Shown here: positions 1-39,953 of the stretch, one piece after another
Position numbering within the stretch: the first letter of the stretch is position 1
How the letters are laid out: each line of letters starts with the position of its first letter
IMG/VR virus record: IMGVR_UViG_3300050516_000005
Source of the DNA: a virus
Direction: 5' to 3' (one strand)
Length of the DNA stretch: 39,953 nucleotides
The notes under the pieces: model-generated
Seen by the model: only the letters and a program-made list of their open reading frames with translations
Databases searched by the model: none
Told to the model about the DNA's origin: nothing
Position numbers and translations under genes: made by a program

Positions 1-127
1 TTCGCGGATTGAGGCTGAATGTCGGGCTGGACGGATTGACCATTTCCATGGGTAAGGGATCGTGTTTCCTGCCTAACACCAGGCGACTTATTAGTGACGG
101 TAGTTCGGCGGTAACACTTTCGTCTCC
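1..127. repeat. Exact 127-bp direct repeat of the window ends (copy 1, identical to 39827..39953); circular closure of a 39,826-bp genome unit
   Basis: Read base by base: ttcgcggattgaggctgaatgtcggg...cactttcgtctcc is present at both ends; an ORF is continuous in frame across the junction. Confidence 0.95.
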
Positions 128-731
128 CACGGTATCAACGTGGTATTTCGCCTACGCCTATGAGGGCGACCCTGGCGTGGCGCAGCTTGAGCTATCTACT
201 GTTTCGCCCGATACGCCGTATCCTTTGCCAGGTTCCACGGCAAGGACGAAAACCGGTGACCTGACCCGTCGATACCTGGGGTCGGTTTATGTGCAGTCAA
301 ATGGTCTTGTTAGGCCATTTAGGCAGACGGTGGCGACAGACATCGGGAACGTGGTGCTTTTCAGCGCGGCCACATCGGGCGGAAGCATCCCGGCAACGAC
401 GAATCTTCTATCGGCATTCGTGGCATCCACCGCGACGACGATACCGTTGAATCCGATCATTCCCGCCACGGCTACCCACGTCCGGCTAGACGTCAAAAAC
501 GCTTCAAACCGTCAAATTTACATCGCCAACCCTGATAACGGCGCTGCCAGCCCAACGAACTGGTCTGTATCGGCAATGCCCAACGAATCAGTATGTTGCG
601 ATGTCGAGCTAAGTTCGACCCAGACGATTTCGGCTATACTTTCCACAACAGGCCTCTTGGGTTCGGTATTGGGCCTAGTCCTCGCCGGGCAGGTCAATAT
701 CTACATCCAGGGCTACATTTACGACAGGTGA
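3..731 (+). CDS. 3' part of the junction-spanning distal tail-fibre / receptor-binding-like protein (ATG at 39796; 253 aa in the circle)
   Basis: Frame continuity ...NTIIRGLRLNVGLDG... across the overlap; last in a run of fibre-like genes; paralogue of 735..1505 (core TARTKTGDLTRRYLGS vs IARTKTSDTTRRYLGS). Confidence 0.7.
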   Translation, partial: RGLRLNVGLDGLTISMGKGSCFLPNTRRLISDGSSAVTLSSPTVSTWYFAYAYEGDPGVAQLELSTVSPDTPYPLPGSTARTKTGDLTRRYLGSVYVQSNGLVRPFRQTVATDIGNVVLFSAATSGGSIPATTNLLSAFVASTATTIPLNPIIPATATHVRLDVKNASNRQIYIANPDNGAASPTNWSVSAMPNESVCCDVELSSTQTISAILSTTGLLGSVLGLVLAGQVNIYIQGYIYDR

Positions 732-734
732 TCT

Positions 735-1505
735 ATGACGAAGTACGCGACCGGGTATCCAGCATCAGGGGCATTGACCGGCGCGGAAACGTTGCAGGTG
801 GTCAGGGCTGGGGCTGATTTGCAGGCACCTGTATCCGGGTTCATGCCGACATCATATATCGATGGTCTAATTCTCAAGTGGGTGTCGAATACGGCGGTCA
901 CGGTTACATCTGGGTCGGCTTATGTGCCATCGCTTGGATACACGCTTAGGGCCACGTCTGACATCGCAAAAACATCGTTGTCTTTGTCCGCTTCAACGAT
1001 GTACCACGCGTATTTATTTTTGAATGGATCAACCCCTGATGTGGAATTCGTCACTACGGCTCCATCCGCGCCCTACAACGGTATTGCCAGGACGAAGACA
1101 TCCGACACCACACGACGATACCTAGGATCTTTTATTACCACTTCAAGTGGCGCGGTATCTCCTTTTACAGCGACAGGTTCGTTCATGTGTATGTGGACGG
1201 CCAATCGCGTGGTTAATAATGGCATGAATACTGCTGTGACAACCGTTTCAGTTTCATCGGTTGTTCCAGCTTCTTGCTCATCTATTTTTTTGCGTTGTCA
1301 GAATAATTCAACAGCAAACTCTGCATTGATTAACTGGCCTGAAAACATATCCGCTGGAAGCTCTAGTTATGTGGCTATTGGTGCTGGACGTGATTTATCT
1401 ATTTACGTACCTGTGCCGTCTTTGCAAATTACTTACAACTATAGCGGGGCTCCGGCGACCAGCGGAACTTTCTTAGATGTACTTGGCTACAATTTCGAAA
1501 GGTAA
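735..1505 (+). CDS. Distal tail-fibre / receptor-binding-like protein, tandem paralogue of the preceding gene
   Basis: 256-aa ORF starting 4 nt after the upstream stop; shared motif architecture (MYHAYLFL vs WYFAYAY; ARTKT.D.TRRYLGS); C-terminal half markedly low in GC. Confidence 0.7.
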   Translation: MTKYATGYPASGALTGAETLQVVRAGADLQAPVSGFMPTSYIDGLILKWVSNTAVTVTSGSAYVPSLGYTLRATSDIAKTSLSLSASTMYHAYLFLNGSTPDVEFVTTAPSAPYNGIARTKTSDTTRRYLGSFITTSSGAVSPFTATGSFMCMWTANRVVNNGMNTAVTTVSVSSVVPASCSSIFLRCQNNSTANSALINWPENISAGSSSYVAIGAGRDLSIYVPVPSLQITYNYSGAPATSGTFLDVLGYNFER

Positions 1506-1509
1506 CCAG

Positions 1510-1836
1510 ATGAAATCACGCCGCCAAGGTGAGCATCCTGCACGCAACTACCTGGCGGCGCTATGGGAGCAGCTGGACAAGAGTAAGGGTAAGCCTACTG
1601 TCGAACTCATTCAGTCGGCGATGGAAGGTCTTGAGCATGCTGGAAGGCTGATCGACCAGCTAAGCCCACTAGAGTCCGAAGAGCGAACCCTCCTTGGTCT
1701 ACTGGTTCAGTGCGCCGAGATCCGTACTATGGAAATCGGTGGTGGCAAGAAAAAAGAGTATATGGAAATCGTGAACCGGGATAACTACGAGTTCATCATC
1801 AAGCGTCTTATCGAGTTGAGGAAGAAGCATCCGTGA
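1510..1836 (+). CDS. Hypothetical protein between fibre genes and lysis cassette
   Basis: ATG 1510 just after the upstream stop (ORF-track start 1477 would overlap); stop overlaps the endolysin GTG start; no motif recognised. Confidence 0.5.
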   Translation: MKSRRQGEHPARNYLAALWEQLDKSKGKPTVELIQSAMEGLEHAGRLIDQLSPLESEERTLLGLLVQCAEIRTMEIGGGKKKEYMEIVNRDNYEFIIKRLIELRKKHP

Positions 1837-2426
1837 GTTTTTCAGAGAAAATGTTGGTTTCGATATCGCCTGGCATAGCCAAGTATTCAGATGCGCTTCT
1901 CGATGCCATGAGGAATAGAGACATCAGTACATTTCTCAGGGCAAGTCACTTTCTCGCTCAATGCGCTCATGAATCATCAGGGTTCTCCACTGTTGTTGAA
2001 AACCTGAATTATTCTGCTGAACGACTTGTTTCTGTATTTCCTAAGTACTTTGACTCAAACAACTCAAAGTTATACGCAAGAAACCCTGAAAAGATAGCAA
2101 ACCGCGTATATGCAAACCGAATGGGAAACGGACCAGAAGAATCTGGTGACGGTTGGAAATACAGGGGTAGGGGGCTAATCCAATTGACTGGGAAGGACTC
2201 TTACAAAGCGTATGGAAGAGGGGTTGATGTAGAGCCAGAACTTCTTGAGACGCCTACGGGTGCCGCAGAAAGCGCGGCTTGGTTTTGGTCTAGAAATGGC
2301 ATTAACGCACTAGCTGATGCTGATGACATTAAGGCCGTCACAAGAAAAGTGAACGGTGGTCTGAATGGCCTGGATGATCGCATCAAATGGCTAATCCGTG
2401 TTGAAGAAGCACTTACGGTGGGGTGA
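1833..2426 (+). CDS. Endolysin, glycoside hydrolase family 19 (chitinase-like lysozyme)
   Basis: Motifs RASHFLAQCAHESSGF, YRGRGLIQLTGKDSY, VNGGLNGLDDR typical of GH19-type phage endolysins; sits directly upstream of holin and spanins. Confidence 0.85.
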   Translation: MSFSEKMLVSISPGIAKYSDALLDAMRNRDISTFLRASHFLAQCAHESSGFSTVVENLNYSAERLVSVFPKYFDSNNSKLYARNPEKIANRVYANRMGNGPEESGDGWKYRGRGLIQLTGKDSYKAYGRGVDVEPELLETPTGAAESAAWFWSRNGINALADADDIKAVTRKVNGGLNGLDDRIKWLIRVEEALTVG

Positions 2427-2429
2427 CCT

Positions 2430-2837
2430 ATGGCGATTGCGGATGGGGTGATCGACGCACTGTGGAACGCGGTGGAGCGCATATCGTCCATGCCGCAGCT
2501 ACAGGCGGTGCTGGTTGGTCTATTGGGTGGCGTGGCGGCTACGTACGCCTTGGCGACCTGGATGCCTCCGAACATGAATACGGCCAAGGCCAAGCGAATT
2601 ACGGCGCTGGTGGCTGGCGGAACTACGCTTAACTTGGCGCTGGTCATGAGCACCACCGTGGCGACGTTCGTGTGGGCTCTGGTGTTCGCCATGCTTTCGC
2701 CTGCGGTCCATGGGTCCATCGTCCGGTTCGTGGCCCACAAATGGCCTTGGGCGGCTCCTGAGAGCGTCATGGAGCCATCGGAGGTGGCTGAGGCGGACCG
2801 GCGTAAGCGTCAAATCGTGAGGGAGTTGGAGCCATGA
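2430..2837 (+). CDS. Holin-like membrane protein (three hydrophobic helices, charged C-tail)
   Basis: Hydrophobic stretches VLVGLLGGVAATYALATW, ITALVAGGTTLNLALVM, VATFVWALVFAMLSPAV; charged tail EADRRKRQIVRELEP; position between endolysin and spanins. Confidence 0.65.
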   Translation: MAIADGVIDALWNAVERISSMPQLQAVLVGLLGGVAATYALATWMPPNMNTAKAKRITALVAGGTTLNLALVMSTTVATFVWALVFAMLSPAVHGSIVRFVAHKWPWAAPESVMEPSEVAEADRRKRQIVRELEP

Positions 2838-3214
2838 AGACATTGAACTGGCCCATGTGGGTCATCGTGATCCTGGGTAGCGCATCGGTCTTGCTGACGC
2901 TGTACGCCATGCACCTAAAAGTAGAGATCGCCGGGTACCAGAAAGCCATGGTGACTTACCAGTCGGCTCAGGCCACGAACCTGGAATCGATATCTAATCT
3001 GGAAGCCGTTGCTCGGAAACTTGCATCCCAAGACGCCGAGAACCGAGCCAAGGCGGCGGACGCGGCGGCTAGAAATAAGCGCATGTTCGACGCACTGAAC
3101 GAACAGCTAAAGAATCGTCAAACGGTGAGGGAGAAGGTCTATGTTTCGGATAAATCGGCTGGCGATTGGGCTGACGGCATCGTTCCTTCTGCCGTGGCTG
3201 ACAGCCTGCGGTGA
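2834..3214 (+). CDS. i-spanin (Rz-like)
   Basis: N-terminal TM anchor WPMWVIVILGSASVLLTLYAM followed by a charged coiled-coil-like periplasmic region; ATGA overlap with the holin stop; contains the start of the o-spanin gene in another frame. Confidence 0.75.
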   Translation: MKTLNWPMWVIVILGSASVLLTLYAMHLKVEIAGYQKAMVTYQSAQATNLESISNLEAVARKLASQDAENRAKAADAAARNKRMFDALNEQLKNRQTVREKVYVSDKSAGDWADGIVPSAVADSLR

Positions 3215-3431
3215 TGTAGCTGTACGAACTAGGGACGTTGAGGTGCCGTATCGGGTGTATGTGCCTTTGGACGCCAGGCTGACCTCGGACGTGGATTACT
3301 CGGTGCTAACGCCGGGACCGGTAAAGAACCGGCAACTGGCCGATAAGCTCGACCAGTGCCAGGTGGTTGTTAAGCAGCAGGCGGGGCAGCTTAGGGAGAT
3401 TCGGGCTTTGCAGCCAGCCGGGCAGAATTAA
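3141..3431 (+). CDS. o-spanin (Rz1-like outer-membrane lipoprotein), overlapped architecture
   Basis: Lipoprotein signal MFRINRLAIGLTASFLLPWLTAC with lipobox LTAC; starts inside the i-spanin gene (+1 frame) and extends beyond it. Confidence 0.75.
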   Translation: MFRINRLAIGLTASFLLPWLTACGDVAVRTRDVEVPYRVYVPLDARLTSDVDYSVLTPGPVKNRQLADKLDQCQVVVKQQAGQLREIRALQPAGQN

Positions 3432-4246
3432 AAAGGCTCATCCGAATCCACCGCTACCGGCGCGTATTCTACCGTATCGGCTTCTTCTGGCGTTTCGGCG
3501 GCTAGGGCGGCGAGTGATCCAGCTAGCGAGTCGTCCGAAGCGATACGGCGCTGATCCGATCCACGATAGTCGTCATCCCCGTGCGTTACAGCCGCATACT
3601 CGCCTTCGGTCATATCCGGCATGGGAATGAACTTGAACAGTCGCTTCACCGGCGTCTTACGGTGCATCTCATCGGTGTGAAGATTCCACGGTGAATCCTC
3701 ACGCGACGTCTTTGACAGACCCTTGATGCGGTCGAGATCCTTGATGCTCATCACCTCGCGGTATTTACGCCCGTCCTTGTCTGTTGCGATAGCGTAGGCT
3801 CCGATCACCTTGCCGCGATCCACGCCAAGCGGAGCAGGCTCATGGATGATCCTGGCATCATCGCCAAGGTGGTGAACGAACTTGTCATTGGCGTAGACGA
3901 TATGAGACTCGATCCCCACGCCGTGATTTGCCGCGATCTTACGAAGGCCGAATACCATCGGCTGAAACGTCGCCTTGCCCTTCTGGGGGACGATAGCACC
4001 CTCCCGGCCGTCAGGCATCAATCCCATGTAGGCGGCCGTCTTGATGGACGAGAACAGGGATGCGCGGTCAAGGCTAAGTATCGTGGGATTACGCTGCACA
4101 GCGTCAAGTAAGGCGCGCTTGAAACGGCCGACAACGGGCGAGTCATTGGGAACACCCATCGACTGCGCAAGCTGCGAGGTCATCTCAGGCGTGTTGATGG
4201 TGTCGGCGAGTTTCTTGCCTTGGTCTTTCACGGATAGATCATTCAT
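3428..4246 (-). CDS. recT: RecT-family single-strand annealing recombinase
   Basis: RecT-like core (SLFSSIKTAAYMGLMPDGREGAIVPQKGKATFQPMVFGLRKIA, GAYAIATDKDGRKY, SPWNLHTDEMHRKTPVKRLFKFIP); paired with an upstream exonuclease; acidic C-terminus ending DSDEPF. Confidence 0.85.
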   Translation of the reverse strand: MNDLSVKDQGKKLADTINTPEMTSQLAQSMGVPNDSPVVGRFKRALLDAVQRNPTILSLDRASLFSSIKTAAYMGLMPDGREGAIVPQKGKATFQPMVFGLRKIAANHGVGIESHIVYANDKFVHHLGDDARIIHEPAPLGVDRGKVIGAYAIATDKDGRKYREVMSIKDLDRIKGLSKTSREDSPWNLHTDEMHRKTPVKRLFKFIPMPDMTEGEYAAVTHGDDDYRGSDQRRIASDDSLAGSLAALAAETPEEADTVEYAPVAVDSDEPF

Positions 4247-5033
4247 ATTTAGTAGCCCACTTTGGCCTGCTGTATTGAGTCGCCTTAGCTCTAGGCTTAG
4301 GCCATTCGTTGTTCTTTAGACATTCGGCATAGATCTCGTATGCCTTTCTGGATGCTTTCTCAGCATCATCCAACGCCTCATCGTCGGGGTAAAATATCTC
4401 ACACACATACGGCGCCTCCTTCTCAATGGCGATGAACGCCATTTTTTTCATCGGCTTACCGGTCACCAGAGATTTCACGAACGGGTAGTGGTACACCGCC
4501 GTGTTGTAACCATAGTCCTCTGCATGAGCTTCCCACTTCGCCAGGGACGCGACTGACTTCAGATCGAAGTCGTATTCAGGCACCGGCGAGTCGTCAATGT
4601 CGAACCTGGCCTTGACACGGAAGCCTAGACCGGTATCGGCGAAGTACGACACCTCTGGATTGAACTTACGAAGGATGCCACGGATCGATGGGTCTGAATG
4701 TGCCGCATCTCGCATGCGACGGGCCACGTCCGCCTGTGACGGTTTGATGGGAATCCGTCCATTACCGTACTCGATCAGCGCATCCCATGCCTTCGTACCA
4801 CGCCGGATATCGTCGCTGGTGGCGATGACGAATGTTTCATCGAACCTATCAGGCTCAAGAATGGCCTTGTGGATGATCGATCCGTCTTCGGTGGACCTTG
4901 TGTTGACCGATTCGCCGTACATGAAGTGTGCGGGGGATTTCAGCAGTTTTCTCAGCGACGAATTCCCCAGCGCCTGGTCAGCGTGGTAGTCCTGTTCGGA
5001 TAGGTTGGGGTGGCGGCCTAGGAGGTCGGTCAT
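4239..5033 (-). CDS. PD-(D/E)XK exonuclease (exonuclease VIII / DUF3799-like), partner of RecT
   Basis: N-terminal LSEQDYHADQALGNSSLRKLLKSPAHFMY and later FDIDD...DFDLKSV resemble the PDDEXK exonuclease fold used with RecT; ATG 5033 chosen because it forms an ATGA overlap with the upstream 45-aa ORF (track start 5075 is TTG). Confidence 0.7.
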   Translation of the reverse strand: MTDLLGRHPNLSEQDYHADQALGNSSLRKLLKSPAHFMYGESVNTRSTEDGSIIHKAILEPDRFDETFVIATSDDIRRGTKAWDALIEYGNGRIPIKPSQADVARRMRDAAHSDPSIRGILRKFNPEVSYFADTGLGFRVKARFDIDDSPVPEYDFDLKSVASLAKWEAHAEDYGYNTAVYHYPFVKSLVTGKPMKKMAFIAIEKEAPYVCEIFYPDDEALDDAEKASRKAYEIYAECLKNNEWPKPRAKATQYSRPKWATKYE

Positions 5034-5167
5034 TTTGGCAGGTTGATCTTGTCGATGAGACGGTTGCCAAACCAAAGCTGTAGAACGTGCTCTTCTTCGT
5101 CCTCGTCAAATCCAAGGTCGAACTGCAAGTTCTTAGCCAAAATATCTACCAGTTCATCAGTGCTCAT
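5030..5167 (-). CDS. Small acidic hypothetical protein (45 aa, below the ORF-track cutoff)
   Basis: Hand translation MSTDELVDILAKNLQFDLGFDEDEEEHVLQLWFGNRLIDKINLPK; ATGA overlaps at both ends fill the gap exactly. Confidence 0.5.
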   Translation of the reverse strand: MSTDELVDILAKNLQFDLGFDEDEEEHVLQLWFGNRLIDKINLPK

Positions 5168-5388
5168 TCCTCATCCTTCTTTTTAGAGTAGTACTCAACC
5201 ATGCTCATCAGAGGCCTGGTGTCGTAGTACATCCACCCACTCATGGGCTCATACCACAATTTTCTATGGTCGAAGATTTCTTCTTTTAGCTCTTCGCCTT
5301 CTATGAAATTCTTTTTGTATCTTGTTTTCATGTAATCGATAGCCTGTAAAGGTGGGATGATATACATGACTACTGGCCTTGAGGCCAT
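5164..5388 (-). CDS. Hypothetical small protein (74 aa), AT-rich leftward operon
   Basis: ORF in a tightly packed co-directional chain; no motif recognised. Confidence 0.55.
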   Translation of the reverse strand: MASRPVVMYIIPPLQAIDYMKTRYKKNFIEGEELKEEIFDHRKLWYEPMSGWMYYDTRPLMSMVEYYSKKKDEE

Positions 5389-5561
5389 CGAATTACATCA
5401 AGATCTCCTTTGAAAACCATCCATGCGTACTTGAACCTAAGTTTCCAATCCTGCATTCCAATGGGACGGCTGTAAACGTAACCATTCCCGTTGTTATATG
5501 AAGTTGAATACTTGATATTTATGATGTCTTCCGGAATGAGCATGGCTGGAACTTTCTTCAT
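5370..5561 (-). CDS. Hypothetical small protein (63 aa), AT-rich leftward operon
   Basis: ORF in the chain; ATGA coupling with the upstream ORF. Confidence 0.55.
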   Translation of the reverse strand: MKKVPAMLIPEDIINIKYSTSYNNGNGYVYSRPIGMQDWKLRFKYAWMVFKGDLDVIRWPQGQ

Positions 5562-5737
5562 TTATCACCCCCAAACATCCAGGAATCGTCTTCGCCATCT
5601 TCAAGACCTTTGCTCCACGCAGCAAAAAGCATTGCAACATGGTCATTTCGATAGCATCCGTATGCATCAACCTGTGTATTTTCGACAGCCATGCTTTTTA
5701 ACCATTTTTCAAATCTAAGGTGAAATTGATCTTTCAT
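5558..5737 (-). CDS. Hypothetical small protein (59 aa, below the ORF-track cutoff)
   Basis: Hand translation MKDQFHLRFEKWLKSMAVENTQVDAYGCYRNDHVAMLFAAWSKGLEDGEDDSWMFGGDK; ATGA overlaps at both ends. Confidence 0.55.
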   Translation of the reverse strand: MKDQFHLRFEKWLKSMAVENTQVDAYGCYRNDHVAMLFAAWSKGLEDGEDDSWMFGGDK

Positions 5738-5940
5738 TTCTCAGAAACTCCAAGGGAAAACCCTTTGTGCCACCCGAAGTCAACCCCAACAAGGAAAGCA
5801 TGCCAACGGTCGCTAACCCTGTAATCCTTGTAGTCACCATTCGATGTTAGATCTAGACGCATCTTCGCCTTGGAAAACCAATCTCTGTCTTTGATCCAAG
5901 ACTCGAACCGTTGGCGGCGAATGTCGTTTTTATCGATCAT
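5734..5940 (-). CDS. Hypothetical small protein (68 aa)
   Basis: ORF in the chain; shares an RFE.W motif with 5558..5737 and 14080..14343. Confidence 0.55.
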   Translation of the reverse strand: MIDKNDIRRQRFESWIKDRDWFSKAKMRLDLTSNGDYKDYRVSDRWHAFLVGVDFGWHKGFSLGVSEK

Positions 5941-6118
5941 CTTGCACCTTCATAGCCCTGCGAACAGCTTTCCTCTCAAGATCGTTATCGCATAGAGACA
6001 TAGGATCTATCCGTGTTCGCTTAATAAGGTTTATGAGAGTAAGCCGCTGGTCTTCAAGATCATTGATCCAGTCCTGAAGCATGGCGACTTCACCAAAATC
6101 GTCTTCGTAGTCGATCAT
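5930..6118 (-). CDS. Hypothetical small acidic protein (62 aa)
   Basis: ORF in the chain with short overlaps on both sides. Confidence 0.55.
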   Translation of the reverse strand: MIDYEDDFGEVAMLQDWINDLEDQRLTLINLIKRTRIDPMSLCDNDLERKAVRRAMKVQDDR

Positions 6119-6447
6119 TCGATCACCTCAACCAGTTTGACCCGACGGGCGCCTTGACGTGCCGCATTGATGGCTGCTTCTTCCGATTCGTGACATACCA
6201 AATAGTCGCCCGCTTCTTCAGGATATTCATTTATCCAGAACTCGCGAGGACCTGGTTTTACTCGATAATCGTTTTCCTCAAAGTTCCAAACCGGCTCACC
6301 GTGTTTATGCCAATCAGTCCATTCGGCGTCCTTCCTATGCCTAAACTGGATCTTTGCCCCATTTAGGTATGCATTGATGACTAGACCTGCATCCCAGGTC
6401 TTGTGCTTGTTGACGTACTTAGCGCGATCCGCTGGGTTGCTAAACAT
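6115..6447 (-). CDS. Hypothetical protein (110 aa)
   Basis: Start moved to ATG 6447, preceded by GGAGG (ccttGGAGGttatagatATG) and overlapping the upstream stop by 8 nt; the 154-aa track ORF would overlap the upstream gene by 140 nt. Confidence 0.6.
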   Translation of the reverse strand: MFSNPADRAKYVNKHKTWDAGLVINAYLNGAKIQFRHRKDAEWTDWHKHGEPVWNFEENDYRVKPGPREFWINEYPEEAGDYLVCHESEEAAINAARQGARRVKLVEVIE

Positions 6448-6757
6448 ATCTATAACCTCCAAGGATTTCCAAAATTTTATTGCCACACTCAGCCTCGGCG
6501 TTGATGGTGGCACTAAACACGGGGTTTTCGTGGCAAGAGCTATCCCACGGCAAGCAAAGATCAGATGCAAGACGCTCAAATTTGTCTAGTACTTCTTCAA
6601 GCGCCTCGTAGGTTACCCAGCGTCCTTCGTCGTCTGGTTCCATCTTGACTCCTGTATATTCTCCTGTAGAGCGATTTTCCTGCATCTCAGGCTCAAATCT
6701 TTCTACCTGATAAAGCAATGGCTTCTGTTTGTAAAAACGGTTGTATTTCTTATCCAT
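6440..6757 (-). CDS. Hypothetical protein (105 aa)
   Basis: ORF in the chain; no motif recognised. Confidence 0.55.
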   Translation of the reverse strand: MDKKYNRFYKQKPLLYQVERFEPEMQENRSTGEYTGVKMEPDDEGRWVTYEALEEVLDKFERLASDLCLPWDSSCHENPVFSATINAEAECGNKILEILGGYRYV

Positions 6758-6950
6758 TGTCTATGTCCTTGTATGCATACATTGATCCTGTGAAGTAACC
6801 TGCCTGCCAAAAGTAATAGGCAGTCTGCTTATCAGGCAAAACTCCCATGCCGCTTAATGCATTCGATACTTTTTCCCAGAAAGACTGAAAGTCTTTGTCT
6901 AGGCTGAAATCAACTAAGTGATCTCTAACCTCCAAATATTCATCTTTCAA
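6750..6950 (-). CDS. Hypothetical small protein; start uncertain (TTG 6950, alternatives ATG 7010 or 7037)
   Basis: The N-terminal 30 aa of the track ORF (MKASSRSSKMVASTHTKLRGTPLKK...) look like out-of-frame read of the upstream gene; the C-terminal two thirds look protein-like. Confidence 0.4.
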   Translation of the reverse strand: MKDEYLEVRDHLVDFSLDKDFQSFWEKVSNALSGMGVLPDKQTAYYFWQAGYFTGSMYAYKDIDNG

Positions 6951-7164
6951 GCATTTCGATGATTTTTTCAAGGGTGTACCTCGCAGTTTGGTATGAGTCG
7001 ATGCCACCATCTTTGATGATCTGCTGGAGGCCTTCATTTGCTACGACCTGCAAAGATTTCATCCTGTCAATGGCAGCAACAAGTGCTTCCTCTGTACCCC
7101 AAAGACCTTCATCAGAAGCGAAGTATGAGCATAGCTCCAAGCTATGAATGAGTCCGCCATTCAC
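6940..7164 (-). CDS. First gene of the leftward operon, hypothetical (74 aa, GTG start)
   Basis: GTG 7164 preceded by GAGGTG Shine-Dalgarno (ggtGAGGTGatttGTG) and by a candidate promoter 40-70 nt upstream. Confidence 0.6.
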   Translation of the reverse strand: MNGGLIHSLELCSYFASDEGLWGTEEALVAAIDRMKSLQVVANEGLQQIIKDGGIDSYQTARYTLEKIIEMLER

Positions 7165-7203
7165 AAATCACCTCACCACCGCCACATGCGGCCTAGGTAG
7201 GTC

Positions 7204-7242
7204 ACACTAGACCTATCCGATATCCGTGTCAAGCGTTGACAC
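7204..7242. promoter_or_regulatory. Divergent control element: perfect palindrome GTGTCAA-gcg-TTGACAC (7226..7242) giving back-to-back TTGACA -35 boxes; leftward -10 TAGTGT (complement of 7204..7209) at 17-nt spacing
   Basis: Read directly; lies in the only sizeable gap between divergent operons (7165..7275). The rightward -10 is poor (caccat). Confidence 0.5.
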
Positions 7243-7275
7243 AAGGTCAGATATGCCCCACCATCGGCCTAACCC

Positions 7276-7527
7276 ATGAGAGGAACGCGTGTGAAAAATC
7301 CTGTTGATTACGTGATTGATGCCTACCGACCGCGCGATTCCCGCACCGGGGCGACAGGGGTAGGTGAGCTGGCGAATGAGCTAGGCGTGTACCCTAAGAC
7401 GATTCGTCGGTGGCGTGAGAAGGGATGGATTCCGGCTGAGCGCCTGGCGGATGTCATGGCGGGGGCTAAGCGGCGGGGGATTCGGCTGGATGTGGCGCGG
7501 TGTGTGCCGTTGGTTAGGAGGGGGTGA
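7276..7527 (+). CDS. Cro/YdaS-like helix-turn-helix DNA-binding protein, first gene of the rightward operon
   Basis: HTH-like segment VGELANELGVYPKTIRRWREKGWIPAERLADV; position next to the operator palindrome. Confidence 0.65.
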   Translation: MRGTRVKNPVDYVIDAYRPRDSRTGATGVGELANELGVYPKTIRRWREKGWIPAERLADVMAGAKRRGIRLDVARCVPLVRRG

Positions 7528-7546
7528 GTATTTGGCCGGAGGATCA

Positions 7547-7729
7547 ATGATGAAATATCCACTTATCGAACGGCGTGAAGTTATGCTAGTTAATCCATAC
7601 ACCGGTCAAGCGAGAGACATTCGCGACGTCAACTCTGATCCATATGGATTCCTTGTGGTCGATCCTTCTAATCATCTTATGGCATGTAAGGGTGACGAAA
7701 ATAGTGTCGAGACTGATAAATATGAATGA
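7547..7729 (+). CDS. Hypothetical small protein (60 aa)
   Basis: ATG 7547 preceded by ccGGAGGatca; the upstream part of the 104-aa track ORF is Gly/Trp/Arg junk overlapping the HTH gene. Confidence 0.55.
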   Translation: MMKYPLIERREVMLVNPYTGQARDIRDVNSDPYGFLVVDPSNHLMACKGDENSVETDKYE

Positions 7730-7979
7730 TCGAAAATGGAACCCGGTCAATACCGCTCCCGTCGATGTGTGGTTATTGGTAAGAGTGGGAGGCGAAGACG
7801 TTCCGGCTATTGCCAAGGCATGGAAATCAGGTATGGATACCGTCGAGCATTGGACTTGGTGTAGCGATCTTAGGTTTGCTCAAACAGAAAGAGGAGGTGT
7901 TTACTGCGTTCTTGAAAACGTTACTCACTGGATGGAATTGCCAGGATTTTTTGATGTTCCACATGGAACCAAGGAGTGA
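7722..7979 (+). CDS. DUF551-like protein (copy 1)
   Basis: KWNPVNTAPVDVWLLV ... VTHWMELPGF matches the DUF551 pattern (W..v....P....vLv ... THWMPLPePP); ATG 7722 overlaps the upstream stop region. Confidence 0.65.
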   Translation: MNDRKWNPVNTAPVDVWLLVRVGGEDVPAIAKAWKSGMDTVEHWTWCSDLRFAQTERGGVYCVLENVTHWMELPGFFDVPHGTKE

Positions 7980-7982
7980 CCA

Positions 7983-9497
7983 TTGGAACTACGCCAATAC
8001 CAATGGCCGATCATCGAATCGCTGCGCAAAGAGTTCAAGCGATATGACAGAATCATCGCGTCATGCCCGACTGGTTTCGGGAAGACGGCTATTGCGTCCT
8101 TCATAGTCAAGGGCCTCGCCGAACGTGGAAAACAAGTCTGGTTCGTGTGCCATAAGTCGTTCCTCCTTGAGCAGGCTAGCGCGAAGCTTAGGGAATGTGG
8201 CGTTCGGCATGGCCTTGTTGCTACGGGACGTCATCCTGATCCTAGGCATAATGTGCTGGTTTGTAGCCTGGGAGTATTGCGCAATCGGATCGATGCGCTA
8301 AAGCCGCCTGACTGGATCATCCTAGATGAGGCACACCATGCCAGCGCGACCACTTGGGCCAAGCTTTTCGAACTGTATCCCAAGGCGAAATTCTTGGGGC
8401 TTACCGCGACCCCGGAGCGCCCGGACGGCACAGGCTTGGACGCTTACTTTGAAACGATTGTCTCCGGGGCTTCCATGGCTGAACTTATCGAATGGAATCG
8501 TGGTCATCCTGGCGAAGGGTTGTGCCCTTTCGAAATCTTCCTCTCTCCAGGATCCGGGGATTTTTCAACCGCCAAGCATAACTCTAAGGGCGAGTTCGAC
8601 CTAAACGACGTCGGCCAGATGATGAACGACCGAAAGATCATGGGCGATGCGGTGGCTGAGTATAAATCGCATGCCATGGGTCGACGGTTTCTGACATTTG
8701 CACCGACGATTGCTGTTTCTGAACGTGTGGCGGAGGCTTATAGGAATGAAGAGATCAGGTGTGTACACCTTGACGGTGCTTCAGATAGAAAAGACATTCG
8801 GTCGGCCCTGCATGATTTTGAACAGGGCAAACTTGACGGGATATCAAGCGTCAACCTTTTTTTGGAAGGCCTCGATGTCAAAGGAGTCGGGGCAATTCAA
8901 CAACTACGCCCTACTGAGTCCATCGTGGTATATCTTCAAAGCTTGGGCCGTGGTCTTCGCTCCGAGATGGGCAAGAGTTCATGCACCATCCTCGACCACG
9001 TTGGCAACGTGGGCGGTTGGAACGGACCTGAGTGGGTGCCAAAGCATGGAAGGCCTGATGATCCACGGGAGTGGTCCCTTGAAGGACGACGTAGGCGTCA
9101 ATCAGAGAAGCCCTTGGCGCTGTGGGAGTGCGGACGGTGCCACACCGCAAATTCAGCGGCCTACGCGATTTGCAAGTCGTGTGGAGAGCCTAAGAAAGTA
9201 AAGGTCAGGAAAGAGATCGAGGTAGACGCGGCGGCTTCGCTGGAACGGCTAGACCTAGAAGCCATCCGATCCGCTCAGAAGAAAGACCAGGCCGCAGCAC
9301 GTACCGTCGATGAAATGGTCGAGAAGTTGAAATACTCACGTGGCCGCGCCGAGCACATCGAAGCGGCACGCAAAGAGAAGGCGTTCAAGCGCGCGTCGGT
9401 CCGCGAACTGGCCGAGAAACGGGGTGACCACTCAGTGCTACGCGAGTACATGCAGTGGAAGCCTAAGCAGTTGGATTCGTATTTGGAGGGTGGGTGA
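7983..9497 (+). CDS. Superfamily-2 DEAD/DEAH-box helicase (type III restriction res-subunit-like) with C-terminal zinc ribbon
   Basis: Motif I CPTGFGKT, motif II LDEAHH, motif III LTATP; C-terminal CGRCHTANSAAYAICKSCG; TTG start after AAGGAG. Confidence 0.85.
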   Translation: MELRQYQWPIIESLRKEFKRYDRIIASCPTGFGKTAIASFIVKGLAERGKQVWFVCHKSFLLEQASAKLRECGVRHGLVATGRHPDPRHNVLVCSLGVLRNRIDALKPPDWIILDEAHHASATTWAKLFELYPKAKFLGLTATPERPDGTGLDAYFETIVSGASMAELIEWNRGHPGEGLCPFEIFLSPGSGDFSTAKHNSKGEFDLNDVGQMMNDRKIMGDAVAEYKSHAMGRRFLTFAPTIAVSERVAEAYRNEEIRCVHLDGASDRKDIRSALHDFEQGKLDGISSVNLFLEGLDVKGVGAIQQLRPTESIVVYLQSLGRGLRSEMGKSSCTILDHVGNVGGWNGPEWVPKHGRPDDPREWSLEGRRRRQSEKPLALWECGRCHTANSAAYAICKSCGEPKKVKVRKEIEVDAAASLERLDLEAIRSAQKKDQAAARTVDEMVEKLKYSRGRAEHIEAARKEKAFKRASVRELAEKRGDHSVLREYMQWKPKQLDSYLEGG

Positions 9498-9760
9498 TGC
9501 GCGTAAAAGTGGTTAGGTTCAAGGATGGAAAATTCGGAGTTAGGCGATGGAGATGGAGGTGGATAAACCCTTCTGGTTTTGAGTACTTAGGCATTGATTC
9601 GGCAAAAAACGGTAATTTTTGGTGGTGGCATACCCCAGATGAACATCGACGCACAGATTCAGAAATTATCGCCATAGCTTTAAAGGATGCATTTTTGAAG
9701 AAATATCTTCTTGAAAAAGAAGAAGAAGAAAAACTGAAAGATTATGGGAGGCCGGTATGA
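9497..9760 (+). CDS. Hypothetical protein (87 aa), low-GC gene
   Basis: TGATG overlap with the helicase stop; Trp/Arg-rich N-terminus, Glu/Lys-rich C-terminus. Confidence 0.55.
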   Translation: MRVKVVRFKDGKFGVRRWRWRWINPSGFEYLGIDSAKNGNFWWWHTPDEHRRTDSEIIAIALKDAFLKKYLLEKEEEEKLKDYGRPV

Positions 9761-9924
9761 GTACACCGATAAAGGTATTTTTGTACGGGACGGGGTTGCT
9801 ATTGGCTATTGCTGGTTGGGCTTGCCTGATCGTTTATGTGCCGCAGCCGTATAGCCTTGCACTTTCCTTCGTCCCGGCCATGGCATGGCTGTACTACACC
9901 GTATGGATGGTGGTTAAAAAATGA
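9757..9924 (+). CDS. Small membrane protein (55 aa, below cutoff)
   Basis: Hand translation MSTPIKVFLYGTGLLLAIAGWACLIVYVPQPYSLALSFVPAMAWLYYTVWMVVKK (two hydrophobic helices); ATGA overlaps at both ends. Confidence 0.55.
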   Translation: MSTPIKVFLYGTGLLLAIAGWACLIVYVPQPYSLALSFVPAMAWLYYTVWMVVKK

Positions 9925-10187
9925 TCTGGCCCCGCCACAACGACTACGCCGTGAAGTCCCAAGACGGTCGATTCTCGATCTGCCGGGTGAATATCGGTGG
10001 GAGGATCGACTACGAACTATGGCTGGTCCGATGTAACACGTTCCTTTCAGCCCGACGAGACGTCAAGAACACCGACGCCTGCCGGTTGACCGCCATTAAC
10101 GAACTTAAGGGTGAGGCCGATGAGTACGTCAAGCGAGAAGAAATCGCTAAGGGACATGCCGACACTGGAACTGTCTCTGCAACTTAA
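9921..10187 (+). CDS. Hypothetical protein (88 aa)
   Basis: ORF coupled by ATGA to the upstream gene. Confidence 0.5.
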   Translation: MIWPRHNDYAVKSQDGRFSICRVNIGGRIDYELWLVRCNTFLSARRDVKNTDACRLTAINELKGEADEYVKREEIAKGHADTGTVSAT

Positions 10188-10284
10188 CACGCTGAAATCC
10201 AGCCTGTCTGTGCTGGACCGAGAGCGGAATCTGTTGATCATTCAAAAGAAGGCGATTCGGGATGAGCTTAAGCGGAGGCGGTAA
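10120..10284 (+). CDS. Possible small coiled-coil protein (54 aa, below cutoff)
   Basis: ATG preceded by GGTGAGG; translation MSTSSEKKSLRDMPTLELSLQLNTLKSSLSVLDRERNLLIIQKKAIRDELKRRR; overlaps both neighbours, so uncertain. Confidence 0.35.
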   Translation: MSTSSEKKSLRDMPTLELSLQLNTLKSSLSVLDRERNLLIIQKKAIRDELKRRR

Positions 10285-10642
10285 GACGGAGGCGCAGATC
10301 CAGGCTGAAATCATGGCGGAGTGCTCCAAAGGTCCTACGCGGCTTTGGCGTACGAACGCTGGTATGGGCTGGGCTGGCCGCTTGGTTTCCAATGTGAGAG
10401 GCACGGTAACGCTCGCCACGGCCAGGCCGCTTCACGGCATGCCAGAGGGATGGCCTGATCTGACAGGGTTCACCGTGACCGATACAGGCACCGTCCCGGT
10501 ATTCGTGGAGGTCAAAGATGCGACGGGACGTGTCAGGCCGGAACAGGTCAAATTCCTTGAGTTCCTACGCTCCATGGGTTGCCGAGCCGGGGTTGCCAGG
10601 TCTGTCGAGGATGCCCGAAAAATAATTGAAAATACCTGTTGA
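10262..10642 (+). CDS. VRR-NUC domain nuclease (PD-(D/E)XK, resolvase-like)
   Basis: GWPDLTGF ... VFVEVKDATGRVRPEQVKFLEFLRSMG ... VARSVEDA fits the VRR-NUC pattern (G.PDl ... EvK ... Q..w). Confidence 0.75.
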   Translation: MSLSGGGKTEAQIQAEIMAECSKGPTRLWRTNAGMGWAGRLVSNVRGTVTLATARPLHGMPEGWPDLTGFTVTDTGTVPVFVEVKDATGRVRPEQVKFLEFLRSMGCRAGVARSVEDARKIIENTC

Positions 10643-10654
10643 CACGCGCCTAAG

Positions 10655-10676
10655 GGTAGGGCAATCTAGCCCTACC
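10655..10676 (+). other. Perfect 8-bp GC-rich hairpin (GGTAGGGC-aatcta-GCCCTACC) just after the VRR-NUC stop; no U-tract
   Basis: Read directly; could be a weak terminator, an RNA-processing site or a protein-binding site. Confidence 0.3.
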
Positions 10677-10698
10677 AACACGCGATGAGGGTGATGTG

Positions 10699-10839
10699 AT
10701 GAATCAGATCGATATGTTCGAAAGGCTTCGCAAGGAAGGCGAGGACTGGGGCGTCGTCAAGGGGATCTTCTGGTGCCTCGGCGTTGAGGTGGTGACGTAC
10801 CTTGGTCTTCAGTTCGTGCTATGGGGGATTGGGGCATGA
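10699..10839 (+). CDS. Small protein with C-terminal hydrophobic helix (46 aa, below cutoff)
   Basis: ATG after GAGGGTG; MNQIDMFERLRKEGEDWGVVKGIFWCLGVEVVTYLGLQFVLWGIGA; ATGA overlap with the next gene. Confidence 0.5.
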   Translation: MNQIDMFERLRKEGEDWGVVKGIFWCLGVEVVTYLGLQFVLWGIGA

Positions 10840-11030
10840 ACAAAAAGGTAGAAGTGATGAGCAGCCAGAACATCAATTTAAGTTTGATGGAAGCCATAGG
10901 CCGCATTGGTGAACTCACCGCTGAGGTAGCGAAGTACAGAAAGGCGCTTGGGTGCATAGCCAACAGCAAGGATATCAACGCATGGCTTGCCGACATTGCC
11001 CGCAACGCCCTCAAGGATTCATCCCCATGA
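10836..11030 (+). CDS. Hypothetical coiled-coil protein (64 aa), paralogue of 12370..12615
   Basis: Shares ELTAEVAKYRKAL ... IARNALKD with ELTAEVARLREAL ... IARNALRE, including a 17-nt identical DNA stretch. Confidence 0.6.
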   Translation: MNKKVEVMSSQNINLSLMEAIGRIGELTAEVAKYRKALGCIANSKDINAWLADIARNALKDSSP

Positions 11031-11257
11031 AAGGCCAACTCTCCCACGACCTCCGCCACCCCGAAGCCGATCCATTCCACAACGGCATCCCGTCCGACAT
11101 CGAGGATCGCGCCAGGGAATACTGGTTCAACCAAGGCGTGGACGATCCGACGCCGGAAGACATCCTTGATGTGTCATATACGATCTACGAGCAGGACGTT
11201 CGTCAAGACCAGAAAGACGATGAATACCTTTACTGGATGGGCCAAAGCGATGTGTGA
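11027..11257 (+). CDS. Hypothetical acidic protein (76 aa)
   Basis: ATGA coupling at 11027; the upstream part of the track ORF overlaps the previous gene. Confidence 0.55.
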   Translation: MKGQLSHDLRHPEADPFHNGIPSDIEDRAREYWFNQGVDDPTPEDILDVSYTIYEQDVRQDQKDDEYLYWMGQSDV

Positions 11258-11462
11258 ACTGACTCTGGAAGCCGCTGGAATACCCTCAGAGAAAGCCGAA
11301 TGGCGTCGCCTGGCAAAAGACTCCCGCCGACTTGCACATCAGTGCCTGAGTTCCGCCAAGGCCATGCGAGACAGCGGTGACTCACTGATGGCGCTGTCCT
11401 ACCTTCGAAACGCACTCCGCGCCCGTCAGTGGGCTAACGATTGGATGAGGGACTCACGATGA
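11250..11462 (+). CDS. Hypothetical protein (70 aa; alternative ATG at 11220)
   Basis: ATGTGTGA overlap with the upstream stop; helical, basic. Confidence 0.5.
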   Translation: MCELTLEAAGIPSEKAEWRRLAKDSRRLAHQCLSSAKAMRDSGDSLMALSYLRNALRARQWANDWMRDSR

Positions 11463-11662
11463 ACCCGTTTCAGCGCGTCATCCCCCACGCCGGATCTTTG
11501 GGCCGTTGCCCACGATGCGGAACGGTATCCCAGCACGTCACACAGCACGAAAGTCATTGGATCGAATGCCGCGACATCGTATCCTGTGGCGTTAGCACCG
11601 AGAAGCACGAATCATTTGATAAGGCCCAGGATGAGTGGGCACTGATGGGAGCCATGGCATGA
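11459..11662 (+). CDS. Zinc-ribbon protein, Lar-like (restriction alleviation family) candidate
   Basis: CPRCG ... IECRDIVSCG ... FDKAQDEWA matches the Lar-family layout (CPxCG, second Cys pair, A..W near the C-terminus). Confidence 0.4.
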   Translation: MNPFQRVIPHAGSLGRCPRCGTVSQHVTQHESHWIECRDIVSCGVSTEKHESFDKAQDEWALMGAMA

Positions 11663-12036
11663 CCACGAATGACACGATGGGCGGGGAGAGGAAGGTGGAT
11701 GTAAGTGACTGGGTTGTCGCTAACCGGGAAGACGGCACGGAGCTTTTTACGCATCGTCTTGTTTGCCATGACGGTTTCAACGTGTCTGTGCAAGCTAGCC
11801 GATGCCATTACTCGACGCCGAGAGAAAATGGCGAACCTCGATATTTCGCCTTTGAGCTTGGTTTCCCTTCGGAAGATATGGGCGCTCTAATCAATGATTA
11901 CGCGGAAGACAAGGATGACACGCTAAATACCGTGTACGGGTATGTGCCTGCCGAACTTGTCCAGTCTGTTTTGGACCTGCACGGCGGTATTAAGGGTCGC
12001 TATGTCGATGAGGACTTGACTGGAGGCACCCCATGA
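11659..12036 (+). CDS. Hypothetical protein (125 aa)
   Basis: ATGA coupling at both ends. Confidence 0.6.
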   Translation: MTTNDTMGGERKVDVSDWVVANREDGTELFTHRLVCHDGFNVSVQASRCHYSTPRENGEPRYFAFELGFPSEDMGALINDYAEDKDDTLNTVYGYVPAELVQSVLDLHGGIKGRYVDEDLTGGTP

Positions 12037-12383
12037 CCACGAACGGCGGGAAGGATGGGTTATTGGAAGACGGCCCGTGGATTTACCGGGCGAAACTTTC
12101 CGGTAGCGAAAACCACAAGGGTTATCTTGTGGGCAAAGACGGGGTGGGTATCGTCGCTGACGTCATGCCTCTGGACGAGGATGGGAAAGGTGGCGAAAAA
12201 GTCGCCCGCCTCATAGCCTCGGCGCCGGATCTGCTTGAGGCGCTGAAGGAGGCGCAGGGATGGGTGGAGGAATACGCCATCCAAATGGGTTCATACACCA
12301 TATCTGACGATGCGAAGAAATCGCTAAAAAAGATCCGAGCCGCCATCGCGCGAGCTGAGGGGATGCCGAATGAAACGCTATGA
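12033..12383 (+). CDS. Hypothetical protein (116 aa)
   Basis: ATGA coupling; no motif recognised. Confidence 0.6.
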   Translation: MTTNGGKDGLLEDGPWIYRAKLSGSENHKGYLVGKDGVGIVADVMPLDEDGKGGEKVARLIASAPDLLEALKEAQGWVEEYAIQMGSYTISDDAKKSLKKIRAAIARAEGMPNETL

Positions 12384-12615
12384 CGTGCACATCGAACGCG
12401 TAGTGCTGGGGACAGGCGTGTCGTATGCCAAGACCGTGGCTCACGAGAATCCGACCGGAACGTACACCACATACGACGAAGCCAACGCCCGCATCGCCGA
12501 ACTCACCGCTGAGGTGGCTAGGCTTCGTGAGGCTCTGGTGGAAATTACTCGCGGACTAAACGCCGATGCTCGCAGTCAAGTCATCGCCCGCAACGCGCTG
12601 AGGGAGGGTGATTGA
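12370..12615 (+). CDS. Hypothetical coiled-coil protein (81 aa), paralogue of 10836..11030
   Basis: See 10836..11030. Confidence 0.6.
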   Translation: MKRYDVHIERVVLGTGVSYAKTVAHENPTGTYTTYDEANARIAELTAEVARLREALVEITRGLNADARSQVIARNALREGD

Positions 12616-12773
12616 TGGAAACCACGCGGACAGTCGTCGCTATCGTAACCATCATCTTCGCCATAGGCTACTTCGTGCTAGAGCACAAGCTCAACAAGCG
12701 TCGCCAGGCTCGTGAGCGGAAGTTCATCGACTGGATGCAGGGTCGAGGGCCTTACCCGGAGGACAAGCCATGA
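12615..12773 (+). CDS. Small membrane protein (52 aa, below cutoff)
   Basis: METTRTVVAIVTIIFAIGYFVLEHKLNKRRQARERKFIDWMQGRGPYPEDKP; TGATG and ATGA overlaps fill the gap exactly. Confidence 0.5.
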   Translation: METTRTVVAIVTIIFAIGYFVLEHKLNKRRQARERKFIDWMQGRGPYPEDKP

Positions 12774-13057
12774 ACGAATCCAAGGTGGTTAGGTATTACA
12801 TTGGCATTAAAGGGCGATTATTCGCTGTAGGCAACACTCTTGCTGAAGTTCCTGATGTGCATTACGTCACCCACGCCGACTACAAGGCGCTTGAGGAAAA
12901 GTACGCAGCGTTGCTCAAGACAGAGCGAGAAGGTTACACGGAATACCATCGGACGCTGGAAGAACTCGCCTCCCTCAAGGCTCGGGTGAGGGAGTTGGTT
13001 GAGGCTTCTCATCCTGTTGCTTTACGAAGGGCGCCCTACGGACGAAGACTTGATTAA
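12770..13057 (+). CDS. Hypothetical coiled-coil protein (95 aa)
   Basis: ORF in the coupled chain. Confidence 0.55.
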   Translation: MNESKVVRYYIGIKGRLFAVGNTLAEVPDVHYVTHADYKALEEKYAALLKTEREGYTEYHRTLEELASLKARVRELVEASHPVALRRAPYGRRLD

Positions 13058-13087
13058 CAGACTTCGCCTTGCCTTGGAGGCTTTGAA

Positions 13088-13342
13088 ATGACCACTCGCT
13101 ATACGCAGGAGCAGTTGCTTGGATGGGCTGGTGCTTTCGATGAAAATCGTCTACCAACTGGTCGTCAATTGAAATTCTTTGCTGATGTACTTCGTCGGGC
13201 GGCGGACGACGCTGAGAAGATCAGCGTGACTCGATTCATATGCCATCTCATCGATCACCACGAAGGGGAAGTGATCACGGAGGAAAAGCTTCAGGCGTTT
13301 CTCGCCGAAGCTATCGACGCAGCCCGCAAGGAGACCACATGA
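13088..13342 (+). CDS. Hypothetical protein (84 aa)
   Basis: ATG preceded by GGAGG. Confidence 0.6.
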   Translation: MTTRYTQEQLLGWAGAFDENRLPTGRQLKFFADVLRRAADDAEKISVTRFICHLIDHHEGEVITEEKLQAFLAEAIDAARKETT

Positions 13343-13415
13343 ACGACCTCGCCACATGCGTTCTTACCTTCACCCTTTTTTTCATGCTGTGCTGGTCGCC
13401 TTGGAGTAATAAATA

Positions 13416-13865
13416 ATGTCAGTAGAAATGACGCTTGAGCAGGCGGCGGAAGATATGCGCTCAAAGATCAACAGTGGCGTCGTCGCCACCTCTTGGAATC
13501 TAGGGACCTATGTAGACGCCATTGACGCCCACCTGGCGAAGGCGGGTGAGCCGTTCGATATCGAGTCGGCAGCAAACGATTTTGCAGATGAGGGATGTGA
13601 AGGAGATTCAGGTACGTGGTATCCAAACAAAGACGCCACATGGTTCCTGACTCAGTTTGTCAACGGTCTACCCGCCCTCTACGCCGCCCCGCCGAGCGCC
13701 GAGCCTGCGCAGCGTGTAGCTTGGTATCTAGACTGCCAAGACCCGGAGACTGGCATCGCCTATCGAACTTTGACTTTCAACAAAGACGATGTGACCAATC
13801 TGCACAAGCCTTTGTGGGACACAGATAATGGCGCCGCGCCCGCTCCGGACAAGGAGCGTGGGTGA
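13416..13865 (+). CDS. Hypothetical acidic protein (149 aa)
   Basis: ORF with coupled downstream gene. Confidence 0.6.
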   Translation: MSVEMTLEQAAEDMRSKINSGVVATSWNLGTYVDAIDAHLAKAGEPFDIESAANDFADEGCEGDSGTWYPNKDATWFLTQFVNGLPALYAAPPSAEPAQRVAWYLDCQDPETGIAYRTLTFNKDDVTNLHKPLWDTDNGAAPAPDKERG

Positions 13866-14083
13866 TGGCCAAATTCAACGTAACAGTTATTTTCGATGCG
13901 TCTCAGACGCACGAGGTTGAGGCAGACACAGCAGAGGAAGCCGCTGAAATGGCTTACGACATTGCTAGTGCGAGTCTGTGCCATCAGTGCTCAAGGGAGC
14001 TTGAAGTCGGCGACCCAATCCGGGCTTACGTTTACAACGAGGATTGCACGGAGTTACTTCACGATGATGGAGACAAGCCATGA
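13865..14083 (+). CDS. Strongly acidic small protein (72 aa)
   Basis: TGATG overlap; hand count 17 Asp/Glu vs 4 Lys/Arg. Confidence 0.55.
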   Translation: MAKFNVTVIFDASQTHEVEADTAEEAAEMAYDIASASLCHQCSRELEVGDPIRAYVYNEDCTELLHDDGDKP

Positions 14084-14343
14084 CCACCACCGATAGCCGC
14101 AAGAGGTTTGAGAAGTGGGCTAACGAAAAGGGTCTTTGGATGTCTAAAGACACGAATGGCGAATACCTTTATGAGGTGACACGTACAGCCTTTGACGCAT
14201 GGAAACAAAGACCCAGGATCGGCATTAGCCGTGAAGAAATAGAGTCACTTTCTATCCATCATTTCAAGATGAATGGCGTGTCTAAATCGTTCGTTGACTG
14301 CTCTGACCTCCGCAACCTCATAAAGGCGAACTCGCATGAGTGA
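14080..14343 (+). CDS. Hypothetical protein (87 aa)
   Basis: ATGA coupling; RFEKWA motif. Confidence 0.55.
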   Translation: MTTTDSRKRFEKWANEKGLWMSKDTNGEYLYEVTRTAFDAWKQRPRIGISREEIESLSIHHFKMNGVSKSFVDCSDLRNLIKANSHE

Positions 14344-14515
14344 ACAACTTCGCATCTACAGTCCGCTACCCGTGATGGTTCGATTGGTCGAGACATGCCC
14401 GTCATGTCGCGGTTACAACCTTGAGAGTCAGTGGTGTGACGTGTGCAAAAGAACGGGTGTCATAGTCAAGGATATGCCGACCGCCTGGAACCGCCGCGCA
14501 GGAGAGACGGGATGA
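14336..14515 (+). CDS. Zinc-ribbon protein, Lar-like (59 aa, below cutoff)
   Basis: Hand translation MSEQLRIYSPLPVMVRLVETCPSCRGYNLESQWCDVCKRTGVIVKDMPTAWNRRAGETG: CPSC + CDVC Cys pairs and the AWNRRA signature typical of Lar-family proteins; ATGA overlap with the next gene. Confidence 0.5.
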   Translation: MSEQLRIYSPLPVMVRLVETCPSCRGYNLESQWCDVCKRTGVIVKDMPTAWNRRAGETG

Positions 14516-14757
14516 GCGAGTGGAAGACGATTGAGAGCGCGCCTAGGGATGGCACTGATGTTTTTGTGTATGTCCCTGGAGACTCGTTGTATCCAACCAC
14601 CGCGCACTACTTAACTAGCGAATACTTCCTAGCCGAGTATGGCGACAAGGACTATATGGAAGAAGGTTGGTATTGGAGTTTTGGATATCCGAGTGACTTT
14701 CATGAATGTGTCATTGAGCCAACCCACTGGATGCCACTACCGGAGCCGCCGAAATGA
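14512..14757 (+). CDS. DUF551-like protein (copy 2)
   Basis: MSEWKTIESAPRDGTDVFVYV ... PTHWMPLPEPPK is the canonical DUF551 ending. Confidence 0.7.
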   Translation: MSEWKTIESAPRDGTDVFVYVPGDSLYPTTAHYLTSEYFLAEYGDKDYMEEGWYWSFGYPSDFHECVIEPTHWMPLPEPPK

Positions 14758-15056
14758 CCCTGCGCGATGATTTGGAGAAGGTGATCGGCGCGGTTAAGCA
14801 GGCTGATACATCGCAGTCCGACTACGACTTCGCCAATGCCGGAGACAAAGCGTTCTATTTGCTACGTGACCACGGACAGGCGCTGTTGGAGGCGGTTAGG
14901 GATGCGGAGAGGTATCGGTGGGGAGTAGATAACGCACGATGGGTCCGGCACGAGCATGAGGCTTATGTGGCTGTACCAGTCGCACTGGACTCCAACCTTT
15001 CGTGTGTCGCGCTTCGCACATCAGCCATCGACGCAGCGATGGAGGGGGAGAGGTGA
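14754..15056 (+). CDS. Hypothetical protein (100 aa) with AERYRW motif
   Basis: ATGA coupling; DAERYRWGVDNARW resembles a motif common in small phage early proteins. Confidence 0.55.
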   Translation: MTLRDDLEKVIGAVKQADTSQSDYDFANAGDKAFYLLRDHGQALLEAVRDAERYRWGVDNARWVRHEHEAYVAVPVALDSNLSCVALRTSAIDAAMEGER

Positions 15057-15253
15057 AGCTGAAGACCGAAATCCACGAAGGCAAGCTTGGCTTCTTCGAC
15101 ATCAATACCGTGTACCACGATGCTGCTTACGCGCATGCGCTGGTGATGGCAGCAAAAGAAATTGAACCCGATGAAGATTATCGTTTCTGCACTATGTGGC
15201 AGAGTGTCCAAGATCGAGCCGACGAACTCATGCGCGAATGGGGCTACTCATGA
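15053..15253 (+). CDS. Hypothetical protein (66 aa, GTG start)
   Basis: GTGA overlap preceded by GGAGGGGGAG. Confidence 0.5.
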   Translation: MKLKTEIHEGKLGFFDINTVYHDAAYAHALVMAAKEIEPDEDYRFCTMWQSVQDRADELMREWGYS

Positions 15254-15384
15254 ACCGCCTCCCCTCCGACTGGCTCATCTACGTCCTCATCTCACCTATA
15301 GCGCCAGCCATGATAGTTGGCTGGTTCATTGGAACACTTATCGGAACGGCAGCACGAATCTATGACAAACACAAAACAGCATGA
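15250..15384 (+). CDS. Small membrane protein (44 aa)
   Basis: MNRLPSDWLIYVLISPIAPAMIVGWFIGTLIGTAARIYDKHKTA; ATGA coupling. Confidence 0.45.
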   Translation: MNRLPSDWLIYVLISPIAPAMIVGWFIGTLIGTAARIYDKHKTA

Positions 15385-15514
15385 CCCGAACGCATCGGCA
15401 CGGTTGAAACGCAAACATCCATGGCGTGGCTTCATCGAGCACCCGACCAGAGACCAGCAACGGACAGAGTACAATCACCCGGCGCTTCCTTCGAAACTCG
15501 CGAGGCCCATTTAA
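15362..15514 (+). CDS. Possible small basic protein (50 aa)
   Basis: Only in-frame ATG bridging to the next gene (TAATG overlap); weak. Confidence 0.3.
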   Translation: MTNTKQHDPNASARLKRKHPWRGFIEHPTRDQQRTEYNHPALPSKLARPI

Positions 15515-15714
15515 TGCACCGTGAAGAAGTCTTACCGCACGTGCTCCTGGACCTTTCCATTCGCGTTGAAACGGGCGCCAAACAGTACGGTGAGCGACTG
15601 GCTACATTTAATGGGCGAGACGCCCTAACCGATGCCTATGAGGAAGCCATGGATCTCGCCATGTACTTAAAGCAAGCCATTCTCGAACGCGACTCCTCCG
15701 GATCAAAACCATGA
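15514..15714 (+). CDS. Hypothetical helical protein (66 aa)
   Basis: GAKQYGERLATFNGRDALTDAYEEAMDLAMYLKQ recalls a small all-helical phage family; not assignable by eye. Confidence 0.5.
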   Translation: MHREEVLPHVLLDLSIRVETGAKQYGERLATFNGRDALTDAYEEAMDLAMYLKQAILERDSSGSKP

Positions 15715-15995
15715 CCATCGCAGGCTTTCTAACCGACGCACCCGCCGCAGCACATAACATCGTCAAGAAGATGTCGAAGTGCGGCAACAATCTCACCTGG
15801 TATGTATGGCACTCCGGGACCACCGTGAATATCTGCTCGGATATCTCCAAGACCGTGGTACCGGAATCCGATCTCATCGGCACGTACTGCTGGCGGCGTT
15901 CTGTCGAATCCCGTCCTACCGAATCTCAGATCGAAGACGACCTGAAAGCTGCTTACGATGAGATGTTTGTTTCTTTGTTTAGTGAGGTGAATTGA
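15711..15995 (+). CDS. Hypothetical protein (94 aa)
   Basis: ATGA coupling. Confidence 0.55.
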   Translation: MTIAGFLTDAPAAAHNIVKKMSKCGNNLTWYVWHSGTTVNICSDISKTVVPESDLIGTYCWRRSVESRPTESQIEDDLKAAYDEMFVSLFSEVN

Positions 15996-15996
15996 G

Positions 15997-16281
15997 ATGG
16001 CGTATGACAACAACCTAAGCGGCGTACTGTTCAAGAACGAACGTAAAGAGAAAGACACGCATCCGGATTACACCGGATCATGCGAGATCGATAGTCGCCA
16101 GTTTTGGGTATCGGCATGGCTTAAGGTGGGGAAGGAAGGTACCAAGAAAGCCGGGCAGAAATTCTTCAGTATGGCTTACAAGCCGAAGGACGACCCCAAC
16201 CAGGAATCGTCCGGGCAGACAAAGCAGCACCAGCAATCCTCCGCGCGCGATTCGCTTGACGACGACCCGATCCCTTTTTGA
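15997..16281 (+). CDS. Small SSB-like / DUF736-like protein with SSB-type acidic C-terminal tip
   Basis: C-terminus SLDDDPIPF resembles the bacterial SSB tip DDDIPF; Gln/Ser-rich linker; N-terminal GVLFKNERKEKDTHPDYTG...WVSAWLK; located just upstream of the primase-helicase gene. Confidence 0.5.
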   Translation: MAYDNNLSGVLFKNERKEKDTHPDYTGSCEIDSRQFWVSAWLKVGKEGTKKAGQKFFSMAYKPKDDPNQESSGQTKQHQQSSARDSLDDDPIPF

Positions 16282-16396
16282 CCGTCGCCAGACATAAGGC
16301 GTAGGATATACTTCACTTGCGGGGACAACTGGCGGCCACCAGCGTCCTGCCCGATACGGGACTCACCCGCGCTTTTTATGCCTTTCGGGAGGTTTC

Positions 16397-18475
16397 GTGG
16401 ATAAGCAAGACATTGCTGCCATCAAGGCGGCAAACCCTCTGGCCGATGTTGCTGGACGCTGGCTAGAGCTCAAGCGATCTGGTTCAAAACTTGTCTCGGT
16501 TTGCCCATTCCATCCTGACAATACACCGTCGCTGACCATATATCCGGACAATCATTTCCATTGCTATGGATGCGATGCCCATGGCGATGTCATTGATTTC
16601 GTCAGGAAAATAATGGATTGCGAGTTCTCTGAAGCCGTCGAGAAAATCTCCGGCAAGCGGCTTCCTAAGCCTAATGGGGTCAGGGCAAAGCTACCGCCGA
16701 TGCCAAAAAACGAATCAGACGAATGGGATGTCATGCCTTTCGTGCCTGACTTCGCTGATCCGTTCGACCCTTCTCGTGTGTGGAATCCGAACTGTTCGGA
16801 ATGGAAATCGTACGATCCAGAAAACGTTTACGTGTACGAGACGCCTGAAGGCATCGCCGGATACGTCATGCGCATGAACTGGAACGGTAACAAGGTATTC
16901 ACACCTGTAACCTACGCGACCAATGTAAAGACTGGAGAGATGTCTTGGGTAACCAAGGCTATGGCAGGGGAGCGCCCGCTGTATGGTCTGATGGATCTCA
17001 AGGCGCGTCCTGACGCTAAGGTCATTCTAGTCGAGGGTGAAAAGGCTAAAGAAGCGGCGGCAAGGCTTTTCCCTAAATATGTGACGGTTACTTGGTCCGG
17101 TGGTTCCAACGCCTATGGTAAGACCAGCATCATGCCCCTCGTCGGAAGGGATATCCTTCTGTGGCCGGATGCCGATGCGGCAGGCGTGAAGGCTATGCAT
17201 GCCATCGCCAATGCGCTTCACATGGAAGATAGCAGCAAGGTAAAGATCGTGGACGTTCAATCCCTTGAAAAGGGATACGATGCCGCAGACGCGGAAATCG
17301 ATAAAGAAACCAAAAACCTTGATGTCGTCAAATTACTCAAGGACCGGATCATCGATTACACGCCCGATCTTCCGATCCCGCCATCTCAAGATGAGGATTC
17401 GGACGATGTCGAGCCAGCCTCAATACCTAATTTCAGATTCACATCCGTTGCCAGTCTGATCGCCAACCCTCGTAAACCGGACTGGCTTGTCAAGAATATT
17501 CTTGAAGTCGATACCATATCGATGATTTTCTCCGATCCTGGCGTCGGCAAATCCTTCGTATCCGTCGATCTGGCCTGCTCGGTCGCCACGGGCCGCGATT
17601 GGAACGGCCACCGTGTCCAGAAAGGCCCAGTTGCCTATATCTGCGGCGAGGGACATAACGGGATGGCCCGGCGCTTCCGTGCCTGGGAGATCGCCCGCCA
17701 GACAGATCTCAAGAACGCACCCATCGTCATCAGCCACGGCCAGGCATCCCTAACCGATCAGGATTCCCTGGCGGCTGTCCTTCGCGCCATCAAGATCCTC
17801 GAAGCCGAGCTATCCGAGCCACCCAAACTCGTGGTCGTGGACACGGTTGCACGAACCTTCGGGCCGGGCAACGAGAACTCCACTCAGGATATGGGTATCT
17901 ACGTCCAGGCCATCGACGCCATCAGGCACGCTACAGGCGCCGCCGTACTACTTTGCCACCATACCCTCAGGGATCGGAACGAGAAACACCGTGCGCGCGG
18001 CTCCATGGCCCTTACCGCCGCCTTGGACTTTGAGTATGCCATCACTCAACAAGGACCCAAGGAAGACGGGGTCATCGTTGTTGCTAACAAGAAGTGCAAG
18101 GACCACGAACCGCCCAAGGACATTGCCCTGAAATTTGCCACCGTCGATCTGGATATGACCGACGATGAGGGTGATTCGGTCACCTCAGCGGTCCTCAATC
18201 TGACCGTGATCGAGAAAAATCCCGAGGGTGATTACACCAATGAGAAGGGTGAAAGGGTGACCGATTCATCCACATTACTTAACCTATTGAGGGATTACGG
18301 TATGCAAAATGGGTCAACGATTTCACTCCATCGTGACGAGCTTGCCACCCATTTCAAGGATCACACAGGCAAGAAACAGGCGGCTTTCAGAGCGTCCTTG
18401 AAGCGACTCAAGGAGGCAAAAAAGGTCCACGAGATCGGCGAATTTATCCAGCTTTCCCTCGCCGCATTTACATAA
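16397..18475 (+). CDS. Primase / Toprim / RepA-like (RecA-fold) helicase fusion protein
   Basis: CHC2 zinc finger CPFHPDNTPSLTIYPDNHFHCYGCDAHGDVIDF; Toprim ILVEGEKAKEAA ... LLWPDADAAG; Walker A SDPGVGKSF, Walker B LVVVDTVAR; GTG start after GGGAGG. Confidence 0.9.
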   Translation: MDKQDIAAIKAANPLADVAGRWLELKRSGSKLVSVCPFHPDNTPSLTIYPDNHFHCYGCDAHGDVIDFVRKIMDCEFSEAVEKISGKRLPKPNGVRAKLPPMPKNESDEWDVMPFVPDFADPFDPSRVWNPNCSEWKSYDPENVYVYETPEGIAGYVMRMNWNGNKVFTPVTYATNVKTGEMSWVTKAMAGERPLYGLMDLKARPDAKVILVEGEKAKEAAARLFPKYVTVTWSGGSNAYGKTSIMPLVGRDILLWPDADAAGVKAMHAIANALHMEDSSKVKIVDVQSLEKGYDAADAEIDKETKNLDVVKLLKDRIIDYTPDLPIPPSQDEDSDDVEPASIPNFRFTSVASLIANPRKPDWLVKNILEVDTISMIFSDPGVGKSFVSVDLACSVATGRDWNGHRVQKGPVAYICGEGHNGMARRFRAWEIARQTDLKNAPIVISHGQASLTDQDSLAAVLRAIKILEAELSEPPKLVVVDTVARTFGPGNENSTQDMGIYVQAIDAIRHATGAAVLLCHHTLRDRNEKHRARGSMALTAALDFEYAITQQGPKEDGVIVVANKKCKDHEPPKDIALKFATVDLDMTDDEGDSVTSAVLNLTVIEKNPEGDYTNEKGERVTDSSTLLNLLRDYGMQNGSTISLHRDELATHFKDHTGKKQAAFRASLKRLKEAKKVHEIGEFIQLSLAAFT

Positions 18476-18490
18476 ACAGAAGCTGAATTA

Positions 18491-18634
18491 GGCGTTACAA
18501 ACTGGGCGTTACAGGCGTTACAAACTTCCCGGCTACCCCGTTACAAACCCCGTTACAAAATCCTCCCCCTGTAAGGGGGGATTTTAGTAACGGTGTAACG
18601 GTAGGGCGTTACATGTAACGCTTGTTGTAACGCC
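18491..18634. repeat. Iteron array: five direct (C/G)CGTTACA(A/G) copies, then four or five inverted copies (incl. palindrome GCGTTACATGTAACGC at 18606..18621 and TTGTAACGCC at 18625..18634); candidate replication origin
   Basis: GTTACA(A/G) at 18494, 18508, 18517, 18540, 18552; GTAAC/TGTAAC at 18587, 18594, 18614, 18625; directly downstream of the primase-helicase gene. Confidence 0.65.
18557..18585 (+). terminator. GC-rich hairpin AAAATCCTCCCCC-tgtaa-GGGGGGATTTT at the centre of the iteron palindrome; probable intrinsic terminator
   Basis: Read directly; one bulged T; followed by a U-run on the plus strand and preceded by an A-run (could act bidirectionally). Confidence 0.5.
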
Positions 18635-18661
18635 TACCCCGAAAACAAAGAGGACCGAACC

Positions 18662-18913
18662 ATGATCAAGGTCAACAAAATTAAACCCGAGCAAGCCCTG
18701 GCTATGCAGCTGGTCAACCAGATCTGCGACCTCCAGGAAGACCTTGGCCACATGCCGTACAACGTCGAGGCAATCCATGGTGAACTGATGGATGGAGGAT
18801 TAGCCGATCAAATTGATGACACCGGCGCTCAGCTGACCAAGGAGGTTCATCAGAAAATTGGACGACTTACGGAGAGGCTGTCTCAGGCGCTTAAGCTGGC
18901 CGACCCGATCTGA
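18662..18913 (+). CDS. Hypothetical acidic protein (83 aa)
   Basis: ATG preceded by AAAGAGG. Confidence 0.6.
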   Translation: MIKVNKIKPEQALAMQLVNQICDLQEDLGHMPYNVEAIHGELMDGGLADQIDDTGAQLTKEVHQKIGRLTERLSQALKLADPI

Positions 18914-18980
18914 ACCTTTCCCATCGCGCTTCGTATCACTGTGAGACGAAATCGATATAAGTCGAAGTTACCGGGTAATG

Positions 18981-18989
18981 TGCTATCAT
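18981..18989 (+). promoter_or_regulatory. Extended -10 promoter candidate TGcTATCAT
   Basis: Fits TGnTATAAT at 5 of 6 positions plus TG; 27 nt upstream of ATG 19016; no good -35. Confidence 0.3.
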
Positions 18990-19015
18990 CCAGGCACCGA
19001 AAACGAGGATGAGCG

Positions 19016-19276
19016 ATGAGCAAGGGTTCTGAGGCCGTAGCGAGGCACCGCCAGTCGAAGCTAGGCGCCGGTTGGGTGCGCATTGATGGCCTGTTGCCTC
19101 CTGAGAGCGCGAAGGCGGCCCGCGCGATGGTTGAGTGCGGTGAGGCTACCAGTCTGATCCACGCGGCCGCTGTGGCGCTTTCTGCGCGTCTTGAGGGTTA
19201 TGCCTTGGATCACGGCATTCATAAGTACGACAAAAATTGCAAATTCTGCAATCCGCCTCTTGACATTACCGGCTAA
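19016..19276 (+). CDS. Possible ribbon-helix-helix type DNA-binding regulator (86 aa)
   Basis: N-terminus SEAVARHRQSKLGAGWVRIDGLLPPESAKAARAMV resembles the S.AeRq.ryR.r....G..rv.vwvP.e pattern of small RHH regulators. Confidence 0.35.
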   Translation: MSKGSEAVARHRQSKLGAGWVRIDGLLPPESAKAARAMVECGEATSLIHAAAVALSARLEGYALDHGIHKYDKNCKFCNPPLDITG

Positions 19277-19318
19277 GCCCGTATCATTCCTACCACACCA
19301 ACCGCATCGGATGAGACC

Positions 19319-19504
19319 ATGCTGAACTTCACCTCCCGCGCCAACGACCTGCCGCCGCTTGACTTCAACCCGGACCCGAATGTGGTCGCCCGTGCGCGGG
19401 TGGCGCTTATCGTTCATACGGCAAAGCAGAACCAGCGGGATATGGCGTGGGCCGACCGTCTGGCTGAGATCGAGATTGAGAGGGCGTTGGAGGGGTTGGT
19501 GTGA
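19319..19504 (+). CDS. Hypothetical protein (61 aa)
   Basis: ORF coupled to the next gene. Confidence 0.5.
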   Translation: MLNFTSRANDLPPLDFNPDPNVVARARVALIVHTAKQNQRDMAWADRLAEIEIERALEGLV

Positions 19505-19674
19505 TGTGGATGAATGCAGCGGAAATCATGGCTGTTCTAAAAACTAAAAATGAGCTTAGGGATCAGCGGGAAAAAAAGCTTGAGGCAGCCAAAAGGCGAA
19601 TGCTTGATCGCATGAGGGAGGGTGACCACATGGACGGCGACGGCCTGGTCAGTTATCCGAAGGATGGTGAGTGA
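19504..19674 (+). CDS. Hypothetical small charged protein (56 aa, below cutoff)
   Basis: MWMNAAEIMAVLKTKNELRDQREKKLEAAKRRMLDRMREGDHMDGDGLVSYPKDGE; TGATG overlaps at both ends. Confidence 0.5.
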   Translation: MWMNAAEIMAVLKTKNELRDQREKKLEAAKRRMLDRMREGDHMDGDGLVSYPKDGE

Positions 19675-19922
19675 TGGACCAAGGCAAGCCACACATCTTT
19701 TTCAGTGCCGGAAGGTGGCTGTGCGGGCACGGTTTTTATAAGTGCTCTGGACAATCACCTATGCACGCTTATCGTTTTTGGCAGACCGTCCAGCAGAGTA
19801 AGATCGATTACCTGAAAAAGCATCTGCAATGGATAAATACGGCAAACAATCTTACATTGCCTGATGGGCTTATCATCCGCTACCATAAACCCAGTCCTGC
19901 CGCGCCCGCCGCGAAGGATTAG
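19674..19922 (+). CDS. Hypothetical protein (82 aa)
   Basis: TGATG coupling; followed by a terminator. Confidence 0.55.
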   Translation: MDQGKPHIFFSAGRWLCGHGFYKCSGQSPMHAYRFWQTVQQSKIDYLKKHLQWINTANNLTLPDGLIIRYHKPSPAAPAAKD

Positions 19923-19937
19923 CTGCCCCCTGATGTG

Positions 19938-19970
19938 CCCCTCATCCCACGGATGGGGGTGGCGATTTTT
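19938..19970 (+). terminator. Intrinsic terminator CCCC(T)CATCC-cac-GGATGGGGG followed by ATTTTT
   Basis: Read directly, 16 nt after the stop of 19674..19922. Confidence 0.55.
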
Positions 19971-19990
19971 AACGACGATGAGGAAATGAG

Positions 19991-20278
19991 ATGAGCGAAG
20001 TTAACTACACAAGTCAGCCTGCCATCGCTCCCGAGGGTCCCGTTTTTAGTGCGCTGTCCATCACCAACGGCAAGATCAGTCATATCGATGAAGCACTTTC
20101 TCAGCTTGAAGATGCTATCGAACTGGCTCTTAAGGGTAAGTCACCGGTTGAGGCCAAGGGCCTTCCCCCTTCGGTCATCCCGGCAACCGTCCTAGTGGGT
20201 CGCATTGAAGACATCAACGAGCGTCTTGGGTCTACGCTAACCCGAATTAACGAGATGGTGTTTCGGGTTCATCTGTAA
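19991..20278 (+). CDS. Hypothetical protein (95 aa), isolated between two terminator-like hairpins
   Basis: ATG preceded by GAGGAAATGAG; no motif recognised. Confidence 0.55.
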   Translation: MSEVNYTSQPAIAPEGPVFSALSITNGKISHIDEALSQLEDAIELALKGKSPVEAKGLPPSVIPATVLVGRIEDINERLGSTLTRINEMVFRVHL

Positions 20279-20650
20279 TATTCGCGTGCCGCCCTTCACG
20301 CGATAAGGGCTCTAATAAGGCTGTTGGCATCGAGCCGGTAAGTGGATTGCGCAATCTCGCCAGCAGCCTTACTAGGACCGGAATGCGCAGGCTGATGCGC
20401 TCTACTTGGCAGTAATAGCGGGAAAGCCTAGTCCTAAAAACCCGTAAGCCGGAGATAATCACCGGCCCGGTCCACCTAATTTGAAATGGTTGCCCGCTGT
20501 GGCTCCCGAAAGAGTCCAATACAAGCATCAAGAGGCAAGCCGGACAATCCTTACCGCCACCATTTCCGGCCACCCGTCGCCGCCGCGAGGCTCTCCTAAC
20601 ACGGGAGCCTTTCTTTTTGCTACCATTCGTGCAACCGATGGGGATAATCG
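20279..20650 (+). other. ORF-poor, hairpin-rich leader of the late operon (candidate terminated leader RNA, ncRNA or pac region)
   Basis: No plausible protein ORF. Hairpin 20283..20302 (CGCGTG/CACGCG). 12-bp helix 20317..20328 with 20359..20370. GCGCA/TGCGC, GCCGG/CCGGC and GCCGGA/TCCGGC stems. AAGCCGGA repeated at 20446 and 20537. Terminator at the 3' end. Confidence 0.4.
20588..20618 (+). terminator. Intrinsic terminator AGGCTC(T)CC-taacac-GGGAGCCT followed by TTCTTTTT
   Basis: Read directly; 33 nt upstream of the first late-operon ATG. Confidence 0.65.
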
Positions 20651-21979
20651 ATGCCGCGCGTCCTTACAGCCTACGTCTCAGACTTCCAGCGCGACCGCGT
20701 ACACCGGTCCGACTTCTATCGCGGTGAGTCACGTATTTACTCCGCCGAGTTCCGCGCAGTCATCCCCGAAGCCCAGTCCATCGCTTACGTCGAATGGCGC
20801 TGTGACCGACCTGACGTCACGATTATGTCGGATGCCACGTGTGACTCGCATTCATCTGCGGTGGCGCTCGTGGCTGGTTCGCCTGGCCTTGGCACCATGA
20901 AGGCCCAGGCCGTGCTCACCGATGGCTCGGTGGTCAATCAGATGTTCGTCGTGGGGGTCAACCCATCGCCGTGGTACACGGGCGAATCCGGCGTCGTGAC
21001 ACAGGGTGCGACGTATCTGAGGGCGGATAACTCGGGACTGCTACAGATCTTCGGCGATGCCCCCTCGGGCACGGTGGGTCAGAACTATAGCTATACGTAT
21101 ACGGCGGCTGGCGGGTCGGGTGACTATGTGTTCACCATCGCATCCGGTTCGATTCCGCCAGGCCTTCTGTTGTCCACGAATGGTGTTCTGTCAGGTATCC
21201 CTACGGTGCAGGGTAATTTCAGCTGGACGGTGAAGGTGCAGGATTCATCGTTTGCCACGCGCACGAAACCTGACTCTGCATCCATCGCGGCCAAAGCGAC
21301 GTATCAGGATTACATCGTCTCGCAGGGTCCTGACCTCTATTACCCGATGAGTGACACGGACTCGGTGTGTCGTGAACTGATTCAGAACCTCAATGGGTCG
21401 TATACAGGATTGACGATTACCCGGCAGCGCCCTTCGCTTATGCCTAACGGGCAGGGGTTCGCTGCTCAGTTCGTCGCAATGACGGATTATGTGTCAATCC
21501 CGATTAATTCGGTCCTTTCTAATTACAACAAGCCACTGACCATCGAATGGTGGGGTAATTTCGCTGCTAATCCCGAAAATGGATCGGGTGTTAGTATTAT
21601 TCAGAGCGCTAATGACAACGACAGAACGATTTATGCTGCGCTACGATATGACCGGCAGGCTGAAGCAGGATCGTTAGGCGCGAGTTCGAATAATCTTGTC
21701 ACGGGGAATGGCGGTCCGCTCATTGCTGCTACCAGTCAGTATTTCGCCATTGTATTTGGACTGACCGATACGCGTATTTATCGTAATGGCACGCTTTATT
21801 ACACTCAGCCAGCGCCGATTAACGCGATTTCAGCCTCGGCAACCGCTTATCGATTGATGGGTCCGTATATTTCTACCCAGCCATCCATTCCTACCCGAAC
21901 GTTGCAGAATCTAGCTGTTTACACCCGGGCGCTGACGGCATCGGATGTGATGGCTCACTACACCGCAGGATCGACGTAA
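20651..21979 (+). CDS. Ig-like (bacterial Ig/cadherin-like) plus LamG/ConA-like lectin domain protein
   Basis: GQNYSYTYTAAGGSGDYVFTIASGSIPPGLLLSTNGVLSGIPTVQGNFSWTVKVQD is a classic putative-Ig-domain repeat. C-terminal ...YRLMG...LQNLAVYTRALTASDVMAHYTAG is a LamG-type ending. Confidence 0.65.
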   Translation: MPRVLTAYVSDFQRDRVHRSDFYRGESRIYSAEFRAVIPEAQSIAYVEWRCDRPDVTIMSDATCDSHSSAVALVAGSPGLGTMKAQAVLTDGSVVNQMFVVGVNPSPWYTGESGVVTQGATYLRADNSGLLQIFGDAPSGTVGQNYSYTYTAAGGSGDYVFTIASGSIPPGLLLSTNGVLSGIPTVQGNFSWTVKVQDSSFATRTKPDSASIAAKATYQDYIVSQGPDLYYPMSDTDSVCRELIQNLNGSYTGLTITRQRPSLMPNGQGFAAQFVAMTDYVSIPINSVLSNYNKPLTIEWWGNFAANPENGSGVSIIQSANDNDRTIYAALRYDRQAEAGSLGASSNNLVTGNGGPLIAATSQYFAIVFGLTDTRIYRNGTLYYTQPAPINAISASATAYRLMGPYISTQPSIPTRTLQNLAVYTRALTASDVMAHYTAGST

Positions 21980-22422
21980 TGCCCATGCCTAATTCATACG
22001 ATCCCGAAATTTTCGATGAGATCATCGAGAAGATCCGCGATAATGGCTGGATCAAGGTCATCCTTGAGGAAGGCCGCGCCGAGGGACTTCCGTACCCCAC
22101 GTACCAGACTTGGCGCACGAACTGGATGCTGCGTGAGGGTAACGGCGAGAAGTTCGATGATGCTCGGGCGGATTACGCGAATAAGCTAGGGTTTGAGATC
22201 ATCGCGAAGGCGGATAACCGTAGCGACCATCCGGCGCACAATTCGAATTCGATCAAAGCCAGGATGTGGGTAGCCGAGCGTCTGAATCGCAAGCAGTGGG
22301 GCGCGCAGCAGACGATCACACATGAGGGTAACCTTCAGAAACTCACGCCTGAGCAGCTTCAGGAACAGATCGATGCGCTTTTGAGGGAAGCGGAACATGG
22401 CAGCGGTTCTGACGGAGAGTAA
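21979..22422 (+). CDS. terS: Terminase small subunit (candidate)
   Basis: Position immediately upstream of and overlapping TerL; size 147 aa; NSIKARMWVAERLNRKQWG resembles small-terminase C-terminal motifs. Confidence 0.55.
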   Translation: MPMPNSYDPEIFDEIIEKIRDNGWIKVILEEGRAEGLPYPTYQTWRTNWMLREGNGEKFDDARADYANKLGFEIIAKADNRSDHPAHNSNSIKARMWVAERLNRKQWGAQQTITHEGNLQKLTPEQLQEQIDALLREAEHGSGSDGE

Positions 22423-23809
22423 GAAGGAGAAACTGCTTGCGCTGCTCCGCGAGCGGGATCGGCGTGCCAGGACGAACCTCCTTGCCACGTATCAGCCGTA
22501 CCCAAAGCAGATGGAGTTCCATCACGCCGGGCAGGAGTTCCGCGAACGCTGCCTGATGGCGGGTAACCAGCTAGGTAAGACATGGTCCGCTGGATTCGAA
22601 ATGGCGATGCACCTGACGGGCCGGTACCCGGAGTGGTGGACGGGTCGTAAGTGGGCCGTGCCTATCGTCGCGTGGTGCGCCTCGGAGACGATGGAAGTAT
22701 CTCGTGATGCCGCTCAGCGCATTCTGTTGGGTAGAGATACGGAACGAGGCACGGGAGCGATTCCTGGCGATGACATCATCGAACTGAAGTCGTATCCGAA
22801 CGTGGCTGGTGCTGTGACGATGGCGAAGATTCGTCATATCACGGGCGGCACGTCCATCGTTATCTTCAAGTCTTACGATCAGGGACGCCAGAAGTTCCAG
22901 GGTGACTCCATCGATATTTTCTGGCCCGACGAAGAGCCACCGGAGTCGGTCTACACGGAAGGGCTGACCCGAACGAACGCGACGAACGGTATCGTTATGA
23001 TGACGTACACGCCGCTCTTGGGTATGTCGAACGTCACTAAACGGTTCCTGATGGAGCCGAGCGACGACCGTATCGTGGTGAAAATGACCATCGATGACGC
23101 CTTGCACTACACGCAAGAGAAGCGCGACCAGATTATCGCATCTTACCCTGAGCACGAGCGTGAGGCCCGGACGATGGGTATCCCGGTCATGGGTTCGGGT
23201 AAGGTGTTCCCGATCACCGAGGCGAGGATAAAATACGAATCGGGCGACGTTACGATTCAGCCTCACTGGGCCAGGATATCTGGCATCGATTTCGGGTGGG
23301 ATCACCCCACGGGCTGGGCGGCTCTGGCCTGGGACCGCGATTCGGACGTAATCTACGTGTACGACTGTTTCGGGGTGCGTAACTCAACGCCGATCATGAC
23401 GGCGGGAATGATCCGCCCCAAGGGTGACTGGATTCCTATCGCGTGGCCTCACGATGGGTTGCAGCACGATAAAGGGTCTGGCGAGCAGTTGGCCGAGCAG
23501 TACCGGAGCCAGGGGCTCAATATGCTGCCTAATCGGGTCACTTTTGAGGACGGCACGAATGGTGTTGAGGCCGGTATTATGGATATGTATGACCGGATGC
23601 AGACGGGTCGTCTTAAAGTGGCATCCCATTTGACCGATTTCTGGTCGGAATTCCGTTTATATCACCGGAAGGACGGGAAAATCGTCAAGGAAAACGACGA
23701 CGTCATTTCTGCGGTAAGATACGCCATTATGGGGAAGCGGTACGCCGTGACGAAATCGGAAACAGCCCCGTTAGTCCTTAACTTCAGGTCTCAATTCCGC
23801 CATGGCTAA
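22397..23809 (+). CDS. terL: Terminase large subunit
   Basis: YPKQMEFHHAG ... MAGNQLGKTWS (Walker A, T4 gp17-like QLGKT) ... IFWPDEEP (Walker B region); C-terminal nuclease-like half; followed by the portal gene. Confidence 0.9.
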   Translation: MAAVLTESKKEKLLALLRERDRRARTNLLATYQPYPKQMEFHHAGQEFRERCLMAGNQLGKTWSAGFEMAMHLTGRYPEWWTGRKWAVPIVAWCASETMEVSRDAAQRILLGRDTERGTGAIPGDDIIELKSYPNVAGAVTMAKIRHITGGTSIVIFKSYDQGRQKFQGDSIDIFWPDEEPPESVYTEGLTRTNATNGIVMMTYTPLLGMSNVTKRFLMEPSDDRIVVKMTIDDALHYTQEKRDQIIASYPEHEREARTMGIPVMGSGKVFPITEARIKYESGDVTIQPHWARISGIDFGWDHPTGWAALAWDRDSDVIYVYDCFGVRNSTPIMTAGMIRPKGDWIPIAWPHDGLQHDKGSGEQLAEQYRSQGLNMLPNRVTFEDGTNGVEAGIMDMYDRMQTGRLKVASHLTDFWSEFRLYHRKDGKIVKENDDVISAVRYAIMGKRYAVTKSETAPLVLNFRSQFRHG

Positions 23810-25919
23810 ATCGTATAAAGAACTCGAAGACGTCAAGCCGGTCCTGAAGGACAAGGATGACCCTAATGACACATTCCTATCGGAAATGCGTGATCGTTTC
23901 GAGCGATGCGTGGACTGGGATCGCGACCTTCGTATCGCCGCGCTGGAAGATATGAAGTTTACGTTCGTGCCTGGCAATCAATGGGACAGTTACGCGACAT
24001 CCCTGCGTCGGGATCGTCCGTGTTACGAGTTCAATAAGGTGCGTCAGTCGGTCCGACAGATTACTGGCGACCAGTTACAGAATCGTCCCGGCATTAAGAT
24101 CAGGCCGACCGAAGAGGGTGATGAGGATACGGCGGAAGTCATCGAGGGAATTATTCGAAATATCGAATCGGTGTCCCATGCCGAGCGCGCTTACGATAAT
24201 GCGTTCCAGTTTTCATGCGCTGGCGGTTATGGCGTATGGCGTGTGGTGACGGATTATCGAGACCAGAATGATTTTGACCTGGATATTTTCATTAAGGAAG
24301 TTCGTAATCCATTCGCCGCGTATTGCGACCCGGATGCGAAGGAATTCGACCGCCGAGACGCGAAGTTCTGGTTTCTGTGTGATTACATGGGTCGTAAAGC
24401 ATTCAAGCAGAAATACCCGGATGCGGAGAATGCCGATTTCTTCAGTTCCAACGTCGGCGATCAGTTGTCGCAGTGGTACGAGACCGACAAGGTGCGTATC
24501 GCGGAATACTGGTACAAGGAGCCGATTGAGCGGACGATCTACCAGTTGAATGACGGGCGCGTCGTGGACGCGGAGGATTTCGATCCGCACGCCGAGACGT
24601 TCGAACTGGCCGGTATTCGCCCGGTGAAGCAGAAAGTGATCCAGGACGAGCGGGTCATGATGGAAATCGTGTCCGGTTGTCAGCGGCTTGAGGGGCCGTT
24701 CGAATGGCCAGGGAAGTACATCCCGTTCGTTCCGGTATGGGGTGACATCCTGAACGTCGAGGGGCGTGATCTGTGGTCCGGTATGGTGCGATTCGCCAAG
24801 GACGCGCAGCGACTGTTCAACTTCGAGCAGTCCACGCTGGTCGAACTAGTCGCCAAGCAGCCGCAGCAGCCGTTCACCGGCCCGGCCGAAGCCATCAAGG
24901 GATACGAGAAGTTCTACGAGAACCTGGGCGATATGGACGTGCCGTTCCTGCCATACAAGGTCGTGGCGGATGCGCCCAATGGCGGACAGCCGCAGCGCCT
25001 CGCTGGTGCGGTCCTGCCAGCCGCGTGGGCGAACCTGTCGGCGATGGCCTCGGACAACATCAAGGCGACGCTGGGTATCTATGACGCGTCGCTGGGCGCG
25101 CGTTCGAACGAAACGTCGGGGCGGGCTATCATGGCTCGCCAGCGAGAGGGCGACGTCGCGAATTTCGTCTACACGGACAACCTGGCGAAGGCGCTGAAGT
25201 ATACCGGCGAGATCCTGGTGGACCTTATTCCGCGTGTGATCGACACAGAACGGGCGATGCGTATCCTGGGCCAGGACGGAGCTCAGAAGTGGGTCACCGT
25301 CAATAAGGCCATGCAGGACCCGCAGACGGGCGAATGGGTGACCGTAAACGACTTGTCGCTAGGTAAATACGATGTCACCGTAACCACGGGTCCGTCTTAC
25401 ACCACGCAGCGGATGGAAGCCGCCGATGCCGCCATGCAGCTGTCGAACAATCCGGGTCCGTTCGGCATGCTGATGCAGTATGCGTTCCTGAAGAACTCCG
25501 ACTTTCCGAACATGGACGAAGTGGTCGCCGCGTCGCGTCAGTTCTTGGTCAACCAGGGACTGCTCAAGCCCGGTGAAGGCGATACGCCGCCGCCGCCTCC
25601 GCAGCCCAATCCATCCGATGTGGCGGATGCTGACCTCAAGGCCGCGCAGGCCGAGAACTTCAAGGCGAAAACTGCGCAGATCACCGCCACGATCCCGGGG
25701 CAGGTTGCCAAGGATCAGGCTTCCGCGAATGAGCAGAACGCCAAGGCAGTGCGTAATGCCGCTGACACGCACCATGCGATTGAAGACCGTCTGATGGCGG
25801 GTATCGCCTCGCCACCGCCGTTGAATACCGGTCTGACCGAACAAGATCCAAACGACATCATGCCGGGGATGAGCCCTGATACTGCCACGCCAGCAGACCC
25901 TAATGGCGGAACCTACTGA
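23802..25919 (+). CDS. Portal protein, P22 gp1-like
   Basis: Recalled P22 gp1 matches: GGYGVWRVVTDYRDQ vs AGVGAWRLVTDYEDQ; RIAEYWY vs QIAEFYE; GKYIPFVPVWGD vs GEHIPIVPVFGE; VRFAKDAQRLFN vs VRLTKDGQRLRN. Confidence 0.9.
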   Translation: MAKSYKELEDVKPVLKDKDDPNDTFLSEMRDRFERCVDWDRDLRIAALEDMKFTFVPGNQWDSYATSLRRDRPCYEFNKVRQSVRQITGDQLQNRPGIKIRPTEEGDEDTAEVIEGIIRNIESVSHAERAYDNAFQFSCAGGYGVWRVVTDYRDQNDFDLDIFIKEVRNPFAAYCDPDAKEFDRRDAKFWFLCDYMGRKAFKQKYPDAENADFFSSNVGDQLSQWYETDKVRIAEYWYKEPIERTIYQLNDGRVVDAEDFDPHAETFELAGIRPVKQKVIQDERVMMEIVSGCQRLEGPFEWPGKYIPFVPVWGDILNVEGRDLWSGMVRFAKDAQRLFNFEQSTLVELVAKQPQQPFTGPAEAIKGYEKFYENLGDMDVPFLPYKVVADAPNGGQPQRLAGAVLPAAWANLSAMASDNIKATLGIYDASLGARSNETSGRAIMARQREGDVANFVYTDNLAKALKYTGEILVDLIPRVIDTERAMRILGQDGAQKWVTVNKAMQDPQTGEWVTVNDLSLGKYDVTVTTGPSYTTQRMEAADAAMQLSNNPGPFGMLMQYAFLKNSDFPNMDEVVAASRQFLVNQGLLKPGEGDTPPPPPQPNPSDVADADLKAAQAENFKAKTAQITATIPGQVAKDQASANEQNAKAVRNAADTHHAIEDRLMAGIASPPPLNTGLTEQDPNDIMPGMSPDTATPADPNGGTY

Positions 25920-25933
25920 TAGGTATATTGAAA

Positions 25934-26875
25934 ATGGCCGACGAACAGAATAGTATCCAAGTCGAAAGTTCCTCCGATACGTTGGGTGAGGCTCCGGTAA
26001 AGAGCACGCCCGTCGCATCGGAACAACCCACGGCGGGCAAGCCGGTTGATCCTTCCCAAGGGTCAGAAGAAGTAAGCGATGACGAGCACGGCGACGAAGC
26101 CGGTGATGAAGTAGGGGGCGAACAGCAGCCCGGCGAACCTGGCAAGGCGAAAACGCCGCGAGGGGTTCAGAAGAAGCTGGATAAGCTGACAGCGCGTTCG
26201 AAGACGGCTGAGCAGGAGAGGGATTACTGGCGTGCTGAGGCGCTTAAGGCGCAACAGGCCAGTAAGAGCGGTCCCGAGGCACCATCCAAGCCTTCCAGTG
26301 ACACCAAGCCGACCCTTGAGCAGTTCGATTACGATCAAGAGGCTTATTTGGCTGCTGCCACGGCGTACAACGTCGCGCAGGAGCTTAAGAAGTTTCGCGA
26401 GAATGACGAAAAGCAGAAAGAGCAGCTAACCGTCGCGGAAAAGACGAAGGCATGGAAGGAAAAGGCCGACGCTTTTGCTGAAGATCATCCCGATTTTCAG
26501 GAAGTGGCGTTGAATCCTTCGCTTCCGGTCACTGAGGTAATGGCAGAGGTCATTCGCGACTCCGAAGTGGGCCACGAGCTTCTGTATTTCCTTGGAAAGA
26601 ACCCGGAAGAAGCTGCGCGAATCGCACAGATGAAGCCGCATGCCGTAGGTGTCGCCCTTGGGCGCATTGAGGCTGGCCTTATCAAGCCCTCCGAAGTCCA
26701 GTTCACCGATACCGTCGAGCGTGAGCAGCCTGAGAAAAAAGTCACCCAGGCGCCACCTCCGATCAAGACGTTGAATCCATCGGCACCGGTCAAGAGAAAT
26801 CTTGCCGATATGACCATGGAGGATTACGCAGCGGAGAGGCAGCGAACCCGCCGTAAGTCAAACGGCTTCCTCTGA
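25934..26875 (+). CDS. Scaffolding protein (candidate; TTG at 25928 is an alternative start)
   Basis: Acidic and Lys/Glu/Ala-rich, predicted helical; located between portal and coat as in P22. Confidence 0.65.
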   Translation: MADEQNSIQVESSSDTLGEAPVKSTPVASEQPTAGKPVDPSQGSEEVSDDEHGDEAGDEVGGEQQPGEPGKAKTPRGVQKKLDKLTARSKTAEQERDYWRAEALKAQQASKSGPEAPSKPSSDTKPTLEQFDYDQEAYLAAATAYNVAQELKKFRENDEKQKEQLTVAEKTKAWKEKADAFAEDHPDFQEVALNPSLPVTEVMAEVIRDSEVGHELLYFLGKNPEEAARIAQMKPHAVGVALGRIEAGLIKPSEVQFTDTVEREQPEKKVTQAPPPIKTLNPSAPVKRNLADMTMEDYAAERQRTRRKSNGFL

Positions 26876-26893
26876 TTTTAAAGGACCAACCTC

Positions 26894-28081
26894 ATGGCAA
26901 ATAACACTGCCGTTATCCAGATGGTGACCAAAGAGTCCCTGATGGTTCTCGCCGAAAAGCTCGGCTTCCTGAAGCGCATCAACCGCCAGTATGACTCGTC
27001 GTTCGCGAAGAATGGCGCGAAGATTGGCGATACACTGAATATTCGTGTGCCCGGTCACGGCATCGTCCGTAATGGTCGCGTCATGAACCTTCAGGATCTC
27101 AACGACAAGACCGTCCCGCTTCAGATCAACAACCAGCTTGGCGTTGATCTTGGCATGACCTCCGCCGACTACGCGCTCTCGATTGACGAGATTCGCGACC
27201 GTTACATCGAGCCGCGCATGACCGACTTGGCCGCAGCCATCGAAGGTTCGGTCATGGCTAACGTGATCCCGGGTATTCCGGGTGTCGTGGGCGATGGCGG
27301 CGCGCTGGATGACTATGCCACGGTGCTCCAAGCGACGGAGCGTCTCAACAACAACCTGGCCCCCATCAGCCCGCGTACGTTCATGACCACCAACTCCGCG
27401 CAGCGTCAGGCGGCGGATGCGTTCAAGACGTACTTCAACAGCCAGACTCAGATCGCCAATCAGTACGAAGATGGCGTGATGGGTCGCATGGGTGGTTTCG
27501 ACTGGTATTCGTCCTCGCTGATGCCGACGCATACGCGTGGTACCGCGAACGGTTCTTATCTGGTGAATGGTGCGGGCCAGACCGGATCGTCGCTCATTGT
27601 GGATACGGGTACTGGTACGCTTACGGTGGGTGATGTCATCACCATTGCCGGCGTATTCGACGTGCAGTCGCAGACCAAGGCTCCGCTCGGTTATCTGAAG
27701 CAGTTCACCGTGACGGCAGCGTTTTCCGGTGGCGGTGGTACGGTGTCGATCAGCCCGGCTATCGTGACCACTGGTGAGTACCAGAACGTCTCGGCGGCTC
27801 CGGCAGACAATGCGCAGGTTTCGGTCTTCGGCACCTCGGGTCAGACCTGGGGCGAGAACGTCGCGTTCGCGCGTGACGCGTTCGTGTTTGCGACCGCCGA
27901 CCTTCCGCTCCCGCCGAAGAAGGATGCCGCCCGTGCCAGCTTCCAGGGCATTTCTCTGCGTACCATCAACGACTTCGACACGGTGAACGACATGTTCATT
28001 ACCCGCGTCGATGTGATCTTCGGCTCGGCGGTGCTCCGTCCGGAACTGGCGATCCGCGTACCGAACAACCCGACCCTGTAA
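26894..28081 (+). CDS. Major capsid (coat) protein, P22 coat-family-like
   Basis: Synteny after the scaffold gene; 395 aa; N-terminus MANNTAVIQMVTKESLMVLAEKLGFLKRINRQYDSSFAKNGAKIGDTLNIRVP typical of P22-type coat family members; strong AAGGA SD. Confidence 0.8.
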   Translation: MANNTAVIQMVTKESLMVLAEKLGFLKRINRQYDSSFAKNGAKIGDTLNIRVPGHGIVRNGRVMNLQDLNDKTVPLQINNQLGVDLGMTSADYALSIDEIRDRYIEPRMTDLAAAIEGSVMANVIPGIPGVVGDGGALDDYATVLQATERLNNNLAPISPRTFMTTNSAQRQAADAFKTYFNSQTQIANQYEDGVMGRMGGFDWYSSSLMPTHTRGTANGSYLVNGAGQTGSSLIVDTGTGTLTVGDVITIAGVFDVQSQTKAPLGYLKQFTVTAAFSGGGGTVSISPAIVTTGEYQNVSAAPADNAQVSVFGTSGQTWGENVAFARDAFVFATADLPLPPKKDAARASFQGISLRTINDFDTVNDMFITRVDVIFGSAVLRPELAIRVPNNPTL

Positions 28082-28091
28082 GGAGATAGAC

Positions 28092-28292
28092 ATGGCTATC
28101 ACTCACGATCTCACGTTCCACACCGCCCCTGGTACCACCGATGGTGCCGTCATGGGTCGGGACACCACCTCCAAGGATGCGTTCTTCGGTGGCGTTCCGG
28201 CTATTCAGCCGACCCTGTCGCTTGGTTCGGCGACCACGACTCAGATCGTCCAGGCTCTCGCCTCGCTGAATCTGGTCAAGACCACGGCGTAA
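28092..28292 (+). CDS. Small head-associated hypothetical protein (66 aa)
   Basis: AAGGAGATAGAC ATG directly after the coat gene. Confidence 0.55.
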   Translation: MAITHDLTFHTAPGTTDGAVMGRDTTSKDAFFGGVPAIQPTLSLGSATTTQIVQALASLNLVKTTA

Positions 28293-28361
28293 TCACTGCA
28301 TGGATACGGCGGGTGTTCCAGGATTTTACAGGGCGCCCGCCCTATCTACCGGAGATAGAAC

Positions 28362-28730
28362 ATGACCACTGCAAAGAAAAAGGCTGACGAGAAGCACGCA
28401 CGTTACCTCGTCAACCCGGATACCAACCACGTCGAACTCGTGCACGCCGATGACGTGGAAGATCGTCAGGGTAAGGGCTGGAAGGACCCGGAAGGCAAGA
28501 TGGCGAATGGTGCCGACTGGAACTCGGAAGAGCTTCAGGAGCAGGCGAATGCCGCAGCCGATCAGGCGAAGGTAGCCGCCGATGCCAAGGCTGAAAAGGA
28601 TGCCAAGCAGGCCGAAGAGGCTGAAAAGGCACGTGCCGAGGCGGAGAAGAACGCCCCGCAGGCCCAGCCGAAGGCCGATATGCGCGTTGAGGTCGTCCAG
28701 CACGCCGCTGAGCCGAAATCCAAGAAGTAA
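28362..28730 (+). CDS. Lys/Ala/Glu-rich hypothetical protein (122 aa)
   Basis: GGAGATAGAAC ATG; low-complexity AKVAADAKAEKDAKQAEEAEKARAEAEK segment; followed by a terminator. Confidence 0.55.
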   Translation: MTTAKKKADEKHARYLVNPDTNHVELVHADDVEDRQGKGWKDPEGKMANGADWNSEELQEQANAAADQAKVAADAKAEKDAKQAEEAEKARAEAEKNAPQAQPKADMRVEVVQHAAEPKSKK

Positions 28731-28740
28731 GGTAAAATGG

Positions 28741-28768
28741 AACCGGGTCGCAATGGCCCGGTTTCTTT
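28741..28768 (+). terminator. Intrinsic terminator AACCGGG-tcgcaatgg-CCCGGTT followed by TCTTT
   Basis: Read directly, 11 nt after the stop of 28362..28730; the usual position for attenuation after head genes. Confidence 0.55.
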
Positions 28769-28782
28769 ATGTGGGGAGTGTT

Positions 28783-29205
28783 ATGACGACGGTTTCAAAA
28801 ATCGTGACGCGGGCACTCCGCAAGATCGGGGTTATCGACGCTGGCGAGTCCGCGACGGCCGTGGATTTCGAGACGGCCTTGGAAGAACTTAACTCGATGA
28901 TGATCGAGTGGGAATCCGAAGGCACCGCCACAGGTTGGACTGACGTCGAAAACCCATCTGATCCCATCCCTGTGCCGCGCGAAGACGAATCGGCTATCGT
29001 GTATAACCTGGCTGTTAGGTTGGCGCCTGAGTGGGATATGGAAGCGCCTGGCACGGTTGTATTGATGGCGTCTCAGTTGCGGCAGAACCTGGCGGCACGT
29101 CGTCTCACGGAAATGCCGTTGTCGGCGGCGAATTACACGATTGCGCCGTCGAATGGATGGTACGGATACAACGTTTATTATGACGGTTACGGGTTCCGTC
29201 GATGA
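28783..29205 (+). CDS. Head-completion / tail-adaptor protein, P22 gp4-like
   Basis: Recalled P22 gp4 matches: IVTRALRKIGV vs LVRAALRKLGV; ELNSMMIEW vs DLEAMMAEW; YNLAVRLAPEW vs HNLACRIAPDY. ATG 28783 after GGGGAG; the Arg-rich N-terminal extension of the track ORF is rejected. Confidence 0.8.
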   Translation: MTTVSKIVTRALRKIGVIDAGESATAVDFETALEELNSMMIEWESEGTATGWTDVENPSDPIPVPREDESAIVYNLAVRLAPEWDMEAPGTVVLMASQLRQNLAARRLTEMPLSAANYTIAPSNGWYGYNVYYDGYGFRR

Positions 29206-30602
29206 GCCTTCCGCTCGCCCCTCTGGACATCTTCGGCGGATCGTTCACCGACGAGACGAAGGCATTCGACCTTCAGGACTGCGTCAACTTCCTTCCCGAG
29301 CCTGCGGAAGACCCCAAAGCGCGCGCTAAGGGTGTCCTGCGTGGATGCCCCGGACTCAGGCTGTTCAAGGCGCTGGGTGGCTCATTCGGTAGCCGTGGCT
29401 GGCATAACTGCGAAGGCACGTTGTTCGTCGTCAACGGCACGACGCTCTACGAGATCCAGCCTGATTCCAGTGCTGTTTCACGTGGAACTGTTCCCGGTTC
29501 TGGCCCGGTTGATATGGAGCACAACCAGATTGCAGGAGGCAACGAGGTCGTGATTTTCACCGGGTCCGATGGATTTGTGTGGAATACCTACGCCAAGACG
29601 TTTACGCAGATCACCGATGATGCGTTTCCTGGGGCGTTCTCGGCGGGTTACATCGATAGTTACATCTGCGCCGTCGAGCCGCTTGGGCGGTATTGGTTTA
29701 CCTCTGACTTGGCGAACGCGACATCGTACGATGACACCAATCGGTACTCAGCGGAATCCGCGCCTGATGGGATCTTAGGGTTGCTTGTATCGCACTCTGA
29801 GGTCTGGGTATTCGGCCAGCGCACGATTGAGCATTTTCAGGACACCGGTTCGAACGACATAGCGTTCCAGCCAAATAAAGGAACTGTCATCGAGAAGGGC
29901 GTGGCGGGTCGTTACTGTTTCGCGCGTATGGATAACACGGTTTACTGGCTGGGTAACGATGGGATCGTGTATTCGGCAGGATCGGGGTATGCACCCACGC
30001 GGGTATCCACGCATGCCATCGAGCAGGCGATTGACGGTCTCAACCTGGCAAGCGCCAAGGCCTTCGTGTGGATTGACCGGGGGCACTCGGTGTTTTACCT
30101 GGACTTTCCCGACGGCCATACCTGGGGATTCGATGTTTCATCGGGTCTTTGGCACCGCCGTGAGTCGCATGGGCTGACCCGGTGGCGCGTGAATGACGCT
30201 ATTTACTGGAACGGCGGATGGTATGGCACGGATTTTGCCAACGGAAATATCTATCACCTTGATTGGGACGAATATACCGAGAATGGTGCGCCGCTCGTGG
30301 CGATGCGCCGGACTTCTTATCTGTCGTCCAACCAGAACCGGGTAAAAAATGCCGCACTGGAAATCGTCATGGACACGGGCAGGGGGCCGGTCGATGGGGA
30401 TTCGTGCGTGAATTTGCGGTATTCTGATGACAACGGATATACGTGGTCGAATTACCGGCAGATCTCGCTGGAAGATATCAATAATCGTGGGTATAGGGTG
30501 AGATTTACCCGTCTTGGATCGTTTTACCAGAGGGTTTACGAGATTATGGTGTCGTCAAATGTCAAACGAGACATTATCAGTGCATCCGGTGCGTTCGCAT
30601 GA
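29202..30602 (+). CDS. Tail hub / packaged-DNA stabilisation protein, P22 gp10-like
   Basis: YSAESAPDGILGLL...FGQRTIEHFQDTGS...VIEKGVAGRYCF vs P22 gp10 YRAESQPDGIIGIG...FGSSTIEYFSLTGA...MVQKGIAGTYCK; similar size (466 vs about 472 aa). Confidence 0.85.
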   Translation: MSLPLAPLDIFGGSFTDETKAFDLQDCVNFLPEPAEDPKARAKGVLRGCPGLRLFKALGGSFGSRGWHNCEGTLFVVNGTTLYEIQPDSSAVSRGTVPGSGPVDMEHNQIAGGNEVVIFTGSDGFVWNTYAKTFTQITDDAFPGAFSAGYIDSYICAVEPLGRYWFTSDLANATSYDDTNRYSAESAPDGILGLLVSHSEVWVFGQRTIEHFQDTGSNDIAFQPNKGTVIEKGVAGRYCFARMDNTVYWLGNDGIVYSAGSGYAPTRVSTHAIEQAIDGLNLASAKAFVWIDRGHSVFYLDFPDGHTWGFDVSSGLWHRRESHGLTRWRVNDAIYWNGGWYGTDFANGNIYHLDWDEYTENGAPLVAMRRTSYLSSNQNRVKNAALEIVMDTGRGPVDGDSCVNLRYSDDNGYTWSNYRQISLEDINNRGYRVRFTRLGSFYQRVYEIMVSSNVKRDIISASGAFA

Positions 30603-31177
30603 ACCATTTTCAGGAGATCGCCGGAAACATCGATATCATGCCGCTGCTCCTGGCGGTGAAGAGGCGTCCAGAGTTGTGGGAGAAGGACACGTTTCTCCGG
30701 GATTACAACCAGGGCGTCCCGTTCGGCTGCATGAAGACGATTTTTCTGCGTTGGCCGGTCATCGAAGACGGTTCAACGATGTCGGAGGAGGATGTTAAGG
30801 CATATCTGACTTCGGATCGTCAGCACGAGAGCGTTGACCATCCTGAGTACAAGATTCTGACCGAGGCACGGCCTCTGGTGATGAATCTGATGCATTACGT
30901 CGGCGGCGAGCGACTTGGTCGGGTGATGATCAATAAGCTGGAACCGGGTGGTTCGATTACGCCCCATGCGGATACTCCGGCACATGCGGATTATTACTCG
31001 CGGTTCCATTTGGTCTTGCAGTCCACTCCCGGTGTTGTGTTCCGTGCGGGGGATGAAGAAACCTACATGAAGACGGGTTTTTGGTACTGGTTCAACAACA
31101 AGGAAGTCCACACGGTGATCAACAACTCCGCTGATGACCGTATTCATATGATTGTTGATATTCGGACTAGTAGGTGA
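30599..31177 (+). CDS. Aspartyl/asparaginyl beta-hydroxylase-family 2OG/Fe(II) oxygenase-like cupin
   Basis: LEPGGSITPHADTPAH ... RFHLVLQS ... GFWYWFNNKEVHTVINNSADDRIHMIVD fits the Asp_Arg_Hydrox pattern (L.PG..I.PH.D ... R.HL.L ... H.v.N.s..R.h...D) with an HxD...H triad; ATGA overlap with the gp10-like stop. Confidence 0.7.
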   Translation: MNHFQEIAGNIDIMPLLLAVKRRPELWEKDTFLRDYNQGVPFGCMKTIFLRWPVIEDGSTMSEEDVKAYLTSDRQHESVDHPEYKILTEARPLVMNLMHYVGGERLGRVMINKLEPGGSITPHADTPAHADYYSRFHLVLQSTPGVVFRAGDEETYMKTGFWYWFNNKEVHTVINNSADDRIHMIVDIRTSR

Positions 31178-31181
31178 GGCT

Positions 31182-31385
31182 ATGACCGTATATACGAGGC
31201 CAGCTCCCGGAGAATGGGTTCAACCTGTAAGAACGGGTTACAAGCTGGCATGTTGTGACTGTGGATTGGTACACACCTTGGACTTTCGTGTTTACAAAGG
31301 AAGGGTGCAATTCAGGGCCGACAGGAACAACCGTTCGACCGCGATGATGAGGCGTCATAACCACAAAGATGGGGTGAGGAAATGA
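31182..31385 (+). CDS. Small Cys-containing basic protein (67 aa)
   Basis: ATG after GGTGAGG; GYKLACCDCGLVHTLDFRVYKGRVQFRADRNNRS. Confidence 0.55.
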   Translation: MTVYTRPAPGEWVQPVRTGYKLACCDCGLVHTLDFRVYKGRVQFRADRNNRSTAMMRRHNHKDGVRK

Positions 31386-31450
31386 GCTACTACGACCTTG
31401 AAGACGGCGAAGAATTCTTCGAAGCCCTGATGCGTTCGGTGCTGGAATGA
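31382..31450 (+). CDS. 22-aa acidic micro-ORF (MSYYDLEDGEEFFEALMRSVLE)
   Basis: Fills the 61-nt gap exactly, with ATGA overlaps at both ends (31382 and 31447). Confidence 0.35.
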   Translation: MSYYDLEDGEEFFEALMRSVLE

Positions 31451-31902
31451 TCACGTTTGCGGTCGAGCCATGGTCCGTTTACGCGCCTGACGCGGAAGAA
31501 CTGTGGCCGCGTCACTGGGAAGAACTGGCGAAACATCGCGATAAAATTCCCCTGGATGTGGACTATGACCGATATGAGATGGCTGATGCGTCCGGCGAAT
31601 TGTTCATCGCTGTGGGTCGTGACAAGGGCCAGGTTGCGGCCTACTGGATCGGTTTTATCAAGGGTCATCTCCACTACAGCGGTACACTGCACGCCTTCAA
31701 CGACATCTATTACGTCGCGCCCGAGCATCGAAAGTCGGGTGTCGGAACGGAACTGTTCGTGTATGTCGAGCGCGAATTGAAGCGTCGAGGGGTAAAGAAA
31801 ATCATCAATGCGACGAAGATCTCACACGATCACTCGGCGCTGTTTGAGTCGCAGGGATTTCATGCGACAGAACGTGTTTTCACTAAGTACATAGGAGATT
31901 AA
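31447..31902 (+). CDS. GNAT-family N-acetyltransferase
   Basis: IYYVAPEHRKSGVGTELFVYVERELKRRGVKKI is a typical acetyl-CoA binding motif A (R/Q-x-x-G-x-G/A); overall GNAT size and layout. Confidence 0.75.
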   Translation: MITFAVEPWSVYAPDAEELWPRHWEELAKHRDKIPLDVDYDRYEMADASGELFIAVGRDKGQVAAYWIGFIKGHLHYSGTLHAFNDIYYVAPEHRKSGVGTELFVYVERELKRRGVKKIINATKISHDHSALFESQGFHATERVFTKYIGD

Positions 31903-31905
31903 GTC

Positions 31906-32517
31906 ATGGCAATCGCTATTGCTGGGTCGGCGGCAGTTGCGGGTGCCGCGATTAGCTCCAACGCTTCGTCCAACGCCGCCAAATCGTCGTCCAACGCCGC
32001 CAAGAATGCCTCGGCTACGCAGCTTCAGATGTACAACCAGACGCGCGAGGATCTACAGCCTTATGCTCAGCAGGGCGTTAACGCTACGAATCAGATCAAT
32101 GCGCTTAACTCGGGCGACTATACGTCATTCACCGCATCGCCTGATTACCAGTTCACATTGAACCAGGGCATCGCGGGGCTGGACAAGTCGGCGGCGGCTC
32201 GTGGTGTGCTGAATTCAACTGGATATGGTAAGGATTTGCTGAATTACGCCTCTGGTGTCGCCTCGCAGCAGTACAACAATTATTACAACAAGATCGCAGG
32301 ACAGCAGTCGCTGGGGCAGTCGGCAGCGGCGGGTACGGCAGCGGCGGGGCAGAATTACGCCAACGCGTCAGCGGCCAATACGCTGGCAGCTGGGCAGGCA
32401 AATGCCGCAAATGCCATTAATCAGGGTAATATTGCGAACAACACGATCAACCAGTTTGCTTCAGCCTACGGCCAATATGGTACGGGTTCGGCCTACGGCA
32501 AATTCTCGGCGGCATAA
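31906..32517 (+). CDS. Internal virion / ejection protein (gp7-slot), Ala/Asn/Gln/Ser-rich
   Basis: Synteny and size relative to the P22 ejection proteins; low-complexity composition. Confidence 0.55.
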   Translation: MAIAIAGSAAVAGAAISSNASSNAAKSSSNAAKNASATQLQMYNQTREDLQPYAQQGVNATNQINALNSGDYTSFTASPDYQFTLNQGIAGLDKSAAARGVLNSTGYGKDLLNYASGVASQQYNNYYNKIAGQQSLGQSAAAGTAAAGQNYANASAANTLAAGQANAANAINQGNIANNTINQFASAYGQYGTGSAYGKFSAA

Positions 32518-32526
32518 GGAACGGAT

Positions 32527-34077
32527 ATGGCACTCCCCGACATCGTACAGGCCAACCCGTTCGCCGCCATCAATCAGGGCGTGCAGGCTAAGAATCAGCT
32601 AGCCGAGCAGGCTATGCGAATTCAGACCCTTACGCAGAACCAGAACGACCGTAACGCGTTCGCCAAGGCCATTGGCATGGCGGCTACGGGCGACCGTACA
32701 GGTGGTCAGAACTTCCTGGCGACCCAGGCGCCGGGAGCGCTGCCCGATTACCAGGGGTACGTCTCACAGCTTGACGCAGGCAAGGCCGCGCAGCTGCAAC
32801 AGTCAAACCAGGCAATATTCCGTAAGGTGCAGGAGATTTCCCAGCTTCCCCCCGAACAGCGTCAGCCGGCGTATCAGGCGGCGAAGGCTAAGCTTGCAGC
32901 GGACGGCGGTGATGTGTCGTGGCTACCTGATGACGTGGATTCGGGGCTGAAGGCGGCTTACACGCATGTGGCGTCTTTTGATCAGGTGTTGAAGGCGTCG
33001 GGGCTGGGTCCGGCCGAGGGTGTTGTGGTCGGACAGGGTGGCGTGCTCACCAACAAGAATACCGGTCAGGTGATGTTTGCGAATCCTTCTGCACCAAAGC
33101 CCGATCAGATCGTCTCTGTTGGCGTCCCAGGTGGCACTCAGCAGTTCTACAACACGCCTTCGGGACTGAAGCCGATTGCCGCGCCTAGTGGTCAGGCGGG
33201 TGGATCGGGCGATCCGGTGAACCCGCTCATCCAGCAGGCTAACCAGATGGTGCAACAGGGTACGCCGCCTGATCAGGTCGAGTCGTGGTTACAGCAGCAG
33301 ATTCAAGCTGGTGGTGGTCAGGTTGGCGGATCTCAGGGTGCCTCTGGTGGCCTCGGGTTTACCCCTTCGAAATCCGCGACGACCGATTCGTTCCGCCCCG
33401 CGACGCAGCAGGAAATCCAGGCGGCTGGCTTGCCCGCTGGATCGTCTGCTCAGGTGAACACGAATACGGGCAAGCTGGATGTGTTGTCGCGTGGGTCTCA
33501 GCTGTCGCCAGATAAGCAGGCTGACGTGGCGGCTAAGCGGCAGAAGGCGGAGGATGCTAAGCGTGAGGCTGTGGCTTCGGCGCAGGATTCGATTGACCGT
33601 ATCGACCAGCTTCTGAATTCTCCGGGATTTAGTCAGTTGGGTACGGCCATGGGCGACCTTGCGGTGAAAACGCCGCTCATCCGAACCGATGCCAAGAACG
33701 CCCAGGCTGCATTGGAGACAATCAGCAGCCAGTCATTGCTTAATACGCTCGGTTCGCTGAAGTCCCTTTCGCCAACTGGTGCATCAGGCTTCGGCGCACT
33801 GTCTGATTCCGAAGGTCGTATTTTGCGTACCGCTGCCGCCAACCTTGAAACGGGCGGTCAGGATAACGCTTCGCTGCGAGCGAACATCGAGGATCTTCGT
33901 CGCAAGCTGGTACGCACTCGCGACCGGATCAATGGCACGCAGGTCCGCCTACCTGAAGAGGAGTCAGGATCTGCCGCGCAGCCTTCCAGTGGCTCACCTG
34001 CCGTGGGCCACGTCGAAGGCGGCTACCGCTTCCTTGGCGGAGATCCGGGTAACCATCAGAACTGGGAGAAGCTCTAA
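32527..34077 (+). CDS. Internal virion / ejection protein (gp20-slot)
   Basis: Synteny and size (516 aa); Gln/Ala/Gly-rich; GALSDSEGRILR motif. Confidence 0.55.
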   Translation: MALPDIVQANPFAAINQGVQAKNQLAEQAMRIQTLTQNQNDRNAFAKAIGMAATGDRTGGQNFLATQAPGALPDYQGYVSQLDAGKAAQLQQSNQAIFRKVQEISQLPPEQRQPAYQAAKAKLAADGGDVSWLPDDVDSGLKAAYTHVASFDQVLKASGLGPAEGVVVGQGGVLTNKNTGQVMFANPSAPKPDQIVSVGVPGGTQQFYNTPSGLKPIAAPSGQAGGSGDPVNPLIQQANQMVQQGTPPDQVESWLQQQIQAGGGQVGGSQGASGGLGFTPSKSATTDSFRPATQQEIQAAGLPAGSSAQVNTNTGKLDVLSRGSQLSPDKQADVAAKRQKAEDAKREAVASAQDSIDRIDQLLNSPGFSQLGTAMGDLAVKTPLIRTDAKNAQAALETISSQSLLNTLGSLKSLSPTGASGFGALSDSEGRILRTAAANLETGGQDNASLRANIEDLRRKLVRTRDRINGTQVRLPEEESGSAAQPSSGSPAVGHVEGGYRFLGGDPGNHQNWEKL

Positions 34078-36296
34078 TGGCCGATCAGGCGCCTTGGGAG
34101 AAGTATTCTCAGGCACCGGCCAGTCAGGCCAGCGCCGAGCCCGTCCCATGGGAAAAATATGGTGGATCAGCCACGCCTGCCGCCGCATCCTCTGCACCGA
34201 ATGCTAACCATGCTGAGGACGTTCCTTACGCATCCGGCGCCAGCCCGTACACAGCTGCGGATCTCAACCCGGAGGCCATGGCGCCAGAACGGCCTAAGTC
34301 CACGGGCGAGGTTGCCTCGGATGTGGCCGGAGAGGTAGGCCGGGGTATCGCGCTGGCTGGGAGGTCTTTGGTCAAGGGTGCGGCGGCGATTCCGGATATG
34401 GTGATCGCGCCTGCCGCTGGTCTGGTCAATAAGGGACTGGACGCGCTTGGCGTTGACCCGAAGTATCACCAGGCGACGCTCAATCAGGTTCTAGATCAGG
34501 GCATTCAAGAGGCCGGTCTGCCCGTACCTGAATCCACGGCAGAGCGGTACATCGACCGCGCGGGGCAGGCTGTAGCTGGTGTAGCGGGAGGCGCCGGTAC
34601 CGTGGCTTCAGCGCTGCGTAGCACAGCATCTCCGGTGGCCGCTGGCGTGGCCGAACAGATCGCGGCGAATGTGCCTCAGCAGGCGCTAGCGGCGACTACG
34701 GGCGCTTCGGCTGGGCAGGCGGCACAGGATGCGGGATTCGGTCCCGTGGGCGAGCTTGCGGCCTCTGTGGGAGGCGCGCTGGCCCCTTCCGCAGCAGTGG
34801 CAGCTACGAGCCTCGCCAACCCGGCCAACATCGTCCAGCGTGCGGCTAACTACGCCTCCACCCGTCCGTCGGCGGCTGGTTTCACTCAGGAAGGCCGCGA
34901 TCTCGCGGCGCGAACTGGTATCGACTTCACGCCGGGTCAGCTGACAGGTACGAAATTTCAGACGGGTCTTGAAAATACGGCACGCCAGTCGTTTTTTAGC
35001 GCTGACAAGGCATTTCAGGGCGATAAGAAAACGGCCGATCAGGCGATTGCCTACCTTGGACGCCTCATGGATAACCTCAACCCTGGTGAGGTTTCGGCTC
35101 AGGGTGTTGGCGACAAGATCCAGAACACGGTCCGTAACGTCGTAAAGAGCCTGTCGGACGCCCGTGAGGCATCGGGTAAGCAGCTATACGGCGATGTCGA
35201 GAAGATCGTGGGTGACTCGCCTATTGTCCAGTACAACAACACGAAGGGCGTCTTGCAAGACATCTTGCAGCAGTATTCCGATGTGCCGGGTGCAGCGGCG
35301 AAGACGGTCAGGTCTCAGGTTCAGGCCCTTCTGGACGACGTTAACGCCAAGCCTGCGTTCTCTCTGGATGCGGCGCGTCGGGCGCGCACGTCCTACGGGC
35401 AGGCGGCGCGTCGCTCTGGCGACATCTTCGAAAACGTCAATCCGCAGGTGCAACAGACCATCGCCAAGCGCCTGTACGGTGCGATGAGCCAGGATATCGA
35501 TGATACGGCTTCGGCTATCAATCACGTCGAGATTTCACAGAACCCGTTGCAGACCCAGACGGGTGCAATCACGGTAAACAGTGGCGGTAACGTCGGGGAT
35601 ATGCTTCGTGCGGCTAATGCGAACTATAAGCGCTATTCTCAGCTTATCGATGGGGTGGAAAATTCCCCTCTTTCGAAGCTTCTTGGGAATGACGTGGTTG
35701 TCGATGGGAATACGATTTCCAATCTGGCCCCGGAGGAGGTGGTGAAGCGCATGCAGGGCTTGCAGCCTAGCCAGCTTAAGACGGTGGTTGGCGCGCTACA
35801 GAAGAACAACCCGGAAGCTTTGCAGGAGTACAAGCGCCTGTTGGTGCAGAACGCCGCCGATACGGCTATGTCGTTGCCGACAAGCGCGGGCGCTAACCAC
35901 GTACCGCTGAATGCTGGTGGGTTCATCCGCGCACTGGGTGGTAACAAGCCTGATCAGGTGGCAAAACTCCGCACGCTGTTTTCAGGTCAGGAAATGGATC
36001 AGATTGACGATGCCTTCGCGGCCATGCGTCGTCTGGGGGATAAGTTCGGCGCGAATTACTCGGGCACTGCGGCGCAGGCTGAAGTCATGAATGCGGTGAA
36101 GAACTTTTCGGTTAGGGGCATTGCTTCGACACTTGGTTCTGTTGCCGGACTTCGCCGGGTGGCCGGAGCCATCGCCAATTCTGACGGTCGCCAGGCCATT
36201 GTCGCGCTATCCAAGGCCAAGCCGGGTAGCGTCGAAGAACGCGCCGCTGCAAAAATTCTCAACCAGATTGCCACACAGCAAGGGGATTCGCCGTGA
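34077..36296 (+). CDS. Internal virion / ejection protein (gp16-slot), largest virion ORF
   Basis: Synteny and size (739 aa); Ala/Gly-rich hydrophobic segments near residues 90-260; TAATG coupling. Confidence 0.55.
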   Translation: MADQAPWEKYSQAPASQASAEPVPWEKYGGSATPAAASSAPNANHAEDVPYASGASPYTAADLNPEAMAPERPKSTGEVASDVAGEVGRGIALAGRSLVKGAAAIPDMVIAPAAGLVNKGLDALGVDPKYHQATLNQVLDQGIQEAGLPVPESTAERYIDRAGQAVAGVAGGAGTVASALRSTASPVAAGVAEQIAANVPQQALAATTGASAGQAAQDAGFGPVGELAASVGGALAPSAAVAATSLANPANIVQRAANYASTRPSAAGFTQEGRDLAARTGIDFTPGQLTGTKFQTGLENTARQSFFSADKAFQGDKKTADQAIAYLGRLMDNLNPGEVSAQGVGDKIQNTVRNVVKSLSDAREASGKQLYGDVEKIVGDSPIVQYNNTKGVLQDILQQYSDVPGAAAKTVRSQVQALLDDVNAKPAFSLDAARRARTSYGQAARRSGDIFENVNPQVQQTIAKRLYGAMSQDIDDTASAINHVEISQNPLQTQTGAITVNSGGNVGDMLRAANANYKRYSQLIDGVENSPLSKLLGNDVVVDGNTISNLAPEEVVKRMQGLQPSQLKTVVGALQKNNPEALQEYKRLLVQNAADTAMSLPTSAGANHVPLNAGGFIRALGGNKPDQVAKLRTLFSGQEMDQIDDAFAAMRRLGDKFGANYSGTAAQAEVMNAVKNFSVRGIASTLGSVAGLRRVAGAIANSDGRQAIVALSKAKPGSVEERAAAKILNQIATQQGDSP

Positions 36297-37099
36297 GCTT
36301 CCGATTTCTAGACCAGGCGCCACAGTTCTTTACCCGGGATGGTCGCGTCCTGGCGGGCGGCTCGCTGACGTTTTACACCACCGGCACGTCGATCAAGCTC
36401 AACACGTACACCAGCAAGGATCTATCGTCCCCAAACACCAACCCGGTATCTCTGGATGCCGATGGCAGGGCATCGTCGGATATCTGGATGGATGGCGAGT
36501 ATCGGGTGGTACTGGCCGACTCGGAAGGCGCTATCCAGTGGACTCGCGATAATGTTGAGGGACCTGCGGATCTGCCGACGTTCTCATCGGGGCAGGCCGG
36601 GTATTTCCTATCGACAAATGGGGAAGATCTTCTGTGGGTGCCGATTCGCCAGCCTCCCGATCCTGCCGGGCAGGTAGGTAAAATCCTTGGGTCGGATGGC
36701 GCCAATATCATCTGGCAGAATCCTCCGGCAACGCCGCCGCCTGCGACATCCGACGTGGCTGTTGGTACCACAAATGTCTCGATCAGCGATGGTACGCGGA
36801 AGATCCTCATCCAGACTGGCACCGCGACGGCTCCCAATGTGGGTGGGCGTGATACATCGGTTTCGGTGAATTTCCCCACGGCATATTCTGGAAATCCTCT
36901 GTATGTTGGTGTAACGCCTCGCTACAGCGGCACCGTGTCGGCCTTGGGTAACGCTCCGATTCCTCACCTTAGCTCTTTCAGCAATACGTCGTTTACAGTA
37001 GTGATGTCCGCTGGTGAGCGCGACGATACGGGATCGGGATTCAATTTTAACGCCGCCATTCCATTTGATTGGGTGGCCTTCGGTCTGGTTGCCGTATGA
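36293..37099 (+). CDS. Tail fibre / tailspike protein with conserved N-terminal fibre domain
   Basis: GGSLTFYTTGTSIKLNTYTSKDLSSPNTNPVSLDADGRASSDIWMDGEYRVVLADSEGAIQWTRDNV matches the widespread fibre N-terminal pattern (G.l.fY.aGT...k.tY......ntNPv.LD..Gr ... Yrv.l.d). Confidence 0.7.
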   Translation: MSFRFLDQAPQFFTRDGRVLAGGSLTFYTTGTSIKLNTYTSKDLSSPNTNPVSLDADGRASSDIWMDGEYRVVLADSEGAIQWTRDNVEGPADLPTFSSGQAGYFLSTNGEDLLWVPIRQPPDPAGQVGKILGSDGANIIWQNPPATPPPATSDVAVGTTNVSISDGTRKILIQTGTATAPNVGGRDTSVSVNFPTAYSGNPLYVGVTPRYSGTVSALGNAPIPHLSSFSNTSFTVVMSAGERDDTGSGFNFNAAIPFDWVAFGLVAV

Positions 37100-37680
37100 C
37101 AAATAGGGTATTCCTTCCTCAGTCGCAAACTACGCTGGTCAATCAGCGTGGTGTGACCATGCAATCGTTCTATCGGTGGTTCCAGTATATCGATGGCGCG
37201 GTGAGCACGAATGGGGATAATGGGAATACCTATGCGGACCAGATCAAAGCGATTGCGCTGGCATTAGGTTCGCCAGATGGCTCGGTGTCTGGTATCCCTC
37301 CTCAAGGCAACCAGGCCGTTATCAACGGCGCAGGGTCTATCGAGGTCAGTGGCACACTTGAGTCGGGAGTCGTCAATTTATCCCTGTTCGGTGACGCCGC
37401 CTATCCGCAGAACGATTCGTACTATGGGACGGATGCGACAGGTAAGCGAGGTTTTTACACCCTCGCGAGTGAGGTCGTCACATCTATGGATGGATTCAAG
37501 GGCGATGTGGTTATCACCAATGACGACCCATCCATTGTCGTACGTAATTCGCTAAATTCGATCTATCTATCGGTTGGAATCATCGATTGTGGGATAATTA
37601 CCGTGCCTTCCATGGGACGAATCACCTCCACAGGTGACCGCCGCGTAACTTCTACCGCAGACCACCGGATTACCGCGTAA
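37096..37680 (+). CDS. Tail-fibre-associated protein (194 aa)
   Basis: ATGA coupling; C-terminal degenerate heptad RITSTGD-RRVTSTAD-HRITA. Confidence 0.55.
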   Translation: MTNRVFLPQSQTTLVNQRGVTMQSFYRWFQYIDGAVSTNGDNGNTYADQIKAIALALGSPDGSVSGIPPQGNQAVINGAGSIEVSGTLESGVVNLSLFGDAAYPQNDSYYGTDATGKRGFYTLASEVVTSMDGFKGDVVITNDDPSIVVRNSLNSIYLSVGIIDCGIITVPSMGRITSTGDRRVTSTADHRITA

Positions 37681-38306
37681 TGGCAGACGTCACCATCAAT
37701 GGGCTAAGCGCCGGAATGATTTCAGGCACAGACGAGATCGAATACCAGATCACGGGCGGTGGCGCGTCTAGGAAAACGACAGCGGGGGCGATTGCCGCGC
37801 TAGCCGGTGCTCTGACAAATCCCATGACGTCTGTGGGAGACATCATACGTGGCGGAACATCTGGGGCACCTACCCGACTTGCTATCGGCACTACGGGTCA
37901 GGTGCTTACCGTGGCGGCGGGGATTCCTTCGTGGGCAACGCCTACCACAGGCGTGACGCTGGCAAATACCTCGCCATGGACTAAGAATCAGTACGTAACC
38001 CCCGTGTCGGTTGCCTCGGCGACGGGTACGTATACGCCTGACGCATCAGCATCCAACAACTTCCAGCTGACGCTTACGGGAAATCTGACGCTAGCAAATC
38101 CGGCCAACCTTCAGACTGGTATGGTGCTTAATTTCTGCCTGGATGAAGATGCCACGGGTGGACGAACCATCACGCTTGGGTCGCTTTACAAATGGCCTGG
38201 CGGCACTGTGCCTACTTGGGTCACGACCGCATCAGCTAAGAATTTCTTCAGCGCTTACTACGATGGCGCTATTTTGCGGTGCTCTGGCGGCGTGGGGTAT
38301 GCCTGA
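37680..38306 (+). CDS. Tail fibre protein (208 aa)
   Basis: GDIIRGGTSGAPTRLAIGTTGQVLTVAAGIPSWATP is a common fibre motif (G.sG.p..L..G..GqvL....g.P.W). Confidence 0.65.
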   Translation: MADVTINGLSAGMISGTDEIEYQITGGGASRKTTAGAIAALAGALTNPMTSVGDIIRGGTSGAPTRLAIGTTGQVLTVAAGIPSWATPTTGVTLANTSPWTKNQYVTPVSVASATGTYTPDASASNNFQLTLTGNLTLANPANLQTGMVLNFCLDEDATGGRTITLGSLYKWPGGTVPTWVTTASAKNFFSAYYDGAILRCSGGVGYA

Positions 38307-39118
38307 TGTTCACCACAGGGGTGGCCTTTTTTGGTGCATCTAGCACATTATGGAAGCCGAGTAATCTTCCTAATCTGTACGCCTGGTATAAGGCAGATAG
38401 TCCGCTCAATACGTTGAGTGGATCGAATTACACTACGTGGAAAGACTTATCCGGAAATTCTCATGATGCGAGCATCAGCGGCACTGTGTCGATGGTTTCT
38501 GGAACGATTGGCGGCCGCTCGGCGGCTTCTTTTACGCAAAACACTGACAACGTAGCTGTCATAGCAAGCTCTGTAGACATTCTTAGGAATAAGAACGGAT
38601 TCCATTTCGGTTCCATGCTTCAGCAGACTTACACTGGTTCAAGCCAGGGAACTTTGTTCCAGTCAGATACGAATAGCTCCGGCTTCGCTAGGGTATATAT
38701 CAGATACCCAAACACATCAGCGCGAACGCCCGCTATTTTAGGTCGCCGACTAGATGCGGATAGCTTGTCCACTGTCCAATCACCCACGACGGTTACAACC
38801 GTTTCATCTCTTCTTGTGAACATCAATTACAGCACGGCTACCGCCGACTTGCGAGCTAATGGTACCCAGTTAATTAGCGATGTATTTACTTCATCGGGGA
38901 GCACGTCAAACACGTCAAGCGCATTTAACGCGGCGGTAGGCAACCAGGCGGGTACGTCTAACAGCTTTGGTGGCTATATTGGCGAGGTAGTCATCTGCGA
39001 TGCGGGCTTATCCCTTGCGGATGAGCAGCGTCTTGAAGGCTACCTTAACTGGCAATGGGGACAACAGTCCTCTCTTCCATCGGGTCACCCCTATAAATCA
39101 GCACCCCCCATGATATGA
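38306..39118 (+). CDS. LamG/ConA-like lectin domain tail protein (270 aa), low-GC gene
   Basis: FGGYIGEVVICDAGLSLADEQRLEGYLNWQWG is a LamG-type ending; TGATG start. Confidence 0.6.
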   Translation: MFTTGVAFFGASSTLWKPSNLPNLYAWYKADSPLNTLSGSNYTTWKDLSGNSHDASISGTVSMVSGTIGGRSAASFTQNTDNVAVIASSVDILRNKNGFHFGSMLQQTYTGSSQGTLFQSDTNSSGFARVYIRYPNTSARTPAILGRRLDADSLSTVQSPTTVTTVSSLLVNINYSTATADLRANGTQLISDVFTSSGSTSNTSSAFNAAVGNQAGTSNSFGGYIGEVVICDAGLSLADEQRLEGYLNWQWGQQSSLPSGHPYKSAPPMI

Positions 39119-39792
39119 CGACTCAGCGCATAAAAAACCGATACGCTGATACGCCGTCAGCCCGACTGTCGGATATCCCTCTTGACCGTGAACTGGTCAT
39201 CCAGGGGTCTGATAACACGCTGTGGCGAGGTGATGGCGTCACGCCGGGCGGTATCGCTATCACGGTAGCAGGAGCAGCCACAGGGACGGTTACTTCCGTC
39301 AACTTCTCGGCACCTTCGATATTCACGCTGGCAGGGAATCCGATCACCACAGCGGGTACCATCACATTGGGGTTGGCGAACGAGCCCGCCATGACGGTAT
39401 TCGCTGGGCCGATATCCGGCACGGCGTCTGCGCCTTCGTTCCGTGCGCTGTATGACTCCGATATCGCCGTATCGATGATTACCGACCAATCGGGTGTATT
39501 GCTCACCGATCAGTCCAATGTAGCCCTTGAGTCGAACTCCTATGGATTTTCTATCTCATGGGCGACTGTCACGGGTAAGCCAACAACGCTGGCCGGATAT
39601 GGCATCACCGATGCTGTCGTTAAGATGGGTGATCTTCCTTATCATCCGCCATTTCTTACTACAAATGTACCTGCGGCGGCGGGTAATCAATACCGAACAG
39701 TGACTATTACCAATCTGGCCGAAGGCGCGCGTATTTGCTGGTCTGACGGGGTAAACTGGCGGCGACTTTCCGACAACTCTATCGCGGTGTAA
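39115..39792 (+). CDS. Tail fibre protein (225 aa)
   Basis: WRGDGVTPGG and WATVTGKPTTLAGYGITDAV motifs common in phage fibres. Confidence 0.65.
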   Translation: MTTQRIKNRYADTPSARLSDIPLDRELVIQGSDNTLWRGDGVTPGGIAITVAGAATGTVTSVNFSAPSIFTLAGNPITTAGTITLGLANEPAMTVFAGPISGTASAPSFRALYDSDIAVSMITDQSGVLLTDQSNVALESNSYGFSISWATVTGKPTTLAGYGITDAVVKMGDLPYHPPFLTTNVPAAAGNQYRTVTITNLAEGARICWSDGVNWRRLSDNSIAV

Positions 39793-39795
39793 ATC

Positions 39796-39953
39796 ATGGC
39801 GCTTACGGACCCGAGCAATACAATTATTCGCGGATTGAGGCTGAATGTCGGGCTGGACGGATTGACCATTTCCATGGGTAAGGGATCGTGTTTCCTGCCT
39901 AACACCAGGCGACTTATTAGTGACGGTAGTTCGGCGGTAACACTTTCGTCTCC
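39796..39953 (+). CDS. 5' part of the junction-spanning fibre-like gene (continues as 3..731)
   Basis: ATG 39796, 4 nt after the upstream stop; MALTDPSNTIIRGLRLNVGLDG... Confidence 0.7.
   Translation, partial: MALTDPSNTIIRGLRLNVGLDGLTISMGKGSCFLPNTRRLISDGSSAVTLSS
39827..39953. repeat. Exact 127-bp direct repeat (copy 2) of 1..127
   Basis: See 1..127. Confidence 0.95.

Follow-up and report, generated by a model that had tools for sequence, protein, structure and literature searches.

A conserved structured RNA element with predicted tRNA-like topology in the leader of a phage late operon

The 372-nt spacer at positions 20279-20650 of a viral DNA stretch of 39,953 nucleotides (IMG/VR record IMGVR_UViG_3300050516_000005; this whole stretch is hereafter called the window) carries a member of a family of compact structured RNAs that also occurs in phage P1, D3, the lambdoid HK633, the P22-like CUS-3 and IME10, PY54 and Stx2 phages. 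A conserved folded RNA on this strand is established, and every later step of the account we infer. Our overall model, to which we assign a probability of about 0.42, is that the late leader holds a composite structured RNA whose core would be processed to a stable tRNA mimic.

The spacer and its parts

The spacer lies directly 5' of the packaging and structural operon, which begins, in 5' to 3' order, with a 442-aa LamG-like gene (ATG at 20651), TerS (about 1.3 kb downstream of the spacer) and TerL. It is best explained as the transcribed leader of this operon, which would act as an "RNA island". An earlier note on the window had described it as the largest non-coding stretch of the genome. 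This is plausible, as the other apparent gap (5.1-6.1 kb) holds a chain of small overlapping minus-strand ORFs. The spacer had also been called free of ORFs, which holds in that it contains no credible gene, but mechanical ORFs exist on the minus strand (20247-20573, 108 aa) and on the plus strand (20481-20900, 139 aa). Both are broken in the closest relative, L001, and neither matched a Pfam family, indicating that the spacer is not a protein gene. By blastn, 19900-20700 matched none of 50,697 phage records.

Thermodynamics alone did not reveal structure in a spacer that had been described as highly structured: the folding z-score was -1.6 for the whole spacer on either strand, -2.0 for its 5' 198 nt, and +0.15 for its 3' 178 nt. 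That the structure exceeds chance follows from comparative evidence and not from fold energy. Every sequence feature listed in the earlier note was recovered at its position or within 1 nt, and the features of the region are as follows.

19942..19962, plus strand: terminator-like hairpin from the terminator scan, within block 19891-19968
19991..20278, plus strand: 95-aa ORF in a swappable cargo slot, with no Pfam, PHROG or meaningful PDB match
20282..20303, plus strand: hairpin H0 with loop CCGCCCUU and a stem of 6-7 bp, present in the MFE fold
20304-20315, plus strand: conserved linker AUAAGGGCUCUAA, directly after H0
20316..20371, plus strand: hairpin P0, a 13-bp helix around a 30-nt variable insert, ending 3 nt before helix P1
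20375..20473, plus strand: core element (covariance-model match 20371-20477), with P1, B and C reproduced by the MFE fold
20375-20381 with 20467-20473, plus strand: helix P1 of the core, 7 bp
20382-20384, plus strand: junction AAU of the core
20385-20400, plus strand: hairpin B of the core, stem GCGCA/UGCGC, loop GGCUGA
20401-20447, plus strand: variable arm of the core
20448-20466, plus strand: hairpin C of the core, stem GCCGG/CCGGC, atypical loop AGAUAAUCA
20474-20477, plus strand: 3' tail ACCU of the core
20478..20565, plus strand: decayed second tandem copy, in which hairpins B and C no longer form
20557..20587, plus strand: C-rich conserved block CCACCAUUUCCGGCCACCCGUCGCCGCCGCG, running into the terminator
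20588..20618, plus strand: intrinsic terminator with a 7-bp G+C-rich stem, one bulge and loop UAACAC, then UUUCUUUUU
20623..20653, plus strand: short conserved hairpin CCAUU..GAUGG, overlapping the GGGGA ribosome-binding site and kept in L001

The block 19891-19968 is 96% identical to L001 2097-2174 (blastn), and the terminator-like hairpin within it forms the upstream border of a variable cargo slot. In L001, an 87-nt tRNA-like gene replaces the 95-aa ORF in this slot and directly precedes the RNA module. The first hairpin, given earlier as 20283-20302, pairs CGCGUG with CACGCG around loop CCGCCCUU; in the MFE fold it has 7 bp (20282-20288 with 20297-20303). Its loop is kept in both L001 and L198, and its stem is partly compensated. 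H0 together with the linker, sought as a wider motif, was found only in L198 and the L001 contig. The helix proposed as 12 bp is real and in fact has 13 bp (20316-20328 with 20359-20371), with one G-U pair (T20324-G20363). It is kept as 15 bp in L001 and L198, with inserts of different length, and a long hairpin abutting helix P1 is common in the family (mean best helix 10.1 bp vs 7.2 bp in the control).

The direct repeat AAGCCGGA was confirmed at 20446 and 20537. Its two copies correspond to the 5' half of hairpin C, once in the intact and once in the decayed tandem copy, so the repeat is explained by tandem copies of the RNA element. The homologous place in L001 holds an intact second copy (2557-2671, 53.6 bits); the second-copy place in the window gave no covariance-model match with filters off. 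In alignment A1, 20478-20565 showed low identity to L001, and the flanking blocks were 92-97% identical; the stretch 20557-20645 was 92% identical by blastn. The terminator is likewise real, the scan placing it at 20587-20611 plus UUUCUUUUU to 20618, and the ATG at 20651 lies 32 nt further on. Its stem changes in a compensatory manner in L001 (from GGCUC-CC/GGGAGCC to GCCUGCC/GGCGGGC). Late transcription must, from this predicted layout, pass the conserved intrinsic terminator at 20588-20618. For the short hairpin at 20623..20653 we only infer a role in translation.

The likeness that had been drawn to lambdoid PR'-6S-tR' leaders extends to the position and to the intrinsic terminator, which stands just before the first late gene as in the lambda late leader, but the conserved structure is not the 6S/tR' unit. 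No conserved fold is known for the lambda 6S leader. The PR'/qut annotated in HK633 belongs to a separate unit some 450 nt upstream of the element, together with a terminator that we read as tR'-like. The promoter scan found no promoter-like site within 19776-22015, the nearest being at 19748-19775 (9/12) and 19260-19287 (11/12), and the promoter plus qut that a lambda-type leader has some 200 nt before its terminator were not identified in the window. Searches of Pfam, PHROGs and PDB sequences agreed with the earlier view that no Q-like protein is recognisable: six small ORFs in 18.6-20.3 kb had no Pfam or PHROG match, and three of them compared with PDB sequences gave no meaningful one, although a novel factor of unrecognised sequence is possible. 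The ORF at 19991-20278, put forward as a candidate regulator, is missing in L001, although leader and terminator are the same there; a read-through role for this ORF is therefore unlikely.

A family of covarying RNAs

The family fold consists of helix P1 (7-9 bp), the junction AAU, hairpin B (loop GGCUGA), a variable insert and hairpin C (loop containing UCAGC), with hairpin C stacked on helix P1 without a spacer and loops B and C complementary to each other. The window copy scored 69.2 bits (E 1e-16) with covariance model R1 and 67.9 bits with model R2 (filters off), the next best match in the window reaching 11 bits; the window sequence was in neither seed. As a specificity control, genome contigs were scanned with a degenerate hairpin-C pattern, and 2 of 100 loci with a hairpin-C-like 19-mer matched the model (Roseateles and Stutzerimonas). 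Nearly all matches to this degenerate pattern were due to chance and lay in G+C-rich genomes.

The covariation analysis that the earlier note had suggested indicated that all three core helices covary. Across about 185 distinct sequences, 94-95% of cells were paired, and 15-16 of the 19 pairs showed changes on both sides. None of 500 shuffles reached the observed values, and slid-partner controls were 30-49% paired. Covarying pairs numbered 5/5 in hairpin B (alignment A3), 5/5 in hairpin C (A5) and 8-9/9 in helix P1 (both alignments), for which there were 57 distinct strands. The helices contained 72 G-U against 15 A-C combinations, and the structure therefore acts as RNA on this strand. Loops B and C were complementary over at least 5 nt in 165 of 179 sequences, compared with 4.6% when the loop was shuffled, and two variants of the loop pair were compensated (GGUGA/UCACC and GCGA/UCGC). 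Comparative analysis thus shows that the window element is a member of the family and that its predicted structure is conserved.

In the window, the junction and hairpin B (20382-20400) match the consensus exactly, helix P1 has the family's minimum of 7 bp, and the C stem strand 20462-20466 abuts C20467. The stem of hairpin C is perfect; its loop AGAUAAUCA has 3 contiguous nt complementary to loop B, and loop C of the close relative L001 is canonical. With two substitutions in loop C, the loop-loop pairing is weakened, and the window copy may therefore be partly disabled.

The element spans about 70-220 nt, the minimal form of about 70 nt lacking the variable arm (L254). Helix P1 often exceeds 7 bp, reaching up to 23, and both it and the variable arm are free to vary. 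The AAU junction and both loops are invariant or nearly so, and the junction strands are short (AAU, A/AA, none). The family is detectable only through its two 20-nt hairpins. Loops that vary so little would also fit the core of a ribozyme, or an RNA that binds RNA polymerase or a ligand. A copy of the 3' strand of helix P1 also occurs upstream of P0 at 43% of loci, compared with a null of 10%; the sole such match in the window is 6 nt long, lies about 180 nt upstream within the 95-aa ORF, and is probably due to chance.

Members were found in 238 phage records and in 846 of 5426 complete E. coli genomes (~16%), with hosts of the phages including Pseudomonas, enterobacteria, Burkholderia, Xanthomonas and Acidovorax. 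Typical sites are the interval from Q to the lysis genes (from Q to the holin gene in HK633, CUS-3, IME10 and Pseudomonas phage YA3), the region downstream of cI-type repressors, and tRNA clusters. The preferred sites after Q/PR' and after cI-type repressors are those where antitermination sites sit. Phage P1 has two clear copies and a weak third in its tRNA region, downstream of two tRNAs. The region with these copies (plp, upl) is non-essential by CRISPRi (PMC10695390). Doubtful ORF annotations hide the element in the plp/upl region of phage P1, in orf86 of D3 and at the 5' end of a "holin" of YA3.

Only 3 of 80 TerL relatives carry the element, which is also present in phages with other terminases. 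In L198, the H0-P0-core module recurs with a gene immediately after it, and the order element, terminator, late or lysis genes recurs in L004/L005 and L082. A sense-strand terminator lies within 200 nt downstream in 25 of 93 members, an enrichment of about 2-fold (25 vs 10-12 of 93), and seven members have one 0-8 nt after the element. Orientation relative to genes, with the longest ORFs as proxies, was too noisy to use (same/opposite strand 60/24 upstream and 51/32 downstream) and was judged from annotated records and tRNAs. A literature search by motif sequence and keywords found no paper printing the element sequence.

Likeness to tRNA and other known RNAs

The predicted core has the topology of a tRNA. 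Its 7-bp helix P1 and 5-bp C stem form 12 bp without a spacer, corresponding to the stack of acceptor and T-arm; hairpin B, reached through the 3-nt AAU junction, takes the place of the D-arm; and the variable arm stands where a tRNA has its anticodon arm, although it is optional and of 10-180 nt. Loops B (GCUGA) and C (UCAGC) pair at the place of the elbow, where the D-loop and T-loop of a tRNA meet. Both a 12-bp coaxial stack and an elbow-like loop contact are thus found in the element. In contrast to the tRNA elbow, the contact is a 5-bp Watson-Crick kissing helix; the element also has no T-loop or D-loop consensus, and helix P1 is often extended. The tail after the 7-bp stem has the consensus A-C-C-(C/A) and reads ACCU in the window. 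It is xCC in 42 of 184 sequences and xCCA (an encoded NCCA) in 12 of 184.

The genomic setting points in the same direction. All 41 tRNA genes within 500 nt of an element are on its strand (41/41), although only 12% of elements have a tRNA at this distance. In five cases the tRNA begins 1-4 nt after the element, which is the normal spacing of tRNA arrays, and in Klebsiella phage KP591P3 the element and three tRNAs form a unit of their own that runs opposite to the flanking genes. A canonical tRNA or tmRNA was rejected: ARAGORN found 0 tRNA or tmRNA genes in the window, the Rfam tRNA model and tRNA clan gave no match in the spacer at E up to 10, and loop C is not a T-loop. Stable RNAs are known from phage tRNA clusters, such as species 1 and 2 RNAs of T4, and the element likewise fills slots of tRNA arrays with tRNA-like spacing and in the same orientation. 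Other phage RNAs are tRNA-like substrates of RNase P, such as the precursors of P1/P7 C4 RNA and P4 CI RNA.

In the Rfam check that had been proposed earlier, no Rfam 15 family reached its gathering threshold anywhere in the window, and a search at E up to 10 with the spacer, L001 and a phage P1 copy returned nothing relevant. The spurious matches were DnaX (22.5 of 35 bits, minus strand) and rydB (13.8 of 50 bits). ROOL, GOLLD and YrlA resemble the element in being borne by phages or prophages, often near tRNA genes, and in their strong covariation, and YrlA also holds a tRNA-like module. The element is, however, much smaller than these RNAs, has another fold and has no Rfam match to their families; the only YrlA match (23 bits) lay over phage P1 tRNA genes and not over the element. 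The E. coli sRNA RydB (RF00118) has a hairpin, GCCGGAGAUAAGCGCCGG, that is nearly identical to hairpin C and has a loop resembling the window's atypical AGAUAAUCA. A relationship was rejected, as RydB lacks hairpin B and helix P1 and scored 11.9 bits with the model, in the hairpin only.

The put RNA of HK022 is about 70 nt long; its two stems are arranged as a V, it contains a triplex, and it binds to the zinc-binding domain of beta' (PMC9378689). Like the element, it is a structured phage RNA of early and late leaders, upstream of terminators and with no obvious protein partner, whereas the element is a closed three- or four-way junction with kissing loops. No model match above 16 bits was found in HK022 24.0-40.75 kb, and kinship with put was rejected on the differing architecture and this absence. 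Prophage sRNAs such as PasA sit in the Q-holin region (bioRxiv 10.64898/2026.05.13.724894). The model found no match in phage YYZ-2008 20-34 kb, which includes the esterase-to-holin spacer in which PasA is reported to lie, and the Pas sRNAs (PasA/PasC) were set aside for this negative result and for want of homology. A riboswitch with a terminator platform was also rejected: the 3' strand of helix P1 is 115 nt from the terminator with the decayed repeat between, 68 of 93 members lack a terminator at up to 200 nt, and helix P1 is long and stable. By inspection, the junction strands do not fit hammerhead, twister-sister or HDV-like cores.

Possible roles of the element

In the model that we favour, the 5' 200 nt of the spacer (20282-20473) would form a composite structured RNA of H0, P0 and the core of about 100 nt, transcribed, as elsewhere in the family, within phage early, late or tRNA-cluster transcripts. 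The tRNA-processing machinery would excise the element, with RNase P acting at its 5' side and release at the 3' side coming from RNase P acting on a downstream tRNA, or from nucleases. Once released, the RNA would be a stable mimic of tRNA and would act in trans, its target being a conserved factor of host or phage that binds tRNA. The fallback suggestion of the earlier note, a stable ncRNA, would then be essentially right. The terminator at 20588-20618 would be a separate element that closes the RNA island, and late-gene expression would need read-through of it by a factor acting from upstream. Such independence is supported by the scarcity of nearby sense-strand terminators, present in only 25 of 93 members, and by the L198 module, which runs straight into a gene.

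Alternatively, the nascent element might bind its own RNA polymerase, as a put-like RNA acting in cis in processive antitermination or against Rho, and the polymerase would then pass 20588-20618 and later terminators without needing a Q-like protein. The absence of a recognisable Q-like protein upstream would suit this, as would the conserved terminator 115 nt downstream of the element and right before the late genes, the shared gene order of L004/L005 and L082, and the enrichment of sense-strand terminators. The position downstream of cI-type repressors is that of nutL and putL; the untranslated tRNA arrays headed by the element would need protection from Rho; and the invariant loops would suit a conserved polymerase surface. 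We nevertheless consider this unlikely. The element coexists with a Q gene in HK633, CUS-3, IME10 and YA3, and HK633 also has PR'/qut and the tR'-like terminator, so the element is not needed for antitermination there. Furthermore, 73% of members have no terminator within 200 nt, the phage P1 copies follow two tRNAs and not an operon start, the architecture is unlike that of put (PMC9378689), and HK022 has no copy in 24.0-40.75 kb.

It is likewise improbable that the element is a passive "punctuation mark", a tRNA-like fold serving as a signal for cleavage by RNase P or RNase E, or as a protective end, that separates or stabilises segments of long phage transcripts, the excised RNA itself being functionless. 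Its tRNA-like topology, spacing in tRNA arrays and co-orientation would be expected, as would its places where modules meet (Q and lysis, repressor and early genes, early and structural genes), the freedom of helix P1 and the variable arm to vary, and the dispensability of the phage P1 region. A pure cleavage signal, however, would not need loops that are near-invariant across diverse phages, and ordinary tRNAs or simple hairpins would suffice for the purpose.

Even less probable is a base-pairing or protein-sponging sRNA ending at 20618, made from an sRNA gene of about 330 nt or as an attenuated 6S-like transcript. This reading is close to the model of the earlier note. The terminator does follow directly after the island, seven members have one 0-8 nt on, PasA-type prophage sRNAs lie in the Q-holin region (bioRxiv 10.64898/2026.05.13.724894), and a weak extended -10-like motif, TGTAATATT, read from the sequence, overlaps the stop codon of the 95-aa ORF. 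That motif is absent in L001 and L198, however, and the scan showed no promoter-like site in or near the spacer. Most members have no nearby terminator, the conserved nucleotides lie in the two mutually pairing loops with no conserved single-stranded seed, and the PasA region of YYZ-2008 is not a member of the family.

Several known ribozyme classes live among tRNAs in phage genomes. A new self-cleaving class, built as a compact three- or four-way junction with an optional arm and a loop-loop contact, would agree with the minimal version of about 70 nt without a variable arm (L254), with the invariance of both loops and of AAU, and with the adjoining tRNAs. We hold this to be very unlikely, as the loop-loop helix, and not a junction core, accounts for most of the invariant nucleotides, no Rfam ribozyme family matched, and nothing indicates a cleavage site.

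A DNA-level site (pac/cos, TerS-binding repeats, a recombination site or a miniature mobile element) is hardly credible: the spacer does lie about 1.3 kb upstream of TerS with the direct repeat AAGCCGGA, and the copy of the P1 3' strand upstream of P0 (43% vs 10%) resembles flanking direct repeats, but the repeat is explained by tandem RNA copies, the excess of G-U over A-C (72 vs 15) and the strict co-orientation with tRNAs argue for a strand-specific RNA, and conserved inner hairpins with a varying terminal helix are the opposite of a transposon-like element. The earlier suggestion of pac or TerS-binding repeats was rejected: the element does not follow the terminase type (3 of 80 TerL relatives, and phages with other terminases), and the suggestion also conflicts with the presence of the family in the phage P1 tRNA region and the lambdoid Q-lysis interval, which to our knowledge are not where the pac/cos sites of those phages lie.

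The map of the leader in the window now comprises an intact element, preceded by two accessory hairpins and followed by a decayed copy and a terminator. The family occurs in textbook phages and in about 16% of complete E. coli genomes, yet has no Rfam family, and the covariation of its compact fold is among the clearest obtainable. It is possible, if doubtful, that the element founds a new functional class, whether a minimal tRNA mimic, an RNA polymerase-modifying RNA or a self-cleaving RNA. The question is directly testable in phage P1 or an inducible E. coli prophage. The tRNA-like outline, the co-orientation with tRNAs and the preferred sites bear on the non-decoding content of phage "RNA islands". 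If the tRNA-mimic model is true, many unrelated phages of Proteobacteria would make, early or late, an RNA of "acceptor/T-arm plus elbow", which may deceive or inhibit defence nucleases that target tRNA or, alternatively, hijack RNase P or CCA-adding activity, and phage "tRNA islands" would carry a non-decoding member with a job of its own.

The spacer ahead of the late genes and its RNA element

The window represents a P22/Xfas53-like phage of ~40 kb, with a TerL sharing 58% identity with its counterpart in Xylella phage Xfas53. The spacer before its late operon and the neighbouring genes are laid out as follows.

Features of the spacer and its surroundings (window coordinates)
19991–20278: 95-aa ORF, 5' neighbour of the spacer
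20279–20650: spacer, between the 95-aa ORF and the 442-aa LamG-domain gene
20282–20303: H0 hairpin (ends at 20282/3 and 20302/3)
20304–20315: conserved linker
20316–20371: P0, 13-bp helix (20316–20328 with 20359–20371, one G-U)
20375–20473, plus strand: core element
20375–20381 with 20467–20473: P1, 7 bp
20382–20384: AAU junction
20385–20400: hairpin B
20401–20447: variable arm
20448–20466: hairpin C
20474–20477: tail ACCU
about 20478–20565: decayed second copy, carrying the second AAGCCGGA (20537)
after the decayed copy, before the terminator: conserved C-rich block
20588–20618: intrinsic terminator, 32 nt 5' of the ATG at 20651; stem compensated in the relative L001
20623–20644: short conserved hairpin CCAUU...GAUGG, overlapping the GGGGA ribosome-binding site of the first late gene
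20651–21979: 442-aa gene, first of the packaging/structural operon, 5' of TerS, with a C-terminal Laminin_G_3/concanavalin-like domain
21979–22422: TerS, after the LamG-domain gene
22397–23809: TerL, after TerS

Upstream of TerS is an unusual place for a LamG-type protein, and peptide patterns retrieved no relative of it from IMG/VR. In a low-G+C stretch (0.44) elsewhere in the window (5164–6118, minus strand), five small ORFs of 59–74 aa form a chain with overlaps of 4–19 nt, resembling a typical early-left region of small uncharacterised genes.

The spacer showed no Rfam family and no detectable tRNA, and blastn against 50,697 phage records gave no match. The ORFs called mechanically across it (108 aa, minus strand; 139 aa, plus strand) were interrupted in the nearest relative and had no family match. 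The sequence features listed in the earlier note (5' hairpin, long G-U helix, AAGCCGGA repeat and terminator) were all present, the helix with its one G-U pair measuring 13 bp rather than 12. Its description of the region as highly structured holds for a conserved, covarying RNA fold but not for thermodynamics alone, by which the spacer is not special (z = −1.6 for the whole on either strand, −2.0 for the 5' 198 nt and +0.15 for the 3' 178 nt). An unconstrained MFE fold of 20281–20478 recovered H0, P0, P1, B and C.

In the aligned family matches, P1 is a terminal helix whose sequence varies from phage to phage. Its 5' strand is followed by the AAU junction, hairpin B (5-bp stem, loop GGCUGA), a variable stretch of 11 to about 180 nt, A or AA, and hairpin C (5-bp stem, loop usually AGAUCAGCA), which the 3' strand of P1 abuts without a spacer. 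The covariance model R1, built from an alignment (A2) of 37 sequences with the window and L001 left out, had a single match in the window (20371–20477, plus strand, 69.2 bits, E about 1e-16). A second model, built on 92 matches and run with filters off, gave 67.9 bits, with a runner-up in the window at 11 bits, and in a specificity control 2/100 genomic loci with a hairpin-C-like 19-mer matched the model. Family membership and fold are near-certain.

The element matched no Rfam 15 family. For the covariation analysis, which the earlier note had proposed alongside the Rfam search, two complementary alignments were used, A3 (92 matches, mostly picked via hairpin C) and A5 (105 matches picked via hairpin B). 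Standard pairs filled 94.9% and 94.2% of cells, and both-sided changes occurred at 16/19 and 15/19 pairs, respectively. None of 500 shuffles reached any observed measure, and sliding the partners by 1–3 columns lowered pairing to 30–49%. Covariation extended to 5/5 pairs of hairpin B in A3, 5/5 pairs of hairpin C in A5 and 8–9/9 pairs of P1 in both. Over 185 distinct sequences, which carry 57 different 7-nt P1 strands, the 17 inner pairs comprised 2955 Watson-Crick, 72 G-U, 15 A-C and 26 other combinations; the excess of G-U over A-C shows that the fold acts at the RNA level, on the element's strand. The element is a conserved, strand-specific, folded RNA.

The GCUGA of loop B is complementary to the UCAGC of loop C. 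At least five contiguous complementary loop bases were found in 165/179 sequences, compared with 4.6% when loop C was shuffled. Because the loops are complementary and two variants are compensated (GGUGA with UCACC; GCGA with UCGC), a B–C kissing-loop contact is likely, mostly on grounds of conservation. Loop C of the window is AGAUAAUCA, differing at two positions from that of a close relative. Loop-loop complementarity is thereby reduced to 3 nt, as weak as in just one other member of the set, and the window's copy may be partly disabled.

The late leader and its relatives

Relatives of the spacer were sought among 80 viral contigs with related TerL. One of these, L001 (TerL 98%), carried the same spacer as four blocks of 92–97% identity, between which the sequence was unrelated or variable in length. 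Immediately 3' of its first copy, L001 has a second one in tandem (2557–2671, 53.6 bits), in which the B and C stems are compensated. In the window the corresponding stretch, about 20478–20565, had no model match even with filters off and aligned poorly; it is a decayed second copy. The AAGCCGGA retained in it is what the earlier note saw as a direct repeat, confirmed at 20446 and 20537.

L004 and L005 (TerL 60%) had in common with the window only two 20–22-nt strings, GAATGCGCAGGCTGATGCGC and AAGCCGGAGATCAGCACCGGCC, which an exact IMG/VR scan found in at least 120 contigs each, spaced 30–185 nt apart on one strand. A third phage, L198, has the same H0–linker–P0–core module, its C stem being compensated (GCCCG/CGGGC). 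A terminator is absent there, and the next gene begins 22 nt 3' of the element, so module and terminator are separable.

The leader-plus-terminator logic proposed earlier was borne out by a conserved terminator with compensatory changes. Since it lies 32 nt from the first late gene, which leaves no space for a promoter in between, late expression would need read-through from upstream, whether owed to a protein, to the RNA element or to simple leakiness. Translation could be coupled to this read-through by the hairpin at 20623–20644. A second conserved terminator-like hairpin precedes the late genes at 19942–19962, within a block (19891–19968) 96% identical to L001 at the end of ORF 19671–19922. 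In line with the earlier note, no Q-like protein was recognisable, and Pfam, PHROG and PDB sequence searches identified no candidate read-through factor. ORF 19991–20278, put forward as a possible antiterminator, is better seen as an exchangeable cargo gene, since the slot bracketed by hairpin 19942–19962 holds the 95-aa ORF in the window and an 87-nt tRNA-like gene in L001. That gene (2184–2270) has a perfect GGTTCGAATCC T-arm, and about 5 nt separate its 3' end from the H0 hairpin; ARAGORN called it tRNA-Asn (anticodon ATT), and Rfam tRNA-Sec scored only 21.7 bits.

The element across phage genomes

A 48-nt query joining B and C retrieved 238 phage records, led by Pseudomonas (64), Klebsiella (60) and Escherichia (44) and including phages of Burkholderia, Erwinia, Aeromonas, Xanthomonas, Acidovorax, Ralstonia and Yersinia. 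Temperate phages are represented, and probably virulent ones too. A single enterobacterial variant was present in 846/5426 complete E. coli genomes.

In lambdoid HK633 the order is Q, annotated PR'/qut, a terminator that we read as tR'-like, ~450 nt, the element, a terminator-like hairpin and holin. The element lies between Q and holin in the P22-like phages CUS-3 and IME10 and in Pseudomonas phage YA3, between a methylase gene and the lysis genes in PY54, and 3' of the cI/Xre repressor and 5' of early-left genes in Stx2a_WGPS2, e14-like prophages and Acidovorax AP1. In contig L082 a copy precedes a terminator and a holin-lysozyme-Rz cassette; this minus-strand copy (4583–4716) and a divergent plus-strand copy (6446–6567) flank an IS3-family insertion with transposase ORFs at 5199–6319. 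Overall, 25/93 elements had a sense-strand terminator within 200 nt downstream, compared with 10–12/93 in three control regions.

Genes for tRNA occurred within 500 nt of 23/190 distinct elements. All 41 nearby tRNAs were on the element's strand, and five started 1–4 nt 3' of it. In D3 the element is overlain by 'orf86' and has tRNA-Met on one side and a tRNA-Gly/Asn/Thr run on the other. In Klebsiella phage KP591P3, tRNA-Ser/Arg/Met start 3 nt after the element, and the four form one unit directed opposite to the flanking genes. Between tRNA-Thr and tciA of phage P1 lie two clear copies and one weak match (25.5 bits), in the interval that other P1 annotations give to plp and upl, both of which scored as non-essential by CRISPRi (PMC10695390). 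Each of the three has a P0 hairpin on its 5' side (L294, about 2420–3320). ORF annotations overlapping copies in the P1 plp/upl interval, D3 (orf86; L419, 2405–2719) and YA3 (5' end of 'holin'; L420, 2070–2125) may be mis-annotations.

A second small motif, the hairpin GCCGG-AAAGA-CGGC or GCCGGA(N)ACGTAACCGGC, frequently in the form GACAGCCGGAAAGACGGC, was seen near the element at many loci (e.g. L229, L231, L235, L224, L086, L096, L081 and phage P1, L294 2823–2840); in some cases it immediately precedes a copy of the P1 3' strand, in the manner of a hairpin C in miniature. The P1 3' strand is also repeated next to the 5' side of P0 in about 43% of loci (e.g. L187, L192, L215, L226, L236, L260 and phage P1, L294 2421–2506); upstream complements of at least 6 nt to the P1 5' strand occurred in 43% of loci versus 10% in the null. 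The 5' strand could therefore pair upstream, extending P0, or downstream, forming P1, and the arrangement, of which the window shows no clear trace, could represent either an RNA switch or flanking direct repeats.

tRNA likeness and competing readings

Of the readings considered, a tRNA mimic is the most likely. The part of P1 paired in >90% of sequences is 7 bp long and continuous with the 5-bp C stem, giving a 12-bp stack like that of the tRNA acceptor and T arms. Hairpin B stands at the place of the D arm, the variable arm at that of the anticodon arm and the B–C loop contact at the elbow. Some copies, such as L254 (an extract of 72 nt with its flanks), lack the variable arm. Directly 3' of the 7-bp stem come four bases with the consensus A, C, C, C/A (ACCU in the window), and an xCC tail occurs in 42/184 sequences, about three times a rough expectation. 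T-arm-like hairpins (GGGTTCGAATCCC) are also found inside P0 or the variable arm of some copies (L294 2470–2486; L282 and L252 variable arms; L421 1958–1975), which hints that element modules derive from, or recombine with, tRNA genes.

The tRNA-like fold, ACC-like tail and tRNA-array spacing suggest that tRNA-processing enzymes would excise the element from the phage transcript and that it would persist as a stable RNA. We give the whole chain, from tRNA mimicry through excision and persistence to a conserved contact, a probability of about 0.4; functional statements derive from sequence, structure and context, and most of the doubt sits with the mechanism, not with fold or membership.

A cis-acting antiterminator resembling HK022 put would suit the genomic positions, the roughly 2-fold enrichment of downstream terminators and the fact that no Q is recognisable in the window. 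It is nonetheless unlikely: the element coexists with Q genes, in HK633 also with PR'/qut and the tR'-like terminator; in 73% of members no terminator lies nearby; HK022 lacks a copy; and put architecture is unlike that of the element (PMC9378689). A purely passive processing or stability signal is improbable to a similar degree, as it leaves the invariant loops unexplained. We consider an sRNA, or a 6S-like attenuated transcript ending at 20618, less probable still, since no promoter and no single-stranded seed were found and Pas sRNAs from the same genomic neighbourhood are unrelated to the element. There is little reason to favour a new ribozyme, to which nothing positive points. A DNA-level role (the pac or TerS-binding repeats of the earlier note, or a mobile element) is scarcely tenable given strand-specific pairing and the element's occurrence elsewhere in the genome and alongside other terminases in further phages.

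The element differs from put, the tested PasA locus, RydB, YrlA and tRNA/tmRNA. RydB of E. coli K-12 (L422, 2714–2781, minus strand) has a hairpin, GCCGGAGAUAAGCGCCGG, that nearly matches hairpin C, with a loop resembling the window's atypical one, but lacks the remaining fold. No open-access paper was found containing the element's sequence strings. Phage-borne tRNA-like or structured RNAs near tRNAs have precedents in T4 species 1 and 2 RNAs, ROOL and GOLLD, and that the element constitutes a functionally new class is conceivable but doubtful. Phage transcripts carry the element as a small cargo module, chiefly within late leaders, early-left leaders and tRNA arrays, and, because both loops are near-invariant across phages of very different hosts, the excised or nascent RNA would contact something conserved.

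Follow-up and report, generated by a model that had tools for sequence, protein, structure and literature searches.

We examined a 39,953-nucleotide stretch of viral DNA (hereafter the window), in which four short open reading frames lie between a tail gene and a set of genes for ejected proteins. Nucleotide comparison of the whole window with known phages returned only trivial matches, and the window therefore does not represent a described phage. All coordinates below refer to genes on the + strand. Upstream of the four ORFs are a gp4-like gene (PF11650) and a gp10-like tail hub/head-closure (Hc3) gene at 29202-30602, which matched PF11134 Phage_stabilise (E 5.4e-12) and phrog_578 'head closure Hc3' (E 2.3e-119). 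The ORFs themselves were found at the positions and lengths given in the original prediction. They encode a soluble 192-aa cupin of the Fe(II)/2-oxoglutarate (2OG) oxygenase, Asp/Asn/Pro-hydroxylase family (30599-31177), a 67-aa basic protein with a CCDCGLVH motif (o67; 31182-31385), a 22-aa acidic micro-protein, MSYYDLEDGEEFFEALMRSVLE (31382-31450), and a 151-aa GNAT-fold protein (31447-31902; phrog_1249). ATGA stop/start overlaps are visible in the sequence between the gp10-like gene and the cupin (30599-30602), between o67 and the 22-aa ORF (31382-31385), and between the 22-aa ORF and the GNAT (31447-31450), which upholds the earlier claim of translational coupling and co-expression with the late genes. 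The start of o67 is placed five nucleotides past the cupin stop, with a ribosome-binding site, AGGTGAGG, ahead of it.

The genes that follow were characterized next to this block. The GNAT gene stops at 31902, and the gene for a gp7-like first ejection protein (internal virion protein B, IVP-B) begins at 31906 and runs to 32517; its product, rich in Asn, Gln, Ala and Gly, matched phrog_598 'DNA ejection' (E 1.2e-38) and, weakly, PF25688 P22_gp7. A second ejection or internal virion protein is encoded in the gp20 position (32527-34077), with matches to phrog_25769 (8e-24) and to phrog_2534 'released from the phage upon host infection' (1.3e-14). The third large ORF (34077-36296) is ATGA-coupled to the preceding ORF and was assigned to the gp16/IVP-D position by its place in the order; family profile searches (Pfam, PHROG and NCBIfam) returned no match for it, and the syntenic gene of phage PfAn1 is annotated as an internal virion transglycosylase. 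According to the original prediction, the four ORFs occupy the slot of the P22 needle, gp14 and ejection genes. For the most part this view has to be given up: three ejection-type ORFs follow at 31906-36296, and the gp14 slot is filled by the GNAT.

Because the gp4-like and gp10-like genes lie upstream and the phrog_598 and phrog_2534 proteins are encoded directly downstream, we identify the four-ORF region as the start of the operon for the ejection proteins (internal virion proteins, IVPs) and not as a foreign island. A recent insertion of the whole block was considered and rejected, given that the dip in GC content is mild (0.47-0.55 in the block compared to 0.55-0.62 in the flanks) and that the cupin-GNAT pair is ancient and widespread. 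Readings of the locus as a defense or anti-defense system were also rejected, as no PADLOC match was found.

We then assessed whether the proposed enzyme folds were borne out. The cupin matched the PF05118 Asp_Arg_Hydrox profile (E 3.6e-14; 53.3 bits against a cutoff of 22.6), and its AF2 model (pLDDT 84, pTM 0.81) has the double-stranded beta-helix fold, with Foldseek probabilities of 1.00 to 4p7w, 7v4f, 5apa, 6yyu and 1e5r (3e-11 for 4p7w). The best PDB matches of the model were proline hydroxylases, Cpz10 and human AspH (5apa, 6yyu). The HxD...H...R site, consisting of H123, D125, H171 and the putative 2OG-binding R181 at +10 from the distal histidine H171, is invariant among 58 homologues of 30-92% identity. 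The cupin fold and HxD...H triad of the original prediction are thus confirmed. Since the catalytic residues are invariant over this range of identity and the model adopts a 2OG-oxygenase fold, the cupin is predicted to be an active enzyme with a catalytically intact site. No hydrophobic, transmembrane or signal segment was detected in it (maximum Kyte-Doolittle 19-residue window 0.77). Conservation is higher in the cupin than in the GNAT or any of the structural proteins (mean pairwise identity 66% vs. 55%; median identity of the window versus the others 62% vs. 39.5%). Distant cellular homologues with 27-34% identity, in Woeseiaceae, Pelagibius and the tandem cupins of Planctomycetota, lack the GNAT and provided no functional hint. 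Unrelated phages and giant viruses frequently encode uncharacterized Asp/Asn/Pro hydroxylases.

The GNAT assignment was likewise confirmed, by a match to PF00583 (E 5e-11; 43.2 bits against a cutoff of 20.7) and by an AF2 model with a pLDDT of 90 that found GNAT matches in BFVD, the N-acetyltransferase of VpV262 being among the best viral structural matches (TM 0.88). The acetyl-CoA pyrophosphate loop (R/Q-x-x-G-x-G/A) is present as R95-K-S-G98-V-G100, and across 107 sequences R95 was found in 100% and G100 in 93%, with position 98 variable. Hardies et al. (2016; PMC4819975) described an acetyltransferase-fold, non-structural gene, IVP-A, before IVP-B in T7, P22, epsilon15 and the RIO-1/VpV262 group, and the slot is usually filled by a small gene of this kind. 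The GNAT of the window has the acetyltransferase fold by profile and by model, and lies immediately before the phrog_598 ejection gene. A homologous GNAT was found alone, with no cupin, in the same slot of Zobellviridae Vibrio phages and MW202796. In sequence, no similarity between the GNAT and P22 gp14 or T7 gp13 was found: it matched canonical GNAT Pfam models instead of PF11039 (gp14) or PF11090 (gp13), BLASTP gave an E of 2.6, and hhalign of GNAT profiles built from 14 and 112 sequences against single gp14 and gp13 sequences gave probabilities below 1%, these single-sequence templates being of low sensitivity. No useful gp14 profile could be derived, because relatives of gp14 in the phage collection share more than 90% identity. 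By position, size and fold, and by comparison with PMC4819975, we regard the GNAT as the positional equivalent of P22 gp14 and T7 gp13 and as a probable IVP-A-type protein.

The distribution of the two enzymes was examined across 564 loci in IMG/VR and 116 in reference genomes. Among the 107 distinct phage and prophage loci with room downstream of the cupin, the GNAT followed directly in 104, mostly with a 4-nt (ATGA) overlap. The pair was encountered in P22-like, SU10-like (head/tail) and T7-gp14-type backgrounds, and it adjoins the gp7-like gene both where the gp10-like gene lies upstream and where it lies approximately 5 kb downstream; in nearly all related loci, the next gene after the GNAT encodes a gp7-like protein. 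Pairwise identities of cupin and GNAT were correlated (Spearman 0.61). In five representative clusters (50% identity level), which stand for at least five diverged lineages, the two are joined as a single polypeptide, and HxD...H...R is kept in all five. One such fusion (P0292), recovered from three independent samples, stands at an operon head and is followed by a phrog_598 ejection protein, and in another (P0386) the next gene directly encodes a PF24072 T7_gp14 protein. The cupin of MW202665 is without a GNAT and is located immediately before an ejection protein. Carriers of the pair have hosts among Burkholderiales, Acinetobacter and Pseudomonas, and include the cultured phages PfAn1 (Pseudomonas fluorescens) and DC33 (Limnohabitans) as well as prophages of culturable Janthinobacterium, Paraburkholderia, Ralstonia, Achromobacter and Acinetobacter.

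Cupin and GNAT are an old, conserved two-gene unit in hundreds of phages. The cupin is the new element here, a constant and sometimes fused partner of IVP-A that is not described in the literature searched. That literature, covering the cupin-GNAT pairing, PfAn1, phage Asp/Asn hydroxylases and the IVP-A acetyltransferase, yielded nothing beyond Hardies et al. 2016, in agreement with the earlier remark that the pairing was not a recognized one.

The island had been described as comprising four genes, which does not fit the two small ORFs. Given its 270 homologues, in which W12, Q14, P15, Y20 and C24-H31 (the CCDCGLVH motif) are invariant, o67 is a real gene, and no match to it was found in Pfam, PHROG, NCBIfam or PADLOC. 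It is missing in the closest relative (L004), whose flanking genes are 92-95% identical, and its homologues in other phages are situated in accessory regions or in the interval separating terminase from portal. We take o67 to be a promiscuous small phage gene that was inserted recently and lies outside the conserved unit. In other loci the cupin-GNAT junction holds an ORF of about 150 aa, a candidate homing endonuclease-like gene by eye, or other small ORFs; the junction is an insertion hotspot, in which o67 landed as an unrelated mobile gene. The comparison of gene order in relatives supported the suspected insertion in the case of o67; the cupin-GNAT pair proved to be conserved and not an inserted island. 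Some relatives also have a small ORF 5' of the cupin, of about 115 aa at roughly 13 loci and of 84 aa at nine, but these ORFs are not universal and none is present in the window.

Compared to its counterpart in L021, the 22-aa peptide is identical at 21 of 22 residues, with 10 synonymous codon changes and one non-synonymous change, and the flanking cupin and GNAT of that locus are only 77% and 66% identical. The ORF encodes a real peptide under strong purifying selection. It is limited to one subclade, which consists of the window, L004, L021, L041 (where it has diverged) and L020, where it is fused in frame to the N-terminus of the GNAT (P0242); most cupin-GNAT pairs overlap directly without it. 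The peptide is best read, from these comparisons, as a subclade-specific accessory, either a partner of the GNAT or a separable extension of its N-terminus.

What the hydroxylase and its IVP-A-type partner act upon is the central question of interpretation. The best explanation, to which we would give about an even chance, is that the pair matures the ejection proteins before they are loaded into procapsids. Of what this reading requires, the sequence comparisons establish the gene identities, the intact active site of the cupin, and the obligate linkage and fusion of the two genes. The hydroxylase is by now the fixed partner of the IVP-A-type GNAT, being co-transcribed, translationally coupled, co-inherited and sometimes fused with it. 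We infer that the two proteins would form a complex, that the GNAT may itself be catalytic, and that the ejection proteins would be the substrate. The pair would act late and in the cytoplasm, where the gp7-like protein and the two larger ejection proteins would be hydroxylated, and possibly acylated, while still nascent and ahead of loading. This modification may then allow them to be packaged and later to refold into a trans-envelope channel. The composition of the gp7-like proteins gave no hint of a substrate, as they are similarly rich in Asn, Gln, Ala and Gly in phages with and without the cupin.

The near-constant adjacency, coupling and repeated fusion of a hydroxylase with IVP-A point to enzymatic maturation of genome-delivery proteins. 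Both the loading of IVPs into procapsids and the role of IVP-A (T7 gp13, P22 gp14) are poorly understood. T7 gp13 and P22 gp14 are small, late proteins that are required to make infectious particles. We put forward tentatively, as a possibility on the unlikely side, that a 2OG hydroxylase complexed with, or fused to, an IVP-A protein serves as a dedicated two-enzyme unit for the covalent maturation of podovirus ejection proteins prior to their packaging. If true, formation of the trans-envelope channel would depend on a post-translational modification system to which the T7 gp13/P22 gp14 class contributes the catalytic or adaptor half. For annotation, prophage GNATs and "aspartyl beta-hydroxylases" belonging to this pair should be corrected to a virion module, and not be counted as resistance or metabolic genes.

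Several of the observations argue against maturation of ejection proteins and for an enzyme directed at the host or at a metabolite, in which the cupin, with or without the GNAT, would be a moron or auxiliary metabolic gene that merely shares late expression. No other protein of the module is as well conserved as the cupin, a pattern that suggests a conserved substrate outside the phage; if the cupin acted on the fast-evolving ejection proteins, it would not be expected to exceed them in conservation. In three Variovorax prophages, a cupin of 46% identity is found next to primase/helicase genes, and neither the GNAT nor ejection genes accompany it. The closest solved structures include hydroxylases of free amino acids and of a nucleoside antibiotic intermediate, the L-proline hydroxylases and Cpz10 both acting on small molecules, and the frequency of uncharacterized relatives in unrelated phages and giant viruses is also in keeping with such a role. 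However, adjacency to IVP-A at 104 of 107 loci over different virion backgrounds, the repeated fusion to the GNAT, and the position of the MW202665 cupin before an ejection protein are hard to square with hitch-hiking, and we judge this reading to be unlikely, albeit one to be taken seriously.

It is rather improbable that the cupin, the GNAT or both enter the particle together with the ejection proteins and are then injected to serve as early effectors against host targets, as might be suggested by analogy with the enzymatic domains that other IVPs carry. Their genes open the ejection-protein operon and are co-translated with it, and IVPs carry domains destined for the cytoplasm according to Hardies et al. 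(PMC4819975). Against this, the same paper places T7 IVP-A and the acetyltransferases of the RIO-1 group among the non-structural proteins, and the models of cupin and GNAT are small and globular, without an IVP-like helical or low-complexity region.

A RiPP-like arrangement, in which the 22-aa acidic peptide (DLEDG...) would be Asp-hydroxylated by the cupin and acylated by the GNAT, appeared to be very improbable. The peptide is located between both enzymes, it is under stronger purifying selection than either, and its Asp residues would suit a cupin of the Asp/Asn hydroxylase family; nevertheless, it does not behave as a precursor peptide, being confined to one subclade and lacking from most pairs, and its in-frame fusion to the GNAT N-terminus fits an extension of the enzyme better than a substrate. 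LpxO-type enzymes occur in Burkholderiales, Acinetobacter and Pseudomonas. These are the host groups of the pair, and LpxO shares PF05118 with the cupin, but LpxO-like hydroxylation of lipid A, as a form of the envelope modification suggested earlier and as a route to lysogenic conversion or superinfection exclusion, is scarcely credible, as the cupin scored 17.3 bits against the NCBIfam LpxO equivalog cutoff of 500, lacks a membrane anchor or signal segment, and is encoded in a late virion operon with no promoter-like site found nearby on its strand.

We also compared the unit with known systems. The PF05118 2OG oxygenases, including human AspH, Cpz10 (7v4f), L-proline cis-4-hydroxylase (4p7w) and proline 3-hydroxylase (1e5r), have in common with the cupin the double-stranded beta-helix fold, the HxD...H iron triad, and an arginine at +10 from the distal histidine for the 2OG C5 carboxylate. 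Identity to these enzymes is only 14-18%, and unlike them the cupin is encoded in a virion operon; at 192 aa it is a minimal form in which the TPR and substrate-recognition domains of AspH are missing. The prolyl 4-hydroxylase of PBCV-1 (5c5t), likewise a viral 2OG oxygenase with this fold, acts on protein substrates, but it is a weaker structural match, belongs to another subfamily and a eukaryotic virus, and has no link to genome-delivery proteins. The described IVP-A genes (T7 gp13, PF11090; P22 gp14, PF11039 DUF2824; and the acetyltransferase gene of VpV262/SIO1 type) are small (138-160 aa), late and of acetyltransferase fold, and they share with the GNAT of the window the slot between the tail-hub gene and IVP-B; P22 gp14 is of equal length, at 151 aa. 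A hydroxylase, as partner or as fusion, is absent from all of these described IVP-A genes and sets the present unit apart.

The four tightly packed plus-strand ORFs of the original prediction were found at exactly the positions it gave: a 192-aa Fe(II)/2-oxoglutarate (2OG) oxygenase-like cupin (30599-31177), a 67-aa ORF (31182-31385), a 22-aa ORF (31382-31450), and a 151-aa acetyltransferase-fold (GNAT) ORF (31447-31902). Direct reading of the sequence also bore out the ATGA stop/start overlaps at 30599, 31382, and 31447, and the cupin stop was separated by 5 nt from the start of the 67-aa ORF, which is preceded by a AGGTGAGG ribosome-binding site. A scan of positions 26000-37500 found no plus-strand promoter-like sites, and its sole strong terminator-like hairpin (28739-28765; 12 bp stem and T-rich tail) lay upstream of the four ORFs, between the post-coat 122-aa ORF and the gp4-like gene, making co-expression of the four ORFs with the late genes plausible. 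The hairpin is similar to the stem-loop annotated downstream of the P22 coat gene. An in-frame ATG near 28783, rather than 28582 or 28732, is the probable start of the gp4-like gene. It was noted that a mild GC dip (0.46-0.51 at 30400-31300, compared to 0.55-0.62 in the flanks) covers the ends of the gp10-like and cupin genes together with the 67-aa gene.

The original prediction had these ORFs inserted in the slot of the P22 needle, gp14, and ejection genes. Upstream of the cupin are a gp4-like gene (PF11650) and a gp10-like gene (PF11134; phrog_578 at 2e-119). Directly downstream of the GNAT are three ORFs, of which the first is gp7-like (phrog_598 'DNA ejection', 1e-38) and the second, of 516 aa, matches phrog_2534 'released from the phage upon host infection'; the ejection genes are therefore present and were not replaced. 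No family match was found for the third ORF (739 aa), and no homologue of the gp26 needle was found among the window ORFs scanned. The best-supported reading is that the region would be the head of the ejection-protein operon, which opens with the small gene IVP-A (IVP, internal virion protein). The window itself is a circularly permuted phage genome of ~40 kb, in which tail-fibre-like ORFs reach the right end and resume at the left end (36293-39792 and 9-1505), two ORFs of this region matching phrog_34307. Next come an endolysin (1833-2426) and a minus-strand RecT/exonuclease pair (3428-5075), and no tRNAs were found in the window.

Both enzyme calls of the original prediction held. The cupin matches PF05118 (Asp/Asn beta-hydroxylase; 53 bits, cutoff 22.6), and across an alignment of 58 homologues (30-92% identity) the HxD...H triad (H123, D125, H171) is invariant, as is R181, which lies at distal His +10, the usual 2OG-binding position. 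Its AlphaFold2 model (pLDDT 84) structurally matched L-proline cis-4-hydroxylase (3e-11), the caprazamycin hydroxylase Cpz10 (PMC9814697), human AspH, and proline 3-hydroxylase. No hydrophobic segment was found in the protein, and LpxO identity was rejected (equivalog model score of 17 bits against a cutoff of 500). The GNAT matches PF00583 (43 bits, cutoff 20.7) and phrog_1249 'acetyltransferase', with a model pLDDT of 90. Its cofactor loop is R95-K-S-G98-V-G100, with R95 conserved in 100% and G100 in 93% of 107 GNAT homologues.

Database relatives of the cupin number 739; separately, IMG/VR has 564 loci and the reference genomes have 116. Prophage hosts come mainly from the Burkholderiales (Janthinobacterium, Massilia, Paraburkholderia, Caballeronia, Ralstonia, Achromobacter, and Hydrogenophaga), along with Acinetobacter and Rhodanobacteraceae, and two cultured phages, Pseudomonas phage PfAn1 and Limnohabitans phage DC33, carry the cupin-GNAT pair. 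Among the 107 distinct phage-type cupin genes with downstream sequence available, the GNAT comes directly after 104, in most cases through an ATGA overlap. The three exceptions are all from Variovorax prophages (L130-L132; cupin at ~6001-6645), in which the cupin is 46% identical and follows DNA primase and helicase genes, and neither GNAT nor ejection genes were found nearby. The pair keeps its place beside the gp7-like gene regardless of whether the gp10-like gene precedes it or lies several kb after it, and it also occurs in a completely different head/tail setting, one with SU10-type portal, capsid, and adaptor genes. In MW202665, a lone 31%-identical cupin directly precedes a 'DNA ejection' protein. 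The pairwise identities of cupin and GNAT are correlated (Spearman 0.61), and the unit that the two genes form is ancient and broadly distributed.

Several additional features were noted around the cupin. A conserved ORF of ~115 aa lies directly upstream of it in about 13 related loci (for example L009 9657-10004, L021 5219-5569, and L001 8660-9004), with a different 84-aa ORF in its place in SU10-like prophages; the window has neither. The DC33 record (PQ492659.1) is filed under Inoviridae despite a 39-kb genome, and it carries the cupin-GNAT unit and, downstream, another ORF of 567 aa, an arrangement as in the tailed phages here; its taxonomy line looks wrong. Planctomycetota/Isosphaeraceae MAGs (L148, L155, L174) encode cellular proteins in which two tandem domains of this cupin family are fused to a long C-terminal region, and in Pelagibius (L145) a cupin is fused to a candidate alpha/beta-hydrolase-like region, as judged by eye.

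Of the predicted four-gene island, the cupin and GNAT form an old unit, and the 67-aa gene is an insertion at their junction, absent from the closest relative (cupin 92% and GNAT 95% identical there). Its family comprises 270 small basic proteins (55-89% identical) with an invariant CCDCGLVH motif and no Pfam, PHROG, or NCBIfam model, found elsewhere in the terminase/portal interval or among accessory genes (L010-L014); it is a promiscuous small gene whose very conserved product turns up at unrelated places in phage genomes. The cupin|GNAT junction is an insertion hotspot, with a ~150-aa ORF in L029 (3741-4200; by eye, a candidate HNH/AP2-type homing endonuclease) and unrelated 60-80-aa ORFs in L081 (7571-7760) and L105 (6571-6805). 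The 22-aa ORF encodes a genuine peptide: 21 of 22 residues are identical in L021 (cupin 77%, GNAT 66% identical to the window), with 10 synonymous codon changes and one non-synonymous. It is confined to the window's subclade, with a diverged copy in L041 and an in-frame fusion to the GNAT N-terminus in P0242/L020.

A GNAT-family profile search returned 6,714 relatives (E <= 1e-3), and five among the best 150 representatives of these (P0292, P0363, P0392, P0271, and P0386) were fusions in one chain, with the cupin at the N-terminus and the GNAT at the C-terminus, all five retaining HxD...H...R. The P0292 fusion, identical in three samples, heads an operon in which a phrog_598 ejection protein and another two large ORFs come next, and a gp10-like gene lies close by. 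The protein directly after P0386 passes the PF24072 T7_gp14 threshold, so that this fusion occupies the T7 gp13 slot. Two further proteins (P0275 and P0306; 277-279 aa) have an IVP-A-type GNAT fused to an N-terminal domain of another kind (~130 aa), which had no confident Pfam or PHROG match and may be another alternative IVP-A partner. Together, conserved adjacency, translational coupling, co-inheritance, and repeated fusion make a strong genomic case that hydroxylase and IVP-A work together. Their linkage is shown, and on the best-supported reading the two would form a late cytoplasmic unit maturing the ejection proteins, the presumed substrates. The main rival is a host- or metabolite-directed role for the cupin, because several observations count against an ejection-protein substrate: the cupin exceeds every other protein of the whole module in conservation (66% versus 55% mean pairwise identity; for the window against the others, 62% versus 39.5%), it stands alone in Variovorax prophages, ejection-protein composition shows no distinguishing mark, and its structural neighbours include small-molecule hydroxylases. 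Readings of the two enzymes as injected effectors or as a RiPP-like system, or of the cupin as an LpxO-like enzyme, are weaker.

The IVP operon of most podoviruses opens with the small gene IVP-A, which matches acetyltransferases, and in VpV262/SIO1-type phages this slot holds a non-structural acetyltransferase-family gene (Hardies et al. 2016, PMC4819975). The VpV262 N-acetyltransferase was among the top viral structural matches of the GNAT model (TM 0.88), and cupin-less homologues of the window GNAT fill the same slot in Zobellviridae Vibrio phages and MW202796. Sequence homology to P22 gp14 (PF11039) or T7 gp13 (PF11090) could not be shown, so the assignment of the GNAT to the IVP-A class rests on position, size, fold, and literature. 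The literature searched held no description of a conserved 2OG hydroxylase partner adjacent to, translationally coupled to, and sometimes fused to IVP-A, and the pair offers an enzymatic handle, in cultivable systems, on an as yet unexplained step in podovirus assembly and genome delivery. The GNAT itself is a known kind of gene, an IVP-A. Set against the P22 order (4, 10, 26, 14, 7, 20, 16), the window GNAT stands at exactly the position of gene 14, and both products are 151 aa.
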